Below are positions 1 through 64,000 of a stretch of 64,000 bases of DNA, piece after piece. A program made the translations under genes and the position numbers. Below the pieces are notes generated by a model. It searched no databases and had not been told where the DNA came from. It saw only the letters and a list, made by a program, of their open reading frames with translations. The DNA comes from Candidatus Komeilibacteria bacterium (GTDB lineage: Bacteria > Patescibacteriota > Patescibacteriia > UBA1558 > UBA10009). Every line of letters starts with the position of its first letter. Position 1 is the first letter of the stretch. The stretch spans positions 2,845 through 66,844 of the forward strand of contig JAUYIT010000017.1 in the NCBI GenBank assembly GCA_030688315.1, given 5' to 3'.

Positions 1-92
1 GCGCTGGAATTTTACGCCCGCGTAACCCAGCCCGGCTGAATAAATTAACAGCAACGCCGCTATGATTAAAATTTTTCTATATCTGACGATTA
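1..92 (-). CDS. hypothetical protein, N-terminal fragment with a hydrophobic signal/TM-like N-terminus; the gene continues beyond the window start
   Basis: Reverse-strand ATG at 92 reads MLRIIVRYRKILIIAALLLIYSAGLGYAGVKFQR... and stays open to position 1. Only about 30 aa are visible. Confidence 0.25.
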
Positions 93-114
93 TTCTTAAC
101 ATAACTTGGTTGTT

Positions 115-798
115 TTAATATTCAATATCGTTTTTGGCGCTTAATATTTCCACGTCAAACACGCCTTCAATTTTGTTAAGGTCGCCGATAAATTCCTTAA
201 TTTCGGATGTTTTAATAAATTTAACGTTAAAACTGTAATCCAAAACTTCACCCTTATCGCGGGCCACTACGTTGAGCAGGTTGTTGTAAAGCAGGTAATT
301 TTTAAATAGCGGTTGAACCAGGTCGTTGGAAAATTGGCTGGCGCGGACCGAAAAACTCAACAGGTAATCGTATTTGCGGATTGAGCCAAAATTAAACCTG
401 GTCATTAAATAAATAGCGCTAACGGCAACAACCGTGGTAATCAGGGCAATTAGATAATTGCCGGTGCCACTGGCCAGTCCGATGGCCACCACCAACAATA
501 TAAAGGCGATATCCTTAGTGTCCTTAATGGCGGTTCTAAAGCGGATCAAGGAAAAAGCGCCAAACGCGCCAAAGGCCATGGCCAAGCTGTTGCCGATCAC
601 CATCATAATCACCGCAATCAGCGTGCCGATTAAAACCAGGGTAAAGGTAAATGATTGCGAGTAAGAAAGGCCTTTGTGGGTGTTTTTATAAACCACGGCC
701 ACAACGAGCGATAGTATCAGGGCAAAAGCTATGCTGATTAATATTTGCTTAAAATTGAGCGGACTGGTGGCCAGTCCCAAATTGAGAAGGTTTTCCAT
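115..798 (-). CDS. DUF4956-family integral membrane protein
   Basis: 227 aa with several TM helices (AFGAFGAFSLIRF). It resembles DUF4956 proteins and sits next to a VTC-domain protein, a known pairing. Confidence 0.5.
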   Translation of the reverse strand: MENLLNLGLATSPLNFKQILISIAFALILSLVVAVVYKNTHKGLSYSQSFTFTLVLIGTLIAVIMMVIGNSLAMAFGAFGAFSLIRFRTAIKDTKDIAFILLVVAIGLASGTGNYLIALITTVVAVSAIYLMTRFNFGSIRKYDYLLSFSVRASQFSNDLVQPLFKNYLLYNNLLNVVARDKGEVLDYSFNVKFIKTSEIKEFIGDLNKIEGVFDVEILSAKNDIEY

Positions 799-817
799 TT
801 TTTTGTTAAGTTATTAG

Positions 818-1609
818 TTAATTTAAATTATAATTATTATCATCAAATTCCGGTTTGGCAATCCGCAAACAATTGCAATACTTGGAATAGGCCAAGCGTT
901 GGAGTTGGTATTTTTGGATAATTTTATGGAACCAGCCAGGCATAATGTTATTGAATTTAAGTTCCAAAACCACGGTGCGCGGAAAAACTTTTTTAAGTTG
1001 TCGGGGAACCTGATTAAAATTTTCAAGCAGACCGGTAGTAATGTTATAATCAAAGGTTACGCGGAATTTTTTGTCCCGTTTGCTAATCAGGGCTTTGCGC
1101 TGATAAGACACGAATAACTTGGGCTTTAAGCAGTTGCGTTTTTTAAACCAGCTGATTTCAGAGGCCAAACCGGCGGTTTCAACGGAAGAGTTTAACGCGG
1201 TTAAATAATTATCCAGCCGGCTGTTTAAACAATCGGCAAACTTTAATTGCAGGCGGTCTTTAATGACCAGCGCGTCGTTTTTTCTTTTAATTTCCAAAAA
1301 AACAGGAGAATCCGGCGCTAAATCATTGCTGTAATATCTAAAACGCAGTTTTTTCCGGTCGCTGATGCCGCTTTCCTTATCCCAAAAACAACCGTAATCC
1401 GGGCTGTCATAATACAATGAATTCACCTGATAATAATCCTGGCCGTAACCAAGCGTATGAGGATCCCAGTCCATGTAATTGAGCAAGGCGGGAATAATTT
1501 TATCGGCTTTTGTTTCGGGCAAATAATATTTAAATTCAAAACGCTGAAAATGAAGGGGGATTAATGGCAATTGGCCGTTGTTTAACGAGTTGGCTTTTGA
1601 AAAAATCAT
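818..1609 (-). CDS. VTC (vacuolar transporter chaperone / polyphosphate polymerase, CYTH-like) domain protein
   Basis: 263 aa. The N-terminal RFEFKYYLP matches the E-x-K tunnel motif of CYTH/VTC domains. It is adjacent to a DUF4956 gene. Confidence 0.5.
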   Translation of the reverse strand: MIFSKANSLNNGQLPLIPLHFQRFEFKYYLPETKADKIIPALLNYMDWDPHTLGYGQDYYQVNSLYYDSPDYGCFWDKESGISDRKKLRFRYYSNDLAPDSPVFLEIKRKNDALVIKDRLQLKFADCLNSRLDNYLTALNSSVETAGLASEISWFKKRNCLKPKLFVSYQRKALISKRDKKFRVTFDYNITTGLLENFNQVPRQLKKVFPRTVVLELKFNNIMPGWFHKIIQKYQLQRLAYSKYCNCLRIAKPEFDDNNYNLN

Positions 1610-1614
1610 GCGGT

Positions 1615-2571
1615 TTAAATATGTGTAAGTTTTTTTTGATACCAGTCAAACAGTTTTTTTACGCCTTCTTGATATAAAGTTTTTGGTTCCCAGCCGAGCA
1701 AGCTTTTAGCTTTGCTAATATCGGCGTAGGTCTGATTGACGTCGCCCGGGGGAAAAGGCAAATTTTCTATAATCGCTTTTTTGCCCGTTGTTTTTTCCAA
1801 AACTTCAATCATCCGGTTTAGGGTAATAGTTTGCGAGCCGCCCAGATTGATAATTTCAAAGCCCAAATTTTTATTTAAACAGGCAATAATACCGTCAACA
1901 ATATCATCCACAAATGTGTAATCGCGCCGCGATTCTCCGTCGCCGTACTTGGTAATGGGCTGGCCGTTTATAATACTATCCAACATTTTAAAATGCGCCA
2001 TATCCGGGCGGTTGTTAGGCCCGTAAACCGTAAAAAACCTAAGGCAAATCACGTTTAAATGGTAAAGATGGTGGTAATTAAAGCAAAACAGCTCGCAGGC
2101 CTTTTTGGTGGCCGCGTACGGGCTGATAGGGTAATCCACGTTGTCGGTTTCGGCAAAAGGCACTTTGGTGTTGTTGCCGTAAACGGAGGAGGAAGAGCCA
2201 AAAATTAGGTTTTTAATCCCGTGCTTTTGGCAGGCCTCCAAAACATTAAAGGTGCCAATGATGTTATTAACGCTAAAGCCCTCAGGGTCAATAAGCGAAG
2301 CCCGCACGCCGGCTTTGGCCGCCAAATGGATGACTGTATCGATTTTATGTTGAGTAAAGATTTTTTCCAGGCCAGCTTTATTTAAAATATCTTCGGTTGC
2401 CAGTTCAAAATCGGGATTATTCAAAAAGCTCGCGATGTTGTTTTTTTTGACAATCGGAGAATAGTAGTCGTTAAAATTGTCCAAACAAATAACCTCGTGT
2501 TTTTCTTTGAGCAAGCGTTCGCAGAGGTTTGAGCCGATAAAGCCCGCTCCGCCCGTGACTAAAATTTTCAT
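1615..2571 (-). CDS. NAD-dependent epimerase/dehydratase (UDP-glucuronate 4-epimerase / UDP-glucose 4-epimerase-like SDR)
   Basis: 318 aa with N-terminal TGGAGFIGS Rossmann motif, a YxxxK catalytic motif (SPYAATK) and an extended-SDR fold. Confidence 0.7.
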   Translation of the reverse strand: MKILVTGGAGFIGSNLCERLLKEKHEVICLDNFNDYYSPIVKKNNIASFLNNPDFELATEDILNKAGLEKIFTQHKIDTVIHLAAKAGVRASLIDPEGFSVNNIIGTFNVLEACQKHGIKNLIFGSSSSVYGNNTKVPFAETDNVDYPISPYAATKKACELFCFNYHHLYHLNVICLRFFTVYGPNNRPDMAHFKMLDSIINGQPITKYGDGESRRDYTFVDDIVDGIIACLNKNLGFEIINLGGSQTITLNRMIEVLEKTTGKKAIIENLPFPPGDVNQTYADISKAKSLLGWEPKTLYQEGVKKLFDWYQKKLTHI

Positions 2572-2587
2572 AAGATTGAATGTCCGT

Positions 2588-3958
2588 TTATCTGCCGCCG
2601 CGTTTAAAAATTATGTTAATGGTTTTTAAAACAATGCTTAAGTCAAAAAATAAAGAACGGCGCTTAACGTAATACAGATCGTATTGCAGTTTTTTTAAGG
2701 TGGCTTCCACTGAATCGGCGTAAGCCAGATTTATTTGCGCCCAGCCGGTCAAACCCGGCTTAATTAATAATCGTTCGCGGTAAAAGGGAATTTCTTTTTC
2801 CAGCTGGTCAATAAATTCCGGCCGTTCCGGCCGCGGGCCCACAAAGCTCATATCGCCTTTAAGGATGTTAATCAGTTGAGGGATTTCATCCAGTCGGATT
2901 TTTCTAAAAAACCTGCCGATGTTGGTAACGCGAGGATCGTTTTCCTTGGCCCAGGTTGCTCCGGATTTTTCCGCGTTCTGGTACATGGTTCTAAACTTTA
3001 AGGCCACAAAATTGTTGCCATCTTTGCCTACCCTGATCTGCTTAAAAATCACCGGTCCTTGGCTGGAGATTTTTATTGCCAAAGCGATAAAAGGGGAAAG
3101 GGGCAGAGCCACGAAACCGAAGATTAAAGACAGGATAATATCCAGCAAACGCTTGCCGGATTCGTAAAAAGTTTTACTGCCTTCGGCCAAATTGTCCAAA
3201 AACCAGCCGCGGCTGATGATTTTTAAGGGCACGCGGTAGGTGATGTTTTCGTAAAAATTGGTTAAGCTGACAAAATTGACCCGCAAGGGCAAAATTTTAA
3301 ACAGCAGATTGATAATTTCTTCATTGCCCGGCTCATTAATAACCAGTAAACTTATTTTTTCATTTTTAATGGCCTCGGTCAGCTGGTTAAAAGGGTAGGT
3401 GGTTAAGTTGGTTATTTCCGGGTCAAGAGGAGTATTAGTCACAATGCCTTTGTAAACATAGCCGTAACGCTGTTCAGCTCCGCTTTTGGGCAGAATTTCC
3501 TTGATCAGCGGTTCGTAGCCGATAAACAGAACCGCCGGGTACAACTTTTTTTGGTAGTTGATCCGATGGGCCAGCTTGCGCCAAACAAAGTAAAAAATGG
3601 TAAAAACGCCGATTAAAATAACCAGCACCGTGCGCGGCCGAATTTCATTTTTTGGGTAAAAAGCGTAAAAATAAATAAAACCCAGCCCAAGGTTAATAAC
3701 CGTAACTTTTAAATATTGGTTTAAAAACTGCACGCCCGATTGGGTGGAAGCGGGGTCAAACAGGTTGAAGGAATAAAAAATGATCAGCCATAAAGCGAAC
3801 AGCCAGGTAAACGGTTCAAAGTGCAACTGCCACAGGTTAACGTTATAGTCGCTTTGATAGCGGATAATCAGGGTTAGCCATAAACTTAAGTAAAACAGCC
3901 CAATAGTGCTTAAAAAAGCCGCGATTTTTCTGATTTTTAGACCATTATAGATTTTCAT
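2588..3958 (-). CDS. initiating polyprenyl-phosphate sugar phosphotransferase (bacterial sugar transferase, WbaP/EpsL-like)
   Basis: 456 aa with N-terminal TM helices. The C-terminal Bac_transf core reads LDIILSLIFGFVALPL...KFRTM...DEIPQLINILKGDMSFVGPRPERPEF. Confidence 0.8.
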   Translation of the reverse strand: MKIYNGLKIRKIAAFLSTIGLFYLSLWLTLIIRYQSDYNVNLWQLHFEPFTWLFALWLIIFYSFNLFDPASTQSGVQFLNQYLKVTVINLGLGFIYFYAFYPKNEIRPRTVLVILIGVFTIFYFVWRKLAHRINYQKKLYPAVLFIGYEPLIKEILPKSGAEQRYGYVYKGIVTNTPLDPEITNLTTYPFNQLTEAIKNEKISLLVINEPGNEEIINLLFKILPLRVNFVSLTNFYENITYRVPLKIISRGWFLDNLAEGSKTFYESGKRLLDIILSLIFGFVALPLSPFIALAIKISSQGPVIFKQIRVGKDGNNFVALKFRTMYQNAEKSGATWAKENDPRVTNIGRFFRKIRLDEIPQLINILKGDMSFVGPRPERPEFIDQLEKEIPFYRERLLIKPGLTGWAQINLAYADSVEATLKKLQYDLYYVKRRSLFFDLSIVLKTINIIFKRGGR

Positions 3959-3970
3959 ATATAATTGTAA

Positions 3971-6385
3971 ATGATTATACTGATTAATCTGTTTTTTTAC
4001 AAGCCAGAACCGCTGTTTAAGCGCCCAACCGCGTTTGTCAAAAATTCTAAAATATCATATAATACAACCACTTATTTTGTCATTAACCCGCTTATGAATC
4101 AAAAAACGCTTTACTTGGTGGAAAAGATATTAAAAAACATTGTCATCTTTGGCAGTTTTTTGGTGGTGTTGCTGCCTATCGTGATTGTACCCGGCTCTTA
4201 CTTCCCTTACATCATTCAAAAAACCAACATTTTAAAGATTTTAATTGAGCTGATTTTTTTGGCCTATTTACCGCTGGCTTTATGGAAAGCAGAATACCGG
4301 CCCAAAAAATCTTTTATTTTATGGGCGGTGCTGGCTTTTGCCGGCATTATGATTTTAACCACCTTTACCAGCCAAAGCGTGTACCGAAGCTGGTGGGGCA
4401 ACTGGGAAAGAAGCTTTGGCACATTTAATTACCTCCATTATTTTGCTTGGTTTATCGCTTTGCTCGGTGTTTTTAAAGAAAAAAAATACTGGTATTATCT
4501 GCTTAATTTTTCTCTGATTGTTAGCGCCTTAATCGGGCTTTACGCCGTGGCTCAAAGAATGGATCTGGGCATTACCTTTGAAAGCGGTCTGCAACGGGTT
4601 AACGCTACCATGGGCAACGCTTCTTTTTTATCGGCCTACATGCTGATGCATGTTTTTATCGCCTTGCTGTTTATTACGGAAAAAGTTTCCTTAAAGTTAA
4701 AATTTTGGTATTGGTCGGTTTTTATCCTTGATTTTCTGGTTTTGCAGCTGACCGCCACCAGAGGCGGTTTGCTGGGTTTGGCAGGCGCCTTGGTTTTGTT
4801 TATTATTTTGGTGTTTACCCTTAAGTTGTGGGAAAAGAAAAGCGTCAAGATTTTGGTCGGCTTAACCTTGTTTGTATTTTTGATAGGCGGTTTGGCCATG
4901 GTTTTTAAGGAATCCCCGCTGATTAAAGGCAATTACTGGCTGAGGCGCTTAACCAGTTTTTCCATTAATGACGGCACGGTGCAAACTCGTCTGCGCACCT
5001 GGACTTGGGGTTTGCAGGGTTTTAGGGATAACTTTATTTTCGGCCTGGGGCCCGAAAATTACCACATCGCTTTTAACCAATATTTTGAGCCGGATTTTTA
5101 CCGCTATTCGGCTACGGAAATCTGGTTTGACCGGGCTCATAATAATTTAGTGGATATGGCGTCTACCATGGGCATTTTTGGCCTGCTTTCTTATTTAGGA
5201 ATTTTATGGGCGGTGTTTCACGCTCTGACCATGCTGTATCGTCAGCAGAAAATTTCCAAATTAGCGTTTGTGGTGATAATTTTATTGTTTTTTTCCTATA
5301 CCGTGCAAAACCTGGCGGTTTTTGACTCCTTAAATACCCTGATTATTTTTTATCTCTTGCTGGCTTATGTGGCTTTTCTTTACACCAGCAACAACGTCGG
5401 TCCGGTACAAGAAGGGGATTTGGCTGGCCGCGTCCGGATCAGCCCGCTAGTTAGTTTGCCGGTTTTGACGCTGTTATTTTTACTGTTGTTTTTTGCGGTT
5501 GATTTAAAGCAAATCAAGGAAAATCTTTACGTTTATAACGCTTACATTGCCGGCAAATTGGGCAATTACGCCGAATCAATGTATTGGTACGATAAAACCT
5601 ACAACGATGGCCTTCATAAAATTGACCCGGCTATTTTAAGGTCGTCCAGTATCGGCGAGTTAGTGGAATCAAACAAGGAAAACGCTTCCAAGGAATGGAT
5701 CCTGGAGGATTTAAATAAAGCCATTGATTGGATGGATAAAGCCATTGCCTTGGATCAGCGTAATATGTTTTTGTATTATTTGCAGGCCAAAAATTACGCT
5801 TTGGCGGCGGAACTTTCCGGCGATGCTAAATATTTGGACAAGGGGCTGGCTATGGCCGACAAGGCCCAGGAATTGCGGCCTGGCGAGATCCGTCCTTACT
5901 GGCTGAAAGCGCAAATTTATTTGTTTGGCAGTCAGCCCGAAAAGGCGTTAGAATATCTTAACCAGGCCAACGAATTATATGACCGTTTGCCCGAAACCTA
6001 TTTTTATCTGTCGGTGGTTTACCAGAGTATGGGTAATGAAGAAAAATACCGGGAAGTGGTGGAAGAAATGCTTGACCGCGGTTTTTCGTTTTTTTCCGCC
6101 GATTTGGTTAAAAAAACCATTCCTTATTACGACGCCCAAGGCGACATTAAGCGGCTGATTCAGCTTTATGATGAATTAACCCGGCTGGAATCCAATAACG
6201 CCAATTATTGGCAGGATTATGTTGATTTGCTGGTGCAGGATAAGCAGTACGACCGGGCGTTGCTGGTATTGCAGAAGGCCGCGGAAAAAATTCCGGCCTT
6301 TTCCAGCCGCGCTTATACTCGTTATCAGGAAATTATAAAATTAAAAGACGGTTTGGAAGGCGCTGCCACTTCAACCAATCAATAA
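3971..6385 (+). CDS. O-antigen ligase/polymerase-like (Wzy_C) polytopic membrane protein with C-terminal TPR repeats
   Basis: 804 aa, about 12 TM helices, TATRGGLLGL loop typical of the Wzy_C/O-antigen ligase family, and a C-terminal TPR-like helical repeat region. Confidence 0.6.
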   Translation: MIILINLFFYKPEPLFKRPTAFVKNSKISYNTTTYFVINPLMNQKTLYLVEKILKNIVIFGSFLVVLLPIVIVPGSYFPYIIQKTNILKILIELIFLAYLPLALWKAEYRPKKSFILWAVLAFAGIMILTTFTSQSVYRSWWGNWERSFGTFNYLHYFAWFIALLGVFKEKKYWYYLLNFSLIVSALIGLYAVAQRMDLGITFESGLQRVNATMGNASFLSAYMLMHVFIALLFITEKVSLKLKFWYWSVFILDFLVLQLTATRGGLLGLAGALVLFIILVFTLKLWEKKSVKILVGLTLFVFLIGGLAMVFKESPLIKGNYWLRRLTSFSINDGTVQTRLRTWTWGLQGFRDNFIFGLGPENYHIAFNQYFEPDFYRYSATEIWFDRAHNNLVDMASTMGIFGLLSYLGILWAVFHALTMLYRQQKISKLAFVVIILLFFSYTVQNLAVFDSLNTLIIFYLLLAYVAFLYTSNNVGPVQEGDLAGRVRISPLVSLPVLTLLFLLLFFAVDLKQIKENLYVYNAYIAGKLGNYAESMYWYDKTYNDGLHKIDPAILRSSSIGELVESNKENASKEWILEDLNKAIDWMDKAIALDQRNMFLYYLQAKNYALAAELSGDAKYLDKGLAMADKAQELRPGEIRPYWLKAQIYLFGSQPEKALEYLNQANELYDRLPETYFYLSVVYQSMGNEEKYREVVEEMLDRGFSFFSADLVKKTIPYYDAQGDIKRLIQLYDELTRLESNNANYWQDYVDLLVQDKQYDRALLVLQKAAEKIPAFSSRAYTRYQEIIKLKDGLEGAATSTNQ

Positions 6386-6395
6386 TCAAACTAAT

Positions 6396-7085
6396 ATGAT
6401 TCCTTTAATTCATAAAATTGGTAAAAATAAAGTTTTGATGATTACGGGACTGTTTGTTATCCTGCTGGCAGTCGGGCTGACGCTGTTTTTAAAAAATAAG
6501 GAAGAACAGCTTTATTTGCCGGTTCAGCTGGATGAAGAAACCAGAATTAAAACCAACGAACGAATCGCGCAAAATTTAGAAATGCTAAAACTGTTTCCTA
6601 ATGATTACAATGTGTACATGGACCTGGGCAATTTATCCGCCAATCTGGGTAACGCTTCGGAGGCGATAAAATATTATCAAACGGCCTGGGAAATTATTCC
6701 GAGCAATTCCACGCCCTGGCTGAATATCGGCAATATTTACATCCGGCTGGGAGATTACCGTCAAGCGGAGCAGGCCTTTTTAAAGGCAAAAGAAGTCAAC
6801 CCGGTCTATCATTTTGTTTATTTTAATTTAGCCAAGCTTTATGAAGATTTTTTGCCGGCCAAATCCGATAAAATAAAAGAGATTTATTTGGAAGGTTTAA
6901 AAAACACCAATAACGATTATCAGCTGTTGCAGCCCTTTACGGATTATCTGGTGCGCGCTAATAAATATTCGGAAGCATTGGAATACCTCAATGTTTTATT
7001 GCAAAAAGTGCCTGCCGGCTCTAAGCAGCAGATACTGGACAGAATTAAAGAAGTGAAAAATTTAGCGCAGCAGCCAACCGGATAA
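6396..7085 (+). CDS. TPR-repeat protein with N-terminal membrane anchor
   Basis: 229 aa with an N-terminal TM helix followed by TPR-like repeats (AIKYYQTAWEIIP, AEQAFLKAKEVNP). Confidence 0.55.
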   Translation: MIPLIHKIGKNKVLMITGLFVILLAVGLTLFLKNKEEQLYLPVQLDEETRIKTNERIAQNLEMLKLFPNDYNVYMDLGNLSANLGNASEAIKYYQTAWEIIPSNSTPWLNIGNIYIRLGDYRQAEQAFLKAKEVNPVYHFVYFNLAKLYEDFLPAKSDKIKEIYLEGLKNTNNDYQLLQPFTDYLVRANKYSEALEYLNVLLQKVPAGSKQQILDRIKEVKNLAQQPTG

Positions 7086-7092
7086 AAAAACT

Positions 7093-9162
7093 ATGATAAC
7101 ATATCAGCTTCAACAAAAAATCGCTATTTTTATTTTAGCTTTTTTTGTTTTAAGTTTTTACGGGGCACCGGGCGTTATGGGGCAGGGCCTGACTGTTTCG
7201 GAAGTGACTAATGATCCCAAGCTGGGCAGCCAGTATTATTTAGCTCAAATTAAGGCCCTGCAGGCCTGGTCAACTATTGCCGACGCGCCGGAAATAGTGG
7301 TAGCGGTAATTGATAGCGGCGTGGATATTGACCATCCTGATTTAGCGGCCAACATCTGGAAAAATCAGGATGAAATCGCGGGCGATAAAATTGATAACGA
7401 TAATAACGGCTATGTTGACGACGTTAACGGCTGGGATTTTATTGTTGATTCGTCTGACCCCCGGCCAAAAGTAGCCGCTCCTTACAGCGTGTTGGGCATT
7501 AACCATGGCACGTTGGTGGCCGGCGTAATCGGCGCTGTTGGCAATAACGGCTTTGGCTTAAGCGGCGTGGCCTGGAAAATCAAGATTATGCCCTTAAGAG
7601 TCATGGACGCCCAGGGAGCCGGCAATACCAAAAGCGTTTACCGGGCCATTAGGTACGCCATAGATAATAAGGCCGACATAATTAATTTGAGCATGGTCGG
7701 CGAGGCCTTTGATCCTTCGTTGCAGGATATTATTGCCGAGGCCTACCGCGCCGGTATGATCATTGTGGCGGCGGCCGGCAATGAAACCAACAACGCGTAT
7801 CAAACCGACGACTTTAGTTTGAATTTGGGTATTCATCCACAATATCCGATTTGCCATGACGGATACAAGGAAGGCGATAATTTTATTTTGGGCGTGGGTT
7901 CGGTTAACGGTCAGGATAAAAAATCACGTTTTTCTAATTTTGGTTCCAAATGTTTGGATTTGGTGGCGCCCGGCGAAAGTTTTTACGGCACGCTTTATTT
8001 TTCCCCGGTGTTACCGGAATTTAAGGAATATTTTGGCGGCTGGTGGTCGGGTACTTCCTTGGCCGCGCCCCAAGTTTCGGCGGCCGCGGCTTTGCTAAAG
8101 GCCTATCGGCCGGATCTTAAGAATAGCGAGATTTATGAGATTTTAATAAAATCGGCGGATAATATTGACGCTCGTAACCTTAATTATGTGGGATTGCTGG
8201 GCGGCGGACGGCTTAATTTGCCAGCGGCGTTAGCGGCCGCGGCCGCCGCGTCCGATTCGGCCGCCAAACTGTTGGTGGCACCGGAATACGGTTTTGCTCC
8301 TTTAGTTTCGCTTTATAATTTAAACGGTGAGCTTCGTTCCTCGTTTTTAGCTTACGCCGAAAATTTTAAAGGCGGTGTTAATTTGGCCAGCGCCGATATT
8401 GACGGCGACGGCACTAAAGAAATTATTACCGCGGCCGGCAAAACCGGCGGACCGCACGTTAGGGTTTTTAATAACGACGGCACGGTACTCAAACAATTTT
8501 TTGCTTATGATGCCAAATTTAACGGCGGGGTTAATATCGCGGCGCAAAATATTGATGCCTTTGGACAGGCCAAAATTATTACCGCCCCGCAAAGCAACTA
8601 TCAGCCGCTAATCAGGATTTTTAACGTTGACGGCGAATTGCTTAAGGAATGGCTGGCTTTTGACGCCAAATTTACGGGCGGCGTTAATTTGGCCTTAGGC
8701 GATATTAACGGCGATAACGAGCCGGAAATTATCGCGGCCAGCGGTCCGGGCCAAGCCCCGCTAGTCAGAATTTTTACCCAGCAGGGAAAATTGGTTAAGG
8801 AGTTTTTGGTTGGCGATAAAAACTGGCGCGGCGGCGTTAAAGTGAGCGCTGCCGATTTGTATTTGGATTCGCGGACCGAAATCATCACCATCCCGCAAGC
8901 CGGCGCCAAACCCATGGTCAGGATTTATTCCGCTTCCGGCCAACTGGAACTGGAATGGTCGGCCGGGGAAACAACTAAGGATAAAATCAGCATAACGGCT
9001 TTGCCGCGCGTTTACGCCGAAGAAGCTAAATTATTGATTGCCTTAGCCGACAGCAATCAACGGCCTCAAATAAGCGCGTTTAATTATCGCGGCCAGCTGT
9101 TAAAAAACTTTGTTGCCTTAAGCGAGGGCATTACGGGCGGCGCTAACTTGGCAGGCAAATGA
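7093..9162 (+). CDS. secreted S8 (subtilisin-like) serine peptidase with C-terminal FG-GAP/VCBS-like repeats
   Basis: Signal peptide, then a catalytic triad context: VIDSGVDIDHPDL (Asp), HGTLVAGVIGA (His), GTSLAAPQVSAAAALL (Ser). The C-terminal half has repeated DIDGDG/DINGDN plus hydrophobic blades. Confidence 0.8.
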   Translation: MITYQLQQKIAIFILAFFVLSFYGAPGVMGQGLTVSEVTNDPKLGSQYYLAQIKALQAWSTIADAPEIVVAVIDSGVDIDHPDLAANIWKNQDEIAGDKIDNDNNGYVDDVNGWDFIVDSSDPRPKVAAPYSVLGINHGTLVAGVIGAVGNNGFGLSGVAWKIKIMPLRVMDAQGAGNTKSVYRAIRYAIDNKADIINLSMVGEAFDPSLQDIIAEAYRAGMIIVAAAGNETNNAYQTDDFSLNLGIHPQYPICHDGYKEGDNFILGVGSVNGQDKKSRFSNFGSKCLDLVAPGESFYGTLYFSPVLPEFKEYFGGWWSGTSLAAPQVSAAAALLKAYRPDLKNSEIYEILIKSADNIDARNLNYVGLLGGGRLNLPAALAAAAAASDSAAKLLVAPEYGFAPLVSLYNLNGELRSSFLAYAENFKGGVNLASADIDGDGTKEIITAAGKTGGPHVRVFNNDGTVLKQFFAYDAKFNGGVNIAAQNIDAFGQAKIITAPQSNYQPLIRIFNVDGELLKEWLAFDAKFTGGVNLALGDINGDNEPEIIAASGPGQAPLVRIFTQQGKLVKEFLVGDKNWRGGVKVSAADLYLDSRTEIITIPQAGAKPMVRIYSASGQLELEWSAGETTKDKISITALPRVYAEEAKLLIALADSNQRPQISAFNYRGQLLKNFVALSEGITGGANLAGK

Positions 9163-9605
9163 TTTTTAAAATCGCTGATTTTATTTTAGATAGAATGTTC
9201 CGCAACCAGCCCACTTTAAAGCAGTTTTTTCAGTTTTCCTTGGTGGGCGGCCTTAACGCTATTGTTGATTTTTCGATCTATTTTTCTTTAACAAGAAGTA
9301 TAGATTGGTTTAAAGAAAATTACCTCGTGGCCAACGCTCTGGCTTTTTTAGCTGCCGTAACCTGTAGCTTTTTTTTAAATAACCATTGGACGTTTAAGGA
9401 ACGGGCGGTTAAGCCCTCAGCGGGTATTTATTTTAAGTATCTGGGCTTAGGACTGCTGACCTTGGCCGTGATTGAATTTTTGCTTTATCAACTGGTCAAC
9501 AATTTGGGTGTTTATGATTTGTACGCTAAAATCCTGATTTTGCTGGTCAGCGCGATTATCAATTTCAGCTTAAGCCGGCTGTGGATTTTTAAAAAAACCG
9601 ATTAA
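9159..9605 (+). CDS. gtrA: GtrA-family membrane protein (lipid-linked sugar translocation)
   Basis: 148 aa with 4 TM helices and the GtrA-like N-terminus (QFFQFSLVGGLNAIVDFSIYF). Its start overlaps the upstream stop by 4 nt (ATGA). Confidence 0.65.
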   Translation: MIFKIADFILDRMFRNQPTLKQFFQFSLVGGLNAIVDFSIYFSLTRSIDWFKENYLVANALAFLAAVTCSFFLNNHWTFKERAVKPSAGIYFKYLGLGLLTLAVIEFLLYQLVNNLGVYDLYAKILILLVSAIINFSLSRLWIFKKTD

Positions 9606-9616
9606 TTTCCCAAACC

Positions 9617-9645
9617 TTGATTATAAAGGTTGTTTGGGTTATAAT
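9617..9645 (+). promoter_or_regulatory. sigma70-like promoter: TTGATT (-35), 17-nt spacer, TATAAT (-10)
   Basis: Near-consensus hexamers with ideal spacing sit 85 nt upstream of the GT2 start at 9730. The predicted transcript would include the 9659-9682 hairpin. Confidence 0.4.
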
Positions 9646-9648
9646 TTG

Positions 9649-9693
9649 GAGCGAGGGAGGAAAGAAAGCAAGCTTTCTTTCCGAGCGAGCGAA
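9649..9693. repeat. GC-rich hairpin element flanked by GAGCGAG / CGAGCGAG motifs (copy A of a REP-like family)
   Basis: gGAGCGAGggagg-[ggaaagaaagc aa gctttctttcc]-GAGCGAGCGaa. The 11-bp stem is a perfect inverted repeat. The composition is GC-rich against an AT-rich background. Confidence 0.55.
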
Positions 9694-9729
9694 TAAATTA
9701 TACCCTGTATAATTTATTAAGTTATTTAC

Positions 9730-10449
9730 ATGAAATTAAGCGTTATTATTCCGGCTTTTAATGAAGAAGAACGCCTGCCAGACACTCTGAACCAAGTTTT
9801 TGGCTATTTGGATAAATCCGGCTTAAGCGGCGAAACGGAGGTACTGGTGATTGATGACGGTAGCATTGACAATACCGCCGCAATCGTCCGGGCACGACAG
9901 GAAAAAAATCTAAAGCTGATCGGCACCGGTCGCAACTTTGGCAAAGGAGCCGCCGTTAGAACCGGAGTACGGCAAGCGCGGGGAGAGGCCGTACTATTTT
10001 TAGATGCCGACTATTCCACCGCTTTGGAGGAACTGGAAAAATTTTTGCCAAAACTGGAGCAGGGTTATGATTTGGTGATCGGCTCGCGCGCCATTCGCGG
10101 TGCTAGGGTTTTAGTCAGCCAGAACCTGATTAAGATTTGGCTGGGCAAAACCGGCAATTTGGGCGTCCGTCTAATTTTGGGTTTAAAGGTTAATGATAGC
10201 CAGTGCGGCTTCAAGCTTTTTTCAACAAAAGCGAAAAAAATATTTCAGGAACAAACCATTAACGGCTGGGGCTTTGATTTTGAACTTTTATATTTAGCTA
10301 AAAAAAGGGGACTGATTGTATTGGAATTGCCCGTTACCTGGGTTAATAACAAGCAATCCAAAGTAAAACCCTTGGATTATTTTAAAACTTTAGGGGAGTT
10401 ATTTAAAATCAAATTTAATGACTTAAGAGGAATTTATGAAAAAAAATAA
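9730..10449 (+). CDS. GT2 polyprenyl-phosphate sugar synthase (dolichyl/undecaprenyl-phosphate mannose/glucose synthase, GtrB/DPM1-like)
   Basis: 239 aa with VIIPAFNEEERL...VIDDGSIDNT...LFLDADYS DxD motifs typical of DPM1/GtrB-type GT2. It follows gtrA. Confidence 0.75.
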   Translation: MKLSVIIPAFNEEERLPDTLNQVFGYLDKSGLSGETEVLVIDDGSIDNTAAIVRARQEKNLKLIGTGRNFGKGAAVRTGVRQARGEAVLFLDADYSTALEELEKFLPKLEQGYDLVIGSRAIRGARVLVSQNLIKIWLGKTGNLGVRLILGLKVNDSQCGFKLFSTKAKKIFQEQTINGWGFDFELLYLAKKRGLIVLELPVTWVNNKQSKVKPLDYFKTLGELFKIKFNDLRGIYEKK

Positions 10450-11470
10450 AGCTAACTTAAACGGACGGAAAAATATTCTGGTTACCGGCGGCGCCGGTTT
10501 TATCGGCAGCCGTTTGTGCGAAGAACTGGTCAGGGAAAATAACGTCATCTGCCTGGATAGCTTAATCACCTCCAGTTTGGAAAATATCCGTTTTTTACTG
10601 CAAAATCCCAATTTTGAATTTATCAAGCATGATTTAAACGAACCGCTTGATTTAAAAACCTTGCCCGAATTAAAAAAGTTCGAGGTGGAAGTGTTCGGGA
10701 TTCAGGAAATTTACAATTTGGCTTGCCCCACTTCAGCCAAAAAATTTGATGAACTAACGGTGCAAACCGCGCTGGCTAATTCCATCCTGATTAAAAATGT
10801 TTTGGATTTGGCTTTGGCCAATGATGCCAAGCTGGTGCACGCCTCCTCGGCCGTGGTTTACGGACCGCGCGAAAGCAATAGTTATGTTAATGAAGCTTTT
10901 CACGGTTCGGTCAAAATTGACGGACCGCGCAGCTGTTACGATGAAGGCAAGCGTTTTGCCGAAGCCATGATCGCCACTTACCGGAACTTCTACAAAAAAC
11001 CTTTTAAGGTTGCCAGAATTTTTAGAACTTACGGACCGCGTTTGGCCTTAAACGACGGGCAGATGATTTCCGATTTTATTTTTAACGCCTTGGATAACAA
11101 AGATCTGGTTATTTACGGCACCGAAAATTTTTCCACCTCTTTATGTTATGTGGACGATGTGGTGGACGGCCTGATTAAGCTGATGAAGAGCGACATGGCC
11201 CAGTCGGTAAATTTGGGCAGCAACGTGGATGTGTTGCTTAAGGATGTGGCGCAAAAAATAATTGACCTGACCGGCTCCACTTCCCAAATCATTTATCAGG
11301 GCGCTTTGGAATTTATCACCCCTCTGCCGTTGCCGGATATTGATTTGGCTAAAGTCAGTTTGGGTTGGTATCCGTTGACCACTTTGGATAAGGGCCTGGA
11401 AAAAACTTTGGAATATACCCGGGCCAACAAGAGAGTTTTGAATGAGCTAGCGAATGGTGAATCTTTGTAA
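10436..11470 (+). CDS. NAD-dependent epimerase/dehydratase, UDP-glucuronate decarboxylase (UXS)-like, divergent
   Basis: 344 aa with TGGAGFIGS, a YxxxK motif and a CYDEGKRFAEAM signature close to the UXS family hallmark (YDEGKR). Confidence 0.55.
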   Translation: MKKNKANLNGRKNILVTGGAGFIGSRLCEELVRENNVICLDSLITSSLENIRFLLQNPNFEFIKHDLNEPLDLKTLPELKKFEVEVFGIQEIYNLACPTSAKKFDELTVQTALANSILIKNVLDLALANDAKLVHASSAVVYGPRESNSYVNEAFHGSVKIDGPRSCYDEGKRFAEAMIATYRNFYKKPFKVARIFRTYGPRLALNDGQMISDFIFNALDNKDLVIYGTENFSTSLCYVDDVVDGLIKLMKSDMAQSVNLGSNVDVLLKDVAQKIIDLTGSTSQIIYQGALEFITPLPLPDIDLAKVSLGWYPLTTLDKGLEKTLEYTRANKRVLNELANGESL

Positions 11471-11507
11471 TTTAAATTATCAATAAAAACATTAATCAGT
11501 AAATTTC

Positions 11508-12668
11508 ATGGGTAAATACATTTTTACATCCGAATCGGTGACCGAAGGCCACCCTGATAAGGTCTGTGACCAGATTTCGGACGCTATTTTAGACGAGTTG
11601 CTAAGGCATGACCCTGAATCACGCGCCGGCATTGAGTGTATTGCTACCACGGGTTTAGTAGTTGTGGCCGGTGAAATTAGAACCAATCATTATGTTGATA
11701 TTGCCGGTATTGCCCGCCAAACCATTAAAGACATTGGTTATAACGGAGCTTCGGCCGGTTTTTCGGCGGAGGATTGCGGGGTGATGGTGGCGATTGATGA
11801 ACAGTCGGCTGATATTGCCCAGGGCGTGGATAAGGGCAAAGGCAAATACAAAGAGCAGGGCGCCGGTGATCAGGGTTTAATGTTCGGATTTGCTTGCCGT
11901 GAAACCAAAGAATTGATGCCGTTGCCGATTATGCTGGCTCATAAAATGGCTAGGCGGTTGGCGGCTGTCCGCAAAAGCGGATTATTAAAATATTTGCGCC
12001 CCGACGGTAAAACCGAAATCGCGGTGGAGTATGAAAATGGCAAGCCCCGCCGGGTTGATACGATTGTAATTGCCGCCCAGCATAACGAAACGGTTTCGGA
12101 AAAAAAAGTTGAACGCGATATTATCAATAAAGTTGTTAAACCGGTTTGCGGCAAATATCTTGATGCCAAAACCAAATTCTTTATTAATGCTACCGGCAAG
12201 TTTATTAAAGGCGGCCCGGTGGCTGATACCGGTTTGACCGGGCGTAAAATTATCGTGGATACTTACGGCGGTTATAGCGCTCACGGCGGCGGTTGTTTTA
12301 GCGGCAAGGATCCTTCAAAAGTTGACCGAAGCGCTTGCTACATGGCCCGCTACGTGGCAAAAAATATTGTGGCCGCGGGTTTAGCCGATAAGTGCGAAGT
12401 TCAGCTGGCTTACGTGATTGGGCGCGCTGAACCCGTTAGCGTGCTGGTTAAGTCATTTGGCACTGGCAAATTGCCGGACGAAAATTTGGAAAAAATAGTC
12501 AGACAGGTTTTTCCTCTAAAACCGGCCGAGATAATCAAACACTTAAAATTGAAGCGGCCGATTTACAAAAAAACCGCGGCTTACGGCCACTTTGGCCGAA
12601 CCGAACCGGAGTTTACCTGGGAAAAAACAGATCTAGTAAGCAAGTTGAAGAAGTATTTGGTTAAATAA
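11508..12668 (+). CDS. metK: S-adenosylmethionine synthetase
   Basis: 386 aa. [24 protein letters not shown] and [16 protein letters not shown] are canonical MetK motifs. Confidence 0.95.
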
Positions 12669-12670
12669 AT

Positions 12671-13585
12671 ATGTCCAAAATTTTGGTCACTGGAGGAGCC
12701 GGGTTTATCGGCTCCCATTTGGTTGACCGCCTAATCGCCAAAAATCATCAGGTGGCTGTGGTTGATAATTTATCCACCGGCAAGCTTAGGTTTGTTAACC
12801 GCCGGGCCAAATTTTACAAGGTCAGCGTGACCAGTCCCAAGTTGAAACAGGTTTTTGGCAAATTTAAACCGGAAATTGTTTTTCATTTGGCCGCCCAAAA
12901 AAGCGTGCCTTTTTCGGTTAATGATCCGCTGGCCGACGCCACTACCAACATCTGGGGTTCCTTAAAAACCATTGAGCAGTCAATTAGGGTGGGGGTAAAA
13001 AAGTTTGTGTTAATTTCCACCGGCGGGGCCATTTACGGTGCCACCAAAATCATGCCGACTCCGGAAATTGTGGCGCCTAAACCTGATTCGCCTTACGGCC
13101 TTAGCAAACTGACCGTGGAAAATTATTTGCTGAATTATTACCAACCGTTGCGCAAGCTTAATTTTGTCAGTTTGCGGCTAGCTAACGTGTTTGGCCCCAG
13201 GCAGGATCCGGACGGTGAAGCCGGCGTGGTGGCGATTTTTGTCAAAAATTTACTGGCCAATAAACAGTGTTTTATCACGGGCAACGGCAAACAAACCAGG
13301 GATTTTGTGTTTGTGGATGATGTGGTTGAGGCCTGCTTAAAATCCATCAGAGCGGGGCAGGGGATTTACAACATCGGCACGGGCAAGGAAACTTCCATCA
13401 AAGTTTTGTATCATTTAATTGCCGGCCTTATTTCCAAGCGCGAACCCAAATTCGTGCCGCCGCGGCCGGGCGATGTTTTCCGCAGTGTTTTAAAAAACGC
13501 TTTAGCCAAACGCGACCTGGGCTGGCAGGCGCAAGTTGAGCTGGTGGACGGTCTTAAAAAAACCATTAAGTATTTTAAAGCATGA
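12671..13585 (+). CDS. UDP-glucose 4-epimerase-like NAD-dependent epimerase
   Basis: 304 aa with TGGAGFIGSHLVDRL, a SPYGLSK YxxxK motif and a GalE-like short extended-SDR fold. Confidence 0.65.
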   Translation: MSKILVTGGAGFIGSHLVDRLIAKNHQVAVVDNLSTGKLRFVNRRAKFYKVSVTSPKLKQVFGKFKPEIVFHLAAQKSVPFSVNDPLADATTNIWGSLKTIEQSIRVGVKKFVLISTGGAIYGATKIMPTPEIVAPKPDSPYGLSKLTVENYLLNYYQPLRKLNFVSLRLANVFGPRQDPDGEAGVVAIFVKNLLANKQCFITGNGKQTRDFVFVDDVVEACLKSIRAGQGIYNIGTGKETSIKVLYHLIAGLISKREPKFVPPRPGDVFRSVLKNALAKRDLGWQAQVELVDGLKKTIKYFKA

Positions 13586-15132
13586 AGATTTTAGTTACCG
13601 GCGCCGCCGGTTTTATCGGTTCTCATTTGGTTGATTTTTTATTGAATCAAGGTCACGAAGTAATTGGCCTGGATAATTTTTTTAGCGGCAAAAAGGAAAA
13701 CATCGCCCACAATCTTAGCAACTCCAAATTTAAATTCATCAAACATGACGTGACCCTGCCGTTAAAGATAAAGTTCGGCCACCTCGACAGAATATACAAT
13801 CTGGCCTGCCCGGCTTCGCCCGTGCAGTACCAGTTTGATCCGGTTAAAACCCTTAACACCAGCGTTTTAGGCACGCAAAATATGCTGGAATTGGCGCGTT
13901 TAACCGGCGCTCGGTTGTTGCAGGCCTCAACTTCCGAAGTTTACGGCGATCCGTTGGAGCATCCGCAAACGGAATCTTATTGGGGCAACGTGGATCCGCT
14001 GGGCGAGCGGGCGTGTTACGATGAAGGTAAGCGCGCGGCCGAGGCCTTATGCAAGGATTATCACAAACAATATGGAGTTGACGCGCGAATAATCAGAATC
14101 TTTAACGTCTATGGGCCGCGCATGATGTTCAATGACGGCCGCGTTGTTTCCAACTTTTTATTGCAAGCTCTGCTTGATGAAGATATTACGGTTCACGGCA
14201 CGGGCGGGCAAACCAGAAGTTTTTGCTATGTGGAAGATTTTATTAAAGCAATGACCGGCTGGATGGAACACGTTACCGATTATCTGCCGGTTAACATCGG
14301 TAATCCCGAGGAGCAGTCCATGCTGACATTGGCTGAAACTATTAAGCAGGCCACCCATTCCAAAAGCCGGCTGGTTTTTATTCCTTACCAACAGCTTGCC
14401 GGCCGGCAGGGCGATGTTAAGCAAAGACGAGCTGATATTTCCAGAATAAAAAAAGAATTAAATTGGCAGCCGACCACGGTTTTTGCCGAGGGGCTTAAAA
14501 AAACCATCGCGGATTTTAAACAGCGCCTCAACAATAAACCTCACATTTTGGTTTTTGCCCCGGCCTATCTGCCGTTTAAAGGCCCGGCCGAAGAAACAGT
14601 GGCGGAAATAATTAAAAGATTGCCGGGCTATGAATTTGATATTATCACGGCCAAGCTCGATAAAAAGTTAAAGGATCAAGAGCATTACGATAACGTCCAT
14701 ATTTACCGTTTGGGAGCGGGCTCTGCCGTTGATAAATATCTGCTGCCCTTAAGAGCGGTCAGCTTGGCCAAAAAACTTCATCGCCAAAATAGTTACCAGC
14801 TTTCTTGGGCGATTATGGCTAGCTATGGCGCGGTCGCGGCTTCCTTGTTTTCTTCATTTAACAAGCGCGTGCCGTTTTTACTTAGCGTTTATGAAGGCGA
14901 TTTGACTGCTAAAATGACCAGCCGAGGCAGGTTGTTAAGCCCGGTCTATAAAATGATTTTCAGCAAGGCGCATCGCTGGCAGTTAATCGCCAAGATGAAC
15001 CAACAACAGCGCGCCTGGCTGGAAAACGAACGCCGCGTTCAGGTGGTGCAATTTGAAAAAGATTTTGATTTGCTGGCCAAAAGAACCAAGGAAATGTTTC
15101 AGGAGCTGGAAATTTTATCCGCCAGAATTTAA
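13582..15132 (+). CDS. UDP-glucuronate decarboxylase (UXS) fused in frame to an N-terminal GT4 Rossmann half-domain
   Basis: Residues 1-315 are a canonical UXS (YNLACPASPVQY, ACYDEGKRAAEAL). Residues from about 320 to 516 are homologous to the N-terminal half of the next gene (PGYEFDIITAKL vs PGYEFDLICARL; SWAIMASYGAVAAS vs VWAIMASYGGFAAL) and lack the C-terminal catalytic domain. Confidence 0.7.
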   Translation: MKILVTGAAGFIGSHLVDFLLNQGHEVIGLDNFFSGKKENIAHNLSNSKFKFIKHDVTLPLKIKFGHLDRIYNLACPASPVQYQFDPVKTLNTSVLGTQNMLELARLTGARLLQASTSEVYGDPLEHPQTESYWGNVDPLGERACYDEGKRAAEALCKDYHKQYGVDARIIRIFNVYGPRMMFNDGRVVSNFLLQALLDEDITVHGTGGQTRSFCYVEDFIKAMTGWMEHVTDYLPVNIGNPEEQSMLTLAETIKQATHSKSRLVFIPYQQLAGRQGDVKQRRADISRIKKELNWQPTTVFAEGLKKTIADFKQRLNNKPHILVFAPAYLPFKGPAEETVAEIIKRLPGYEFDIITAKLDKKLKDQEHYDNVHIYRLGAGSAVDKYLLPLRAVSLAKKLHRQNSYQLSWAIMASYGAVAASLFSSFNKRVPFLLSVYEGDLTAKMTSRGRLLSPVYKMIFSKAHRWQLIAKMNQQQRAWLENERRVQVVQFEKDFDLLAKRTKEMFQELEILSARI

Positions 15133-15144
15133 ATTTATTTTGCC

Positions 15145-16284
15145 ATGAAACGAATTTTGATTTTTGCCACTGCCTATTACCCTCACGTGGGGGGAGCGGA
15201 AGTGGCGGTTAAGGAAATTACCGACCGTTTGCCGGGTTATGAATTTGATTTGATCTGCGCCCGATTGGAAAAAAATTTGCCTCAACAGGAAAAAATCGGC
15301 CAGGTCAATGTTTTTAGAGTGGGCTGGGGCCTGCCTCAAATTGATAAAATTTATTTGGCTGTTTGCGGCTATTGGCTGGGCTTAAAACTTCAGCGCCAAA
15401 AAAAATATGATTTGGTTTGGGCGATTATGGCCAGTTATGGCGGTTTTGCCGCCTTGGCCTTTAAACTTAAAACAGGGGTCAAATATTTACTGACTTTACA
15501 GGAGGGCGATTTTAATTTAAAAACCAAGCGCAAAATTTGGCTGGTCAAAAAAAAATTCGCCAACATTTTCAGCCAAGCCGACGGCTTGCAAGCCATCAGC
15601 AATTATTTATTGAACTGGGGTACAGCCATGGGTTTTAAGGGCCTAGCCGAAGTGGTGCCCAACGGCGTGGACGTAAAAAATTTTACCAAAGTTTATGAGC
15701 AGTCGGAATTAAAAAAAGTTAGAGATAGTTGGGGTTTTGATCGGTCAGCGATCATTTTAGTCAGCGCCTCCCGCTTGGTATTAAAAAACGGCCTAGCTGA
15801 CCTGATTAAGGCCCTGCCGTTGCTTCCGGAAAATTTTTGTCTGGTGTTGATCGGTGAAGGCCGGTTAGAAAAAAATTTACGTCAATTGGCCGATAATTTA
15901 GGATTATCTTCACGAATTTATTTTGCCGGTTATCATGATCATCAGGAACTGCCGCGCTTGCTGGCCGCCGCCGATATATTTATTAGGCCATCGTTAAGCG
16001 AGGGCTTGGGCAACGCATTTTTGGAAGCGATGGCTACGCGTTTGCCCACCATCGGAACTTTGGTTGGCGGCATCCCGGATTTTTTGACGGATGGCCAAAC
16101 CGGATTGGTTTGCGAACCGGGTAATCCGCAAAGCATCAGCCAAGCGATTGTTAAAGCGTCCAAATTGTCTGTTCAGGAAAAACAAGCGCTTCATCAAAAC
16201 GCCATGGCGTTGATTGAAAAAAAATACAATTGGGAGTATATTGCTGGTAGAATGGATGCTATTTTTAAGGGTTTAACCGCTTAA
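15145..16284 (+). CDS. GT4 glycosyltransferase
   Basis: 379 aa. The C-terminal EGLGNAFLEAMATRLPTIGTLVGG E-x7-E motif marks a GT4/GT-B retaining fold. Confidence 0.8.
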   Translation: MKRILIFATAYYPHVGGAEVAVKEITDRLPGYEFDLICARLEKNLPQQEKIGQVNVFRVGWGLPQIDKIYLAVCGYWLGLKLQRQKKYDLVWAIMASYGGFAALAFKLKTGVKYLLTLQEGDFNLKTKRKIWLVKKKFANIFSQADGLQAISNYLLNWGTAMGFKGLAEVVPNGVDVKNFTKVYEQSELKKVRDSWGFDRSAIILVSASRLVLKNGLADLIKALPLLPENFCLVLIGEGRLEKNLRQLADNLGLSSRIYFAGYHDHQELPRLLAAADIFIRPSLSEGLGNAFLEAMATRLPTIGTLVGGIPDFLTDGQTGLVCEPGNPQSISQAIVKASKLSVQEKQALHQNAMALIEKKYNWEYIAGRMDAIFKGLTA

Positions 16285-16298
16285 TTTTAATTTATATT

Positions 16299-17588
16299 AT
16301 GAAGATTACTATTGTTGGCACGGGTTATGTGGGTTTGGTTTCGGCCGTTGGTTTGGCCGAACTGGGGCACCGGGTTTTTTGCGTTGATACCGATCCTCAA
16401 AAAATTGAAATTTTAAAAAGCGGTCGGGCAACCTTTTATGAACCGGGTTTGGATAAGCTTTTAAAAAAGAATTTAGCCAATCGTCGTTTAAGCTTTACCG
16501 TTAGTTTAGCGCAAGTTATTGATCAGTCTGAAATTATTTTTATCTGCGTGGGCACGCCGCCCCAGCCCGACGGCAGTGCCGATTTAACTTACGTTAAACA
16601 GGTGGCAGCCAGCATTCAAACTTTATCCAAGCAGGGCAAAATAGTGGTTACCAAAAGCACCGTGCCCATCGGCACCGGCGCCATGCTGGAGCAGATTTTA
16701 AATAAAAAACCCGGCCGGGTTTTTGAAGCCGTTTCCTGTCCGGAATTTTTGCGTGAAGGCCAGGCCGTTTATGATTTTTTTCATCCGGATCGAATCGTAG
16801 TGGGCGCCGATAAGCAGTCAGTCGGCTTTAAGGTAATAAATTTATTTAGCGCGGTTAAAACCCATAAAATGGTCACCAGTCGTGAAACCGCTGAACTCAT
16901 CAAATACGCGGCCAACGCCTTTTTGGCCACCAAGATTTCCTTTATCAACGAAATCAGCAATGTCTGCGAAAAAACCGGCGCCGACGTGGAAGAAGTAGCC
17001 AAAGGTATGGGTCTGGATAAACGTATTAATCCATATTTTTTAAAAGCGGGTATCGGCTATGGCGGCAGTTGTTTTCCTAAAGACGTGCGAGCTCTCCGTC
17101 AGTTATCCGGCGGTAATGGTTACAACTTCCGTTTGTTAAAGGCGGTTATTGAAGTAAATAACAAACAGCGTCAGTTGTTTTTTGAAAAAATCAAAAAAGT
17201 TTTGGGTTCGCTGGAAGGCAAAAAAATCGGGGTTTTGGGCTTGGCGTTTAAAGGCAACACCGATGACGTACGGGAATCGGCCGCCGTTGATTTGATTAAA
17301 AAGCTGGTTAAAGCCAAAGCCAAGGTCAGCTGTTTTGATCCGCAAGCCGTGGCTAACGCCCGTTTGGTGTTAAACGGCCGGATCCGTTATTGCGCTAACG
17401 CTTATGAAACCATGGAGCAGGCCGACGCCCTAATTATCGCCACTGAATGGCCGCAGTTTGCCAAATTGGATTTTAAAAAAGTCAAAAAATTATTACGCCA
17501 GCCGATTATTTTTGATGGCAAGAACCTATTAAATCATCAACTAATTAAAAAAGCCGGCTTTTCATATTATTCCGTCGGCCGCAGCTAA
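16299..17588 (+). CDS. ugd: UDP-glucose 6-dehydrogenase
   Basis: 429 aa with GTGYVGLVSAVGLAELGH N-terminal NAD motif and the catalytic GGSCFPKDV cysteine motif. Confidence 0.9.
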   Translation: MKITIVGTGYVGLVSAVGLAELGHRVFCVDTDPQKIEILKSGRATFYEPGLDKLLKKNLANRRLSFTVSLAQVIDQSEIIFICVGTPPQPDGSADLTYVKQVAASIQTLSKQGKIVVTKSTVPIGTGAMLEQILNKKPGRVFEAVSCPEFLREGQAVYDFFHPDRIVVGADKQSVGFKVINLFSAVKTHKMVTSRETAELIKYAANAFLATKISFINEISNVCEKTGADVEEVAKGMGLDKRINPYFLKAGIGYGGSCFPKDVRALRQLSGGNGYNFRLLKAVIEVNNKQRQLFFEKIKKVLGSLEGKKIGVLGLAFKGNTDDVRESAAVDLIKKLVKAKAKVSCFDPQAVANARLVLNGRIRYCANAYETMEQADALIIATEWPQFAKLDFKKVKKLLRQPIIFDGKNLLNHQLIKKAGFSYYSVGRS

Positions 17589-17592
17589 AAAT

Positions 17593-17967
17593 ATGAATAA
17601 TCAAACAATGTCAAAATTTGAGGATATTATTATTCCTGGCCCCGTTAAGGCAGAAACGGAGCATTTGCCTGTGCTGGAAATAACCCCGGCCATGCGTGAG
17701 ACGTTTACCGATCTTCGAAATAAATTTTATGAGATGAGTAGCGGATACCAACTGCAAAATGATTTAAGTTTTAGCGGACGATGTTCTGATTTTAAACATA
17801 AGATATACGGCGAGTTCGGCATGGACGCTATGACCAATTGCTATTTGAGCCATATTTTTGGCAGTACCGTGCCCGAAGAACTGCTTAACCGTTATGATTT
17901 TGAAGGCGGATGTTCAGTTGAATCCTTTATCAATCAGGAATACGAGAGGTTTAAAAACAAGTTATAA
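17593..17967 (+). CDS. hypothetical soluble protein with four Cys
   Basis: 124 aa with no TM helix, tightly packed between ugd and a GT2 gene. No recognisable family. Confidence 0.35.
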   Translation: MNNQTMSKFEDIIIPGPVKAETEHLPVLEITPAMRETFTDLRNKFYEMSSGYQLQNDLSFSGRCSDFKHKIYGEFGMDAMTNCYLSHIFGSTVPEELLNRYDFEGGCSVESFINQEYERFKNKL

Positions 17968-18629
17968 TGAATAATGTTTTTATTATCATTCCGTGTTATA
18001 ACGAAGCCGAACATTTGGCTAAAGTGATTGAATCGGTTAAACCGTACGGCCGGGTAGTAGTGGTTGACGACGGTTCAACTGACAATTCTTTTCAAATTGC
18101 CGTAAGTAGCGGCACCCTGGTTTTAAAACATCTGGTCAACCGCGGCATGGGCGCGGCTTTGGAAACAGGGGACAGGCTTGCCCGTAGCCAGGGTGCCGAG
18201 ATTGTGGTTCATTTTGACGCCGACGGCCAGCATGTGGCCGAAGAAATCCCACTGTTGATTCAGCCGATAGTCAATAACGAGGCAGACGCGGTTTTGGGTT
18301 CCAGATTTTTAAAGCCCACCAGCGCCATACCGTTTTTTAAAAAGCATTTTATTTTAAAACCCGCTGTGTTTTTTCAGAATTCCATGTTGGGCGTTAAACT
18401 GACCGACGCGCACAACGGTTTTAGGGCCTTATCCTGTCATGCTTTGGAAAAAATCAGGATTACCCAAGACGGCATGGCCCATGCTACCGAAATTATCGAG
18501 CAGATTAAAACCAATAATTTAACTTATCAGGAAGTTCCGGTAACCGTTATTTACCACGAATTCGGCCAAGGATTTTTATCGGGCTTGAAGATTTTAAAGG
18601 ATTTGATTTTTGGTAAAATAAATAAATAA
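17967..18629 (+). CDS. GT2 glycosyltransferase (small, DPM1/DPG-synthase-like)
   Basis: 220 aa with IIIPCYNEAEHL...VVVVDDGSTDNS...HFDADGQH motifs. Confidence 0.75.
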   Translation: MNNVFIIIPCYNEAEHLAKVIESVKPYGRVVVVDDGSTDNSFQIAVSSGTLVLKHLVNRGMGAALETGDRLARSQGAEIVVHFDADGQHVAEEIPLLIQPIVNNEADAVLGSRFLKPTSAIPFFKKHFILKPAVFFQNSMLGVKLTDAHNGFRALSCHALEKIRITQDGMAHATEIIEQIKTNNLTYQEVPVTVIYHEFGQGFLSGLKILKDLIFGKINK

Positions 18630-18631
18630 CT

Positions 18632-18988
18632 ATGGTTTATCTGCCTTTACAAATTATTGTTACCATCTTTGTGGTGTTAGTTGTGTTTCGGCTGACCAAA
18701 AAATACAAAGACAATATTTTAAAAACTTCCGAACTGGTGGGCTGGCTAATGATTTGGACCGTTGTTTTAGTCGTCTTTTGGCTCCCTCAAACCACTTCTT
18801 ATCTGGCAACTTTACTGGGCATCGGCCGTGGCGTGGATTTAGCCGTTTATTCGGCCGTACTGATGATTTTTTACCTCATTTTCCGGCTGTATCTTAAACT
18901 GGATAAACAGCAGAAAGAAATTACCAAAATCGTCCGCCATCTGGCGTTATCGGAAACAAACGAGGACAAGGAACAAAAGTCAAATTAA
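18632..18988 (+). CDS. DUF2304-like small membrane protein (GT2-associated)
   Basis: 118 aa with 3-4 TM helices and a conserved-looking LGIGRGVDLAVY segment. This family commonly follows small GT2 genes. Confidence 0.45.
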   Translation: MVYLPLQIIVTIFVVLVVFRLTKKYKDNILKTSELVGWLMIWTVVLVVFWLPQTTSYLATLLGIGRGVDLAVYSAVLMIFYLIFRLYLKLDKQQKEITKIVRHLALSETNEDKEQKSN

Positions 18989-19018
18989 AAAATAGATTAT
19001 TTGAATAATCCTTGAATA

Positions 19019-20116
19019 ATGAATAACATAATGCCCGCCAAAGGCGGGTCGGCCTCTGGCCGAAAAAAAGTTTGCATCATCATTGTCAACTATAACGGCC
19101 AAAAATACCTCCCCGATTTGTTAGGGAGTATTTTTAGTAATCAGCCAAATAGCGTTTTACAGGAGGTGGTATTGGTTGATAACGCTTCGGTTGATAATTC
19201 CCTTAACTGGCTTAAGCAAAATTATCCGCAAGTTACCGTACTGGCGCAAACGGAAAATTACGGCTTTGCCAAAGGCAACAACATCGGCATAAATTGGGCC
19301 ATGGCCAATGGTTGTGATTACGTTTTTTTGCTTAATAGCGATACGCTTATGGAAGCCGGTTGTTTGGATAAACTGGTCAGCGCTATTGAACAGGATGATA
19401 AAATTGCCGTTATTCAGCCAAAAATATTGTTATGGCCGTTAACCGATTTAATCAACAGCTTAGGAAATGTTATTCATTATTTGGGCTTTGGCTATACTTA
19501 CGGCCATAAAACTCCTACTATGAACCATCAGTTAGGCCGCTCGATTTACCAAGTCAACTATTGTTCCGGTGCCGCGTGTTTGATTAAACTGGAAGCGCTG
19601 GCCAGAACTGGCTTATTTAACGAAGAATTTTTTATGTATCATGAAGATCTGGATTTGGGCTGGCGTTTTTCGCTCATGGGCTATAAAAACATGATTGAGC
19701 CGCGGGCCGTGGTTTACCATAAATACGAATTCAGCCGCAGCATTCAAAAGTATTATTATATGGAACGGAACCGCTGGCTGGTCATGTTGCAAAATTACAA
19801 ATTATTGACCCTCTTGCTGATTTTGCCGGCATTGCTTATGATGGAAGCAGGGCTGGTCTTGCTCTCCATCTTAGGCGGCTGGCATCAGGAAAAATTCAGG
19901 GTTTATTTATATTTTTTACGAGTTTCAAGTTGGAAAAAACTTTGGCTAACCCGAAGGCAAATTCAAAAACAGCGGGTGGTTAGTGATCGGGCGGCGGTTA
20001 AAAAATTCAGCGGTGTAATTGAGCATCAGGACAGCCCGGCCCGCGGGGTGGATAAAATTGCCAACATTTTTTTTAACGCCTATTGGCAGATTATTAGATT
20101 ATTGATTATTTGGTAA
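19019..20116 (+). CDS. GT2 glycosyltransferase with C-terminal membrane region
   Basis: 365 aa with CIIIVNYNGQKYL...VVLVDNASVDNS...LLNSDT DxD motifs and C-terminal TM helices. Confidence 0.75.
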   Translation: MNNIMPAKGGSASGRKKVCIIIVNYNGQKYLPDLLGSIFSNQPNSVLQEVVLVDNASVDNSLNWLKQNYPQVTVLAQTENYGFAKGNNIGINWAMANGCDYVFLLNSDTLMEAGCLDKLVSAIEQDDKIAVIQPKILLWPLTDLINSLGNVIHYLGFGYTYGHKTPTMNHQLGRSIYQVNYCSGAACLIKLEALARTGLFNEEFFMYHEDLDLGWRFSLMGYKNMIEPRAVVYHKYEFSRSIQKYYYMERNRWLVMLQNYKLLTLLLILPALLMMEAGLVLLSILGGWHQEKFRVYLYFLRVSSWKKLWLTRRQIQKQRVVSDRAAVKKFSGVIEHQDSPARGVDKIANIFFNAYWQIIRLLIIW

Positions 20117-20117
20117 A

Positions 20118-21269
20118 ATGACTGAACCAAAAATAAAAATCGCTCAAGTGGTTAACACCTTTCCGCCCTATCGCGGCGGCATGGGCAATGTTTGTTATCA
20201 TTTGGCCGATCAGCTAAGCCGCTTGGGTTACGAAGTCACGGTTTTTACCCCGCGTTATCACTGGGACGAAGCAGATTTAGAAAGTTTTTTTAATATCCAC
20301 AAGCTGACGCCGCAATTTCAGTTTGGCAACTCGGCCATAGTTTTGCAGGCATTTTGGCGACTGCTAAAATTCCAGATCGTGCATTTTCATTATCCGTTTA
20401 TGGGCGCGGCTTTGGCGGTGATGCTGGCTAAGCTAGTTCGCGGCAAAAAAATGAAATTAATCGTTCATTACCATATGGACCTGGTGGGTCAGGGCTGGAA
20501 AAGCTGGGTTTACAAAATTTATAACGCGATTTTTTTAAAAAGTATGCTGGCCCGGGCCGATCAGGTGATTGCTACTTCCGAAGATTATTTGCGCAAGTCC
20601 TTGATTTATCCGCATTATTTAAAAAATCTGGACAAATTCACCATAGTTCCTAATGGCGTGGACATCAATTATTTTCAGCCAGCGCCAAAAAATCAGGGTT
20701 TGGTGGATCAGTATGGGCTAGCCGGTAAAAAAACAATTTTGTTTGTGGGGGCTTTGGATGCCCAGCATTACTTTAAGGGCGTTAACTATTTAATCAAGGC
20801 CGTGGAATTGCTCAAGCGGACGGACGTTAAATTGGTGATTGTGGGCGACGGAGATTTGCGGCCGATCTACGAAGACATGGCCGAATCGTACGGCCTGGCG
20901 GAGCGGGTAATTTTTACCGGTTATCTGCCTGATGCCCAGCTGGTTGATCATTATAATTTATGCGATATCTTTGTGTTGCCGTCTATTGATAAAAGCGAGG
21001 CCTTTGGCATGGTGCTGATTGAGGCCATGGCCTGCGCCAAGCCGGTGCTGGCTTCCAGTTTGCCGGGCGTGCGGGAAGTTGTGGAAGCCAAGGTTAACGG
21101 CCGCATTTTTAAGCCCAAAGATGTTAATAGTTTATCGTTACAGCTGACCTTTATGCTTAATGATACTGCCTTATGCCGAGAGTACGGTTTTAATGGCCGC
21201 GCCAAGGTGGAACAGCAATACAGCTGGGATAAAATTACCCAGAATTTGTTAAAAATATATTTTCCATGA
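20118..21269 (+). CDS. GT4 glycosyltransferase
   Basis: 383 aa with GGMGNVCYHLADQL N-terminus and an EAFGMVLIEAMACAKPVLAS E-x7-E motif. Confidence 0.8.
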   Translation: MTEPKIKIAQVVNTFPPYRGGMGNVCYHLADQLSRLGYEVTVFTPRYHWDEADLESFFNIHKLTPQFQFGNSAIVLQAFWRLLKFQIVHFHYPFMGAALAVMLAKLVRGKKMKLIVHYHMDLVGQGWKSWVYKIYNAIFLKSMLARADQVIATSEDYLRKSLIYPHYLKNLDKFTIVPNGVDINYFQPAPKNQGLVDQYGLAGKKTILFVGALDAQHYFKGVNYLIKAVELLKRTDVKLVIVGDGDLRPIYEDMAESYGLAERVIFTGYLPDAQLVDHYNLCDIFVLPSIDKSEAFGMVLIEAMACAKPVLASSLPGVREVVEAKVNGRIFKPKDVNSLSLQLTFMLNDTALCREYGFNGRAKVEQQYSWDKITQNLLKIYFP

Positions 21270-22450
21270 AATTTTGCCTAATAACTAATTTATATCCGCC
21301 TTACGTGCGAGGGGGTGCCGAGCGGGTAGTGGAATTACTGGTTCAGGGCTTAAGGGCTAGGGGCGAAGTTTTATTGATTACCACTCAGCCCGATGATATT
21401 TTAGACGATGCCACCGAAGAGGGTTTTGAAATTTACCGCATCAATCCCTTAAACAGCTATTATCTGTTGGATGAACAGCCGCGCTCGGTTTGGGATAAAA
21501 TCAAATGGCATTGGAGTGATTTTTTTAATCCCTGGGTGCAAAAAGAAATTTATCACTTGTTAAAAAAACGCCGGGTGGATGTGGTTTTAACCCATAACTT
21601 AAAGGGTCTAAGCTTAGGTCTGCCTAAAGTAATTAGAAAACTGGGTTTGCCGCACATCCATACTTTGCATGATTATCAGTTGTTGGAGCCGCACGGTTCC
21701 ATGTTTAGGTCCGGCCAAAACGTGGATTTAAAAGGAATGGCTTATGTTTTATACCGCTGGCTATCCCGTTATTTTTTTAAAAATCCTGGAGTGGTTATTT
21801 CACCTTCGCGCTTTGCTCTGGATTTGCATCTTAAGTACGGTTTTTTTAAAAAATCCAAGACAATGGTTTTGCCTAACCCCGCGGCCGGCCATGATCAGTT
21901 AAAAATAAAGCCGCGATTAACTTCTGATAAATTACGCTTGTTGTATCTTGGTCAGTTGGAACCGGCCAAAGGCGTGTTATGGCTGGCAGAGAATTTTAGC
22001 CAGTGGGATGATGCGCGGGTGGAGCTGACCATAGCCGGTGAAGGCAGCCAGCTGGCGGAAATAAAAAAAATGGCCGGTCCGCGAATTAAGGTTTTAGGCA
22101 AAGTAACTAGAGAAAATTTAGCCGAACTGTTTGCCCGGTGCGATCTGTTGGTTTTACCATCAATTTGGCAGGAAAATTCGCCTTTGGTAATTTACGAGGC
22201 CTATCAGCACGGCTTGCCTGTTTTAGTTGCTGACGCGGGCGGAGCCAAAGAATTGGTTAAGGAAGGTGAAACCGGCTGGGTTTTTAAAGCTAACAATCAA
22301 GCCGATTTGCTAGCCAAGCTCAAACTGGCTTTGGCTAAAAAAGATTCGCTGTCAGCCATGGGCCAGGCCGGCCGCGCTTATGTTCAGCAGTTTTTTTTGA
22401 ATAATTATTTGACTAAGTTAATCGCCTTATGCGAGAATTTGAAGAAATAA
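21266..22450 (+). CDS. GT4 glycosyltransferase
   Basis: 394 aa with ENSPLVIYEAYQHGLPVLVADAGG E-x7-E motif. Its start overlaps the upstream stop by 4 nt. Confidence 0.8.
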   Translation: MKFCLITNLYPPYVRGGAERVVELLVQGLRARGEVLLITTQPDDILDDATEEGFEIYRINPLNSYYLLDEQPRSVWDKIKWHWSDFFNPWVQKEIYHLLKKRRVDVVLTHNLKGLSLGLPKVIRKLGLPHIHTLHDYQLLEPHGSMFRSGQNVDLKGMAYVLYRWLSRYFFKNPGVVISPSRFALDLHLKYGFFKKSKTMVLPNPAAGHDQLKIKPRLTSDKLRLLYLGQLEPAKGVLWLAENFSQWDDARVELTIAGEGSQLAEIKKMAGPRIKVLGKVTRENLAELFARCDLLVLPSIWQENSPLVIYEAYQHGLPVLVADAGGAKELVKEGETGWVFKANNQADLLAKLKLALAKKDSLSAMGQAGRAYVQQFFLNNYLTKLIALCENLKK

Positions 22451-23322
22451 TCGAGTTTATAAAAACCAAGTCACAAAATTCCCAGGGAGTTTTTTTGTAT
22501 TTACCCAACTTGACCGATTTTCAAAAACAGGAAATGGAGTTTCACGATGCCATTCATCAGGATGAGATAGAGGTTCATCAATTGAACGCCTTAAGAAACG
22601 TTTATTATCATAATTATTTCAAGAAGTTTTTATATCGCTTACCCAAAAGTTCGGTAATTTTGGAAGTTGGCTCCGGCAGCGGTTATGATTTGTTTTCGGT
22701 TTTGGAACAGGGTTATAATCTGATTGCTTCCGATATCAGCCCGGCTTCCGTTGGGTTTATTAAAAAACAGGTTGACGTTAGGTTCAGTTTATTAGCCGAT
22801 AAAATAATATATTTGGTGGCGGACGGACAAAATCTGCCTTTACCTGATAATTCGGTTGACGCGGTTTTTCTGGTGGCTTGTTTGCATCATTTTGAAAATC
22901 AGCACTCGGCTTTAACCGAAATCGCCCGCGTGCTTAAACCGGGCGGACAGATTATTTTGGCCATGGAGCCGTCTAGATTCATGATGTGGTTTACCAAGTT
23001 ATTCAGCTCCGCCAAAGGATTACGGATCCATGACGGCCATTCCGAAGCTGATGAAACCCATCCCGGTTACGGTAGAAGCGATTGGGAAAAAATAATCGCT
23101 GATAATCCTTTATCAATGGTCAGGTTAAAAAGGGTCTGGCTGTTACAAGGTTTTTTGCATTATGGTCTTGAAGCCCTGTTTAGAATTTTTAAATTAAAAA
23201 AGAGGATTAAACTTCCTCTCTTTATTGAATGGCCATTATTAATAATTGACGAGCTTCTCTTAAAAATCCCCATCATCAATCAACTCAATTGGCATTGGAT
23301 AGCGGTTATTTCTCGTATTTAA
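22429..23322 (+). CDS. class I SAM-dependent methyltransferase
   Basis: 297 aa with ILEVGSGSGYDL (motif I), LKPGGQIILAM (post-II) and a Rossmann MTase fold. Confidence 0.75.
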   Translation: MREFEEIIEFIKTKSQNSQGVFLYLPNLTDFQKQEMEFHDAIHQDEIEVHQLNALRNVYYHNYFKKFLYRLPKSSVILEVGSGSGYDLFSVLEQGYNLIASDISPASVGFIKKQVDVRFSLLADKIIYLVADGQNLPLPDNSVDAVFLVACLHHFENQHSALTEIARVLKPGGQIILAMEPSRFMMWFTKLFSSAKGLRIHDGHSEADETHPGYGRSDWEKIIADNPLSMVRLKRVWLLQGFLHYGLEALFRIFKLKKRIKLPLFIEWPLLIIDELLLKIPIINQLNWHWIAVISRI

Positions 23323-25429
23323 AAATGTAGTTTTTACCGTCAATGGCCTGCCAGTCATCGGCGGTTTCTTGTTGTTCGGCAATAACATCAGAGGCGTTAA
23401 GCCAGTAATCATTGATCACAAAATAAACATCGTTAACGCCGGTTAAAAAGCGGACCGTGCCAATTACTTCAGCCACCGGCGTTTTGGCGTAAGCCAGTTC
23501 CTCGTACAGGCCATAGAGGCGGCCGCCGGTGGGAACGGGGTAAAAAAAGAGGTTGTTGTAATAGTATTTAAAGCCCAGTTCTTTGAGGGCGGCCGCCGAA
23601 ACCGGCTGGGCAGCCAGCACCACATACGGCCGGTTGCGTTGGATAGTTTCAATAAAGTTGACGGTTTTAACATCAGTTAAAGACGTGGAGTAACCATGAT
23701 CTTCGGTAATTTTATCCACCCGCGGATACGAAAGATACCAGGAAAAAGTCATGGCCATGGCCAACAGAGTTAACGATAAAATAATCACCGGCCGCGACTG
23801 TTCATTAAGTTTTTTAAAAAACAGGTATAGCACAATCAAAATAAAAGGGGAGAGCAGATACAAACTGATTTCCAGAACACGATTAGGATAATTTATCTGT
23901 TCGTACGAAACCAAAGAGAAAAAGGAAACCATAGCTTTAAGTAGCAGGTAGTTGCCGGCTACCATTAAAAAACCTAAAAAGTAGGCAAAGTATTTTTTAA
24001 ACTGCTGATGGCGCCAGACAAAAATCAATCCCAAGGTTGATAGGATAAATAACAGTAAAACGATGTTTTTGCCGTAGGTATAAATCAAATCAGCCAAAGA
24101 AATAAAGGGCCTAAAATAAAAATCAGGCGGGTGGCTAAACACCAGTTCGCTCAACTTGGCCAGCCAGTTGGTTTGCAAGCCCACCTTAAGTTCGGATAAT
24201 GTCAGTGAGTTGACTATAAAAGCGACCGGCAGGGCAAGGATTCCCAAAATGGCAATTTCCCATAAAATGGACTGGTGCAGAATTTTAGGCAAATTGCTTG
24301 TCCCCGTCAGGGGGAATTTTTGCTGGCGGTGCTGGTAAAAAGCCATAATCACAAAAAAGAAAAATACCGGAATGCCGGCCAAAGGATGAATGGTTAAGGC
24401 CATCAACACTAATAAGCCCAGCGGCCATAACGATACCTTAGGATGATTGATGTAATAAAGCGACAGTAAAATCGCCAGCAAACAGAATAAATTGGCCGTG
24501 GCTTGAGGGGTGGTTACAATCAAGCCCGCAAAGGGGAATAACAATAAGCTTAAGGCGGTTAAAACCACGTTTTGCGGAATGGTTTTAAAATTATCTTTAA
24601 AAGCGTAATAAATGGTGGCGGGCAAATAAATCGCGGCCATAATTGGGATCAGTAGTTTATCCAGCCAGTCAACGGAAACCAACAGCAAACGGTGCAAAAA
24701 AATAATCAAACTGTATTGGCCGATGTAATAAAAGGGTTTAGGCAGTAACGTGCCGTCGCGCAGAATCAAATCCAAATTTAAACGGTGGATAAACGGGTCG
24801 TAATCAAAGCCCAGGCGGTAAATTATTAAAGCCACGCTAAAGCTGATTAAAGCATGCAGGCACACTAGCCAAAGAGTGCTGGCTGTTTTAGCCAGTTTAA
24901 CCAGACAGAACAACAAAAATGTGGCAAAAAAATATAAAAAGAAGATTTTAGCATCAATTACTTCCCACGGACTGCGAATCGCCCGGTCAGTTTGCGCGGA
25001 TTGCAATAAGTAAAAAATAAGACCCACAAACAATAAATAGGTCAGGGCCAAAAAAATCACCTTAACCCGCGGCAGTTCAAATTTAAAGTTAATATTGATG
25101 ATCAATGGGTGTTTTTTAACACCCAAGAGGGCAAATAGGGCTACGCCCGTTAAAGCGGCCGCATAGGCCTGGTAATCCAATTGCCATAAATAAAAACAGG
25201 CCGTGCCCACCAATGAGGCAATCACCACGCTGAACAACAAGCCGTAAATAAATTTGCAAACCCAGGAATTTTTTAAAAACAGCCAGTTGCCAATGGCCAA
25301 AGCGGCCAACAATAAAAACAACGCTCCGCTTAAAGTGTTCAACCATAGCCAAGTCCAGCTGGCATTGTTGACCACGCTTAAAATCAGCAAGGTCAAAATT
25401 AGTTTCCAATGGTTAAAGGTAAAAAACAT
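23306..25429 (-). CDS. large polytopic membrane protein (about 16 TM helices), putative GT-C-like glycosyltransferase/polymerase
   Basis: 707 aa and almost entirely hydrophobic helices. It is divergently paired with a GT39/83-like GT-C gene. No confident family assignment. Confidence 0.45.
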   Translation of the reverse strand: MFFTFNHWKLILTLLILSVVNNASWTWLWLNTLSGALFLLLAALAIGNWLFLKNSWVCKFIYGLLFSVVIASLVGTACFYLWQLDYQAYAAALTGVALFALLGVKKHPLIININFKFELPRVKVIFLALTYLLFVGLIFYLLQSAQTDRAIRSPWEVIDAKIFFLYFFATFLLFCLVKLAKTASTLWLVCLHALISFSVALIIYRLGFDYDPFIHRLNLDLILRDGTLLPKPFYYIGQYSLIIFLHRLLLVSVDWLDKLLIPIMAAIYLPATIYYAFKDNFKTIPQNVVLTALSLLLFPFAGLIVTTPQATANLFCLLAILLSLYYINHPKVSLWPLGLLVLMALTIHPLAGIPVFFFFVIMAFYQHRQQKFPLTGTSNLPKILHQSILWEIAILGILALPVAFIVNSLTLSELKVGLQTNWLAKLSELVFSHPPDFYFRPFISLADLIYTYGKNIVLLLFILSTLGLIFVWRHQQFKKYFAYFLGFLMVAGNYLLLKAMVSFFSLVSYEQINYPNRVLEISLYLLSPFILIVLYLFFKKLNEQSRPVIILSLTLLAMAMTFSWYLSYPRVDKITEDHGYSTSLTDVKTVNFIETIQRNRPYVVLAAQPVSAAALKELGFKYYYNNLFFYPVPTGGRLYGLYEELAYAKTPVAEVIGTVRFLTGVNDVYFVINDYWLNASDVIAEQQETADDWQAIDGKNYIFKYEK

Positions 25430-25477
25430 CTTCTTTATTTTAACATAAAAATGGCATTTTGGGCAGTTTGCCGCGTG

Positions 25478-25506
25478 TTGAAAAATAACCTATAAATTGG
25501 TATAAT
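25478..25506 (+). promoter_or_regulatory. sigma70-like promoter: TTGAAA (-35), 17-nt spacer, TATAAT (-10)
   Basis: Near-consensus hexamers upstream of the GT-C gene. The predicted leader contains hairpin element B. Confidence 0.45.
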
Positions 25507-25530
25507 TTGTATAACTTTATAAGCGACATA

Positions 25531-25579
25531 GAGCGAGTGAAGCAAAAAAGTAAACTTTTTTGCTTCCGAGCCGAGGAGC
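25531..25579. repeat. GC-rich hairpin element flanked by GAGCGAG / CGAGCCGAG motifs (copy B of a REP-like family)
   Basis: GAGCGAGt-[gaagcaaaaaag taaa cttttttgcttc]-CGAGCCGAGGAGC. The 12-bp stem is perfect. Confidence 0.55.
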
Positions 25580-25593
25580 TTATATGTACTCAT

Positions 25594-27234
25594 ATGGTTT
25601 ATTGGTTTAAAAAAATTAAGATTGATTGGGGTCTGCTTGTTGTAATTTTGTTAGGACTGCTTTTTTTATGCACCTATTCATATCTTGCTCGCCAACTGCC
25701 CGCTGATTGGTCGAACGACCCCAAATTGATTTTAAATTCGCCCGATGAAACAGCCAATTTGTTTTTTGCCAGACATTTCGCAGAAACAGGCAGTTTATCA
25801 TTTACTGACCCAGCCAATACCATTGCCGGCGAATTGGTCAGCCCGCGCAGTATGCGGGTGATTAACGGCCAAACCGTGCCCGCCGGCTTTATCGGTTTGC
25901 CTATTGTTTATGGAACATTAGCCAAAGTTTTTGGCTTAAACGCCATCCCGCTTTTTACCCCGATTTTAGCCATAATCGGGATTATTTTTTTCTACCTGAT
26001 AGTTAAAAAATTATTCGGGCACCAAGCGGCCTTATGGTCGTCCGTTTTTGCTTATGTTTTACCGGCTTATTGGTATTACAGCGCCAAAGGCCTAATGCCT
26101 AACATCGCTTTTTTGGTATTTTTTATTATTTCTTTGTATTTTTTCCTTCAATCGCTTGACCAAAAAAAGTTATTTTATTATCTGTTCTTCGGCGTATTTT
26201 TGGGATTAAGTTTAATGATCAGAACTTCGGAAGTTGTTTGGCTCGGTCCGTTGTTTTTACTTTTGACTTTGTTTAACCTTAAAAGAGTTAGTTGGCTTTA
26301 TTTGTTTTGTTCGGTGGTTATGGCGATCTTGTTTTTTACGCCGGTATTGTATTTTAACCAACAGATTTACGGCTCGCCTTTATCCGTCGGTTACTCCTTA
26401 AATAATTTATTGGTTGGACAAACTCCGGTTGAACAGGGGCTTTCGGTGGTCAAACAGATTTTTTTGCCTTTTGGAGCCGATTTTAAAACTTCAGCCATTA
26501 ATTTTTATCACTACACTTACGTTTTATTCCCATTGTGGACAATTTTAGCAGCCGTCAGTTTTTTGCTTTCCATCTTCCTGTTTATTGTTCAAAAAAAATG
26601 GCGATTGTTGGCCTATGCCGGCTTATTCCTTTTATTTAGCGCGTATTTAATTGTTTATTATGGCAGTTGGAGGTTTAACGATAATCCCGATCCAAATGCC
26701 GTTACCATCGGTACGTCTTACGCCAGATACTGGTTGCCGATTTATTTGTTCAGTTTGCCTTTTATCGGCTGGTTCATTTCAAATTTGTTGAAAAAATTTA
26801 CCATTGCCAAACCCGCTTTTGGAATTTTTCTTTTCACTTGTTTATTCTTAGTCAGTTATCCCACCGTCATGCTGGGCTCGCAAGAGGGGGTTTATCAGGT
26901 GGCAAAAAATTTAGAGGAATACCAACGCTTGGGCCAGTCGGTTTTTGATAAAACTGAAGCTAATGCCATAATTATCGCCGGTCGGCTGGATAAAGTTTTT
27001 TTTCCGGTCCGTTCGGTGATTTTTAAATTAAACAATAGCGGGGATTATGATAGAATAAAAGGATTAGTTGAAGGCGGTTATCCGGTTTATTATTTTGATT
27101 TTACTTTACAGCCGGCTGACGTAGCGTATCTTAATCAAACCGTTTACTCCGCTTATGGTTTAAATTTAAGCGATGAACTGCTTAAATTTGGTAAGCAAAG
27201 TTTGTTTCAGATTAAGTTGAAAAGCAATTTGTAA
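25594..27234 (+). CDS. GT-C fold glycosyltransferase, GT39/GT83 (PMT/ArnT)-like
   Basis: Polytopic membrane protein with a first-loop SPDETANLFFARHF DE motif typical of PMT/ArnT. Start chosen at MVYWFKKIK; the ORF track starts at 25507 and would translate the leader hairpin. Confidence 0.6.
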   Translation: MVYWFKKIKIDWGLLVVILLGLLFLCTYSYLARQLPADWSNDPKLILNSPDETANLFFARHFAETGSLSFTDPANTIAGELVSPRSMRVINGQTVPAGFIGLPIVYGTLAKVFGLNAIPLFTPILAIIGIIFFYLIVKKLFGHQAALWSSVFAYVLPAYWYYSAKGLMPNIAFLVFFIISLYFFLQSLDQKKLFYYLFFGVFLGLSLMIRTSEVVWLGPLFLLLTLFNLKRVSWLYLFCSVVMAILFFTPVLYFNQQIYGSPLSVGYSLNNLLVGQTPVEQGLSVVKQIFLPFGADFKTSAINFYHYTYVLFPLWTILAAVSFLLSIFLFIVQKKWRLLAYAGLFLLFSAYLIVYYGSWRFNDNPDPNAVTIGTSYARYWLPIYLFSLPFIGWFISNLLKKFTIAKPAFGIFLFTCLFLVSYPTVMLGSQEGVYQVAKNLEEYQRLGQSVFDKTEANAIIIAGRLDKVFFPVRSVIFKLNNSGDYDRIKGLVEGGYPVYYFDFTLQPADVAYLNQTVYSAYGLNLSDELLKFGKQSLFQIKLKSNL

Positions 27235-27235
27235 A

Positions 27236-28735
27236 ATGAAAACATTTTTTAACAATCTTTATCAAGTCAGCCGAGTGATTATCATTATTGTTCCTTTTAT
27301 TGTCCTTGGTTGGCTGATAAAAAAGGATCTGGCACTAAGCGGTCATTTGGAATTCAACTATGATTTTAACCAGGACTCGCCGGTTATTACCAACTTGTTT
27401 CCGGCCAACCGTTTGACCCAAGTCAATTTTGACCAAACTTCAAAACAGCATTGGCAGACCGTGATTCAGGAACCGGTTTATTTTGAAGCGCGTTTGCCGC
27501 AAAAGTTTGATACGGCCAGAGTGGAGGTTGTATATCAAAATCAGAACCAGCCCCTGATTCAAATGGGTTTAAGAACCCTCGGCAATGACGAATGGAATTA
27601 CAATTTTAAGCCCTTGGAAAATCAGTTATTGGACAAGCTGGATTGGTTCAAATTAACTGACGAACAGGGTACTATCTGGCAGAAAAAGAAAAATTTTTTA
27701 ACCCGGGAGCAGTTTACAGCAGCCGTGCCTTCGCTAAACAATCTGGCCGCTTATGATTACGCCTTGCCCAGAAAATTCTTTTTGCCCAATTACCGTCCGT
27801 CCAACGAGGAGCGGGTTATAACCAAGGCCTTGCGCGGTTCGCATAGTTTTTATACTTACTTAAAAAATGAAACCCTGGATTTTACTTTTATCATCCAGGA
27901 TATTAACCGCACGCTTGGGCCGGATATGTTTGTTGTGGAAGTTTACAACGAAGCCAATAAAAAAGTTTATGACGCCAAACTTAAAGATGACGGCACAGTT
28001 AATAATTTTGACGGCTCAACGCCCCGCCGTGATTTAGCCGTTAAAGTGGCTGGTTTGCCTGAAGGCGTGTACCGTTTGGAACTTAAGGCCGAAGATGATA
28101 TTTTTATCAGAACAATCAGAACCAAGCAACAGTATGTAACTTTTATCAACCGTTTGTATTTGGTTGATAATCCCGAGTATTCGGACGGTTTTTTGGACTT
28201 AACTTATCAGCCGACCGCGATTTACAGCAATATTCCGCGTTTGGGTTTTTACACTTCGCATCCGCAGGGTTTGCAGACCGTGGGCATTAATAAAGATCAG
28301 AGTGTTGAACTAATTGCCACCCACCAGAATTATTTTATTACGGCCAACAGTTTGCCGGCAATTGTTTACTCGCCCAAAAACGATCTTAAAATTTTCGGCC
28401 GGGGCTTAATGGCCTTTTCGCAAGACATGTTTTTTAATCCGGAAATTTACAGTTTGCGCGATTTAACTTTAACGCCGGATATTGAATACATTATCAGTTC
28501 CTATCAAACGCCCGCGCCGCTCGAGCATGGTTGGAAAAAGGGTCAGGTAACTTTTTCTTTGCAAAACGCCCAGATCGTTAACCGCAAATTGCGCTTTGGC
28601 TTAAGCGCGCCGGAAATGAATACGGCTCATGACCTTATTCCCATCCAAAGCATAAAAATTATTTTTGACCGCCAACCAATGAGTTACAGCGAGCTGTTTC
28701 AGAAAATAATTAAATACATTAAAGATAGGATTTAA
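27236..28735 (+). CDS. hypothetical membrane-anchored extracytoplasmic protein, co-transcribed with the GT-C gene
   Basis: 499 aa with a single N-terminal TM helix. The gap to the upstream GT-C gene is 1 nt. Confidence 0.45.
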   Translation: MKTFFNNLYQVSRVIIIIVPFIVLGWLIKKDLALSGHLEFNYDFNQDSPVITNLFPANRLTQVNFDQTSKQHWQTVIQEPVYFEARLPQKFDTARVEVVYQNQNQPLIQMGLRTLGNDEWNYNFKPLENQLLDKLDWFKLTDEQGTIWQKKKNFLTREQFTAAVPSLNNLAAYDYALPRKFFLPNYRPSNEERVITKALRGSHSFYTYLKNETLDFTFIIQDINRTLGPDMFVVEVYNEANKKVYDAKLKDDGTVNNFDGSTPRRDLAVKVAGLPEGVYRLELKAEDDIFIRTIRTKQQYVTFINRLYLVDNPEYSDGFLDLTYQPTAIYSNIPRLGFYTSHPQGLQTVGINKDQSVELIATHQNYFITANSLPAIVYSPKNDLKIFGRGLMAFSQDMFFNPEIYSLRDLTLTPDIEYIISSYQTPAPLEHGWKKGQVTFSLQNAQIVNRKLRFGLSAPEMNTAHDLIPIQSIKIIFDRQPMSYSELFQKIIKYIKDRI

Positions 28736-28750
28736 TCGACTAAACCGTCA

Positions 28751-28786
28751 TTGCGAGGAGTCGAGCTTAGCTCGACGACGAAGCAA
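28751..28786. repeat. GC-rich interrupted hairpin (variant of the GAGCGAGG element family)
   Basis: ttgcGAGGAG-[tcgagc tta gctcga]-cgacgaagcaa. Outer ttgc/gcaa also pair. It lies in the 5' region of the 28800 gene. Confidence 0.4.
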
Positions 28787-28799
28787 TCTCGATGAATTT

Positions 28800-29198
28800 A
28801 TGAGTAGACAGTTTAACAGTTTCATTAAGTACCTTGGCGAATACATCGCCAATATCAGCCCGACGTTTTTTATTGTTTCGTCGCTTTCTTTTATTGTTTA
28901 TTTTGCTTTGGAAAATTTTAAAGTCGGCTTAATCAGTAATTATTTTGATTTGAATTTATTAATGCTGGTGGCGCTGGCTAGCGGCCTAGTGGCCATCTTT
29001 TATTATGAAAACAGGGCTAACCTAAGCGGAAAAAATAAGCCCTATCTCTTTAGCTTGTTCTTTGCTATAATTTTAGGACTGTTTTTGGCTAAATACCTGG
29101 CTGATTTTGGTAAAATCGGCCTGTTTACGGCCGTTTGCGGTTCAATCAGCGTTTATCTCATAATTGATCAAATGTATGATTCACGGCGTCAAAATTAA
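28800..29198 (+). CDS. small hypothetical membrane protein
   Basis: 132 aa with 3-4 TM helices. Confidence 0.4.
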   Translation: MSRQFNSFIKYLGEYIANISPTFFIVSSLSFIVYFALENFKVGLISNYFDLNLLMLVALASGLVAIFYYENRANLSGKNKPYLFSLFFAIILGLFLAKYLADFGKIGLFTAVCGSISVYLIIDQMYDSRRQN

Positions 29199-29652
29199 AG
29201 AATTAAAGCCCATTACCGATGGAAGGGGTTTGTTAATGGAGTTTTTGCGTGATGATGATGAAGTGTTTGAAAAATTCGGTCAGGTTTATCTCACGTTAGT
29301 CAAAAGGGGAACGGTTAAGGCCTGGCATTTTCATGAACTGCAAGATGATTATTTTATTTGCGTGGAAGGCAAGGCGTTGGTGGCGCTGTATGATATGCGT
29401 AAAGATTCACCAACCTACGGCGAGGCGCAGGATTTTGTTTTGTCAGCTCCGGAAGTTGAAGGCGATCATTTGTTAGTTAAAATCCCCAAAGGCGTGGCGC
29501 ATGGTTTTACGGCCGTTGAATGCGATCAGGCCAAAATCGTCAATGTGCCCACGATGCATTACAATTACGATCAGCCCGACGAAATCCGCTTCCCTTGGAA
29601 TGATCCGAATATTAATTATCAGTGGCCCGCTGAAGTTAAAAGTGGTGGCTAG
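29164..29652 (+). CDS. rfbC: dTDP-4-dehydrorhamnose 3,5-epimerase (cupin)
   Basis: RmlC-like cupin with PITDGRGLLMEF...KAWHFH...IPKGVAHGF. The true start is probably MIHGVK at about 29176. Confidence 0.7.
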   Translation: MIKCMIHGVKIKELKPITDGRGLLMEFLRDDDEVFEKFGQVYLTLVKRGTVKAWHFHELQDDYFICVEGKALVALYDMRKDSPTYGEAQDFVLSAPEVEGDHLLVKIPKGVAHGFTAVECDQAKIVNVPTMHYNYDQPDEIRFPWNDPNINYQWPAEVKSGG

Positions 29653-29662
29653 TAAAAAATAT

Positions 29663-30067
29663 ATGGACTGTATTTTCTGCAAAATAATTGAAGGGGAATT
29701 GCCGTGCTATAAGGTTTATGAGGATAAGCGTGCCTTGGCGTTTTTGGATATCAATCCCGTCAACAAAGGTCATGTGTTGATTGTTCCCAAGGAACATCAT
29801 CGTAATTTTTTGGATTTGCCCAAGGATTTGCTAAAGGATTTAACCTCCTTGGCGCAGGATTTGGCGCAGAACATTATGGACGGCGTAGGAGCCACGGCCT
29901 TTAATTTAACCGCCAACAACGGCAAGGAAGCCGGCCAGCAGGTGGAACATTTCCATTGGCATGTTATTCCGCGCTTTGCCAACGATCATTTGCATCATTG
30001 GCCGGGCAAAACTTTTTCGGACGAGGAAATGAAAAGATTTACCATGACTATTAGAAAATCAATATGA
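29663..30067 (+). CDS. HIT-family (histidine triad) nucleotide hydrolase/transferase
   Basis: MDCIFCKII... with the HFHWHVIPR histidine triad. The ORF-track start at 29501 is a spurious 5' extension overlapping rfbC. Confidence 0.8.
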   Translation: MDCIFCKIIEGELPCYKVYEDKRALAFLDINPVNKGHVLIVPKEHHRNFLDLPKDLLKDLTSLAQDLAQNIMDGVGATAFNLTANNGKEAGQQVEHFHWHVIPRFANDHLHHWPGKTFSDEEMKRFTMTIRKSI

Positions 30068-31035
30068 GCATTTTAGTTTCAGGTTCAGTGGTTTATGATA
30101 GGATCATGGATTTTCCGGGCGCTTTTAGCGATCACATTTTACCCGATCAGATCCATAATTTAAATGTCAGTTTTTTGGTGAAGGAATTTAAAGAAACTTT
30201 TGGCGGCGTGGCCGCTAATATCGCTTATAATCTGGCTTTGCTTAATGAACGGCCGCAGATTTATTCAGCGGTGGGCAAGGATTTTTCGCCTTACGCTTTG
30301 AGGTTAAAAAAATATAAGATTGATTTAAGCGGAGTTAAAGTTTATCCCGGGCAATACACTTCCAGCGCTTACATCATGACCGATAAAAATGATAATCAGA
30401 TTACCGGATTTTTTCCGGGCGCGATGAATTTTTTTGGCGCTCGGCCAAAATTGAAAAAAGGGGATATTGCCATTGTGGCACCGGGAAATAAAGATGAGAT
30501 GCTGGCTTTGGCCGATTACTATTTTAAAAATAAAATCTTTTTTATTTTTGATCCCGGCCAGCAGATCGGCCAATTTAATAAACAGCAGTTGACTAAAGCG
30601 CTTACTTCCTGCAATATTTATATTGTTAACGATTATGAACTGGCTTTAACCCAAAAAATAACCGGTTTAAATAAACAAGAATTATTAAAAAAATCAGTGG
30701 TGCTAATTACCACTTTGGGCGCCAAAGGTTCCAGTATTGAAATTTATCATAATAATCAGTTTAAGGCGTTTAGCGTTAAGGCGGTTAAGCCAAACAAAGT
30801 TGTTGACCCTACTGGCGCGGGCGATGCTTATCGAGCGGGTATAATCAAAGGATTATTGATGACAAAAGCAATCGGCCATGCCAATCTATTTGACTGGGAA
30901 TGGCTTAAAATCGGCCAGCTGGGCAGTTTATCGGCAAAGTATGCCGTTGAACAATACGGCACCCAAAATCATTCATACAGTTACAATCAGTTTAAAAAAG
31001 ATTATAATTTTAACTTTAATCAAATAATAAACTAA
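30064..31035 (+). CDS. PfkB-family carbohydrate/nucleoside kinase (possible adenosine kinase)
   Basis: 323 aa with the DPTGAGDAYRAGIIKGL PfkB signature and a ribokinase-like fold. It is immediately upstream of ahcY. Confidence 0.7.
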   Translation: MSILVSGSVVYDRIMDFPGAFSDHILPDQIHNLNVSFLVKEFKETFGGVAANIAYNLALLNERPQIYSAVGKDFSPYALRLKKYKIDLSGVKVYPGQYTSSAYIMTDKNDNQITGFFPGAMNFFGARPKLKKGDIAIVAPGNKDEMLALADYYFKNKIFFIFDPGQQIGQFNKQQLTKALTSCNIYIVNDYELALTQKITGLNKQELLKKSVVLITTLGAKGSSIEIYHNNQFKAFSVKAVKPNKVVDPTGAGDAYRAGIIKGLLMTKAIGHANLFDWEWLKIGQLGSLSAKYAVEQYGTQNHSYSYNQFKKDYNFNFNQIIN

Positions 31036-31038
31036 AAA

Positions 31039-32295
31039 ATGAAATACGACGTCAAGAATGTCAAACTAGCTCCAGCGGGAAAGAAACGAATCCTCTGGGC
31101 CGAAAAGCAGATGGATGTGTTGCGCCAAATCTCGGCTAGGTTTGCCAAACAAAAGCCCTTAAAAGGCGTAAAAATGGCCGCCTGTTTGCATGTAACCGCC
31201 GAAACAGCTAATTTGATGAGAACGCTTAAAGCCGGCGGTGCCAGCGTTGTTTTATGTGCTTCCAACCCTTTATCCACGCAGGATGAAGTAGCGGCTTCGC
31301 TGGTTAAAGATTTTGGCATTCCGGTTTTTGCCAGAAATAATATTGATAGAAAAGGTTATTATCGTCATTTAAATTCAGCTTTGGACACTAAGCCGAATTT
31401 GTCTATGGACGATGGCGCTGATTTAGTTTCATTACTTCATACCAAAAGAAAAGATCTGGTTAAGCATATTTTTGGCGGAACCGAAGAAACCACTACCGGC
31501 GTGATTAGATTGAAAGCGTTGGCGGAACAAAAAAAATTATTGTATCCCATTGTGGCGGTTAATGACGCGCAAACCAAGCACTTTTTTGACAATCGTTACG
31601 GTACCGGCCAATCAACCTTGGACGGCATTATCCGCGCCACCAACATTTTGCTGGCCGGAAAAACCGTGGTGGTGGCCGGTTATGGCTGGTGCGGCCGTGG
31701 GTTCGCGCTTAAGGCCAAAGCTATGGGCGCCAAGGTGATTGTGACCGAAGTTGAGGCGGTTAAGGCCTTAGAAGCAGTCATGGACGGTTTTGAGGTTAAA
31801 ACCATGTTGCAGGCGGCTTCCGTCGGCGATATCTTTTGCACTTTAACCGGCGATATTCACGTGATCCGCAAAGAGCATTTTGCCAAAATGAAAAACAACG
31901 CCGTGGTTTGCAACTCCGGCCACTTTGACGTGGAACTGGATTTGGTCGGCCTTAAAAAAATCAGCAAAAAGGTGGAAACGGTCAGGCCGTTTGTGCAGGC
32001 CTATACTTTAAAAAACGGCCGTGCCGTTAATGTGTTAGCCGAAGGCCGTTTGATTAACCTGGCTTCCGCCGAAGGGCACCCGGCTTCGGTTATGGATATG
32101 AGTTTTGCCAACCAATCTTTGGCGGCCGAATTTGTAGTTAAAAATTACAAGCATTTGGAAAAAAGAGTTTACGATGTGACGCAAAAAACGGATGATTACA
32201 TTGCCACGGCCAAGCTTAAGGCCATGGGCGTCAGCATTGATAAGTTGACCGCTGAACAGCAAAAGTATTTGACCAGTTGGGAAATGGGAACGTAG
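31039..32295 (+). CDS. ahcY: adenosylhomocysteinase (S-adenosyl-L-homocysteine hydrolase)
   Basis: 418 aa with NAD-binding [10 protein letters not shown] and conserved AhcY core motifs. Confidence 0.95.
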
Positions 32296-32301
32296 TTTGA
32301 A

Positions 32302-32412
32302 CTGCTCGGTCGGGCAAGAAAACTTTTTGCCCTCGTCTCCGGCCTTCGCCGCGACAGGCGGCTCGCCCGGTATTTTTCACTCGGTTCAAAAAGTTTTCTT
32401 GCCCTTCCTCGC
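32302..32412. repeat. composite palindromic element in the rfbB leader (18-bp perfect inverted arms around a GC-rich core); reverse-orientation member of the GAGCGAGG family
   Basis: The 18-bp arms gggcaagaaaactttttg (32312-32329) and caaaaagttttcttgccc (32387-32404) are perfect inverted repeats flanking a GC-rich core with an inner gccgc gacag gcggc stem. On the minus strand the flanks read GCGAGGAAGG...CGACCGAGCAG. Confidence 0.5.
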
Positions 32413-32427
32413 ATTAATTAACAAGTT

Positions 32428-33429
32428 ATGAATTTACTAGTAACCGGCGGGGCCGGTTTTGCCGGCTCCAACTTTATCAGGTATATTTTGCGGAAGTATC
32501 CCAACTACCGGATTTTTAATTTGGATAAACTGACCTATGCCGGCAATTTGGACAATCTGAAAGATATTGAAGGCAACGCCAACTATAAGTTCATTAAAGG
32601 CGACATTGTTGATCAGCGCATGGTGTTTAAAATCTGCCGCAACAATAAAATCGACGCCATTCTTAACTACGCCGCCGAAACCCACGTGGACCGATCCATT
32701 TTGGATCCCGCTGATTTTGTTAAAACCGACGTCATCGGCACTTATAACATTCTGGAAGCGGTCAAGGAATTCAAGCTTCAAAAATTCGTGCAAATTTCTA
32801 CCGATGAAGTTTACGGCAGTTTAACCAAGGGCCAGTTTACAGAAGAATCGCCATTTTTACCCAATTCACCTTATAGCGCTTCCAAAGCCGGCGCCGATTT
32901 GCTGTGCCGGTCATATGTTAAAACCTATAAACTGCCGGTGGTTGTTACGCATAGCTGTAATTTTTACGGGCCCTATCAGTATCCCGAAAAAATGATTCCC
33001 TTGTTTGTTACCAACCTGATGGAAGGCAAAAAGGTGCCGTTGTACGGCAAAGGCGAAAACACTCGCGAATGGATTTACGTATTGGATCATTGCCGGGCCA
33101 TTGATTTTTTACTGCATAAGGGCGTCAACGGCGAGGTCTACAATATCGGCACGGGCGTGGAAAAAAAGAATATACAAATCACTCAGATATTTTTGGCTGA
33201 ACTGGGTTTGGATAAAAAAATGATTGAATTCGTCAAGGATCGGCCGGGCCATGACTGGCGCTATGCCGTTAATTCAAATAAATTGAAAAAATTGGGCTGG
33301 AGTCCTGAATATGATTTTGACGACGCAATGAGGGAAACAATCCGCTGGTACCAAAAAAACGAGTGGTGGTGGAAAAAACTTAAGTCCGGCGAGTATCTTA
33401 AGTATTACAAAAAACAGTACGGTCTTTAA
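32428..33429 (+). CDS. rfbB: dTDP-glucose 4,6-dehydratase
   Basis: 333 aa with TGGAGFAGSNF, the YAAETHVDRSI and SPYSASKAGADLL catalytic motifs. Confidence 0.92.
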   Translation: MNLLVTGGAGFAGSNFIRYILRKYPNYRIFNLDKLTYAGNLDNLKDIEGNANYKFIKGDIVDQRMVFKICRNNKIDAILNYAAETHVDRSILDPADFVKTDVIGTYNILEAVKEFKLQKFVQISTDEVYGSLTKGQFTEESPFLPNSPYSASKAGADLLCRSYVKTYKLPVVVTHSCNFYGPYQYPEKMIPLFVTNLMEGKKVPLYGKGENTREWIYVLDHCRAIDFLLHKGVNGEVYNIGTGVEKKNIQITQIFLAELGLDKKMIEFVKDRPGHDWRYAVNSNKLKKLGWSPEYDFDDAMRETIRWYQKNEWWWKKLKSGEYLKYYKKQYGL

Positions 33430-33431
33430 TT

Positions 33432-34250
33432 ATGAAAATATTATTACTTGGTGCGAACGGCATGCTCGGCCACGCGTTGGCCGATGTTTTTGTGGAAGAA
33501 GATTTGGTGCTGGGCGATCTGCCGGATTATGATATTACAAATTATGACGATCTTAATTTAAAGATTGATCAAATTAAACCCGAAGTGATTATCAATGCCG
33601 CGGCCTACACCAATGTTGACGGCTGTGAAACGGATAAAGAATTATGTTTGTCGGTTAACGGTTTGGCCATGGGTAATTTGGCCGCGGCGGCAAAAAAACA
33701 GCAGGCCGTTCTGATTCATTATTCCACCGATTATGTTTTTGATGGGGATAATAAAGACGGCTACGCTGAAGATGAGCCGATTAATCCCGTAAACGCGTAC
33801 GGCGTTAGCAAAGCCAAAGGCGAAGAATTGATCCGACAATCAGGTTGTAATTTTTATTTAATCAGAACGGCCTGGCTGTACGGCAAATACGGCAAGAATT
33901 TCGTGGACACGATTATCGATCTGTCAGTTAAACAGGAAGAAATCAAAGTGGTTAACGATCAATTCGGCAACCCAACTTACGCGCCGGATTTGGCCAAAGC
34001 CACCCGTCAGCTTATGATTGACAAAAAGCCATTTGGCGTTTATCATCAAACCAACGCCAATAACTGTAGTTGGTACGATTTTGCCTTAAGGATTAAGGAA
34101 ATCAAGGGTTTTGAGGCCGTTATCACTCCGGTCAGTTCCGCCGAATTTCCTAGACCGGCCAAACGGCCTAATTATTCAATTTTAATCAATACTAAGTTGA
34201 CTCCTTTGAGGAGTTGGCAGGAGGCCTTGGTCGAGTATTTGAAAAAATAA
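33432..34250 (+). CDS. rfbD: dTDP-4-dehydrorhamnose reductase
   Basis: 272 aa with MKILLLGANGMLG, YGVSKAKGEEL and an RmlD substrate-binding domain. Confidence 0.85.
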   Translation: MKILLLGANGMLGHALADVFVEEDLVLGDLPDYDITNYDDLNLKIDQIKPEVIINAAAYTNVDGCETDKELCLSVNGLAMGNLAAAAKKQQAVLIHYSTDYVFDGDNKDGYAEDEPINPVNAYGVSKAKGEELIRQSGCNFYLIRTAWLYGKYGKNFVDTIIDLSVKQEEIKVVNDQFGNPTYAPDLAKATRQLMIDKKPFGVYHQTNANNCSWYDFALRIKEIKGFEAVITPVSSAEFPRPAKRPNYSILINTKLTPLRSWQEALVEYLKK

Positions 34251-34252
34251 CC

Positions 34253-34684
34253 ATGATCAAAGAAAATTTACCGGAAAAAACCAATCAACAACCTTTAGTA
34301 AAACATGATACGTCTAACGAGGGCTATCTTGCTCATAACAGTGAATTTTTAGACAAGCAACTAGTCGACCAGGCATTAAGAGGTTTATTTGATAAAGCCA
34401 AAAAAGAGGTTGCGGACGAAAGACAAGCCAAGGGCGAACCGCTTGATCCATGGGCGGAATGGCTTAAGGGCCAACAAATCGACGATGCTGAATTTTCTGA
34501 ACTGCCGGACGATCAATTGCCAATCAACCACCCGGTTAGAAAATATTTAGAAGAATTAAGAGATTACTATCAAGGAAAACTAGACGGTTTAACGCCGTCA
34601 GAAACAAAAAACCCCGAGTGGCAAGAGGGGATTGAAATGTTTAAGGGCAGAGTGGCAATGATTGAAAAGCACCTTAATCCATGA
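34253..34684 (+). CDS. hypothetical acidic protein inserted between rfbD and rfbA
   Basis: 143 aa from MIKENLPEK. D/E-rich with no TM helix. The ORF track starts at 34214 in an overlapping frame. Confidence 0.4.
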   Translation: MIKENLPEKTNQQPLVKHDTSNEGYLAHNSEFLDKQLVDQALRGLFDKAKKEVADERQAKGEPLDPWAEWLKGQQIDDAEFSELPDDQLPINHPVRKYLEELRDYYQGKLDGLTPSETKNPEWQEGIEMFKGRVAMIEKHLNP

Positions 34685-34697
34685 TTACAAAGATATT

Positions 34698-35423
34698 ATG
34701 AGAGGAATAATATTATCAGGCGGGTTGGCTACCAGGCTTAGACCCTGCACCACCGTTACCAGTAAACAACTTTTGCCCGTTTACAACCGGCCGATGATTT
34801 ATTATCCCTTAAATACTTTAATTAAGGCGGGGATTAAGGAAATTCTGATCATCGTGGCGCCCGAACGGGCGGGGGATTATTTAAACCTGCTTGGTTCTGG
34901 TAAGCAGTTCGGCGTTAAGCTGACTTATGAAATTCAGGATCATCCCGCCGGTTTGCCCGAGGCGTTTATGATCGGCGAGAATTTTATTGACGATCAAAAC
35001 GTCGCCCTCATTTTGGGCGATAACATTTTTGAAGACGATTTTACGGAAGACATTAAAAACTTCAAAAAGGGAGCAAAGATTTTTGCCAAACAGGTGCCGG
35101 ATCCGGAACGCAGCGGCGTGGTTCAGTTTGACGCCAAGATGAAGGCGATTAAAATCGTGGAAAAACCCAAGGAAAAAATCAGCGATTACGCTATTACCGG
35201 TTTGTATTTATACGATCACCGCGTGATTGAGGCGGCCAAGGGCCTTAAACCCAGCCCCAGAGGCGAACTGGAAATAGTGGATTTGCACAATTGGTATTTG
35301 TCTAAAGGCGAATTGGAGGTCGGTTTTGTTAAGGGTGAATGGATTGATGCCGGTACATTTGACAGTTTGTTGAAAGCGCAAATTTTAGCTAAAGAACGAT
35401 TGCAAGATAAATTGATTATCTAA
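34698..35423 (+). CDS. rfbA: glucose-1-phosphate thymidylyltransferase (short form)
   Basis: MRGIILSGGLATRLRPCTTVTSKQLLPVYNRPMIYYP matches the sugar nucleotidyltransferase N-terminal G-x-G-T-R-L motif. Confidence 0.8.
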   Translation: MRGIILSGGLATRLRPCTTVTSKQLLPVYNRPMIYYPLNTLIKAGIKEILIIVAPERAGDYLNLLGSGKQFGVKLTYEIQDHPAGLPEAFMIGENFIDDQNVALILGDNIFEDDFTEDIKNFKKGAKIFAKQVPDPERSGVVQFDAKMKAIKIVEKPKEKISDYAITGLYLYDHRVIEAAKGLKPSPRGELEIVDLHNWYLSKGELEVGFVKGEWIDAGTFDSLLKAQILAKERLQDKLII

Positions 35424-35427
35424 AAAA

Positions 35428-35480
35428 CGGCCCGCCGCCTGCCTGCCGGCAGGCAGGATTCGGCGGGTCGTTTATTTTTT
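35428..35480. terminator. bidirectional rho-independent terminator between convergent rfbA and the PEGA-protein gene
   Basis: cggcccgccg / cggcgggtcg stem enclosing a perfect 20-bp palindrome cctgcctgccggcaggcagg, with an A-run upstream and a T-run (tttattttttt) downstream. Confidence 0.7.
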
Positions 35481-35486
35481 TACTTT

Positions 35487-36827
35487 CTAAGGTTGAATTT
35501 CAAATTTATAAAAGCCGGGAACATTGTCAATCGTGGCGCTGGCAAACAGCCAGTCGCCTTTTTTATTTGCCGAAACCAGGCCGCTCTGTTCCGGATCAAT
35601 TTCTAAAATGTCATAAACGTTTCTGGCATCGCGGCTGTCCAGTTCGTATAACTTAAGTTGGTTGCCGACTTCCGCGTAAACATAAACGGCATTAGGATGC
35701 CAAAACGCCCGGCTGATTTTTTGGCTGGTTCGTTCCAAAAAAACTTGCTGGTTAAACTCTGGATAATAAACCCAGAGTTCTGCATTGTCCCAGTAGACCA
35801 TGGACCGTCCCAGCCAGCCAAAACCGGCAACGTTTTTCAAAATTGTTTTAACCGGCTGGTTTTTATCTTCCGGACTGATTAGGTAAAGCTGTTTTTCATT
35901 TTGATCGTGCAAAACCACGTCGCCGGCCTGATTTTGGCTAAAATTGTAATCGGTTTGTTCCGGCAAGCTGAAAATAATCCTGTTTTCTCCGGGCAAATAT
36001 GATTTAAGAAAAAAGCCGTCAGGATTTTTAACCAAGGTTAAAGCCCCGTTTTTATAAGGCAAAAAAGTAAAATTCATTTCGGTGTTAACGGGTGTTGCGG
36101 TGTTGGCGGGCAAATTAATCAGCAATAGTTGGCTGCCTGTAAGGCCATATAGCAAATTATCGTTTTGGCTATGCCATTTAACATCGGTCAAAACGCCTTT
36201 GGTTAGGTTTTGCAGATCAGTTGTTAGGCCGGGCGAATCCTTATGGACTGTTAAAAAATGGTTACCGGCCTTAAAAAGGATTTTTTTATTGCTGCTTGAC
36301 CAGCCGACCAACGCCAGTGGTTGTTCTGCCGAAGAATAAAGCCGAGTTATTTTATTATCGCCCGCGTTGTAATGCCATAAAATTTGCTCGTCGCCAAGCT
36401 GTTCAATTAAAGCAAAATTTTCCCGGTTGGAATCCGGCAAAAGTTCCGTAAAGATTCCTTCGACCACCGCCGTTATTTTAGGTGTTTGGTAAATTAAAGA
36501 AACGTCTTCAATAAAAGTCGCGGTTTGCGACTGGATGGCCAAATTTTTAATCCAAGGTAAAAAGCCCTCTTTAGAAATTTTAACTTCGTATATTTTTGGC
36601 AACAGGCGGGTAATTTGGCTGGGCGTGGTTTTTTTGTGCCTGTCGCCGTTTAAAAAAACGTCGGCGTCTTTAGGGAATGATTTAATGAAAAAAACACCGG
36701 TTTTTTCCAGACGGTTTTTTTGCCAGTTGTATTTATAGCCCAGGCCGTACAAAATCAACAAAGGCGAAAGAACCAGAAAAATCAGGGCCAGTCCCAGCAC
36801 TAAAAAGCGGCGCGTTCTTAAATTCAT
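35487..36827 (-). CDS. membrane-anchored PEGA-domain protein with C-terminal beta-propeller-like region
   Basis: N-terminal TM helix, a PEGA-like segment (PKDADVFLNGDRHKKTTPSQI...YEVKISKEGFLP), then repeated beta-strand blades. Confidence 0.5.
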   Translation of the reverse strand: MNLRTRRFLVLGLALIFLVLSPLLILYGLGYKYNWQKNRLEKTGVFFIKSFPKDADVFLNGDRHKKTTPSQITRLLPKIYEVKISKEGFLPWIKNLAIQSQTATFIEDVSLIYQTPKITAVVEGIFTELLPDSNRENFALIEQLGDEQILWHYNAGDNKITRLYSSAEQPLALVGWSSSNKKILFKAGNHFLTVHKDSPGLTTDLQNLTKGVLTDVKWHSQNDNLLYGLTGSQLLLINLPANTATPVNTEMNFTFLPYKNGALTLVKNPDGFFLKSYLPGENRIIFSLPEQTDYNFSQNQAGDVVLHDQNEKQLYLISPEDKNQPVKTILKNVAGFGWLGRSMVYWDNAELWVYYPEFNQQVFLERTSQKISRAFWHPNAVYVYAEVGNQLKLYELDSRDARNVYDILEIDPEQSGLVSANKKGDWLFASATIDNVPGFYKFEIQP

Positions 36828-36908
36828 AATGACTTGTTTTTTTAAGGAAAAAGTATTAGAATACTATGTATATAATTTGGAGTTAAATCAGGTTACCAGT
36901 ATCATACA

Positions 36909-38222
36909 ATGTCTTATTATATAATTCAAGGTAAAAGCAAGTTACATGGCTCGGTTAAGGTAAATTCCACCAAAAACTCCACTTTGGCTCTGTTATGCGC
37001 CTCGCTTTTAAACCGCGGCCAAACAGAGCTTTTTAACTTTCCGGATTTGGAGGAAAACAAAAGGATTATTGAAGTTTTATCCAGTTTGGGGGTTAAATTC
37101 AGCCGGCCCGGCAACAGGCGCCTGCTAATACAACCGCCAAAAAAATTATTAATAAATAAAATAGATTTTAAGGCAGCGTCTAAAACCAGAGCCGTGTTAA
37201 TGCTGCTCGGGTCGCTGATCCATTTTTTCCCCAGTTTTAAACTGCCCAAATCAAGCGGCTGTAAACTGGGTTCCCGCACCATTACTCCTTATATTTTTGC
37301 TTTGGAAAATTTTGGCGTAACCATTAAGTCCAAAACCGGCTGGTTTCAGGTTAAGCGCGATCCTAGGATCCACAATCAGGAAATTATTATGTACGAATCA
37401 GGCGATACGGCTACCGCGGCGGTGTTAATGGCGGCCGCCTTAACGCGCGAGCCGACCGTGATTAAATACGCCTCGGCCAATTATCAGATTCAGGAACTGT
37501 GTTATTATTTGCAAAAACTGGGCGTTAAAATAGAAGGTTTGGGTACTACCACTCTCACTGTTCATGGCGTTAAATCCATCAACAAAAAAGTTCAGTATCA
37601 TTTGGCCGAAGACCCAATTGAAGCTATGCTCTTTATTTCTTTAGCCGCCCTGACTAATTCTTCAATAACCATTAAGGGCTGTCCGATTGATTTTTTGGAA
37701 CTGGAATTGCTGAAGCTTAAAAAAATGGGCTTTAACTACCAGATTTTGAAAAAATACTTTTCCAACAACGGTCAAACGAAACTGTTGGATATTAAAACTT
37801 TGCCCTCTCGCTTAATTGCTCCCAAAGATAAAATTTCCGCCCAACCTTACCCGGGCTTAAATATTGATAACTTGCCCTTTTTTGTGCCTATTGCCACGCA
37901 GGCCAAAGGCCGGACTTTAATCCATGACTGGGTTTATGAAAACCGGGCCATTTATTATAATGAGTTTAATCGTTTGGGCGCCAAAGTCACTTTGGCCGAC
38001 CCGCACCGTGTTTATATAGATGGACCCACCCCGCTTAAGGCCAACGAGATTGTTTGTCCGCCCTCGCTTAGGCCATCAGTAATCATTTTAATCGCCATGC
38101 TGGCCGCCAGCGGCAAATCCATTTTAAGGAATACTTACAACATTGACCGCGGTTATGAAAATTTGCACGAGCGCTTAAAACAGCTGGGAGCCAAAATTGA
38201 GCGGATAGCGGAGAAGGAATAG
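36909..38222 (+). CDS. murA: UDP-N-acetylglucosamine 1-carboxyvinyltransferase
   Basis: 437 aa EPT-family protein. The N-terminal LHGSVKVNSTKNSTLALL and the KSSGCKLGSRTITPY catalytic-Cys loop are MurA-like. Confidence 0.65.
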   Translation: MSYYIIQGKSKLHGSVKVNSTKNSTLALLCASLLNRGQTELFNFPDLEENKRIIEVLSSLGVKFSRPGNRRLLIQPPKKLLINKIDFKAASKTRAVLMLLGSLIHFFPSFKLPKSSGCKLGSRTITPYIFALENFGVTIKSKTGWFQVKRDPRIHNQEIIMYESGDTATAAVLMAAALTREPTVIKYASANYQIQELCYYLQKLGVKIEGLGTTTLTVHGVKSINKKVQYHLAEDPIEAMLFISLAALTNSSITIKGCPIDFLELELLKLKKMGFNYQILKKYFSNNGQTKLLDIKTLPSRLIAPKDKISAQPYPGLNIDNLPFFVPIATQAKGRTLIHDWVYENRAIYYNEFNRLGAKVTLADPHRVYIDGPTPLKANEIVCPPSLRPSVIILIAMLAASGKSILRNTYNIDRGYENLHERLKQLGAKIERIAEKE

Positions 38223-38225
38223 TTT

Positions 38226-39539
38226 TTGCAAAATAATTATCTAATATTTATGATGGAAACAAATAACCAACCGGCTGAATCGGCCGGCTATCAGTTTAAA
38301 AAAGGCAGCCGGCCGTCCGGCCTGATCGCGGTCATTGTTTTTGTAATCATCGCCTTTTTTATCGGCGTCATGTTTGGCCAAAACCGGCAGGTCACCTTAA
38401 ATAACGGCGGCGTCAATACCGACGCCAACGGTGGTAAGGTTTTAAACACCGACAGTTTGCCGGATTATCTGGCCAAGGATGTTAATTTTAAAAATTTTTG
38501 GAAGGTCTGGGATATTATCAAGAACAAACATATTGACCGCGGCCAAATCAGCGATACCCAGCTGTATTACGGCGCTTTAAAGGGCGTAGTTGACGCCTTA
38601 GGTGATCCTTACTCGGTGTTTTTTAACCCCGAGACCTCCAAGGAGTTTAACGATGAACTGCAGGGCAAATTTGAGGGTATTGGCGCCGAAATCGGCCTGC
38701 GTGACGAGCGCTTGACCGTGATCGCGCCCTTACCTGATTCACCGGCCGAAAAAGCCGGCGTCAAGGCATTGGATAAAATTATCGCCATTGACGACAAAGA
38801 TACCACGGGTATAGCTTTGGACGAAGCGGTAAAGCTGATTAGGGGTGATAAAGGCACCACCGTTACCTTAAGCATCATCCATCAGGGTCAAACCGAAGCT
38901 AAAAAAATCACCATTACCCGCGATACCATTAAAATTAAAAGCGTCACTTATCAAAACAAGGACGGTTACGCTTACATAAAAATCAGCAATTTTAACTCCG
39001 ATACCAACGCTTTGTTTTTGGAAGCCGTAAACGAATTGGTTAAAACTTCGCCCAAAGGCGTGATTCTGGATTTAAGAAACGATCCGGGCGGTTATTTGGA
39101 TATGGCCGTGGCCATTGCTGGTTACTGGGTGGAGCGCGGCCAGGTGGTGGTTAAGGAGGAGTTTAGCGACGCCGAATTAAATCAGGATTATAATTCATCC
39201 GGCCTGGCGCAACTTAAAGATTATCCCACCGTGGTTTTGGTTAATGGCGGTTCGGCTTCGGCTTCCGAAATCGTGGCCGGCGCCCTTCAGGATTACGGCT
39301 TGGCCACCATTATCGGCACCACCACTTTTGGCAAGGGTTCGGTACAGGAACTGGAAAAATTGAGCGATGGCTCGTCCATTAAAATTACCATTGCCCGCTG
39401 GCTGACACCCCAGGGCCGGACCATAGAAAAAAACGGTATTACTCCGGATTTGATTGTGGAAATAAAAGAAGAGGATTACGAGGCCAATAAAGATCCGCAA
39501 TTGGATCAGGCCATTGCCACGCTTAACGCAAAGCAGTAA
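38226..39539 (+). CDS. ctpA: carboxyl-terminal processing protease (S41) with PDZ domain
   Basis: TM anchor, PDZ domain and the S41 core VVLVNGGSASASEIVAGALQDYGLATIIGTTTFGKGSVQ. Confidence 0.85.
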   Translation: MQNNYLIFMMETNNQPAESAGYQFKKGSRPSGLIAVIVFVIIAFFIGVMFGQNRQVTLNNGGVNTDANGGKVLNTDSLPDYLAKDVNFKNFWKVWDIIKNKHIDRGQISDTQLYYGALKGVVDALGDPYSVFFNPETSKEFNDELQGKFEGIGAEIGLRDERLTVIAPLPDSPAEKAGVKALDKIIAIDDKDTTGIALDEAVKLIRGDKGTTVTLSIIHQGQTEAKKITITRDTIKIKSVTYQNKDGYAYIKISNFNSDTNALFLEAVNELVKTSPKGVILDLRNDPGGYLDMAVAIAGYWVERGQVVVKEEFSDAELNQDYNSSGLAQLKDYPTVVLVNGGSASASEIVAGALQDYGLATIIGTTTFGKGSVQELEKLSDGSSIKITIARWLTPQGRTIEKNGITPDLIVEIKEEDYEANKDPQLDQAIATLNAKQ

Positions 39540-39568
39540 AATATTAAAGATGGCTGTAAACTAAAAAT

Positions 39569-40018
39569 ATGCTGGTTTTTTTATTAAAAAACATCGCGGG
39601 TCTGGGTTTAAAGGGCGAAATTAAAAACGTATCTGACGGCTATGCCCGCAATTTTTTATTGCCGCAAAAGTCAGCCGAAAGCGTTTCGGCCAAGCAAGGC
39701 GAACAATTAAAGGCCCTGCAAAAATCGCAGGCCAACAAGGCGGTGGCCGCTACCGCCTCGGTTAAATCGGTACTTGGCCAGCTGGAAGGTAAAACCATTA
39801 AAGTAAGCGGACCGGCTTCAGCCAAGGGAACTTTGTATAAAGGAATTTCCGCCCAGCAAATCGTTAAGGCAATCGCGGATCAGCTTAAGCAGGAGATTCC
39901 CGCTGATTATGTAATTTTAGAGGAGCCCTTAAAGGAAGTAGGCAAGCACTCGGTCGGTTTAAAATTTCATAATGAAAAAGTTAAATTAAACATTGAAATA
40001 TTGCCCGGCGACAAATAA
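39569..40018 (+). CDS. rplI: 50S ribosomal protein L9
   Basis: 149 aa. The N-terminus [33 protein letters not shown] matches bL9. Confidence 0.85.
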
Positions 40019-41668
40019 TTGTTTCCGCGCTTTTTAAATAAAATGAATAAACAGATCAAAACCAAACTGATTTTTGTGACCGGTGGCGTTTGCTCGGGCT
40101 TGGGCAAGGGCACGGCTTCGGCGGCTACCGGCGCTTTGCTTAAAGCCAGCGGGTATAGCGTGTTTACCCTTAAACTGGATCCGTATTTAAACGTGGATCC
40201 GGGAACCATGAGCCCGTACCAGCACGGGGAGGTGTTTGTAACCGACGACGGTACCGAAGCGGATTTGGATCTGGGGCATTATGAACGCTTTATTGACGTT
40301 AATTTATCCAAACTATCCAATTTAACCACCGGCCGGGTGTATCAGGATGTTTTAAACAAGGAACGGGTGGGCGACTTTTTAGGCAAAACTATTCAAATTG
40401 TGCCGCATATTACCGACGCCATCAAATTATATATTAACAAAGTGGCCGCGGCCACTAAAGCGGATTTTTTGATGATTGAAATAGGCGGTACGGTCGGCGA
40501 TATTGAAGGCGAACCCTACGTGGAAGCGGCCAGACAGCTGCATAATGAACTGGGCAACGCGGGCGTGATGTTTATCCATGTCACTCTAGTGCCCTACATC
40601 GGCGCTTCCAATGAACTTAAAACCAAACCGACCCAAACTTCGGTCAGAGAACTTCAGCACCGCGGCGTTAACCCCGATATCATCATTGCCCGCAACGATT
40701 ACCAGTTAAGCAAAGCCGAGGTGGAAAAAATCAGCTTGTTTTGCAACGTCAAAAAAGAAGCGGTTATTGACGGCAAAACCGTCAAAAGCATTTACGAAAT
40801 TCCCCTGATGTATGAAAAAAACAACCACTTAACCCGGCAGATCTCCGAGCATTTTGGCCTTAATTACAAAAAACCGGATTTAAAGGACTGGGAAAATCTG
40901 GTTAGAAAAATTAAGGACGGCAAAAAAACCATTGCCATCGGTTTGGTGGGCAAATATACCGAAAATAACGACGCTTATTTAAGCGTAACCGAGGCCTTAA
41001 AAGCCGCCTCATACGATAACAACGTTAAACTGGAGCTGACCTGGATTAATGCCGATAAAATTGAAAAGCACGATAAAAAAGAAATGGGTTTAATGAAGTC
41101 CATGGACGGCCTGCTGATTCCCGGCGGTTTTGGCAAGCGGGGCACGGAAGGAAAAATTTTGGCCGCCAAGTACGCGCGCGAAAGCCAAACGCCTTATTTT
41201 GGCCTGTGCTTGGGCGCGCAACTGATGGCCATTGAATTTGCCCGCAATGTAGTCGGCTTAGCCGACGCCACCTCGGAAGAATTTAACCCCAAGGCCAAAA
41301 ATTTAGTCGTGCATTTTTTACCGGGCCAATCCGAAGGCCGGGCTAAGGGCGGAACTTTGCGTTTGGGATCTTACCCGTGCGTGGTTAAAAAGGGGACCAC
41401 GGCTTACCGCGCCTATAAAACCGCCAGAATTGATGAGCGGCACCGCCATCGCTATGAATTCAATAACGATTACCGCGCCCAACTGGAAAAAGCCGGCCTT
41501 ATTATTTCCGGCGATTCGCCCAAACATAATTTAATGGAAATCGTGGAAATCAAAGGGCATCCGTTTATGCTGGGTACCCAGTTCCATCCGGAATTTAAAT
41601 CACGGCCTTTACGGCCGCATCCCTTGTTTAGGGAATTTATCAAGGCCTGCGCGGTTAAGAAAAAATAA
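40019..41668 (+). CDS. pyrG: CTP synthase
   Basis: TGGVCSGLGKG P-loop-like motif, a glutamine amidotransferase domain (GLCLGAQLM) and a typical length of about 540 aa. Confidence 0.95.
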   Translation: MFPRFLNKMNKQIKTKLIFVTGGVCSGLGKGTASAATGALLKASGYSVFTLKLDPYLNVDPGTMSPYQHGEVFVTDDGTEADLDLGHYERFIDVNLSKLSNLTTGRVYQDVLNKERVGDFLGKTIQIVPHITDAIKLYINKVAAATKADFLMIEIGGTVGDIEGEPYVEAARQLHNELGNAGVMFIHVTLVPYIGASNELKTKPTQTSVRELQHRGVNPDIIIARNDYQLSKAEVEKISLFCNVKKEAVIDGKTVKSIYEIPLMYEKNNHLTRQISEHFGLNYKKPDLKDWENLVRKIKDGKKTIAIGLVGKYTENNDAYLSVTEALKAASYDNNVKLELTWINADKIEKHDKKEMGLMKSMDGLLIPGGFGKRGTEGKILAAKYARESQTPYFGLCLGAQLMAIEFARNVVGLADATSEEFNPKAKNLVVHFLPGQSEGRAKGGTLRLGSYPCVVKKGTTAYRAYKTARIDERHRHRYEFNNDYRAQLEKAGLIISGDSPKHNLMEIVEIKGHPFMLGTQFHPEFKSRPLRPHPLFREFIKACAVKKK

Positions 41669-41686
41669 AGCATTTAAACTAAAACG

Positions 41687-41715
41687 CCTTCAGTTGTAAC
41701 TGAAGGTGTTTTTTG
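41687..41715 (+). terminator. rho-independent terminator after pyrG
   Basis: ccttcagt-tgta-actgaagg hairpin followed by tgttttttg. Confidence 0.65.
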
Positions 41716-41734
41716 ATCAAAATATAAAGTTTGA

Positions 41735-41854
41735 TTATCTGCGCTTTTTGGCGGCCTTGGCTTCCAGCATTACTTTTTTAGCCGCCAACCTTTTGGTGGT
41801 TTTGTCCGAGCTGGATTTTTGCTTGCGGCCAAAGGCCTTTCTGCGTTTTGACAT
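41735..41854 (-). CDS. small highly basic protein (39 aa), not in the ORF track
   Basis: Minus-strand ATG at 41854 and TAA at 41735-41737 encode MSKRRKAFGRKQKSSSDKTTKRLAAKKVMLEAKAAKKRR. It is divergent from the tRNA-Gln promoter region and the terminator hairpin lies downstream. Confidence 0.4.
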   Translation of the reverse strand: MSKRRKAFGRKQKSSSDKTTKRLAAKKVMLEAKAAKKRR

Positions 41855-41907
41855 ATGACTATAAAGTTAATTTTACTATAGTATACTCCTTTTTATGCCT
41901 TTGTCAA

Positions 41908-41936
41908 TTGACATTTGCCTTAAAATACCTTATCAT
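41908..41936 (+). promoter_or_regulatory. sigma70-like promoter for tRNA-Gln: TTGACA (-35), 17-nt spacer, TATCAT (-10)
   Basis: Consensus -35 with ideal spacing. The predicted TSS is about 15 nt upstream of the tRNA 5' end. Confidence 0.5.
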
Positions 41937-41957
41937 TTTATCCTAGTAGGCAATTAT

Positions 41958-42031
41958 TCGGGGATCGTCTAATGGTAGGACAGCGGGTTTTGGTCCCGTC
42001 AATTGGGGTTCGACTCCCTGTCCCCGAGCCA
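41958..42031 (+). tRNA. tRNA-Gln (anticodon UUG), CCA encoded
   Basis: 74 nt folded manually: 7-bp acceptor stem (TCGGGGA/TCCCCGA), D-arm GTCT-AATGGTA-GGAC, anticodon stem GCGGG/CCCGT with loop TTTTGGT (UUG), T-arm TGGGG-TTCGACT-CCCTG, discriminator G and 3' CCA. Confidence 0.85.
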
Positions 42032-42073
42032 ATAAAAAAACACCAACAGCTGTTGGCGTTTTTTTATTGGCTC
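42026..42073. terminator. 48-bp near-perfect palindrome overlapping the tRNA 3' end; bidirectional terminator-like
   Basis: gagccaataaaaaaacaccaacag | ctgttggcgtttttttattggctc. There is one mismatch in the 24-bp arms, with a central stem ccaacag/ctgttgg followed by a T-run. Confidence 0.6.
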
Positions 42074-42248
42074 ATAAAAAGTACATTTTGACTAAATTGT
42101 ACTAATTAGCTATACTTACTTTGTTAGGAATGCTTTAAACGGCAGAGTTACATTGCTAGCATCTTTATTAAATTAATTTATCAGGTTTTAAAGGTCGATC
42201 TACCGTAAAATTACTAAATTTCATGTTTAAAATTAACCATCAAAAACT

Positions 42249-43289
42249 ATGTTAATTACTTTATTTATCGCCACTCTGCTGGCCGTAACCGGCGGCATCA
42301 GCTTGGCGGCCGAGGGTTCTTTGCCCGGCCAAACCCTGTATCCGGTTAAATTAGGGGTCAATGAACAGGTTAAATCGGCCCTGACCTTTGGCTCGGAAAA
42401 TGAAGCCCATTGGTCCATTGAACAAGCCATGAGACGTTTGGGAGAAACGGTCAATTTATCGGCCAACAGCGAGTTGAGCGCTGAAGAAACCCTTTTAATC
42501 TCTCAAAGGTTAAAAGATTATTTGGCCAAGGTTGATTCATTGTCCGATAAGTTGTCGGCGGAAGGCCGAGTGGAAGCGGCTCTGCGAATTAACGCCAAAG
42601 CGTCCGCGTCTTTAAGCACCTATAACGAAATGCTGGCTTCCTTGTCAGTTCAGGCCGAGGCGGACGGCAATTTGGCCCTAAAAACCAACCTGGATTCAAT
42701 TAAAGAGGTTGTGGTTAACGGTCTGTCCGCGTTAGTGGGTCAAGAAGCGGAATTAAAGGCCAAGTTGGAGGCGTCTTCTGATGACAGTAAAATGGAGGCC
42801 ACGGCCGGAGTTAAGGTGGCCGCTAACAACAAGATTAGCGAGGTTAAAAAATACCTTGAACTTAAGTCCAATGATATTTCCGCCGAAGTAGCAGCAGATG
42901 TTAGTATGCATCTGGATTTGGCTGATCAAGCCAAATTGGAAGGCGATAGCAAGCTGGAAGCCAAGGCGTATGCCGAAGCTTTAGTTTTATATCGTTCCGC
43001 CTTTAGGCACGCCCAGGAAGCCAAGGCCATTATTCATGCTGGTTTAAGCATTAAGGCCGCCTTAGGCGACCCCCAGGACAAGGCCAGATTTGAAGGCATT
43101 TCCGAAAGATTCAGGGATATGCTGAAGTTAAGGTTTGACGCCGAAGGCAATACTAATGCCAACGTTAACGTCCAAATGGACGATGACAAGAATGATGTTG
43201 AAGAGGATGAAGACGATAATGAAGAAGATGACCGTGGCGATTTGGAATTAAAACTGGAAGGCAACGTTAACGGTAATCTGGAATTGTAA
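42249..43289 (+). CDS. secreted/membrane-anchored coiled-coil protein with poly-acidic C-terminal tail (DUF5667-like N-terminus)
   Basis: N-terminal TM/signal helix then SLPGQTLYPVKLGVNEQVKSALT, as in DUF5667 proteins. The body is Ala/Glu/Lys-rich and helical, ending in DDDKNDVEEDEDDNEEDDRGD. Confidence 0.45.
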   Translation: MLITLFIATLLAVTGGISLAAEGSLPGQTLYPVKLGVNEQVKSALTFGSENEAHWSIEQAMRRLGETVNLSANSELSAEETLLISQRLKDYLAKVDSLSDKLSAEGRVEAALRINAKASASLSTYNEMLASLSVQAEADGNLALKTNLDSIKEVVVNGLSALVGQEAELKAKLEASSDDSKMEATAGVKVAANNKISEVKKYLELKSNDISAEVAADVSMHLDLADQAKLEGDSKLEAKAYAEALVLYRSAFRHAQEAKAIIHAGLSIKAALGDPQDKARFEGISERFRDMLKLRFDAEGNTNANVNVQMDDDKNDVEEDEDDNEEDDRGDLELKLEGNVNGNLEL

Positions 43290-43293
43290 TTAC

Positions 43294-43409
43294 GGCGCGG
43301 CCTGACGCATTGTTAAAATTATTAATAGATTTTAAAACGTAGAGACACAAAATTTTGTGTCTCTACGTTGTTTTAATTACCGCCTATGTGTAAAGCGTCA
43401 GGCCGCGCC
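43294..43409. repeat. composite palindromic element: 15-bp GC-rich inverted repeats (GGCGCGGCCTGACGC / GCGTCAGGCCGCGCC) flanking a 17-bp-stem AT-rich hairpin that acts as a bidirectional terminator
   Basis: Outer arms are at 43294-43308 and 43395-43409. The inner perfect hairpin aacgtagagacacaaaa/ttttgtgtctctacgtt is at 43336-43369 and is followed by gttttaatt. It lies between the convergent 42249 and yggT genes. Confidence 0.55.
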
Positions 43410-43715
43410 CGCGCCTTTGGTGGTTCGGTTGATTGCCTTAATCAATTCCACAATCAGATAATTGACAATATAGTAAATAATCAGGGCGAACAGCGCGGAA
43501 AATTCAATGGTAAACCGTCCATCCAGCTGGGGCGAGGGGAAAATATTGCTGAACGGATAAAGCAGGGGCGAACTGGTTTCGTAGATCCAAGATACAAAGG
43601 GCGTACTCGGATTGGCCCCAAACAGCTTTAAAATAATTCTCAGGCCGATAATTGTTTCCATAATGCCAAAGAGCACGTTGACTAAGGTGATAAAGAAGGC
43701 CGGTATTTTGCCCAT
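43398..43715 (-). CDS. YggT-family small membrane protein
   Basis: 105 aa with 2-3 TM helices. The motif GLRIILKLFGANPSTPFVSWIYETSSPLLYPFSNIFP resembles the YggT/Ycf19 core. Confidence 0.65.
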   Translation of the reverse strand: MGKIPAFFITLVNVLFGIMETIIGLRIILKLFGANPSTPFVSWIYETSSPLLYPFSNIFPSPQLDGRFTIEFSALFALIIYYIVNYLIVELIKAINRTTKGAGAA

Positions 43716-43754
43716 ATGTTTAGTGGTTATTGCTTAACACGGTTAGCATACCAT

Positions 43755-43785
43755 AAAATGTATATTTTGTAAAATATATACATTT
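43755..43785. promoter_or_regulatory. AT-rich inverted repeat (aaaatgtatat N9 atatacatttt) in a divergent promoter region; candidate operator
   Basis: 11-bp perfect inverted arms separated by 9 nt, lying between yggT (-) and the 43879 gene (+). Confidence 0.3.
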
Positions 43786-43878
43786 TGTCAATTAGTGCTA
43801 TAATTACAGTATCAGCAATAGTTATCCACAGCGCCTAGCGCCAAAGACGGACCAAAGCTATGAAATTAAGGAAATTCT

Positions 43879-44655
43879 ATGAAAACACTTGTATATTTAA
43901 TGGTTTTGTTGGCCGGTTTAACCGGGCTGGGGGCGGGCTGTACTCAAAAGGCCGACTTAAGCTTGATTATGGAACCGGAACCCGAATTACTGGCGGAGGC
44001 CGGTTTAGACGGCCGGGTGGCGGAACAGATGCGCTTAAAGGACCAAATCAGCAAATTGTTGGAATTATCAAGTTCATTGATGGTTGAAATGGAAGCGTCA
44101 GACGCCAAAGCCGGCATAGTAAAAACTGATCTGGTTAAATCCGAGCTGGCCGATAAAATCAACGAGGCCAGGTTAAGCGCGGTTGAGCTGGAGCAGGCCA
44201 GCGGTCCGGACTGGGCAAAAGTTAAAAGCCAAGGCCAGCTGGCCTTAAACGCGTTGGCCGAAACTTATCTTGACTCATTAGTAAAATTCAACCAGAATGT
44301 CGGCGAGGCAAAAAAGATTCAACCGGTTGATCAGGAGGTTAGGATTATGGGTAAAAACGCTTTGGCGGCCCGTTTAAAACAAATCAAGGAAAATCTAGCC
44401 GGCCTGTTGGTGAGGGTGGAGCCCAGAACCAATGGCATGAACCCTGAGGTTCTGGAAGAATGGGATAGGGCCAAGGAAAAATTAGCTGAACAGCTATTCC
44501 TGTCTTACAAAAAAATCAATGAATTATCGTTAAAAAGCGGCAGTTGGGAAAGGTTGTACGTGGCGGCCAAGGATCAGCTAGCTGAGCTAAGCCGGTTATA
44601 CGTCAGCGCCCAAGCCAAGCATGATATTGAGCGCGCCAGCTTAACCATAAAGTGA
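43879..44655 (+). CDS. putative lipoprotein, coiled-coil
   Basis: Signal peptide with the lipobox-like LTGLGAGC, then an Ala/Glu/Lys/Leu-rich helical protein. AAGGAA lies 7 nt upstream of the ATG. Confidence 0.5.
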   Translation: MKTLVYLMVLLAGLTGLGAGCTQKADLSLIMEPEPELLAEAGLDGRVAEQMRLKDQISKLLELSSSLMVEMEASDAKAGIVKTDLVKSELADKINEARLSAVELEQASGPDWAKVKSQGQLALNALAETYLDSLVKFNQNVGEAKKIQPVDQEVRIMGKNALAARLKQIKENLAGLLVRVEPRTNGMNPEVLEEWDRAKEKLAEQLFLSYKKINELSLKSGSWERLYVAAKDQLAELSRLYVSAQAKHDIERASLTIK

Positions 44656-44680
44656 TTTTTTAAGTTCATTAAAACTAAAA

Positions 44681-44700
44681 ACACCCCGAAAACGGGGTGT
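44681..44700. terminator. hairpin terminator (acaccccg aaaa cggggtgt), mainly for the minus-strand Phd/YefM-like gene
   Basis: 8-bp GC-rich stem. On the minus strand it is followed by tttttagtttt. Confidence 0.55.
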
Positions 44701-44724
44701 TTGATACTTGCATCCGGAGACAAA

Positions 44725-45009
44725 TTATTTTGCTTTTTTAATCATAACATGTCTTTTTTGACTAAAGGTTTCACCTTTCAATGAGTGTTTGGAAAATTTG
44801 TTAGCCGTGTTATTGATAACGGGTTGGATTACCACCCAGGGCTTGCCATGCTTGGTAATCATCATATTTTCCTGATTATAATGCACATGATCGATTGTTT
44901 CTTGGAAGCGTTTTCTCGCTTCGGTTGCGGCATTTTGTAGCATATGGTTATCTTGGTTAATGTTTTTAAAAGTCAACTCCAGTATAGTCCGTTTTGTATA
45001 TAATGTCAA
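44725..45009 (-). CDS. Phd/YefM-family antitoxin-like protein (orphan)
   Basis: The core NAATEARKRFQETIDHVHYNQENMMITKHGKPWVVIQPV matches the Phd/YefM fold pattern. The ORF-track start at 45009 is a TTG; an internal ATG at 44943 gives a 72-aa product of typical size. There is no adjacent toxin ORF. Confidence 0.5.
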   Translation of the reverse strand: MTLYTKRTILELTFKNINQDNHMLQNAATEARKRFQETIDHVHYNQENMMITKHGKPWVVIQPVINNTANKFSKHSLKGETFSQKRHVMIKKAK

Positions 45010-45114
45010 ATATGTCTATTATCAGTAATGTCTTAAATAATTTCCTTCATTTTTATTAAAATTATGGGCAAATCAAAAAAGAAGCTGTGGATATCTTTTT
45101 ACTAATTAACAAAT

Positions 45115-45131
45115 CAGGCAATATTTGCCTG
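45115..45131. promoter_or_regulatory. inverted repeat CAGGCAA-tat-TTGCCTG 12 nt upstream of the 45144 start codon; candidate operator or RBS-occluding hairpin
   Basis: Perfect 7-bp arms with a 3-nt spacer immediately upstream of the ATG of the secreted-protein gene. Confidence 0.3.
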
Positions 45132-45143
45132 ACAAATAAACCT

Positions 45144-46088
45144 ATGAACAATAAATTAAGCATGTTTTTAGCCGGTCTGGCCTTGTTTTTAAGTCCGGGC
45201 TTGGTTATGGCGCAAAGCGCGCCCTTAGCGGTCACGGTGAACGGCCGAGTTTTAATTAATGTGGATCAGCGGGGCGAGGCCTGGTACGTTTGGCCCAAAA
45301 GCGTCCAGCGCTATTATTTAGCCAATGGCCAAATTACTCTGGGTGTGATGCAAAAAACCGGCCAAAAAACGACTAATACCGATTTGGCTAAAATAAAAAT
45401 CGGCATTATTAAGGATTCCCGGTTGCCCGACGCCGATATTGACGGCATCTGGGACGGTCAGGAAACGGCTTTGGGTATGAATCCAAACAGCGGCGATTCG
45501 GATAACGATGGCTATGCCGACGGCACCGAAATTGCCAATAATTACAGTCCGCTGGGTGCCGGTAAAATGATTACCGACGACAATTTTGCCAAAAGCAAAG
45601 CCGGTTATATTTTACTGCAATATCAAAATCACGGCGAGGCCTGGTACGTTTGGCCGGCTGACAATAAAAGGTATTATCTGGGTACGGGCGAGCAGGCCTT
45701 TATCGTCTTGACTCGCTTAGGCCTAGGTATTACCAACTCCGACTTGCTTAAAGTTCCCATCGCAGCTGATTCCGGTACGCCAACCGTAATTACCACCGAA
45801 AGCGTGGATATTTTGGCCGGAGAATATTTAATTTACCTTAAAAACGATCGGATTCTGATCGGACGGAATAAAAATTTGGCCATAACTTTTACCAATAAGG
45901 GCAATCAACCGCACCGTTTAATAATTACCGGCTTAGATGTTTTAACCGAACAGTTGCATCCCGGACAAAAGCAAACCATTCTAATTCCGGCCGGCTATCT
46001 GCATTCGGGCAATTATACGGTTGAAGAACTGACCGAAACCGATAGAAGCAAAGGCATGTTATTCAATTTTACCATTCAAATTATTTAA
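45144..46088 (+). CDS. secreted protein with internally duplicated GEAWYVWP module and Asp-rich Ca-binding-like linker
   Basis: Signal peptide MNNKLSMFLAGLALFLSPGLVMA. Two copies of the ...GEAWYVWPxxxxRYYL...G... module are separated by DADIDGIWDGQETALGMNPNSGDSDNDGYADGTE. The ORF-track start at 45087 is a likely 5' over-extension. Confidence 0.5.
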   Translation: MNNKLSMFLAGLALFLSPGLVMAQSAPLAVTVNGRVLINVDQRGEAWYVWPKSVQRYYLANGQITLGVMQKTGQKTTNTDLAKIKIGIIKDSRLPDADIDGIWDGQETALGMNPNSGDSDNDGYADGTEIANNYSPLGAGKMITDDNFAKSKAGYILLQYQNHGEAWYVWPADNKRYYLGTGEQAFIVLTRLGLGITNSDLLKVPIAADSGTPTVITTESVDILAGEYLIYLKNDRILIGRNKNLAITFTNKGNQPHRLIITGLDVLTEQLHPGQKQTILIPAGYLHSGNYTVEELTETDRSKGMLFNFTIQII

Positions 46089-46112
46089 TTTATCCTAAAA
46101 TTTATCCAACCT

Positions 46113-47636
46113 ATGCCGATCAAGTTTTCTCGCAAAACATCAGTCAACGGTTATATTAAAGCGCTCTGGATTTTAGGCGCGCTGTTAATAATTGTTTTAG
46201 TTGTGCAAAGCGCCGGTTTGCCTAAAAAATACGGCAGTTTGTTTTTGGAACAGGTTTTTAAACAACCTCTTAAAATCGCGGCCACTTACGCCCAGCTGGT
46301 AGATTCGTTTGATGAAAATTTAACCGTGATTAAATGGCTCGGGGGGTTTGACAAGGAACGGGTTTATCTGGTGTTTTTTCAAAACACCGCGGAATTAAGG
46401 CCCACCGGCGGCTTTTGGGGCAGTTACGGCCTGTTAAAAGTTAAAGATGGCGCCATCACTTCATTGGTCATCGACGATATTTATCATTTGGACGATAAAA
46501 CCGTTAAGGCCCTGCCCCAAAAGCCGCCTCAGCCCCTGGCCGAGCATTTACAGGTCAAACAGTGGTTTATGCGCGATTTAAACTGGTCGCCGGATTTTGC
46601 TCAAACAGCTCGCTTGGCTTTGGCTTTTTACCGTTACTTGGACCCGCGGGGGAGTGTAATTCAAGAATCGCCTCAATCACAACCGTTGCAAGTAGATGGC
46701 GTGATTGCCGTTAACCCCAGTTTTATTTCCGAGCTGTTAAAAAAATACGGTTCGTTGGAAATTGATAATCAGCTTTATGAAGCCGATAATTTTTTGGCTA
46801 AAACCCAGTTTCAAACCAGCATCGGTTTTAGGGAAAAAAGGGTCAGCGATTGGGAGCGCAAGGAATTTTTACAGGAGTTGGCTGATAAGTTAATCGCTAA
46901 AATCGCGGCCACAAGCGGCGGTTTTAGCCTTGATGACTGGAAGGACTGGCAGCATTTTTGGCTGATGAATACGGCTCAAAAAAATCTTTTGCTTTACAGC
47001 GCGGAGCCGAGCATTCAAAGCTTTTTGGTAGCCAAAAATTGGGCGGGCGCTTTAAGGCAAAATCCGACGGGGGATTACCTGATGGTGGCGGACGCCAATC
47101 TGGCCAGCTTAAAAACCGACCCGGAAATTGAACGAAAAATCGTTCATCAAGTGGAGGTCGGCGATATCGGCCATTTGGTGACCACGCAAATTACCTATGT
47201 CCACCACGGACAGTTTGACTGGCGCACCACTCGGTATCGCACTTATGTCAGAGTTTACGTGCCTTTGGGCGTTGAACTTAAATCGGCTACGGTTAAAAAA
47301 GCTAATCAGGATGTTGTTGTTACCGACTCGATTAAGGTCAGTCAGGAACTTAATAAAACCGTGTTTGGCTATTTTTTATCAACCGAACCGCAAAGCGAAC
47401 AGACATTAATTTTGACCTACGTTTTACCTCAAATGGGTCCGGACAATTATTCTTTGCTGGTTCAAAAACAACCCGGAGCGGGCAGGCAAACAATTAGTTT
47501 GGAATACCAGGGTCCTCAAGCTGTGAGCCAGAACAATTGGCCGGGCCAGTATCACTTGAATCAAAATAAATTTATCGGCGACCCCGTGGACTTTGTACAG
47601 GATTTGGAGTTCAACCTGAATTTAGCGGACCGATAA
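46113..47636 (+). CDS. DUF4012-like membrane-anchored protein
   Basis: 507 aa with an N-terminal TM helix. The ELRPTGGFWGSYGLLKV segment resembles the conserved DUF4012 motif. Confidence 0.45.
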   Translation: MPIKFSRKTSVNGYIKALWILGALLIIVLVVQSAGLPKKYGSLFLEQVFKQPLKIAATYAQLVDSFDENLTVIKWLGGFDKERVYLVFFQNTAELRPTGGFWGSYGLLKVKDGAITSLVIDDIYHLDDKTVKALPQKPPQPLAEHLQVKQWFMRDLNWSPDFAQTARLALAFYRYLDPRGSVIQESPQSQPLQVDGVIAVNPSFISELLKKYGSLEIDNQLYEADNFLAKTQFQTSIGFREKRVSDWERKEFLQELADKLIAKIAATSGGFSLDDWKDWQHFWLMNTAQKNLLLYSAEPSIQSFLVAKNWAGALRQNPTGDYLMVADANLASLKTDPEIERKIVHQVEVGDIGHLVTTQITYVHHGQFDWRTTRYRTYVRVYVPLGVELKSATVKKANQDVVVTDSIKVSQELNKTVFGYFLSTEPQSEQTLILTYVLPQMGPDNYSLLVQKQPGAGRQTISLEYQGPQAVSQNNWPGQYHLNQNKFIGDPVDFVQDLEFNLNLADR

Positions 47637-47640
47637 TTTA

Positions 47641-48852
47641 TTAGTAGTAATTTTTTAGAGTGCTGCTGCTGATGGCCTGGGCATAGATGACCATCAGTTT
47701 TTCGTAATATTTGTCGGCACTGTATTGGCGGGAAGCGTTTAAGCTGTTGGTGGATAAATTAACTGTCAGTTTAGGATTAAAATCAAATTGTTTTAAAATA
47801 CCCGGCAGTTCCTGATAGTTGGCAAATAAAAAGCCGTTGTGTTTATGCCTGATCAATTCTTGGAGTCCGCCTACGTTTTTGGCAATCACCGGGGTGCCTA
47901 GGGCCATAGCTTCCAAAACAATGTAGGGGCAGTTTTCGGGCCAGAGCGAGGGAATAATTACGGCTTTGGCGCGGCTGATCATCATTTTTAAGTCAGCATT
48001 GTCCAGGTGTCCTAGTAGCTCAATGTTTTTGTTTATTGGTCCCGTTAAATCGCCACTGCCGGCGATTTTTAAATTCCAGTTTGGGTGGCTGTTAAAAAAA
48101 TCAATCAGCTGGTTAATGCCTTTTTCGGGAGTCAGCCGGCCGGCGTAAAGGTAAAAATTTTCTTTGGGGGCCAAGCTTAACCCCGCGATTTGGGCCGGTA
48201 AAAAATTAGGCAGATGTTTTATTTTGGCGGGATCAAAACCGAATTGGGTAAATTTTTGAGCCAAATAATAACTGGGCGCGATCAACGCGTCGATTTTTTG
48301 GTAAACTTTCCGCTTATAGTTGTAATAGCTTTCTAGCGCGGCTATCCCGCTTTTAACCCAGGACGACTGGTAACAGCGGTGGGTAAAGCAGGCGCCGAAT
48401 TTTTTTCTTAAGGCGGCCTGCCAGCAATCATGTTTAGGGGAGTACAGGTTGTAATTGGGGCTGATCAACTGGTAATCGTGCAAAGTCATTACTTGTGGGA
48501 TTTGTTTTTTAAAAAAGTAATCAATAATGCCCGTACCGATTTGGTAGTTGATGTTGTTTAAATGCGCCAAATCTGGTTGCCACCAGCGGGTTAATTGGTC
48601 AAGCTTGGTTTTTATTTCCGAACGGTAAAAAATTTTGGGCAATTCGGCAATTTTTTGGAGTAAAGGCAGGGCTTCTAAATTATCATGGCCGATAAAAAAA
48701 CTACTGTCGGCGTGTGGCAGGTTAACTGTACTGTTGGCGGCGATAACTCTGACTTCATGGCCCTGATCAGTCAGCATTTTTTCCAACGACAGGACGTATT
48801 TTTCAGCACCGCCCTTAAGGTAGTAAAATTTGTTGACCAATAATATTTTCAT
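47641..48852 (-). CDS. GT4 glycosyltransferase
   Basis: 403 aa with ENCPYIVLEAMALGTPVIAKNVGG E-x7-E motif. Confidence 0.8.
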   Translation of the reverse strand: MKILLVNKFYYLKGGAEKYVLSLEKMLTDQGHEVRVIAANSTVNLPHADSSFFIGHDNLEALPLLQKIAELPKIFYRSEIKTKLDQLTRWWQPDLAHLNNINYQIGTGIIDYFFKKQIPQVMTLHDYQLISPNYNLYSPKHDCWQAALRKKFGACFTHRCYQSSWVKSGIAALESYYNYKRKVYQKIDALIAPSYYLAQKFTQFGFDPAKIKHLPNFLPAQIAGLSLAPKENFYLYAGRLTPEKGINQLIDFFNSHPNWNLKIAGSGDLTGPINKNIELLGHLDNADLKMMISRAKAVIIPSLWPENCPYIVLEAMALGTPVIAKNVGGLQELIRHKHNGFLFANYQELPGILKQFDFNPKLTVNLSTNSLNASRQYSADKYYEKLMVIYAQAISSSTLKNYY

Positions 48853-49948
48853 AGTATAACTTTAAGTACATATTTTCGTGGTGCTTAACGGTTTTTTTAA
48901 TATCAAATTGCTTAAGCGCTTTGCGTCTGGCATTTTTTCTGACTTTTTCCAGAAGGCCGGTTTCCTGGCGTAAATTATTAATCAGCCGAGCCAGGTCCAG
49001 ATAATCGCCGTTTTTGAAAAAAAAGCCGGTTTGATAATCGCTGATTACGCTCATTAAACCGCCGGTTCTGGCGGCAATAACCGGAATGCCGCAGGCCATG
49101 GCCTCGGCCGCCACCAAACCAAAACCTTCCCATTTTGAAGGAATAATTAAAAAATCCAACTGGTGGAAAAAGTCCCTGACTTTTACTCCTGGGGTTTCCC
49201 AAATCAACTGGCGTTGAACGTTTAAATCGGCCGCTAGCTGGGTTAAGGGCTCTTTTAATGATCCTTCGCCCTTAATGATTAAATGCGCCTTAAGGCCCAT
49301 TTTTTTTAGCTCTAGCAGGGCTTTAAAGGCCACCTCATGGCCTTTTTGCTCTTCCAGCCGGCCAAGGATCCCTAGCCGCACAGGATTTTGCGGGCAATAG
49401 TCGTTTTTATAGGGGAAGCGCGAAAAATCAATGCCGTTATGAATGACGGTTATTTTTGATTCTTTAATTTTTTCGTGGCAGATTTGGTAATCTTTGACTT
49501 CGTCGGAAACGGCGATAATTTTATCCGAAACCAAACTTAGAATTTTTTTGAGGATTTTTTTGGACCGGCCTTCATCAAGATTAATGTTATGTTCGGTGGA
49601 AACGATAATCGGTATTTTAGCCAGCCAGGCCGCCAAACGGCCCCAGGTATCGCCGGCAAACAAGTGGGTATGGACCACGGCAATGCGCTGGGCCTGCAGA
49701 TATTTTTTAATTTGCCATAAGGTACCTAGGCCCAGTTTGCTGGTTTTATGGAAAATTTTTACGGTCACGCCTGTTTTGGTAAACCAAGGCAGCAAATCGC
49801 CCGAACCCATTACGGTCAGCAAATGGATCTCGTAGATCTCTTTAGGCAGGTGCTTGATAATATCCAAAACCATTCGTTCGGCGCCGCCCCACGATAAACC
49901 GCAAACAATAAAAGCAAGTTTAATTTTGTCGGGCATTTTTTGTACCAT
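48815..49948 (-). CDS. GT4 glycosyltransferase
   Basis: 377 aa with EGFGLVAAEAMACGIPVIAARTGG E-x7-E motif. Confidence 0.8.
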   Translation of the reverse strand: MVQKMPDKIKLAFIVCGLSWGGAERMVLDIIKHLPKEIYEIHLLTVMGSGDLLPWFTKTGVTVKIFHKTSKLGLGTLWQIKKYLQAQRIAVVHTHLFAGDTWGRLAAWLAKIPIIVSTEHNINLDEGRSKKILKKILSLVSDKIIAVSDEVKDYQICHEKIKESKITVIHNGIDFSRFPYKNDYCPQNPVRLGILGRLEEQKGHEVAFKALLELKKMGLKAHLIIKGEGSLKEPLTQLAADLNVQRQLIWETPGVKVRDFFHQLDFLIIPSKWEGFGLVAAEAMACGIPVIAARTGGLMSVISDYQTGFFFKNGDYLDLARLINNLRQETGLLEKVRKNARRKALKQFDIKKTVKHHENMYLKLYYENIIGQQILLP

Positions 49949-51353
49949 ATATGTTAATTGCGGCCGCTAAAATTCCCAGTGGCAGCCACATTTTGGCGGT
50001 AAAGTATGAAGTAGTAAATAATTGCAGGGTGACGGCGCTGGCCGCGGCAATTAGGGCGTAGCCAATGATAATCTGGCAGGATAAATTTTTTCGCTTAATA
50101 AAGATCTTTATCTTTTTGCCAAAAAACCAGATCAAAAAAATTATAAACGTGGCTAGGCCCAGCCAGCCGGTTTCGGCTAAAATTTTTAACGGCCAGCCGT
50201 GCGCTTCCAGATTGCCGCCAAATTCCCTTACAAAAAACGGATCGCGGTTGATAATTTCCATAAAACTGCCCGGACCCGCTCCTAAATAAGGGCTAAATGA
50301 TAAGGTGTCCCAGCCGATTTGCCATTGCAATAACCGGTTGGTGTTGGATAAACTAACTTCATTGCTGGTTAAAAAGGGGATAGCGATTAGAATTACGACC
50401 AATAAAGTTAACAAAACCGGCCGGGCCAATTTTTTATAAACATTTTTAAGGCGGTTTTTTAAATTGAACTGATGTTTAGCTTCAATGTTTAACAAAATTA
50501 CCGTCAGGCCGATTACCAGTGCTAAGGCCAGCCAGCCGCCCCGGGATAGGGTCAACAAACTGACTAGGCCTATAAAAATTACCGCGGCCAACAGTTTGTT
50601 TTTTAATTTGGGTTGGTAACCTCTTAGTTTTATCAGAATCATACCCAAGGGAATGGCGGGAATCAGTAGTTCCGCCAACAAATTATGATTGCTGCCCAGA
50701 GGGGCGAAGTTGTTTAAAAAAAACGGGGTTAGGCGTGGAATACTGTGCCAGTCAAAATTGTATAAATATTGTAAAAAACTTAAAACCGCTATTAAAAGGC
50801 AAGTAAAGAAATAAATTTTAATCAGGCGGATAAAATGCTGATGTTGGGTAATTACGTTAACGATCAAAAAAATATAGACCAGGTAGCTTAAAATGATAAA
50901 TCTGGTTAAGTATTTTAAACCTTCCGGAATAAAAAAGCTTTGAGTGGCTGAAATTACGGCAATTACCAAAAATAAACCAAACGCGCCTAGCGCGGGCCAG
51001 TTAATTTTTTTTATGGTTTTAAGTTGATTGTGGCCGTAGTTTTCCCTGATGATTTTCCACAACCAGGCTAATAAAATAACTATGCCTAGTAAATCGGCTG
51101 GCGGCGCGCTGACGGTTGAGGTCAAATGGATCTGCCAGTTGATAAAAGGGGAAAGGGCAATTAAAGCCAGAACCGCTTGGGGTAAATAATAGCTTATCCA
51201 GCGCGTAATAAAAATTAACAGCAATAATAGGATTAAAAAGGTTTTTACTTCAGCATTCAAAAAAAATAAAATAAAACTAAATAAAACCAGGCCGATTAAA
51301 ATCAACCAAGTATGTTTGTTAAAAAGGTTTTCCGTAAAATAGTTTGCTAGCAT
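49920..51353 (-). CDS. O-antigen ligase/polymerase-like (Wzy_C) membrane protein
   Basis: 477 aa, about 12 TM helices, with a LSRGGWLALALVIGL loop typical of Wzy_C. Confidence 0.6.
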   Translation of the reverse strand: MLANYFTENLFNKHTWLILIGLVLFSFILFFLNAEVKTFLILLLLLIFITRWISYYLPQAVLALIALSPFINWQIHLTSTVSAPPADLLGIVILLAWLWKIIRENYGHNQLKTIKKINWPALGAFGLFLVIAVISATQSFFIPEGLKYLTRFIILSYLVYIFLIVNVITQHQHFIRLIKIYFFTCLLIAVLSFLQYLYNFDWHSIPRLTPFFLNNFAPLGSNHNLLAELLIPAIPLGMILIKLRGYQPKLKNKLLAAVIFIGLVSLLTLSRGGWLALALVIGLTVILLNIEAKHQFNLKNRLKNVYKKLARPVLLTLLVVILIAIPFLTSNEVSLSNTNRLLQWQIGWDTLSFSPYLGAGPGSFMEIINRDPFFVREFGGNLEAHGWPLKILAETGWLGLATFIIFLIWFFGKKIKIFIKRKNLSCQIIIGYALIAAASAVTLQLFTTSYFTAKMWLPLGILAAAINIYGTKNARQN

Positions 51354-51369
51354 ATGTTTTGAAAAAAAG

Positions 51370-51407
51370 TGCCGACTGAAAGTTGTTGTTGAACAACTTT
51401 CAGTCGG
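51370..51407 (-). terminator. strong rho-independent terminator (17-bp perfect stem) for the minus-strand 3-gene block
   Basis: gccgactgaaagttgtt gttg aacaactttcagtcggc. On the minus strand it is followed by actttttttc. Confidence 0.7.
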
Positions 51408-51437
51408 CTTGATGCTTGCGTGTTCTGCTCAAGATGA

Positions 51438-52247
51438 CTATTCGCCACCAAAGTAGATGGTAATTTCTTCCTGATTCATTAGCCCTGTTGGCTGGGAAAT
51501 TGAACCGTCGGCGTTAAAGGTGTATGATGGCTGGATGATTTCATTGTCATCCAAACTGTACCACCTAACCTGGTAGGTCCCGATGATGTTTTCCGTGTTG
51601 TAGCGCCTGACCAGAGCGTAAATGAGCAGATCTTCAGGATTAAGAGGTTCCTGGTACTGTTCATCCACATCCCGAGACACTACAAAGTATTTACCCGGTA
51701 CACAGCCGAACCAGGCGCCGTGTTCAGATTCGTCCCAGTTGTTAACGGATCCTTGCCAGCGGTCGCTTTGTTCTTGCTGATCCCAGAAAAAGGTAACTTC
51801 GTGAGTTGGACCGGTTACGTCCTGTCGCAAAACCTCTCTGTCTCTGTTGATGCGAAATCTAAAGTAACTGCCGTTGCGGTCAATCTGTTCGTTGGTTAGG
51901 CGCGTGTTGCCGCCGCCAAAGTTGACGTAGATAGTTCTTAGTAGTTCGCCTTGCAGACCTTCGTACTTTAAAGAGACAAAGATCCATGAACCTGTGCGGA
52001 CGCGATAGCCGCCGTTACTTAGCAGTTGATAACTGCTGTATTTGGGATTGGTTATTGATCCCGCGATTACAATCGGCTCGTCGGCCTGATTGATTTCGAT
52101 CGGGTTTCCGTATTTATCCTCGATCAGCAGTTTCATGCCTTCGACCTCGTCCTCCTGCGGCTCCGTGCCCCAGTCGCTTTTGTTGCAACCGGTGGTGGTT
52201 GCGAGTAGGACTGCCAGCATTAGCAGTCCAAGTGTGAATCGTAACAT
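51438..52247 (-). CDS. putative lipoprotein of unknown function (GC-rich island gene 3)
   Basis: Start chosen at MLRFTLGLLMLAVLLATTTGC (signal peptide plus lipobox) with GAGG 8 nt upstream. The ORF track extends to 52346. W/Y/G/R-rich, no recognised family. Confidence 0.45.
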   Translation of the reverse strand: MLRFTLGLLMLAVLLATTTGCNKSDWGTEPQEDEVEGMKLLIEDKYGNPIEINQADEPIVIAGSITNPKYSSYQLLSNGGYRVRTGSWIFVSLKYEGLQGELLRTIYVNFGGGNTRLTNEQIDRNGSYFRFRINRDREVLRQDVTGPTHEVTFFWDQQEQSDRWQGSVNNWDESEHGAWFGCVPGKYFVVSRDVDEQYQEPLNPEDLLIYALVRRYNTENIIGTYQVRWYSLDDNEIIQPSYTFNADGSISQPTGLMNQEEITIYFGGE

Positions 52248-52278
52248 TTTGTTACCTCGTGTTTGGTGTGGTTGGTGG

Positions 52279-52848
52279 TCAATTCGACGGTTTTGAGTAG
52301 AATCTGGAATTTCCACGTCGGTTTTTGGAATCGGGTTCGTTGACATCGGTCAACGTTTGAAGAGGATCAGGGGTCCAGAGCACGCCTGGTCCGTCCGAAA
52401 TTATGATCTGGTAGTCATACAAAATATCGTACCAGATTGGCACGTTATCTATCCCGTATAGACCATTACCCAGGTGGGTGAGTTTGTACCAGCGGTCTTT
52501 GTTCCAATTTAGACCGTACACGTCAATTACGCCATCGGGTTTGGCAAAACGATGACCGGCCAGATAGATTTCCGTTTTGGCCGGGTCAAAACCCGTTACC
52601 AGCGGTTTACCATCGGGAGAGATTCGCACCTTTGTGCGAAAGTCCGAACTTGCCGGAAGTGATTTGTTATCCAGCGCATTTTTTAGGTCATATCGGAACG
52701 TGATTTTGATCACGGGTCCTTCGGTTCCAGTGCCAATTTCACCGAAGGTGATTGAAGCCGGGGTTGCGGGCCGGCTTTGAGCCTGCAGATTGTCCGCTCC
52801 GCTGATTAGCAAAGCGAACGCCAGTGAGAGTGCGTAGAATATACGCAT
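52279..52848 (-). CDS. secreted protein of unknown function (GC-rich island gene 2)
   Basis: 189 aa with signal peptide MRIFYALSLAFALLISGADNLQA. A strong SD (AAGGAG) lies 7 nt upstream. Confidence 0.45.
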   Translation of the reverse strand: MRIFYALSLAFALLISGADNLQAQSRPATPASITFGEIGTGTEGPVIKITFRYDLKNALDNKSLPASSDFRTKVRISPDGKPLVTGFDPAKTEIYLAGHRFAKPDGVIDVYGLNWNKDRWYKLTHLGNGLYGIDNVPIWYDILYDYQIIISDGPGVLWTPDPLQTLTDVNEPDSKNRRGNSRFYSKPSN

Positions 52849-52865
52849 GTTGTTCTCCTTCAGTT

Positions 52866-54239
52866 TTAGTTTTTGATTTCTGTTCGTTTGTAGAACTGGA
52901 AGCCCAGGCAGAATTCAACGCCGACGTATCCGCCGAAGTAGCCGTAGCCGGCTTCTCCGATCAATGATAGCCAATTATCTCTGCCCCAAGGCCTAAAGTA
53001 CTCGATTAATGCTCCCGCTCGGCGGTAAGAGTAATCGGGTTCAAAAGTTTTGCCGCCGCCTTCATGAAAGAATTCGGCGCCAAGATAGATATCACCGCCG
53101 GCCTTGTGCCACATCAAGCGCTCTAAGCGGGCGCGATCCCAAAAGTAACCGTAAAAGTTATTTTGGGGATCTTCGGTCAGCTTAAAGAAGATGAGGCCAA
53201 GTTTCCACTTGCCGCGAATGATAATGGCCTCAAGTTCTGTATCCAGGCCATCATTTTTTCTGCCATCATACCAGCTTTTGCCGGCATTAAAGTAGAAAAT
53301 ATGCAGGGGAATCGGTTCCAGGCGCAAGCCAAGCTTGTAGCCATAGGTTCGATTCATACCCCGGTAGCTGAAGTCGCCCGGGTGGCCAGAGGGATCATAG
53401 CTTGCCTGCCCGCTATTAAAAGCTTTAGCCGACAAACTCAAAATCCTTGAGCAAACCGGATACCAAATAACTCTACCGCCAGGAATCTGGAGGTAAGGAT
53501 AGTTGCCTACTATTCCCGTAGAGTTATAAAATTCCATCTCCCACCTTAAACATTCCTTGATCTGCGGTGTAAACACCGGCGGTTCAATGAATGTGGATAT
53601 AGCGGGTTTGGGTACAATTACTGGCGGTGGAGGTGGCGGAGCCACATAGACAAAAAAGGTTTCTCGGGCGGTTTTTGACCACCCGATGTTGTTGCACGCC
53701 TTAAAGTGAAGCAACGTCCAAGTGGTTTTGCTTACCACCCAGCCGCTATCCACCCTAAGTGAGTCCGTTTGCCAGACCAGATAGGCCACTGCCCACAGTT
53801 TCTGGTCAGGAATATTGATCCAGGCGCAAACAACGCTGTCCTTGATATCACGGACGGTTCCGTCATCCCTTAACCCAAACGATAGCTGTTCCAAATAGCC
53901 ACCGTTGGGGATGGAGACGGAATCGATCGCTTGGCTATGCGCCAGATGGGTGATAAACCCTCTGGTTTCCGCCTCGGGGTATCTTTCCACTCGACCCAGT
54001 TCGCTTAACTGGTCTTTGGCGTTTTTAGGCGCGTAAGGCAAGTCGGGCGCGTCCAGGCCGATGGCTAGGCACCATTCGGCTTTGATTTGCGGCGGCACGC
54101 GCAAGTTTCTGACCTCGGCTACGCCCAGGCCGGATTTGTTGCCGCCAACTACTTTCCAGGGGTAAAGCTTTGCTTCAGCTGTTGACCCAAGAAAGGCCAA
54201 AGCCAGGCAAACCAGTCCTCCTGTTTTTAGAACTTTCAT
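52866..54239 (-). CDS. secreted protein with poly-proline linker and beta-barrel-like aromatic-rich C-terminal domain (GC-rich island gene 1)
   Basis: 457 aa with a signal peptide and a PPPPPPVIVPKP linker. The C-terminal 200 aa have alternating hydrophobic/aromatic patterns (GYGYFGGYVGVEFCLGFQF). GAGGA lies 5 nt upstream. Confidence 0.45.
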   Translation of the reverse strand: MKVLKTGGLVCLALAFLGSTAEAKLYPWKVVGGNKSGLGVAEVRNLRVPPQIKAEWCLAIGLDAPDLPYAPKNAKDQLSELGRVERYPEAETRGFITHLAHSQAIDSVSIPNGGYLEQLSFGLRDDGTVRDIKDSVVCAWINIPDQKLWAVAYLVWQTDSLRVDSGWVVSKTTWTLLHFKACNNIGWSKTARETFFVYVAPPPPPPVIVPKPAISTFIEPPVFTPQIKECLRWEMEFYNSTGIVGNYPYLQIPGGRVIWYPVCSRILSLSAKAFNSGQASYDPSGHPGDFSYRGMNRTYGYKLGLRLEPIPLHIFYFNAGKSWYDGRKNDGLDTELEAIIIRGKWKLGLIFFKLTEDPQNNFYGYFWDRARLERLMWHKAGGDIYLGAEFFHEGGGKTFEPDYSYRRAGALIEYFRPWGRDNWLSLIGEAGYGYFGGYVGVEFCLGFQFYKRTEIKN

Positions 54240-54435
54240 GGGTTCCTCGCTTTCTGGATTGTTTTTGGTGAGTTGATCGCTTTAACTATCTCCTAGACAC
54301 GCTAAGAAATAGTTTAGCAACCAACTCAATGTCAATGTGCTTTTTGCGCGTAGTAAAAAATAAAATTTTACCGCCCGCAAATGGCGCATTGGAAGTTTTA
54401 TGCATAATTGCAATTTAATGAAAATTACCGCCTTA

Positions 54436-55044
54436 TCATTTTAAAGACCGGTTAAAATTCAAGTAAATATGAAGATAGGCCAAAGCCAGGCCAGTTAGCC
54501 CCGCAAGGATTAAATTTAAAAGAAAATTGGGACGGGCCGGATAACGCGAGGAAAGGGGAGGGTTAACCAGTTTTAGGCGGATGTTTTCGCCTCCGCCATG
54601 AAACTCATCGCCTTGTGCCAGTAGGGTTTGGATAATGGCATAATTAAGATTGACCGCGTTTTGCGGCACCGGGTCATAAACGCTTATTTCCAGCAAGGAA
54701 TTAACGGCCCTAGCTTCAACTTTTCTTTCCCATTGCTGTCTTTTTTTAGCTTCATCAACCTCTAAAAAATTTAAAGGCACAATGGGCTGGGTTTCCTGCA
54801 AAACAGCCACAAATGAAGCGGTGCCGATAATTTCGGCCAGATTTTGGCTTAATTTTTCGGAAGCGCGCGCCGCCGAATACGCGTCCAAATTGGGCAAAAT
54901 TTTATGAATTACCAAAATTTGCGAATTAGCCCGGTATTCCAACGGCTGCAGCAAAGTTAAACCAACCGCTAAAACAGCTGCGATCAACGGATAAACCAGG
55001 TAAATCCTCCACCAATTCCTGTTAGGTTCTAAAAATTCGCTCAT
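54436..55044 (-). CDS. short polysaccharide co-polymerase (Wzz/chain-length determinant)-like protein
   Basis: 202 aa with TM helices at both ends, a soluble middle domain and a proline-rich PPLSSRYPARP motif before TM2 as in PCP proteins. Confidence 0.45.
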   Translation of the reverse strand: MSEFLEPNRNWWRIYLVYPLIAAVLAVGLTLLQPLEYRANSQILVIHKILPNLDAYSAARASEKLSQNLAEIIGTASFVAVLQETQPIVPLNFLEVDEAKKRQQWERKVEARAVNSLLEISVYDPVPQNAVNLNYAIIQTLLAQGDEFHGGGENIRLKLVNPPLSSRYPARPNFLLNLILAGLTGLALAYLHIYLNFNRSLK

Positions 55045-55069
55045 ATTAGATAAAAATCTTTACAATTTC

Positions 55070-55097
55070 ATTTTACACTTAATGTATATATTGTCAA
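55070..55097 (-). promoter_or_regulatory. sigma70-like promoter (TTGACA, 16-nt spacer, TAAAAT) for the Wzz-like gene
   Basis: The hexamers are read on the minus strand in the divergent intergenic region. Confidence 0.35.
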
Positions 55098-55108
55098 ATA
55101 AGTAACTT

Positions 55109-55137
55109 TTGTACATTTTATCAATTTGCGCTATACT
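55109..55137 (+). promoter_or_regulatory. sigma70-like promoter (TTGTAC, 17-nt spacer, TATACT) with a leader of about 125 nt for the 55269 GT gene
   Basis: Good hexamers with ideal spacing. The long GC-containing leader has unknown structure. Confidence 0.4.
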
Positions 55138-55268
55138 AACTTCAGTGGCGATCCGGGTAAAAATGCGGTCGGCCCGATAATGGCTAAGGTAGGCGGTTAT
55201 AAGGTAAAAGTTTTGGGGTTAAGCGTGATTTAAGTAAAAACAAGCATAAAATTTAGAGTGTATAAGCT

Positions 55269-56438
55269 GTGTATATGATAAATAAAACAATTGCCATTTT
55301 AGGCCACCGGGGGATTCCGGCCAGTTACGGCGGGTTTGAAACGCTGGCGGCTGAAATTAGCCCTTTACTAGCGCAACATGGGCTGATTGTGACTAATTAC
55401 TGTCGCGGCTACTTAAACACGGGTTTAAAATCCTATCTGGGTAGCCGCTTGATTTATTTACCGGCTTGGCGGTTTAAATCGTTGGAAACCTTAAGCCATA
55501 CTTTTTTTGCTACTATCCACTTATACCTGCATCCAACCGATTGCGCTCTAGTGCTTAACGTGGGTAATGCCTTGTTTGCCTGGCTGTTAAAATTAAGGGG
55601 GATTAAGGTTTTACTCAATGTGGACGGCCTAGAATGGCGACGAAAAAAATGGGGACCGCCCGCTCGCGCTTATTTTAAATTTTCCGCCTGGCTGGCCACT
55701 AAGGCGGCTCACGCTTTAATTACCGATTCGGAACAGGTTAAAAACTTTTATTTAAAAAGATTCAATAAAGAAAGTTTAATGATTCCTTACGGCGCTACAC
55801 AGGCGGAAACCGAAAATGATCAGGAAATATTGGCTGAATACGGGCTGGAACCCAAAAAGTACTTCTTATTTTTAGCCAGGTTTGAACCGGAGAATAATCC
55901 TTTGCTGGTCAGGCAGGCCTATGAAAAATCAGCGACCAAAATGCCTATAGTAATGGTGGGCGACGCGCCTTACGCTCAAAATTATATTAGCCGCGTTAAA
56001 AAAACCGCTGACCAGCGGGTAAAATTTTTAAGCGCGGTTTACGGGGCTAAAGCCAAAGTTTTAATGAAGAACGCCCTGGCCTATATCCGGGCCAGTGAAG
56101 TGGGCGGGATTTCTCCGGCTTTAGTGGAAACTATGGGATTAGGAACTTGCGTAATTGCCAATGACACCGGGGCCAATCATCAAGCCGCCGGCGCTGACGG
56201 CATTTACTACCAATTAGGCGACGGTTCATTGACTGAAATTCTGGATTTTATTTCCATAAATCCTCATTTGGCCGTTGACTTAGGTGTAAAACTCAAAAAA
56301 ACCGCCAGAATCAAATTTGCCTGGCCTAAAATAGCCGAACAATATTTTAAATTAATCAATTCGGTCGTGGCGCCGGATAAGGCGGTTTCCGTCAAAGCGA
56401 TTCCTAAATCGCCCTTACGCCAGGCATCAAGAACCTAA
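55269..56438 (+). CDS. GT1/GT4-type glycosyltransferase with DUF1972-like N-terminal domain
   Basis: 389 aa. The N-terminus IAILGHRGIPASYGGFET resembles the DUF1972 domain and the C-terminus is a GT-B glycosyltransferase half. Confidence 0.6.
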   Translation: MYMINKTIAILGHRGIPASYGGFETLAAEISPLLAQHGLIVTNYCRGYLNTGLKSYLGSRLIYLPAWRFKSLETLSHTFFATIHLYLHPTDCALVLNVGNALFAWLLKLRGIKVLLNVDGLEWRRKKWGPPARAYFKFSAWLATKAAHALITDSEQVKNFYLKRFNKESLMIPYGATQAETENDQEILAEYGLEPKKYFLFLARFEPENNPLLVRQAYEKSATKMPIVMVGDAPYAQNYISRVKKTADQRVKFLSAVYGAKAKVLMKNALAYIRASEVGGISPALVETMGLGTCVIANDTGANHQAAGADGIYYQLGDGSLTEILDFISINPHLAVDLGVKLKKTARIKFAWPKIAEQYFKLINSVVAPDKAVSVKAIPKSPLRQASRT

Positions 56439-56449
56439 CCCAAATTTAT

Positions 56450-57451
56450 ATGGTTAATAATAAATCCAGCAATAAGATATTAATTACCGGCGCCGGCGGC
56501 ATGCTTGGCCAGTCGGTCTACCGGCATTTTTCCAAAAACAATCAGGTTTGGGCCACGGATATTGATTTAAACGAGTGGTGGCTGGAATATTTGGACGTTA
56601 AAAATTTTGCCAGTTATGAAAATTGGGTCAGAAAAACAAAACCCGACTATATTTTTCATCTGGCCGCCGAAACCGATCTGGAAAAATGCGAAACAAATCA
56701 GTCCGAAGCCCTGGGCAATAATTTTTTAGGCGTTAAAAACGGTGCTTTAATTGCCAAAAAATACGGGATTAAATTTATTTATACTTCAACGGCCGGCGTG
56801 TTTGGCGGCGGCCAGGCCAGTTTTACCGAGCAAGATCGGCCCTGTCCGCTTAATTTTTACGCCAAAACCAAATATTGGGGCGAACTAGCTGTGCAATCAA
56901 CTTTGCGGGATTATTTAATTATCAGACCCGGTTGGATGATGGGCGGCGGCCAGGCCAAAGATAAAAAATTTATTTCTAAAATTATCAAAAAAATCTCCTT
57001 GGGTGAAACGGAGCTTAAAATTGTGGATGACCGCCAGGGCACGCCCACTTACACCGAGGATTTGGCTAAAAATTTGGATTTACTGCTTAATAAAAATCAG
57101 CGCGGTTTGTGGCATATGGTTAATCAGGGCAGTTGTTCGCGCTTTGAGGTGGCTCAAGCCATGGTTGAAGAGCTTGGATACGCGGAACAAATAAAAGTAA
57201 CTAAGGTCAAATCCGATTACTATCAAAAAGAATATTTTGCCGCGCGGCCTGATTCGGAAGCGCTGGTTAACCGCCGGCTGATAGATAACAATTTGCTGTT
57301 AATGAATCATTGGCGGGTTGCCGTTAAGAGTTATTTAAAAAATGATTTTACATCCTATTACGCTAAATCCGCGCCAACTTTATATCGGTTGGTCAATAAA
57401 ATGAGTTTAAACAAAAAAACGTCTTTTAAAAAAAACGTTTTTACCACCTAG
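56450..57451 (+). CDS. RmlD-like NAD(P)-dependent sugar-nucleotide reductase/epimerase (SDR)
   Basis: 333 aa with ILITGAGGMLGQSV and an RmlD substrate-binding-like fold. Confidence 0.6.
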   Translation: MVNNKSSNKILITGAGGMLGQSVYRHFSKNNQVWATDIDLNEWWLEYLDVKNFASYENWVRKTKPDYIFHLAAETDLEKCETNQSEALGNNFLGVKNGALIAKKYGIKFIYTSTAGVFGGGQASFTEQDRPCPLNFYAKTKYWGELAVQSTLRDYLIIRPGWMMGGGQAKDKKFISKIIKKISLGETELKIVDDRQGTPTYTEDLAKNLDLLLNKNQRGLWHMVNQGSCSRFEVAQAMVEELGYAEQIKVTKVKSDYYQKEYFAARPDSEALVNRRLIDNNLLLMNHWRVAVKSYLKNDFTSYYAKSAPTLYRLVNKMSLNKKTSFKKNVFTT

Positions 57452-57461
57452 CCAATAATCC

Positions 57462-57785
57462 TTATTGCTGCGGCGTTGAGGTGGGGGAGATGATTATTTC
57501 GGGCGATTCTTCTTCCTGGCTGAAAATTCTAAAAGGATTATGATTAATGGTTAGGGTGCTGGTGGAGTTTTGCGCTTGGGCCAGCCAATTTTCCAAATCC
57601 CGGGCGTTGTTTATATCCACCTGTTTGACGGAAACGTATTCCAAAAGGCCGCTGACCTGGTCGGACATAATTTTTGTTTCACCGCGCTTGGCATAAGCGC
57701 TAAAAACCAGCCAACCGGCCGAAAGCAAAATCAGGCCGGTAAACGAAAGCAGTAAAAAATGGTAGGCGATTGTAATTTTTTTCAT
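57462..57785 (-). CDS. small membrane-anchored protein at the PilP position of the pilMNO operon
   Basis: 107 aa with an N-terminal TM helix. It is the last gene after pilO and is assigned by context only. Confidence 0.35.
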   Translation of the reverse strand: MKKITIAYHFLLLSFTGLILLSAGWLVFSAYAKRGETKIMSDQVSGLLEYVSVKQVDINNARDLENWLAQAQNSTSTLTINHNPFRIFSQEEESPEIIISPTSTPQQ

Positions 57786-57792
57786 TCGATTA

Positions 57793-58335
57793 TTATCTTA
57801 ACCAATAGGTATTTATCAGCAGCATTGCTTCTATCTGTCCGGCGCTTTCAGTTAAAACTTTGGGTTTTACGGTTACTGAATCAACGGTCAGCTGAAAATT
57901 TAATTTTTCCAGTTCAGAGAGATAAGCGATCAGATCGGAAAACTGGCCCGTTAATTTGGCGCTTAAACCAAGTTGATCAATCTTTTCCGACCAGGCCTGG
58001 TAATCCTGACCCAAAGTAAGTTCCTGATCAAGTTGATATTTTGCGGCGATTGCTTCCAGCTGTTTAATCAACTCCAGTTCCTGGCCGCGGGGCATAAGCA
58101 ATTCGGCGGGCACGGGTAGTTTTTCGCTGAATTGCTGCCAATCCAGCGTGGCCTTGGTAAAACTATTGCCCTGCTCGCTGTTTGCTTCCAAATTGGCAAT
58201 TTCGGCTTTGACTGTTGCGTGAAATTTATTGATTTTGCCTAAAATCGGCCGATCGTAAATTAAAACAACCAAAACCAGCAGCAAGCTTATTACGCTTATT
58301 TTAACGGTTTCGGATTGGTTAAAAATCTTTTTCAT
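57793..58335 (-). CDS. pilO: type IV pilus assembly protein PilO-like
   Basis: 180 aa with an N-terminal TM helix and coiled coil, downstream of pilN. Confidence 0.55.
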   Translation of the reverse strand: MKKIFNQSETVKISVISLLLVLVVLIYDRPILGKINKFHATVKAEIANLEANSEQGNSFTKATLDWQQFSEKLPVPAELLMPRGQELELIKQLEAIAAKYQLDQELTLGQDYQAWSEKIDQLGLSAKLTGQFSDLIAYLSELEKLNFQLTVDSVTVKPKVLTESAGQIEAMLLINTYWLR

Positions 58336-58856
58336 CGTTTTAATTTACCTGTGATTTGAAAAGTAACCTCGTCCTTTTGTAAATAGTTTTCCAAAGGAGA
58401 ATCAATTTCCTCAAAAAAGGACGACCCGTTTAGCTTATTTTGAAAAACAATCAAAGCGTCGCGGGTTTTAGCAAAACCCTTAAGGGTAAAAATACCGTTG
58501 GAGGCAGAACCGTTAAATTCCAGCAGGGCAATTTCGGCGGGTGCCAGGCCGGCCAGTTCATTAATGGTCGCGCTCCAGCTGTAAAGCTGGTTTTTTATTT
58601 TAATCAAATCGCCGATTTCAGAATTAAGAACGTTTATTTTTTCGGTCAGTTCGGAGTTGCTGGCTAAAATCGCCGTTTTTAGGGCCTCATTAGCCAGTTG
58701 CTGGCCGTTGATTTGCTGGTCCAAGGGAATTAACCAGATTGCCGTTACCACCGCGGCCAGCAATAAAACACCGGCGCAATTTTTTATCAGCGTTTGCCAA
58801 TATTTAAGCTTTAGATTATGTTGTTGTTCCGGTGAAATCAGGTTTAAGGAAATCAT
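58332..58856 (-). CDS. pilN: type IV pilus assembly protein PilN-like
   Basis: 174 aa, of which residues 1-20 are cytoplasmic, followed by a TM helix and a periplasmic domain. It overlaps pilO by 4 nt. Confidence 0.6.
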   Translation of the reverse strand: MISLNLISPEQQHNLKLKYWQTLIKNCAGVLLLAAVVTAIWLIPLDQQINGQQLANEALKTAILASNSELTEKINVLNSEIGDLIKIKNQLYSWSATINELAGLAPAEIALLEFNGSASNGIFTLKGFAKTRDALIVFQNKLNGSSFFEEIDSPLENYLQKDEVTFQITGKLKR

Positions 58857-58859
58857 AAA

Positions 58860-59900
58860 CTAGGGGTAAAATTGCCTTAAGGCCAGGCCGATGGCCGCGT
58901 TGTAAGATTGGATTTTATCTTCGGTCAGGGATAATTTTCCCATGGTCAGGTTAACCAGCGGATTGCCGATAACAACTTCCGTTTGCGTTTGCTCGGCCAG
59001 GTTTTCCGCCAGGTTTTTTAAACTGGAACCGTTGCCGGTCAAAATTATTTTGGAAATAAGGCCCTGCGGCTCTACGTGTTCGGCGTAAAAATATTTGGCT
59101 TCGCGGATTTCTTCCGCTAATTTGGCAATAACGGGCGCCAGAATTTTTTTGACTCCGCCTTGGGCCAAATCATTGCTTAAGCCGATTTTTCTTTTGGCCG
59201 TTTCCGCCTCCTCCAAGCTCAAGTTTAAACTGCTTTTTAGCAGTTTAGTCAGTTCATTGGAGGCAAAAGCCACCGATAAGTTGGCAACGATGTTGTTTTT
59301 TTTGTAAATAAACAAGCCGGTCCGGCTAAAACCCAAGTCAATCACCATTGTGGCTTGATCAATTTGTTGATTAGGTTTAAACAAAGCCCGCGCCAAAGAC
59401 ATGCTTTCCACTTCCAGCACCGCCGGCGTCAAGCCGGCACTGCTTAAAACAGTTTGAAAATTATCCACGATTTCTTTGGGGCAAACCGCGATAATCGCCT
59501 TGTTTTTGGAGGCGTCGGTAAATTGCCAATCAAGATAGGTTTTTTCCAGCGGATAGGGAATGTGGTTTTTGGCTTCGGCAATAACCTCCTCCACCGCGTT
59601 TTTATTTTTAGGGTAGGTTAAGTTAATTATTTTAATAAAGGTTTTGGGTTCAGGCAAACAGGCGGCAACGTAATGCGAAGACGATTTTGCTCCCACTACG
59701 TTTTGCAAAAGTTTTTTAAACAGCGCCACCGCCTTTTCCTGGCTGGCAAATTTACCGTCCTTAATTATGCCGGGCGGAACGCTGATTTCGCCGTAAGCGT
59801 CCAAAAACAGCTGGCCGCCGTTTTTTTTAAGACGGGCCAATCTAAAACAGCGTTCGCTGATATCCAGGCCAAAAGAATTTTGAATAAAGTTTGCCAGCAT
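58860..59900 (-). CDS. pilM: type IV pilus assembly protein PilM (actin-like ATPase fold)
   Basis: 346 aa. GLDISERCFRLARLKKNGG and an overall ASKHA-fold pattern are typical of PilM. Confidence 0.8.
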   Translation of the reverse strand: MLANFIQNSFGLDISERCFRLARLKKNGGQLFLDAYGEISVPPGIIKDGKFASQEKAVALFKKLLQNVVGAKSSSHYVAACLPEPKTFIKIINLTYPKNKNAVEEVIAEAKNHIPYPLEKTYLDWQFTDASKNKAIIAVCPKEIVDNFQTVLSSAGLTPAVLEVESMSLARALFKPNQQIDQATMVIDLGFSRTGLFIYKKNNIVANLSVAFASNELTKLLKSSLNLSLEEAETAKRKIGLSNDLAQGGVKKILAPVIAKLAEEIREAKYFYAEHVEPQGLISKIILTGNGSSLKNLAENLAEQTQTEVVIGNPLVNLTMGKLSLTEDKIQSYNAAIGLALRQFYP

Positions 59901-59940
59901 CTACTAGTTAATTAATTAATATATTATACCATATCTTACT

Positions 59941-61164
59941 CTAATATTCTTCTTCCCAATGGTTGACGTTGATTAAGGGCGAGGCAGCGGACAAACCTAG
60001 GGTTCTAAATACCCGGTTGGCATTGTAGTTGACGGATATGGCCTCCCATAAACTGCTTAAGGAAAAATTTCTGGCATAAACCGCTCCGCTGACGCTAAAA
60101 TCAAGGCCGCTGGCCGTTACGGTTATATCGCTATTGGCGTAAATAACCCCGTTAACGCTGATTTGGCTGGCATAACTGCCGATGTTAATATCGTGTTTGG
60201 CAAACAAGCCGACCGGTCCGTTGCCCGGATCGCTTAAGGAAACCGAGGCCTTATTAAGCCAATACGGCCACCAGCTGGTGCCGATGTTGATATTGTTTTT
60301 AGCGGCCAAAAAGCCGCTGACGCTGACCGTGGAACCGCGCGGTACGGTTATTTCGCCCTTTACGTAAACAGAGCCGTTTAAAACCAAATTGGGATTATCG
60401 GCCAGTAAATCTGCAAATTGATTTTGCGTGTAAACAAAATCGGCCTGATTAAGAAGTGAGTCGGGATCATTGGAGTCAAAGTCCAGTTGGGGCATGCTTA
60501 CGGTATCCGGCCGCGGCGGATAATTTTTAGCCAGTATTTCTTCAGCGTTAAGTTCGGAAAGCCAGGAAACGCTGACGTTATTAAAAGCCAGGGCTTTTTT
60601 GTCCACGTTTAAAACGCTGAAAAAATCCAGGTTAATTTGGTTGTTGGAAAAAACCGCGCTATCGTTGACCGACAAATTGGCGCCGCTTAAATCAAAGTTG
60701 TTGTTGGTAAAAACGCCGATTGAAGATGTGGCGGTTTCGCCTTGGGCCTGAAAAATAGTGGTTTTAACCACGCGCCGCGAAGTTTGGGCGCCGACCGTAA
60801 TGGTGCCGGTAGCGTGGATAACGGCTTCGCCCGCCAGCACGTTTTTAACGCCGACTTCGTATGATTGGCCGGTAACAAACAAATCTTCGCGCTCTATGGC
60901 GGCCTGCCAGGCGGGGTTGTTTTTAAAGTTATCGTTCCAGACCGGGTCGTGGTTGATTTTCCAAATGGCTTCCTGAACCCCGGCTTCGGTTAAATAATAA
61001 GTTTGGGCGGCTAAAATGTGGCTCTTGGCGATTTTTCTTTCGCTGATTATAAAATCAAAAAAATAATTCAACAGCAAAACCAGGCCCGACATGACAATCA
61101 TGACCAGGATGAGCACCGTTCCTTGCGGCTGATTTTTATGTGTAGAATTCATTCTCATTAGCAT
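59941..61164 (-). CDS. pilus-associated protein, PilX-like (N-terminal hydrophobic segment)
   Basis: 407 aa with an N-terminal TM helix (GTVLILVMIVMSGLVLL) but no canonical G-F/T-x-x-E prepilin cleavage site. It lies between pilM and the pseudopilin genes. Confidence 0.4.
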   Translation of the reverse strand: MLMRMNSTHKNQPQGTVLILVMIVMSGLVLLLNYFFDFIISERKIAKSHILAAQTYYLTEAGVQEAIWKINHDPVWNDNFKNNPAWQAAIEREDLFVTGQSYEVGVKNVLAGEAVIHATGTITVGAQTSRRVVKTTIFQAQGETATSSIGVFTNNNFDLSGANLSVNDSAVFSNNQINLDFFSVLNVDKKALAFNNVSVSWLSELNAEEILAKNYPPRPDTVSMPQLDFDSNDPDSLLNQADFVYTQNQFADLLADNPNLVLNGSVYVKGEITVPRGSTVSVSGFLAAKNNINIGTSWWPYWLNKASVSLSDPGNGPVGLFAKHDINIGSYASQISVNGVIYANSDITVTASGLDFSVSGAVYARNFSLSSLWEAISVNYNANRVFRTLGLSAASPLINVNHWEEEY

Positions 61165-61336
61165 GGATTTAGTTCCGACAAAATTATTATTTTTTTCGCC
61201 TCATGAAGATGGGCAACAACAACTTTCTGTTCAAGTTAGCCAAACGCTCACGATCATCCTTTGTTGATTCAAGTCAGTCGCGCTGCAGGACACTCGGCTT
61301 CAAAAAACAATAACTTTGCCGGAACTACCTCTTCAA

Positions 61337-61930
61337 TCAATTCCTGGTATTTCTTCCCCAAATGCTGGTTAAAAAATGGCTGGCATTGTTGTTTTTTTTC
61401 AAGTTAATTTCAATGGTGGTCAGGTCAGCGCCGTAAAACCTAATTTGTTCAACGTATTCGGCGATAATTTTTTGTTCAATAACGGATTGTTCGGGCGGCT
61501 GGCCGAAGGAATCAACGGCGTTCCATTTAACCTTAGTGCCGGGCTCTTCGTTAAAATAGTAATACAATCTTTGCCGGTAAACCGCGCTTTGATCAAGGTA
61601 ATAGCGCAAATAAACTATTTCCGGCTGATCATGGCCATCTTGAAACATAATTTCCGCGGCTGGCGGCCAGCCGACCTGGTTTTTATCCGGCGGCAGATCA
61701 GTGGCGATTTCCGGTGTTTGCCTTAGTTCACGGCTCAAGCGGTCAAGTAAAATTCTGGCATTTTGGGAAATTTCCAAAAAATTATCGCCGGCCATAAAAA
61801 CCCGTTGGGAAACAATAAAGATATTATAAACCATAATCATGACCGCGACGGAAATAGTTAACACGCTGACTATTTCCGTTAGGGTAAAGCCGGCTTTAGA
61901 GCGAATCAATTTTTTTAACAACTTCGTCAT
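61337..61930 (-). CDS. prepilin-type N-terminal cleavage/methylation domain protein (minor pilin/pseudopilin)
   Basis: The KAGFTLTEIVSVL class-III signal carries the G|FTLTE cleavage motif. Confidence 0.7.
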   Translation of the reverse strand: MTKLLKKLIRSKAGFTLTEIVSVLTISVAVMIMVYNIFIVSQRVFMAGDNFLEISQNARILLDRLSRELRQTPEIATDLPPDKNQVGWPPAAEIMFQDGHDQPEIVYLRYYLDQSAVYRQRLYYYFNEEPGTKVKWNAVDSFGQPPEQSVIEQKIIAEYVEQIRFYGADLTTIEINLKKNNNASHFLTSIWGRNTRN

Positions 61931-62355
61931 TAATAATCGTTGATTAAACTAAACAGGTTTAAGCTGGAAGTGGCCTGGCTAAGGTTATTAAGCCAGCTGA
62001 CCGTGACGCTGATTTTTTTTAGGCCCAAATCAGCGGCCGAAGGATCCAAATTACCGTCAACGTAACTGACCACGGTGGTCCGGCTAAAACCGGAAAAATC
62101 AGCGTCCAAGCCGCTTAAATTGCTTTCCACGGTCGTGGCCGTTGGCGTTTCGGCATAATTGGCGCTGATCAGCTCTTCAATTTTGGCCTGGGCCAAAAAA
62201 GCGGCAATGGTTTCTTCCTGGCTAAGCGTGGAAATTTTTAGGCCGTGAGGAAACAGCGACGCCAAAAAAGTCACGGCCAATGTCAGAATGGCTAAAGCCA
62301 AAATAGTTTCCACCAGAGTTAGCCCTGATTGGTTAATTGTTTTCCCACGAAACAT
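61930..62355 (-). CDS. prepilin-type N-terminal cleavage/methylation domain protein (minor pilin/pseudopilin)
   Basis: QSGLTLVETILAL carries the G|LTLVE motif. It overlaps the downstream gene by 1 nt. Confidence 0.7.
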   Translation of the reverse strand: MFRGKTINQSGLTLVETILALAILTLAVTFLASLFPHGLKISTLSQEETIAAFLAQAKIEELISANYAETPTATTVESNLSGLDADFSGFSRTTVVSYVDGNLDPSAADLGLKKISVTVSWLNNLSQATSSLNLFSLINDY

Positions 62356-62785
62356 AGCCGGAAGGATGAATGGTTATTTTGATTTGCTGTCCGCTTTGAA
62401 GTGATTCCAAAATGATTTCGCCGCTTTGATCCGCGGCGCCGGTCGGGTTAAACACCACCTGATTGAGTAAAATACCGGTGGTGGAGGCAAAAAAAACCTG
62501 ATCGCTTAAGCTGTATTCTTCCGTAACTTGATTGGGCTGGATTAATTTTAGTTGGCGGTAATCGCCGGTTTGCAAATCCAGTTCTACGGCGAATTTGATT
62601 TGCCGGGTAACTGTTTCCTGCTGGGCCTGCTTTACCCGAGAGACAAAAATTTTGGCGCTGTTTTTTAAATCCTGATATTTGAGGTAGCCGTTAAAACTGG
62701 GAAAGGAAATGGCGGCGATTATAAAAATGATGGCCACGGCCACCGTCAGTTCCAATAATGATACGCCTTGGCGTTGACTGAACAT
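62333..62785 (-). CDS. prepilin-type pilin/pseudopilin (GspH/FimT-like)
   Basis: RQGVSLLELTVAVAIIFII carries the G|VSLLE motif. Confidence 0.7.
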   Translation of the reverse strand: MFSQRQGVSLLELTVAVAIIFIIAAISFPSFNGYLKYQDLKNSAKIFVSRVKQAQQETVTRQIKFAVELDLQTGDYRQLKLIQPNQVTEEYSLSDQVFFASTTGILLNQVVFNPTGAADQSGEIILESLQSGQQIKITIHPSGYVSWENN

Positions 62786-62795
62786 AGATAATCTA

Positions 62796-63944
62796 CTAGC
62801 TGATATGTTCGGTTAAACTGTACATAGGCATAATAATGGCCACGGCCATGGCGCCCACGCCCACGCCCAACAGCAGCAACAACACCGGTTCAATTACGGT
62901 GGGCAAGGTTTTCATGATCTGATCGATTTCGTCTTCATGAAAATCCGCCAAATCGGTCAAAATTTCATCCACCCTGCCGGTTTCTTCGCCCGCCGCCACC
63001 ATCTGTATGATGACTGGAGGATACAGGTTCGGGTATTTTTGCAGCACCTGAGTCAGGCCCACGCCCTCCTTAAGTTCATTAAGGGAGCTTAACAAGGAGC
63101 GCCGGTACAAACTGTTGCCTAATATCTGCGCCGTAATTTCAAAGGATTTAACCAGAGAAATATCTGTTTTTAACAGCGAGCTTAAAGTGCGGGCAAATTT
63201 GGCAATATTAATTTTTTTGACAATCCCGCCCAAAATGGGGGTTTTTAAAAAAAGATAATGATAGTAATACTTGGTTTTTTCATTTTTGATGGTATAAATA
63301 ATCAGCCCGATAAACAAAATGGCGGCCAGTCCGGTTAACAAGCCGTTGTTTAAAATAAAGTTGGAAATGCCGATTAAAACTTTGGTCGGCAATGGTAGTT
63401 CGGCCTTCATTTCTACAAAAATAGCGGTAATTTTAGGCACCACAAAAATCATCATGCCAATGCCGATCAGCACCATGGCTGTAATAACAATAACCGGGTA
63501 AATCATGGCGCCGATAATCCGGCTTTTAAGCTCATGAGCTTTTTTGATTTGCAGATAAATCTGCTTGAGCACGTCTTCCAGTTTGCCGGAAATTTCCCCG
63601 GCTTGCACCATGCTGATGAACAAATGGCCAAAAACTTGCTCGTATTTGGACAAACTATCGGTAAAGGCCAGGCCTTTTTCGGTGCTGGCAGCCAAATCGG
63701 CAATGATTTTTTTGAATTTTTTATTACTGACCTGCTCGGCTAAAGTTTTTAAGGACCGGTCCAGGGGCAGGCCGCTGCGGATCATCACCTGTAAATTTTG
63801 GGTAAAAAAGATTTTTTCCTTATCGCTGACTGTGCCAATATCGTTCAGCTTGGCTAAAAATTTGGCTAACCAAGGTTTTTCCCTGGTTTTTTCCATACTT
63901 TGATGGCGTTGGTCGACTTTTTCCAAATCAATAGACATATTCAA
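62796..63944 (-). CDS. pilC: type IV pilus / type II secretion platform protein (GspF/PilC family)
   Basis: 382 aa with two T2SSF repeats and 3 TM helices. The ATG at 63938 is the likely start; the ORF-track start at 63944 is a TTG. Confidence 0.85.
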   Translation of the reverse strand: MNMSIDLEKVDQRHQSMEKTREKPWLAKFLAKLNDIGTVSDKEKIFFTQNLQVMIRSGLPLDRSLKTLAEQVSNKKFKKIIADLAASTEKGLAFTDSLSKYEQVFGHLFISMVQAGEISGKLEDVLKQIYLQIKKAHELKSRIIGAMIYPVIVITAMVLIGIGMMIFVVPKITAIFVEMKAELPLPTKVLIGISNFILNNGLLTGLAAILFIGLIIYTIKNEKTKYYYHYLFLKTPILGGIVKKINIAKFARTLSSLLKTDISLVKSFEITAQILGNSLYRRSLLSSLNELKEGVGLTQVLQKYPNLYPPVIIQMVAAGEETGRVDEILTDLADFHEDEIDQIMKTLPTVIEPVLLLLLGVGVGAMAVAIIMPMYSLTEHIS

Positions 63945-63957
63945 AAATTATTAATTA

Positions 63958-64000
63958 TTCCTGTGTTACTCTTAATACTTCTTCCACGGTAGTTACGCCC
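63958..64000 (-). CDS. type IV pilus ATPase (PilT/PilB, GspE family) C-terminal tip; the gene continues beyond the window end
   Basis: The minus-strand reading gives ...GVTTVEEVLRVTQE*, the characteristic C-terminal tail of PilT/PilB-type ATPases, with a TAA stop at 63955-63957. Confidence 0.45.

Follow-up and report, generated by a model that had tools for sequence, protein, structure and literature searches.

We analysed a stretch of 64 kb of DNA (the window, by which the whole of that stretch is meant), in which a 132-nt spacer separates the AdoHcyase gene ahcY (31039-32295, stop at 32295) from rfbB (32428-33429, start at 32428). Downstream of rfbB come rfbD, a small ORF and rfbA; the rfbB product is 100% identical to a protein from a Candidatus Komeilibacteria (CPR/Patescibacteria) MAG. 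Both genes lie within a large surface-glycan locus (window 1.6-35 kb) with genes for sugar transferases, epimerases, Wzy-like, GtrA and PMT_2 proteins and SAM synthetase; type IV pilus genes are found at 58-64 kb. Among the 60 window ORFs scanned against Pfam there was no transposase, and 18 of the 60 matched no family; 5 further window ORFs were known only through the precomputed table for L001. A search of the whole window with Rfam 15 returned tRNA only.

The spacer is filled by a palindromic element, here called copy C. A preliminary description had placed it in the rfbB leader and suggested a possible role as terminator or insulator, neither of which agrees with what we found. The element occupies the intergenic spacer itself, where a scan detected no sigma-70-like promoter on either strand. 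Likewise, the region 32100-32700 contains no terminator-like site on either strand and no T/U tract follows the stem, the adjoining sequence being TTCCTCGC on the plus strand and GACCGAGC on the minus strand, so that an intrinsic terminator was discarded. In relatives without the element, ahcY and rfbB are only 13-75 nt apart, which suggests an operon. Given this near-abutting arrangement and the spacer's lack of a promoter-like site, copy C is probably transcribed within an operon, and a terminator or insulator function is not supported.

Copy C is built on an 18-bp arm, GGGCAAGAAAACTTTTTG, at 32312-32329, whose exact reverse complement stands 57 nt away at 32387-32404. With its flanks included, the pairing lengthens to 27 nt, 85% of them complementary (32303-32329 and 32387-32413). 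The core between the arms (32330-32386) has a G+C content of 67% (38 of 57 nt), versus 43.6% for the 64-kb window, and holds a stem of its own, GCCGC (32348-32352) with GCGGC (32358-32362), nested in CCGG (32340-32343) with CCGG (32367-32370). Perfect arms, a GC-rich core with a 5-bp stem, and the minus-strand flanks GCGAGGAAGG (32403-32412) and CGACCGAGCAG (32302-32312) had all been reported beforehand, and each of them was recovered exactly, in sequence and in position. When 30 shuffled versions of the window were searched, with loops allowed to reach about 120 nt, their longest perfect stems measured 10-13 bp, versus 18 bp in copy C; the palindrome is thus far above chance. Read on the minus strand, which we call the GA strand of copy C, its parts are the following.

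32405-32413, minus strand: 5' flank, TGCGAGGAA, bearing the conserved GCGAG word
32387-32404, minus strand: 5' arm, GGGCAAGAAAACTTTTTG, the right arm of the plus strand, conserved as GG(G)CAAGAAAAAttt in L083, L086 and L091
32330-32386, minus strand: core, 57 nt, 67% G+C, unconserved between lineages
32312-32329, minus strand: 3' arm, CAAAAAGTTTTCTTGCCC, the left arm of the plus strand
32302-32311, minus strand: 3' flank, GACCGAGCAG, bearing the conserved CGAGC word

Folding in both orientations gave a strong hairpin either way, with the minus strand the stronger. As RNA, the plus strand reached -48.9 kcal/mol (z -5.2 versus shuffles) and the minus strand -58.9 kcal/mol (z -7.2); as DNA, the corresponding values were -27.3 kcal/mol (z -4.3) and -33.3 kcal/mol (z -6.5). 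On the minus strand the flank at 32405-32413 pairs with 32302-32311 as UGC / GA.GA / GG / AA.GA, and the core folds as CC-GA-GU / AC-GA-GG, then CCGG..CCGG, then C-GA-GCCGC-cuguc-GCGGC-GAA-G. At E<=10, the only Rfam 15 matches to the copy C region were generic long-hairpin miRNA models far under threshold.

Three further members of the family were found in the window. That the flanks of copy C match those of copies A and B, and that the family occurs in both orientations, had been noted previously; both observations hold, and a fourth copy, D, is added here.

9650-9691, plus strand: copy A, AGCGAG-GGA-GGAAAGAAAG-caag-CTTTCTTTCC-GAG-CGAGCG
25532-25575, plus strand: copy B, AGCGAG-T-GAAGCAAAAAAGT-aa-ACTTTTTTGCTTC-CGAGC-CGAGG
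28746-28790, plus strand: copy D, the canonical unit, CGTC-ATTGC-GA-G-GA-GTCGAGC-tta-GCTCGAC-GA-C-GAA-GCAAT-CTC

A strict descriptor, GCGAG/CGAGC (or CGAG...CGAG) around a stem, identified only three hairpins in the window, namely A, B and C; the same descriptor gave a few weak, GC-rich matches with long loops in ~1.3 Mb of unrelated DNA, which included AdoHcyase-relative loci of other phyla at <=70% identity. Copy D was spotted by eye in a listing of the spacers and satisfies a separate descriptor, GTC-P1-GA; against Rfam it gave nothing better than E about 1. The GCGAG...CGAGC words stand on the plus strand in A, B and D and on the minus strand in C. All four copies are intergenic and lie inside the glycan-biosynthesis locus, between 9.6 and 32.4 kb, and no copy was found at 36-64 kb of the window. 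Copies A, B and C also have arms of related sequence (GGAAAGAAAGC, AGCAAAAAAGT and GGCAAGAAAAC, with identities of 9/11 and 7/11).

Copy A (AGCGAG-hairpin-GAGCGAGCG) is situated between a GtrA-like gene (9159-9605) and a GT2 gene (9730-10449) and begins 5 nt downstream of a promoter-like site, TTGATT-17-TATAAT. Copy B (AGCGAGT-hairpin-CGAGC) precedes the PMT_2 gene and lies 26 nt past a second such site, TTGAAA-17-TATAAT. These two copies hence directly follow strong promoter-like sites in sense orientation, a placement that would suit a 5'-UTR RNA element and that counts as a point against the explanation we put forward below.

The words that define the family are complementary in an unusual manner. 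Set antiparallel, GCGAG and CGAGC form the pairs G-C, C-G, G.A, A.G and G-C, that is, a helix extended through tandem G.A mismatches. The CGAG/CGAG context of tandem G.A is known to form sheared pairs in both RNA and DNA, as exemplified by r(GGCGAGCC)2, in which 5'-CGAG-3' pairs with itself, and by the d(GCGAAGC) mini-hairpin. In copy C, CGAG occurs 5 times on the minus strand and 0 times on the plus strand (expected, 0.19 per strand), and pooled over the five C-lineage spacers it occurs 19 times on the minus and 2 times on the plus strand. In each of the lineages the minus strand folds more stably than the plus strand, as RNA and as DNA alike. The module reappears in unrelated orthologue cores (CAC-GA-G-uacu-C-GA-GUG in L083; GUC-GA-GG / CC-GA-GAC in L091), and its equivalent on the plus, mRNA strand is a set of C.U/U.C mismatches. 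The internal loops are symmetric, 2x2 (or 2x3), in C, A and L091 and the 3-nt bulge is absent; therefore the modules are not kink-turns, despite the tandem GA context. One strand-specific module thus builds both the flanks and the core, which, together with the relatedness of the A, B and C arms and the connection to Ssn and SRM considered below, goes beyond the preliminary description.

Syntenic loci of relatives were retrieved via rfbB homologues. In L083, L086 and L091, whose rfbB is 80-83% identical, the arms GGCAAGAAAAAttt are kept with compensatory changes, and the cores, of 23, 57 and 45 nt respectively, are unrelated. The closest lineage (L082/L089/L095, 87%) carries different nested GC-rich hairpins and a remnant of one arm, and lineages with rfbB at <=78% identity have AT-rich spacers of 13-113 nt without the element. 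A second C-type copy of L083, L083b, separates rfbB from rfbD, two genes that are 2 nt apart in the window. Copy B is missing upstream of PMT_2 in L086, L091 and L093; the site of copy D is empty in L086 and L091, and in L089 it holds the D unit inverted and expanded. Two short-read contigs end inside the palindrome. Judging from the filled and empty sites, the inversion at an orthologous site, the unrelated cores and the additional L083b copy, the element behaves like a dispersed repeat and not like a conserved cis-regulatory RNA. The earlier view that the family is unlike a riboregulator is borne out: its REP-like behaviour is unlike that of a sense-strand riboregulator, a reading that is not supported. 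The accompanying proposal of a REP- or MITE-like element survives in its first half, given the filled and empty sites, the inverted orthologous copy and the nested units. Its second half, taken as a strict MITE, is rejected because no target-site duplication is present at the arm ends, the arms differ and no Pfam transposase was found among the ORFs scanned.

Units of the D type are found in several phyla. The flanks of copy D, gtCATTGCGAGGAG ... GACGAAGCAATCtc, recur in Planctomycetales, Anaerolineales, Nitrospirota and Aminicenantes control loci as well as in CPR loci, and their stems covary (for P1: ATTGC/GCAAT, ATTTC/GAAAT, ATGC/GCAT and ACCC/GGGT). A permissive structural descriptor gave 576 matches versus 379 in shuffled DNA, barely over background, and was superseded by a stricter one, GTC-P1-(T)GA-G...C-GA(A)-P1', with 49 matches versus 17-27 in shuffles; every GTCAT-headed match of the latter was a clean unit. 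The units are arranged as inverted doublets (L010), tandem arrays (L032, L077) or minimal forms (L074, GTCATTGC-GA-GC-GAA-GC-GAA-GCAATCTC), and in L074 a classic NTS-like copy, ccGTCATTCCGGGCTTGACCCGGAATCcag, shares the locus with a GA-type copy.

Some of these units accompany nuclease genes. In L032, a small ORF has units in direct orientation ahead of it and an inverted one at its stop codon; its homologues are PF01541 GIY-YIG proteins with a ~95-aa core, mostly on contigs of about 1 kb, and the tails of many GIY-YIG homologues are translated repeat units. A 48-nt inverted repeat of 100% complementarity, starting TGTCATCCCGAGCGAGG, brackets a GIY-YIG ORF in L185, and in L175 (CPR Buchananbacteria) an inverted doublet of GTCAT-headed units, with CGAG/CGAG in the stems, lies 3' of a GIY-YIG gene. 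NCBIfam and PDB searches named no specific subfamily for the unit-flanked genes. The GIY-YIG match in L104 belongs to a different, tRNA-adjacent gene and was not counted as evidence. Neither the 64-kb window nor ~100 kb of Komeilibacteria loci from close relatives yielded a GIY-YIG or Ssn-like ORF, Pfam search included. The link from D-type units to A, B and C would run through short similarities in sequence, namely the shared words GCGAGG and CGAGC, the nested arrangement GAGCGAGGGCAAGAA-TGTCATTGCGAGGAG in L082, and one bridging copy, L083b, which reads TGTCATTAGCGAGCGAGGGCAAGAAA, an SRM head joined to a C-type arm.

Ssn nucleases are single-domain GIY-YIG enzymes (cd10448) that bind hairpin repeats exclusively as ssDNA and recognise just one of the two strands (Chenal et al. 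2025, Nat Commun 16:2388; PMC11893778). The repeats bound are NTS (CGTCATTCCCGCGMAVGCGGGAATCYRG), NTSvar and the general SRM, with NTS/dRS3 being those of Neisseria; SRMs are semi-palindromes of 20-50 nt, oriented by a CGTCAT head and an ATC tail (PMC11893778). The cut made by Ssn falls a few nucleotides upstream; cleavage depends on the 3 nt that precede the palindrome and binding on the C that follows it, and the loop sequence is irrelevant and its extension tolerated (PMC11893778). SRMs are intergenic, occur in both orientations, seldom lie inside genes and cluster beside surface-related genes; NTS flank ssnA as inverted units, like the ends of an insertion sequence, and modulate natural transformation in Neisseria (PMC11893778). 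The enzyme studied showed no RNA binding, and Ssn and its repeats, described in 2025, are known mainly from Proteobacteria and through one degenerate motif (PMC11893778).

Head and tail of copy D, CGTCAT and ATC, are identical to those of NTS/SRM: D reads CGTCAT TGCGAGGAG..GACGAAGCA ATC TC, NTS reads CGTCAT TCCCGCG..GCGGGA ATC YRG, and NTSvar reads CGTCAT ACTCGGG..CCCGAGT ATC (PMC11893778). The published SRM string, HGTCWYN(0-2)YYVSBRHN(0-5)WNVSBRGN(0-2)RNCYNB, had 0 matches in the window, C and D included, and found the NTS control; it also misses the GA-type units of L074, L055 and L032, and the unit of L175 fits it only with the loop limit raised to 60. The head is present in copy D (CCGTCATTGCGAGG) and in L083b (TGTCATTAGCGAGCGAGG); copy C has TTAATTAAT-GCGAGG (AAT-GCGAGG) on its GA strand, with no GTC. 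Similarly, copy D ends in ..GAAGCAAT-C-TC, as expected of the tail, and copy C in ..CGAGCAGT-T-C, with T instead of C after GCAGT. Copy C does show a strand-directional hairpin (18-bp stem, CGAG 5 versus 0), and the four copies are together multi-copy, intergenic, in both orientations and near surface genes; its 111 bp exceed the 20-50 nt of an SRM because of the expanded loop. Given the outcome of the string, head and tail comparisons, we class copy C with the SRM kind as a degenerate variant or a relative, not as a proven member.

As judged from these sequence features, the family most resembles the Ssn-related motifs (SRM; NTS/dRS3), to which it may belong or be a sister. The properties reported for Ssn and NTS would explain the strand specificity, variable loop, intergenic placement and surface-gene clustering seen here. 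For copy C itself, the explanation that we consider most likely, with moderate confidence, is a degenerate, nested SRM-type ssDNA hairpin repeat that has later lost nuclease-critical positions. An SRM-type strand-specific repeat would have inserted into the ahcY-rfbB spacer in an ancestor of the clade, copy C being its putative descendant, and the loop, reportedly unread by Ssn, would have gained further G.A modules on the same strand, giving rise to the GC-rich core. The minus-strand ssDNA of copy C may be, or may once have been, recognised by a cognate Ssn nuclease; having neither a GTC head nor a tail C, copy C is probably an inactive relic today. Since the spacer is probably co-transcribed, the palindrome would also form a hairpin of -49 kcal/mol in the ahcY-rfbB mRNA, where a residual effect could be to slow 3' exonucleases or to offer a site for a double-strand RNase.

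Such an mRNA hairpin could instead be the actual function of copy C, uncoupling ahcY from rfbB in cis by blocking 3' exonucleases, providing an RNase III site or acting as a pause/attenuator, in the manner of REP hairpins in E. coli operons. We think this unlikely. The stability of the plus-strand RNA (-48.9 kcal/mol, z -5.2), the probable operon transcription (no spacer promoter; ahcY and rfbB nearly abutting in relatives) and the retention of the hairpin at the same position in four lineages with compensatory arm changes all speak in its favour. However, neither a U tract nor a terminator-like site is present, all conserved non-Watson-Crick features are antisense and become C.U/U.C on the mRNA strand, and the core is unconserved. 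Moreover, the L082 structure differs, distant relatives have no element, and the family occurs in both orientations relative to genes. A further alternative is a small structured or cis-antisense RNA encoded by the minus strand, with the G.A modules as protein-binding sites and A, B and D as the same motif in 5' UTRs or between cistrons. The minus strand does fold better in all lineages (here -58.9 versus -48.9 kcal/mol), the CGAG/CGAG modules keep to one strand and return in cores that are not homologous, L091 has one U.G wobble compatible with the minus strand alone, and strong promoter-like sites precede copies A and B. Nevertheless, we regard this RNA as improbable, considering that copy C has no promoter-like or terminator-like site for the minus strand, that it lies antisense inside a probable operon and belongs to no Rfam family, that the orthologous D unit is inverted in L089, that GIY-YIG gene cassettes have inverted ends made of identical modules, and that the Ssn enzyme studied was without RNA binding (PMC11893778).

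Least probable by far is a classical MITE, a non-autonomous derivative of a DDE transposon with 18-bp terminal inverted repeats. Perfect inverted arms, intergenic location and presence or absence among relatives would be expected of one, but no direct repeat abuts the arms (..CGGTC on the left, TTCCT.. on the right), a search of the window allowing 3 mismatches gave no second match to the arm sequence, and the arms of A, B and C differ. Nor did the 60 ORFs scanned include a Pfam transposase, and the parts that are conserved are located beyond the arms and do not themselves constitute a pair of inverted repeats. Several other candidates were tried and set aside. A polysaccharide-operon leader (JUMPstart/ops or a LoaP-type hairpin) was dismissed because copy C is antisense and copy B is unconserved upstream of PMT_2, and a TIGR-Tas stem-loop guide unit because there is no box C/D spacing, the unit is single and its core is fully structured. 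A hammerhead-like core (GCGAGGA versus CUGANGA; UGA..GAA) lacks C3/U4 and has no Rfam match, and a search for a minus-strand promoter gave nothing consistent across orthologues.

A broader form of the SRM-type explanation, which we offer as a tentative and rather doubtful extension, would make the GCGAG...CGAGC hairpins a functional, undescribed SRM subclass with a sheared G.A recognition stem, growing by nesting of the same polarity and present in at least 5 phyla including CPR. A co-evolved Ssn of this host-dependent and naturally competent bacterium would use the copies beside surface-glycan genes, with D pointing right and C pointing left around 28.8-32.3 kb, to limit recombination of incoming ssDNA as NTS do in Neisseria. 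More generally, the evidence points to a sizeable G.A-mismatch class of Ssn-type repeats that the published motif has missed; this class appears to span Chloroflexota, Planctomycetota, Nitrospirota, Aminicenantes and CPR and can expand into nested palindromes of 100-200 bp inside operons. The kind of repeat has itself been known since 2025, and what is new here is the phylum and a stem chemistry outside the published SRM motif; our literature search found no prior description matching the repeat sequences, or of REP-like repeats of CPR. If confirmed, the class would enlarge the set of targets known for programmable ssDNA nucleases of this family and would account for a very common class of spurious small ORFs and of contig breaks in assembled metagenomes. 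It would also place transformation-control repeats beside the surface-glycan genes of an epibiotic CPR bacterium, and would caution annotators against taking GC-rich intergenic hairpins of this type for riboswitches, sRNAs or terminators.

Three known systems invite comparison. With the sheared G.A motif, the GCGAG/CGAGC flanks and the internal modules share the exact sequence context, and L074 and L082 contain GCGAAGC itself; that motif, however, is a structural building block rather than a genetic element. REP/BIME/REPIN sequences with their RAYT (an IS200/IS605-type Y1 enzyme) are likewise imperfect intergenic palindromes with a single-stranded head, in both orientations, and the inverted doublets (L010, L175), the clusters (L032), the single acting DNA strand and the cognate gene flanked by inverted units have their counterparts there; REP hairpins inside operons also stabilise upstream mRNA. 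Unlike them, the present family has no GTAG head (there is no GTAG beside any of the four copies), its associated gene is a GIY-YIG nuclease and not a Y1 transposase (no window ORF scanned matched Y1_Tnp), and its copy number appears low, at 4 in 64 kb. From SRM/NTS it differs in that the stem base consists of tandem G.A mismatches (CGAG/CGAG, GA/GAA) and not of a Watson-Crick palindrome, that copy C has an 18-bp A/T-rich stem and a 57-nt nested core with no GTC head and no tail C, and that the host is a CPR bacterium with no Ssn gene within the 64 kb. What the two have in common are strand-directional intergenic hairpins in both orientations near surface-related genes, a loop whose sequence is free and extendable, nuclease genes bracketed by inverted units (the candidate Ssn genes of L185, L032 and L175) and, in copy D, an exact head and tail.

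The hairpin family in the window was found to include a fourth member, copy D, which is absent from the preliminary description; it is flanked by two hypothetical genes and lies a short distance upstream of an rfbC-like gene:

28746-28790, + strand: family copy D, a canonical unit reading CGTC-ATTGC-GA-G-GA-GTCGAGC-tta-GCTCGAC-GA-C-GAA-GCAAT-CTC

Copy D and copy C, the - strand nested palindrome in the AdoHcyase-rfbB spacer, are oriented toward each other over 28.8-32.3 kb, enclosing a hypothetical gene and the rfbC-like, HIT, PfkB and AdoHcyase genes. The last of these (31039-32295) and a SAM synthetase gene (11508-12668) both lie within the glycan locus, together with methyltransferase genes, and this set of genes suggests methylated sugars or local recycling of SAM.

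Each of the + strand copies A and B is directly preceded by a strong sigma-70-like promoter site, and TATAATTTG comes after both of these sites. Directly after copy A, ahead of the GT2 start codon, lies a perfect palindrome:

9617-9645: strong sigma-70-like promoter site directly upstream of copy A, TTGATT-17-TATAAT
25478-25506: strong sigma-70-like promoter site directly upstream of copy B, TTGAAA-17-TATAAT with a TG extension
9692-9718: perfect 12-bp palindrome, AATAAATTATAC-cct-GTATAATTTATT

Three further palindromic features were located in the window:

42026-42073: 24-nt palindrome, 96% complementary, without a spacer
43294-43409: nested palindrome with GC-rich 15-bp outer arms (GGCGCGGCCTGACGC)
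46407-46528: perfect 17-bp inverted repeat, GGCGGCTTTTGGGGCAG ... CTGCCCCAAAAGCCGCC, separated by 88 nt

The spacerless palindrome begins in the final bases of a tRNA gene (41958-42028), and the inverted repeat falls within a DUF4012 ORF (46113-47636). The nested palindrome, whose arms hold a 16-bp AT-rich hairpin (43336-43369), is situated between convergent DUF5667 and YGGT genes, its right arm extending into the YGGT 3' end.

Among relatives, the closest lineage has, between rfbB and rfbD, a spacer that is a 190-nt palindrome nest (3655-3846 in locus L082, equivalent to ~11000-11190 in L095), with a + strand folding energy of -90.8 kcal/mol. Here a C-type arm contains a D-type unit whose GA strand, the one carrying the tandem G.A mismatches, is in sense orientation. 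In the L086 lineage, two short-read (Logan) contigs, L087 and L088, have their position 1 inside the ahcY-rfbB palindrome, 48 nt upstream of rfbB; the palindrome appears to break assemblies. At locus L097, a ~100-nt direct duplication upstream of rfbB (1-208), including GCTTCGGCGAGGCGAGAAGGG, may stem from misassembly or represent a tandem repeat.

Elsewhere, an Anaerolineales contig (L032) carries, next to recA, at least 10 GA-type units at 12950-13740 and 15550-20400, regions that also hold tandemly arranged truncated heads; its GIY-YIG gene (13352-13020, - strand) lies amid ~1.3 kb of non-coding DNA rich in repeats. At a further locus (L104, 18985-19400), a distant GIY-YIG ORF (19068-19301) adjoins a tRNA gene and is flanked on either side by a duplicated stretch of ~45 nt (gggaagaaaagaaaagtatttt.gataaatatcgttcggggatcg), an arrangement that looks like the outcome of an insertion into or next to the tRNA.

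Follow-up and report, generated by a model that had tools for sequence, protein, structure and literature searches.

A conserved three-gene operon of unusual composition in a surface-glycan locus of Komeilibacteria-related Patescibacteria

Three genes on the minus strand and their surroundings

The window analysed here, a stretch of 64,000 nt from a contig of Candidatus Komeilibacteria bacterium, carries on its minus strand three co-directional genes, called A, B and C in the following and together the triad. An earlier note, made from the sequence alone, had singled them out as a GC-rich, Shine-Dalgarno (SD)-bearing block of secreted proteins and as a likely foreign island or chimeric assembly. 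All features which it had described were found at their positions (Table 1). The block shows the anatomy of an operon: a leader of its own is followed by three genes, each with an SD site, and by a strong terminator, whose 17-bp perfect stem had been recognised correctly. All three products bear evident signal peptides, as had been proposed. A promoter-like element, TTGACA-16-TAAAAT, is located at 55097-55070 before the Wzz-like gene. An Rfam search in and around the block yielded no element, and the comparison of homologous leaders revealed no conservation besides the SD site.

Table 1. Features of the triad and its flanks, with positions in the window
Feature	Position	Strand	Remarks
Wzz/PCP-like protein, two transmembrane segments, 202 aa	54436..55044	minus	conserved partner on the upstream side
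Intergenic leader of the triad	54240..54435	minus	weak hairpin, then T-run; TTGACA 54335-54330; SD GAGGA 54248-54244
Gene A	52866-54239	minus	secreted; beta-rich N-domain, Pro-rich linker, predicted barrel
Gene A, signal peptide, aa 1-23, MKVLKTGGLVCLALAFLGSTAEA	54171..54239	minus	from sequence; N-termini of homologues equivalent
Gene A, N-terminal beta-rich globular domain, aa ~24-196	53652..54170	minus	strands in AF2 model, pLDDT ~55-79
Gene A, proline-rich linker, aa ~197-226, including PPPPPP	53562..53651	minus	from sequence; low pLDDT
Gene A, predicted 12-stranded transmembrane-type beta-barrel, aa ~227-454	52878..53561	minus	
Gene B, secreted protein, 189 aa	52279..52848	minus	signal peptide in sequence
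Gene C, beta-rich lipoprotein, 269 aa	51438..52247	minus	lipobox ..LLATTTG/C (slash before the lipobox Cys)
Intrinsic terminator, 17-bp perfect stem, 4-nt loop, T-run	51371..51408	minus	ends the operon; identical in strain L003
Wzy_C polymerase/ligase	49920-51353	minus	Pfam; downstream of the triad
Two GT4 glycosyltransferases	48815-49948, 47641-48852	minus	Pfam; downstream of Wzy
Conserved downstream context as a whole (Wzy_C and two GT4)	47641..51353	minus	

The product of gene A is composed of three parts behind its signal peptide. Its N-terminal domain closes with a conserved motif, HFxxCNNxGW, of which the W, G, C and N columns are invariant; it has no significant family match, the best one being ZoocinA_TRD (E 0.12). 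The hexa-proline run seen in the earlier note is present in the linker, and at the linker position two homologues (P0011 and P0012) bear an insert of the SdrD_B/Cna-B type. The C-terminal domain, suspected to be barrel-like from its periodicity, is predicted on the basis of AF2 as a 12-stranded barrel. Throughout family A, the lumen of the modelled barrel is lined by a dense network of conserved Glu, Arg, Lys and Gly residues and may thus be plugged or narrow.

A profile search of the PDB with gene B gave a pullulanase (E 0.039) and the starch-binding domain of a glucoamylase (E 0.72). In Pfam, AMPK1_CBM (3.8e-4) and CBM53 (0.0096) were each matched by one out of seven homologues and neither by the window protein. 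From these similarities, B is possibly a glycan-binding beta-sandwich of the CBM20/48/53 type. The lipobox which had been noticed in one product belongs to gene C, where its Cys is invariant in 7 homologues; with signal peptide and lipobox Cys, C has both hallmarks of a bacterial lipoprotein. The longest reading frame of C begins at 52346. Judged by the sequence, however, translation almost certainly starts from the ATG at 52247, where SD site and signal peptide are found and with which the homologues agree. Two homologues of C have 86% and 44% identity. For C, AF2 with an alignment of three sequences gave a model of low confidence (pLDDT 34.7), and a profile search of the PDB retrieved only chance antibody matches. 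The earlier note had recognised no family among the three products, and indeed none of these has a significant match in Pfam or NCBIfam. Similarly, the nine members of family A matched no barrel family in Pfam at E <= 1, and the family profile found nothing among the PDB sequences at E <= 10.

The upstream Wzz-like gene has a host-like composition and no SD site. Against Pfam Wzz its product scores 15.7 bits (E 0.019), below the cut-off of 25.5, and its match to TIGR03007 is weak, as is the Wzz match of two homologues; both termini are hydrophobic in the alignment. A homologue of this protein, with 38-42% identity to the one in the window, adjoins the 5' side of every family-A gene with its upstream sequence at hand.

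Composition, codon choice and Shine-Dalgarno sites

With GC contents of 0.494 for C, 0.495 for B and 0.509 for A, the triad has the roughly 50% GC given for it before, compared to about 0.43 for the window. The immediate flanks had been put too low at 35-40%: they measure 0.39-0.45, and the remaining 55 reading frames lie mostly between 0.38 and 0.48. Once measured, composition is not uniform and the block stays an outlier. By tetranucleotide frequencies it deviates more than any other part of the window (z 5.5); sliding windows of 2.8 kb placed on it reach z 4.1-4.3, and the next best elsewhere 2.0. In its composition the block thus has one mark of recently acquired genomic islands (z 5.5, GC 0.50 versus 0.43). 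Its nature is more specific, though. The GC excess is found mostly at codon positions 1 and 2 and hence reflects amino-acid composition, with GC3 at 0.53-0.57 versus a typical 0.45-0.55. The unusual make-up of the proteins is real: K, I, L and N add up to 0.24-0.29 as compared to about 0.28-0.42, and Gly, Trp and Tyr are enriched. One source of the odd composition is the set of amino acids typical of envelope beta-barrels and beta-sandwiches, with Gly, Trp, Tyr, Arg and Asp increased and Lys, Ile and Asn reduced, which raises GC1 and GC2.

Two further sources are codon preference and retained SD sites. In the triad, NNC is favoured over NNT in two-fold boxes and A is more frequent at four-fold sites, whose GC is 0.58 in the window versus 0.65 in the flanks. 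The SD sites are GAGGA for A (54244-54248), AAGGAG for B (52855-52860) and GAGGT for C (52254-52258). The short spacer to the ATG was described correctly, but it measures 4-7 nt instead of 5-8 nt. Strong SD sites before all three genes were borne out: the anti-SD duplex energies of B (-9.2), A (-8.1) and C (-7.3 kcal/mol) rank 1, 3 and 4 among 58 reading frames with a median of -1.3 kcal/mol.

The same features accompany the triad in its relatives. The median SD energy across loci is -7.7 kcal/mol for triads and -0.6 for flanks (Mann-Whitney p = 1.3e-8), and SD sites and codon bias are confined to the triad in every locus with DNA at hand. The NNC fraction is raised in 8 out of 8 loci and four-fold A in 7 of 8. 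Triad GC exceeds flank GC in all eight as well, for instance with 0.44-0.48 versus 0.28-0.32 in L004, and by a small difference in L009 (0.44-0.47 versus 0.40-0.44). Four-fold GC, on the other hand, is not raised in three of the eight loci, being below the flanks in the window, L006 and L009. A general GC excess was therefore rejected in favour of a codon-specific bias, and neither GC-biased gene conversion nor a GC-rich donor can be the sole cause.

Codon preference and SD sites persist over lineages saturated at synonymous sites, and therefore we infer that selection holds them. Most simply, this would be selection for efficient translation of abundant envelope proteins, the triad being a strongly translated exception in genomes which otherwise would start translation without SD. 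Against this, pilin-like genes, MetK and CTP synthase, all plausibly well expressed and present in the window, have neither SD sites nor the codon bias. The 64-kb window contains no ribosomal-protein or EF-Tu genes and, by Rfam, no rRNA. The anti-SD motif is reportedly absent from about half of Parcubacteria.

Conservation and origin of the block

The order Wzz-like, A, B, C, (radical SAM), Wzy_C, GT4, GT4 was found in seven distinct loci (the window, L002, L004/L011, L006/L007, L009, L010 and L013) at 30-66% protein identity. The contigs of L002 and L010 begin inside gene A and lack the Wzz-like gene. At least two further truncated contigs hold only the part with the Wzz-like gene and A, L005, L008 and the P0010 contig being named here. 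At NCBI the proteins carry the name Candidatus Komeilibacteria bacterium, and one relative is called 'Patescibacteria group bacterium'. Among 1.84 billion representative proteins 8 clusters were found, all 8 in Wzz-like/Wzy context. A word-indexed search of 5.8 billion clusters returned only themselves for A and B and three relatives for C. When genome contigs were scanned, patterns of family A gave no match and the Wzz-like profile only the L005 genome and one distant locus. A barrel-like protein from the distant L015 was rejected as a homologue of family A (hhalign probability 5%), and a scan of viral contigs for the family gave no match. Thus, no homologue outside syntenic CPR loci was found in the 1.84 billion representatives, the 5.8 billion clusters, PDB, Pfam, NCBIfam or viral contigs.

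Between the two closest strains dN/dS is 0.13 for B and 0.11 for C, at dS 0.39-0.67. The triad is under purifying selection, as follows from these values of about 0.1, and pseudogenes or decaying foreign DNA were rejected. Its divergence correlates poorly with that of the flanks (Spearman -0.48 to 0.33) and pairwise triad identities are nearly flat at ~30-40%; this fits fast evolution but also an exchange of cassettes.

These data bear on how the block came to its place. That contaminating DNA of higher GC was joined into a CPR contig is refuted. The compositional jump alone speaks for such a chimera, whereas an independent Logan assembly of SRR13727534 spans both junctions with 100% identity over 47362-57628, strain L003 from another sample is colinear at 85% identity through the junction of C, terminator and Wzy, and the arrangement is repeated in at least 8 other assemblies (ENA, JGI, NCBI, Logan). 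The foreign island of the earlier note, taken as a recent acquisition, is not supported. Homologues of all three genes sit at the same position between the Wzz-like and the Wzy, GT4 and GT4 genes in the seven loci, with SD-led triads wherever DNA was at hand, and presence is not patchy. Such synteny had been named in the earlier note itself as an outcome that would refute its reading. A search for mobility genes, an integrase, bounding repeats and mobile-element ends at the block found none, four-fold GC is lower than in the flanks, and the sole tRNA of the window is 10 kb away. Instead of an assembly error or a recent foreign insert, the triad is a conserved operon.

An acquisition long ago appears unlikely. 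Here, the ancestor of the CPR clade would have taken an envelope cassette from a diderm, possibly a host. It is equally unlikely that the SD sites and the GC-richer coding are traits of that donor which were never fully ameliorated since the genes depend on them. The content is diderm-like, with a predicted outer-membrane-type barrel, a lipoprotein and strong SD sites in SD-poor genomes, and the composition is the clearest outlier of the window. However, the searches listed above gave no non-syntenic homologue, a passive donor relic should have decayed with synonymous sites saturated (dS 0.4-0.7 even in the closest strains), and unraised four-fold GC in three of eight loci as well as the lack of mobility genes and repeats argue against it. 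We also regard it as quite improbable that the triad is a recombining surface-antigen cassette, swapped among related CPR via the conserved Wzz-like and Wzy flanks. To the same low degree its composition might mirror a shared pool and not each resident genome, as in capsule or O-antigen loci. The flat identities would suit this, uncorrelated with the flanks as they are (L006 and L008 share 75% in the Wzz-like protein versus 31% in the barrel), and among loci the range of GC is narrower for triads (0.37-0.54) than for flanks (0.28-0.47). But the two closest comparable flank pairs are also the closest triads (window-L002, barrel 66% and Wzy 66%; L005-L006, 57% and 60%), and triad GC partly tracks the host, being lowest in L004 and L010. 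Moreover, saturation is equally expected of fast-evolving exposed proteins, and a GC bias of recombination would lift four-fold GC, which is not so in three of the eight loci.

Probably, then, the triad is an envelope operon which is specific to Komeilibacteria-related CPR/Patescibacteria, has been inherited vertically in them and forms an integral part of their Wzy-dependent surface-glycan locus.

Possible function and significance

As a vertically maintained envelope operon, the triad might act as follows. A, B and C would assemble into an extracytoplasmic complex, held by the barrel in a lipid layer beyond the cytoplasmic membrane. Together with the Wzz-like protein and Wzy, this complex could serve to export, anchor or display the polysaccharide of the locus, or to use it in attachment to host cells. 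We infer a role in glycan export or anchoring from the gene neighbourhood together with weak CBM and PCP similarity. The setting resembles Wzx/Wzy-dependent export (PCP Wzz/Wzc, OPX Wza, Wzi), with a PCP-like protein of two transmembrane segments upstream, Wzy and glycosyltransferases downstream, and a lipoprotein, a barrel and a possible glycan-binding protein between them. Differences are that A, B and C have no Poly_export/OPX (PES) domain and no Wzi or Wza match in Pfam and NCBIfam, that the PCP similarity is sub-threshold, and that the locus here belongs to a lineage thought to lack an outer membrane.

The C-terminal 12-stranded outer-membrane-type barrel predicted for A is also the mark of type Va autotransporters (Hbp, BrkA, NalP, AIDA-I). 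However, structural alignments with these gave only 5-13% identity and no sequence similarity, and A has no match to Pfam Autotransporter (PF03797 or related) nor to the PDB at E <= 10. Its linker is Pro-rich and has no predicted helix, whereas theirs is alpha-helical and located in the lumen; its N-domain, with about 170 aa, is a small beta domain and not a beta-helix passenger; and the bacterium it comes from, a member of the CPR, is not known to have an outer membrane or a BAM complex. The small 12-stranded KdgM/NanC porins, COG4313 channels and FapF consist of the barrel only, unlike A with its N-domain and proline linker, and A matches no sequence family, the Pfam KdgM family included. 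Similar in architecture are the OmpM/SlpA and OmpA-type tethers of Terrabacteria diderms, which likewise combine a non-barrel domain, an extended spacer and a barrel in one polypeptide, and whose abundance as envelope proteins would be a further likeness. In contrast to these, A has neither an SLH nor an OmpA_C domain and its predicted barrel has 12 strands. The barrel of OmpM is larger than that.

A large part of bacterial diversity belongs to the CPR/Patescibacteria. Genomic evidence and a few images have led to the assumption that these organisms have a single membrane and no outer-membrane proteins, and it enters arguments on the evolution of bacteria with one and with two membranes. An outer-membrane-type barrel is unexpected in such a lineage. 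Since published work describes CPR as devoid of an outer membrane and of the machinery belonging to it (PMC6744442; PMC11809585), there is no obvious home or insertase for such a barrel.

It is conceivable, although we hold this model-based reading only tentatively, that family A is a true membrane-embedded barrel of the outer-membrane type made by CPR, which would imply either an outer lipid layer of their own or delivery into the outer membrane of a host. In the former case the Komeilibacteria-related clade would possess an unrecognised outer lipid layer, and barrel, lipoprotein and glycan-binding protein would form an anchoring or export complex. In the latter case the barrel would go to the outer membrane of the host cell. 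A device of this kind, in which the secreted barrel enters the outer membrane of a diderm host as a pore or epibiont anchor with B and C as accessories, is very improbable as an explanation of the triad. A transmembrane-type barrel in a lineage reported as single-membrane would be accounted for, CPR are described as host-dependent epibionts, two family members carry the Cna-B/SdrD_B inserts known from adhesin stalks, and the fast sequence evolution is what one expects of interface proteins. Yet we know of no other case in which a 12-stranded barrel of a single chain is delivered from one bacterium to another, and no host is pointed to by triad or locus data. The triad is linked tightly and without exception to the Wzz/Wzy glycan genes of the producing cell, which suggests a role in that cell's own envelope, and C, as a lipoprotein, is tethered to the membrane of its producer.

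If family A is indeed such a barrel, it would be the first system of beta-barrel membrane proteins to be described in CPR, expressed via a conserved private 'translation dialect' of SD sites and NNC/NNA codons in otherwise SD-free genomes. Independent of this, the block provides a clean natural case in which SD initiation and distinct codons are kept for three genes over several lineages, with neither in use by the other genes there, which makes it useful for studies on how CPR translate without SD sites. At the same time it cautions that compositional 'islands' are not necessarily foreign DNA. A conserved operon under purifying selection, built around a predicted 12-stranded barrel and tied to a surface-glycan locus, offers a concrete object on which to test the single-membrane view of CPR, and the triad may be relevant to the way in which these epibionts form or exploit their surface.

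Composition and layout of the block

The compositional anomaly that the earlier note had seen in the minus-strand genes A, B and C is real: gene GC is 0.509, 0.495 and 0.494, respectively, compared with about 0.43 for the window, and the block is the top tetranucleotide outlier of the window (z 5.5; next unrelated region 2.0). The first estimate for flanking GC, 0.35–0.40, was too low, the measured values being 0.39–0.45. The excess lies mostly in GC1 and GC2, not in GC3, and the amino-acid make-up of the triad proteins is unusual as described (low in K/I/L/N, high in G/W/Y). Shine-Dalgarno (SD) sequences are indeed found 4–7 nt upstream of A, B and C (GAGGA, AAGGAG and GAGGT). By anti-SD duplex energy these three rank 3, 1 and 4 among 58 ORFs, of which only 6 reach -6 kcal/mol (median -1.3 kcal/mol). 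A second GC-rich spot, with a gene GC of 0.489 and 10% Gly, encodes a Peptidase_S8 subtilase carrying FG-GAP repeats. It has neither an SD nor a special codon bias, thus amino-acid composition alone can raise GC in this window. The sole other window gene sharing part of the triad signature is an orphan ORF that encodes a signal peptide and has the SD-like TAAGGA, a GC of 0.48 and a fraction of C-ending (NNC) codons of 0.53, the third highest in the window; it had no Pfam match.

Features of the block, its surroundings and related loci
Feature	Sequence	Positions	Strand	Remarks
Gene A	window	52866–54239	-	457 aa
Gene B	window	52279–52848	-	189 aa; start 17 nt past A
Gene C	window	51438–52247	-	269 aa; start 31 nt past B
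Leader 5' of gene A	window			196 bp
Terminator 3' of gene C	window	51371–51408		17-bp perfect stem
Direct repeat, copy in gene A	window	54189–54208		signal-peptide coding
Direct repeat, copy in Wzz-like gene	window	54472–54491		C-terminal TM segment
Wzy_C gene	window	3971–6385	+	fused to TPR repeats
Wzy_C gene	window	49920–51353	-	
Subtilase	window	7093–9162	+	
tRNA-Gln(UUG)	window	41958–42031	+	sole RNA gene of the window
Orphan ORF	window	43879–44655	+	
Type IV pilus cluster	window	57793–63944	-	PilO-like, PilM, DUF7305-like, three small pilin-like genes
Radical-SAM gene	L004	3665–4633		between C and Wzy
Radical-SAM gene	L009	3715–4191		between C and Wzy
Radical-SAM gene	L013	8147–9115		between C and Wzy
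Hairpin and T-run	L006	3319–3494		between B and C; same in L007
Por_Secre_tail protein	L013	1725–3014		just upstream of Wzz-like gene
Distant locus	L015 (JAZDGP010000032.1)	6080–10755		

The longest ORF of gene C starts at 52346; the ATG at 52247 has the SD, the signal peptide and the agreement of the homologues. All three products carry typical N-terminal Sec-type signal peptides, that of C ending in ..TTG/C with a Cys invariant in seven homologues. Both copies of a 20-nt direct repeat (95% identical) encode ..LALA.L.., and the pair is therefore probably due to chance or convergent hydrophobic coding. In the related locus L006 a GC-rich hairpin followed by a T-run is a possible attenuator or terminator inside the operon; downstream of it gene C starts anew, with AAGGAGG and a TTG codon overlooked by the gene caller. 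No rRNA or riboswitch was found in the window at Rfam thresholds.

Relatives, synteny and codon bias

NCBI lists A and B as hypothetical proteins under a MAG of a Candidatus Komeilibacteria bacterium, a lineage placed in the Parcubacteria group of the Patescibacteria (CPR). That the block results from a chimeric assembly, as had been considered, is refuted: over window 47362–57628, a stretch that covers both block borders, a separate Logan assembly (run SRR13727534) agrees at 100% identity. The contig of a second strain from a different run (L003) aligns colinearly, with 85% of nucleotides identical, over the stretch that reaches from within B, across C and the terminator, into Wzy.

Homologues of A are very rare, with 8 clusters at E <= 1e-3 in a search of 1.84 billion representative proteins and no match in viral contigs. 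Directly upstream of every member with readable context lies a Wzz-like gene encoding about 205 aa. The complete order, Wzz-like, A, B, C, in some cases a radical-SAM gene, Wzy_C and two GT4 genes, was counted in the window, L002, L004/L011, L006/L007, L009, L010 and L013, where the L002 and L010 contigs start within gene A and hence are without the Wzz-like gene; L013 has one additional small lipoprotein gene. The upstream part is present in L005/L014, L008 and the P0010 contig. Identity to the window proteins is 34–51% for A (35–66% in the barrel part), about 26–38% for B (alignments of at least 40 residues) and 20–46% for C; for the flanks it is 38–66% (Wzy), 48–58% (GT4) and 41–49% (Wzz-like protein). 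The radical-SAM gene, host-like in composition, is not in the window, L002, L006 or L010. Related genomes hold syntenic homologues with equally strong SDs, a finding that the earlier note itself had named as refuting its foreign island; a recent acquisition is therefore not supported.

The GC of the triad exceeds that of its flanks in all eight loci with DNA. Median SD energy across loci is -7.7 kcal/mol for 22 triad starts versus -0.6 in 37 genes of the flanks (p = 1.3e-8, Mann-Whitney test); a small number of triad starts score weakly, and these seem to be mis-called.

GC of triad and flanking genes in related loci
Locus	Triad	Flanks	Remarks
L002	0.485–0.515	0.35–0.39	one flank gene 0.45
L004	0.44–0.48	0.28–0.32	
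L005	0.485–0.54	0.38–0.44	
L009	0.44–0.47	0.40–0.44	small gap
L010	0.37–0.44	0.29–0.36	
L013	0.50–0.54	0.37–0.42	

Dividing synonymous sites by degeneracy class, triad versus flanks in the eight loci, shows that the bias is codon-specific. The triad exceeds its flanks in C/(C+T) of two-fold NNY boxes in all eight loci (0.56 vs 0.37 in the window, 0.58 vs 0.24 in L002) and in four-fold A in 7/8, while four-fold G+C falls below the flanks in the window (0.58 vs 0.65), L006 and L009. Among the 58 window genes the triad ranks 1, 2 and 5 for NNC and 2, 3 and 7 for four-fold A. Between the window and L003, dS is 0.39–0.67 and dN/dS 0.11–0.13; thus purifying selection acts on the genes, with a fast turnover of their synonymous sites. 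Passive leftovers from a GC-rich donor, like GC-biased conversion, would be expected to raise four-fold GC and to decay with time. A preference for NNC and NNA, cognate to GNN and UNN anticodons, is the usual product of translational selection, and we infer that codon preference and SDs reflect selection for efficient translation. Genes for ribosomal proteins, EF-Tu and rRNA are absent from the window. The anti-SD motif is reported in only 48% of Parcubacteria (PMC9297842); if it is missing here, some other reason would have to be found for the conserved SDs.

In L013 the triad signature recurs in a secreted protein bearing Por_Secre_tail, a T9SS-type C-terminal domain (GC 0.51, GC3 0.59, SD-like TGGAGA), so this 'dialect' may mark a class of secreted proteins and not the triad alone. 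The distant locus L015 shows the order DUF4012, Wzz-like, GT and a second Wzz-like gene, then four SD-led secreted or lipoprotein genes. One of these four encodes a 402-aa product that combines a signal peptide and a Pro-rich linker with a C-terminal half rich in beta structure; it has no detectable homology to family A (5% probability in hhalign) and could represent an analogue of the module.

The predicted products

A was modelled with AlphaFold2 on eight aligned family members; residue numbers in the model are one lower than in the protein. Signal peptide, insertions and proline-rich linker are of low confidence and a beta-rich N-domain of moderate confidence; after the linker follow twelve long antiparallel strands with a block pLDDT mostly of 80–94, and Foldseek agrees with a barrel. 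In a nine-sequence alignment one face of the strands bears near-invariant Glu, Arg, Lys, Gly and Tyr, the other variable Leu, Ile, Val, Phe, Ala, Trp and Tyr with aromatic/charged borders. Judged from the alignment, this two-faced pattern is the signature of a putative membrane-embedded barrel with a polar lumen. The final strand, Y-x-G-x-E-F-x-[FL], presumably resembles the C-terminal beta-signal of BAM substrates, which we take as a lead. One Cys (ACNN) is invariant and another, on the first strand of the barrel, occurs in 8/9 aligned sequences; this pair could clamp the linker loop. Two members have an SdrD_B/Cna-B-type domain in the linker. No sequence similarity to A was found in Pfam, NCBIfam or PDB. 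According to the model, A is a predicted autotransporter-like barrel outside any known sequence family; by analogy it would work like the type Va autotransporter, small-porin and tether classes, of which it is not a member.

For B, a seven-sequence profile weakly matches the pullulanase carbohydrate-binding region (E 0.039) and a glucoamylase starch-binding domain (E 0.72), and single members match AMPK1_CBM (3.8e-4) and CBM53 (0.0096) in Pfam; these matches all point towards carbohydrate binding but fall short of proof. C is a predicted beta-rich lipoprotein, for which no relatives outside the triad loci were detected.

Envelope setting and origin

The window is a CPR envelope region with many glycosyltransferases, DUF4012, S8 and S41 proteases and type IV pilus genes. 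Surface glycans take up a very large share of its 64 kb, including two O-antigen ligase/polymerase-like Wzy_C genes and a PMT_2 glycosyltransferase. Position makes one further gene of the pilus cluster a likely PilN, and comparison with L012 identifies a PilC-like T2SSF gene. No secretin was found among the window genes examined, in agreement with published descriptions of CPR: outer membrane, PilQ and TonB systems are absent and the envelope is Gram-positive-like with a single membrane (PMC6744442, PMC8871954, PMC11809585). Since, moreover, our literature search found no beta-barrel or autotransporter-like family described for Patescibacteria, it is unexpected to find an outer-membrane-type barrel operon conserved in this clade.

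The reading suggested before, an undescribed extracytoplasmic module with a beta-barrel, is supported and sharpened. Taking the sequence evidence together, the block is probably a vertically inherited, strongly translated envelope operon tied to Wzy-dependent glycan assembly, with the autotransporter-like barrel A as its core. An ancient capture of the triad from a diderm seems unlikely to us. Cassette exchange of the triad would fit the discordant divergences of triad and flanks; we hold it to be slightly less likely still. That barrel A is directed at a host appears quite improbable. The interest of the finding turns on which membrane holds barrel A.
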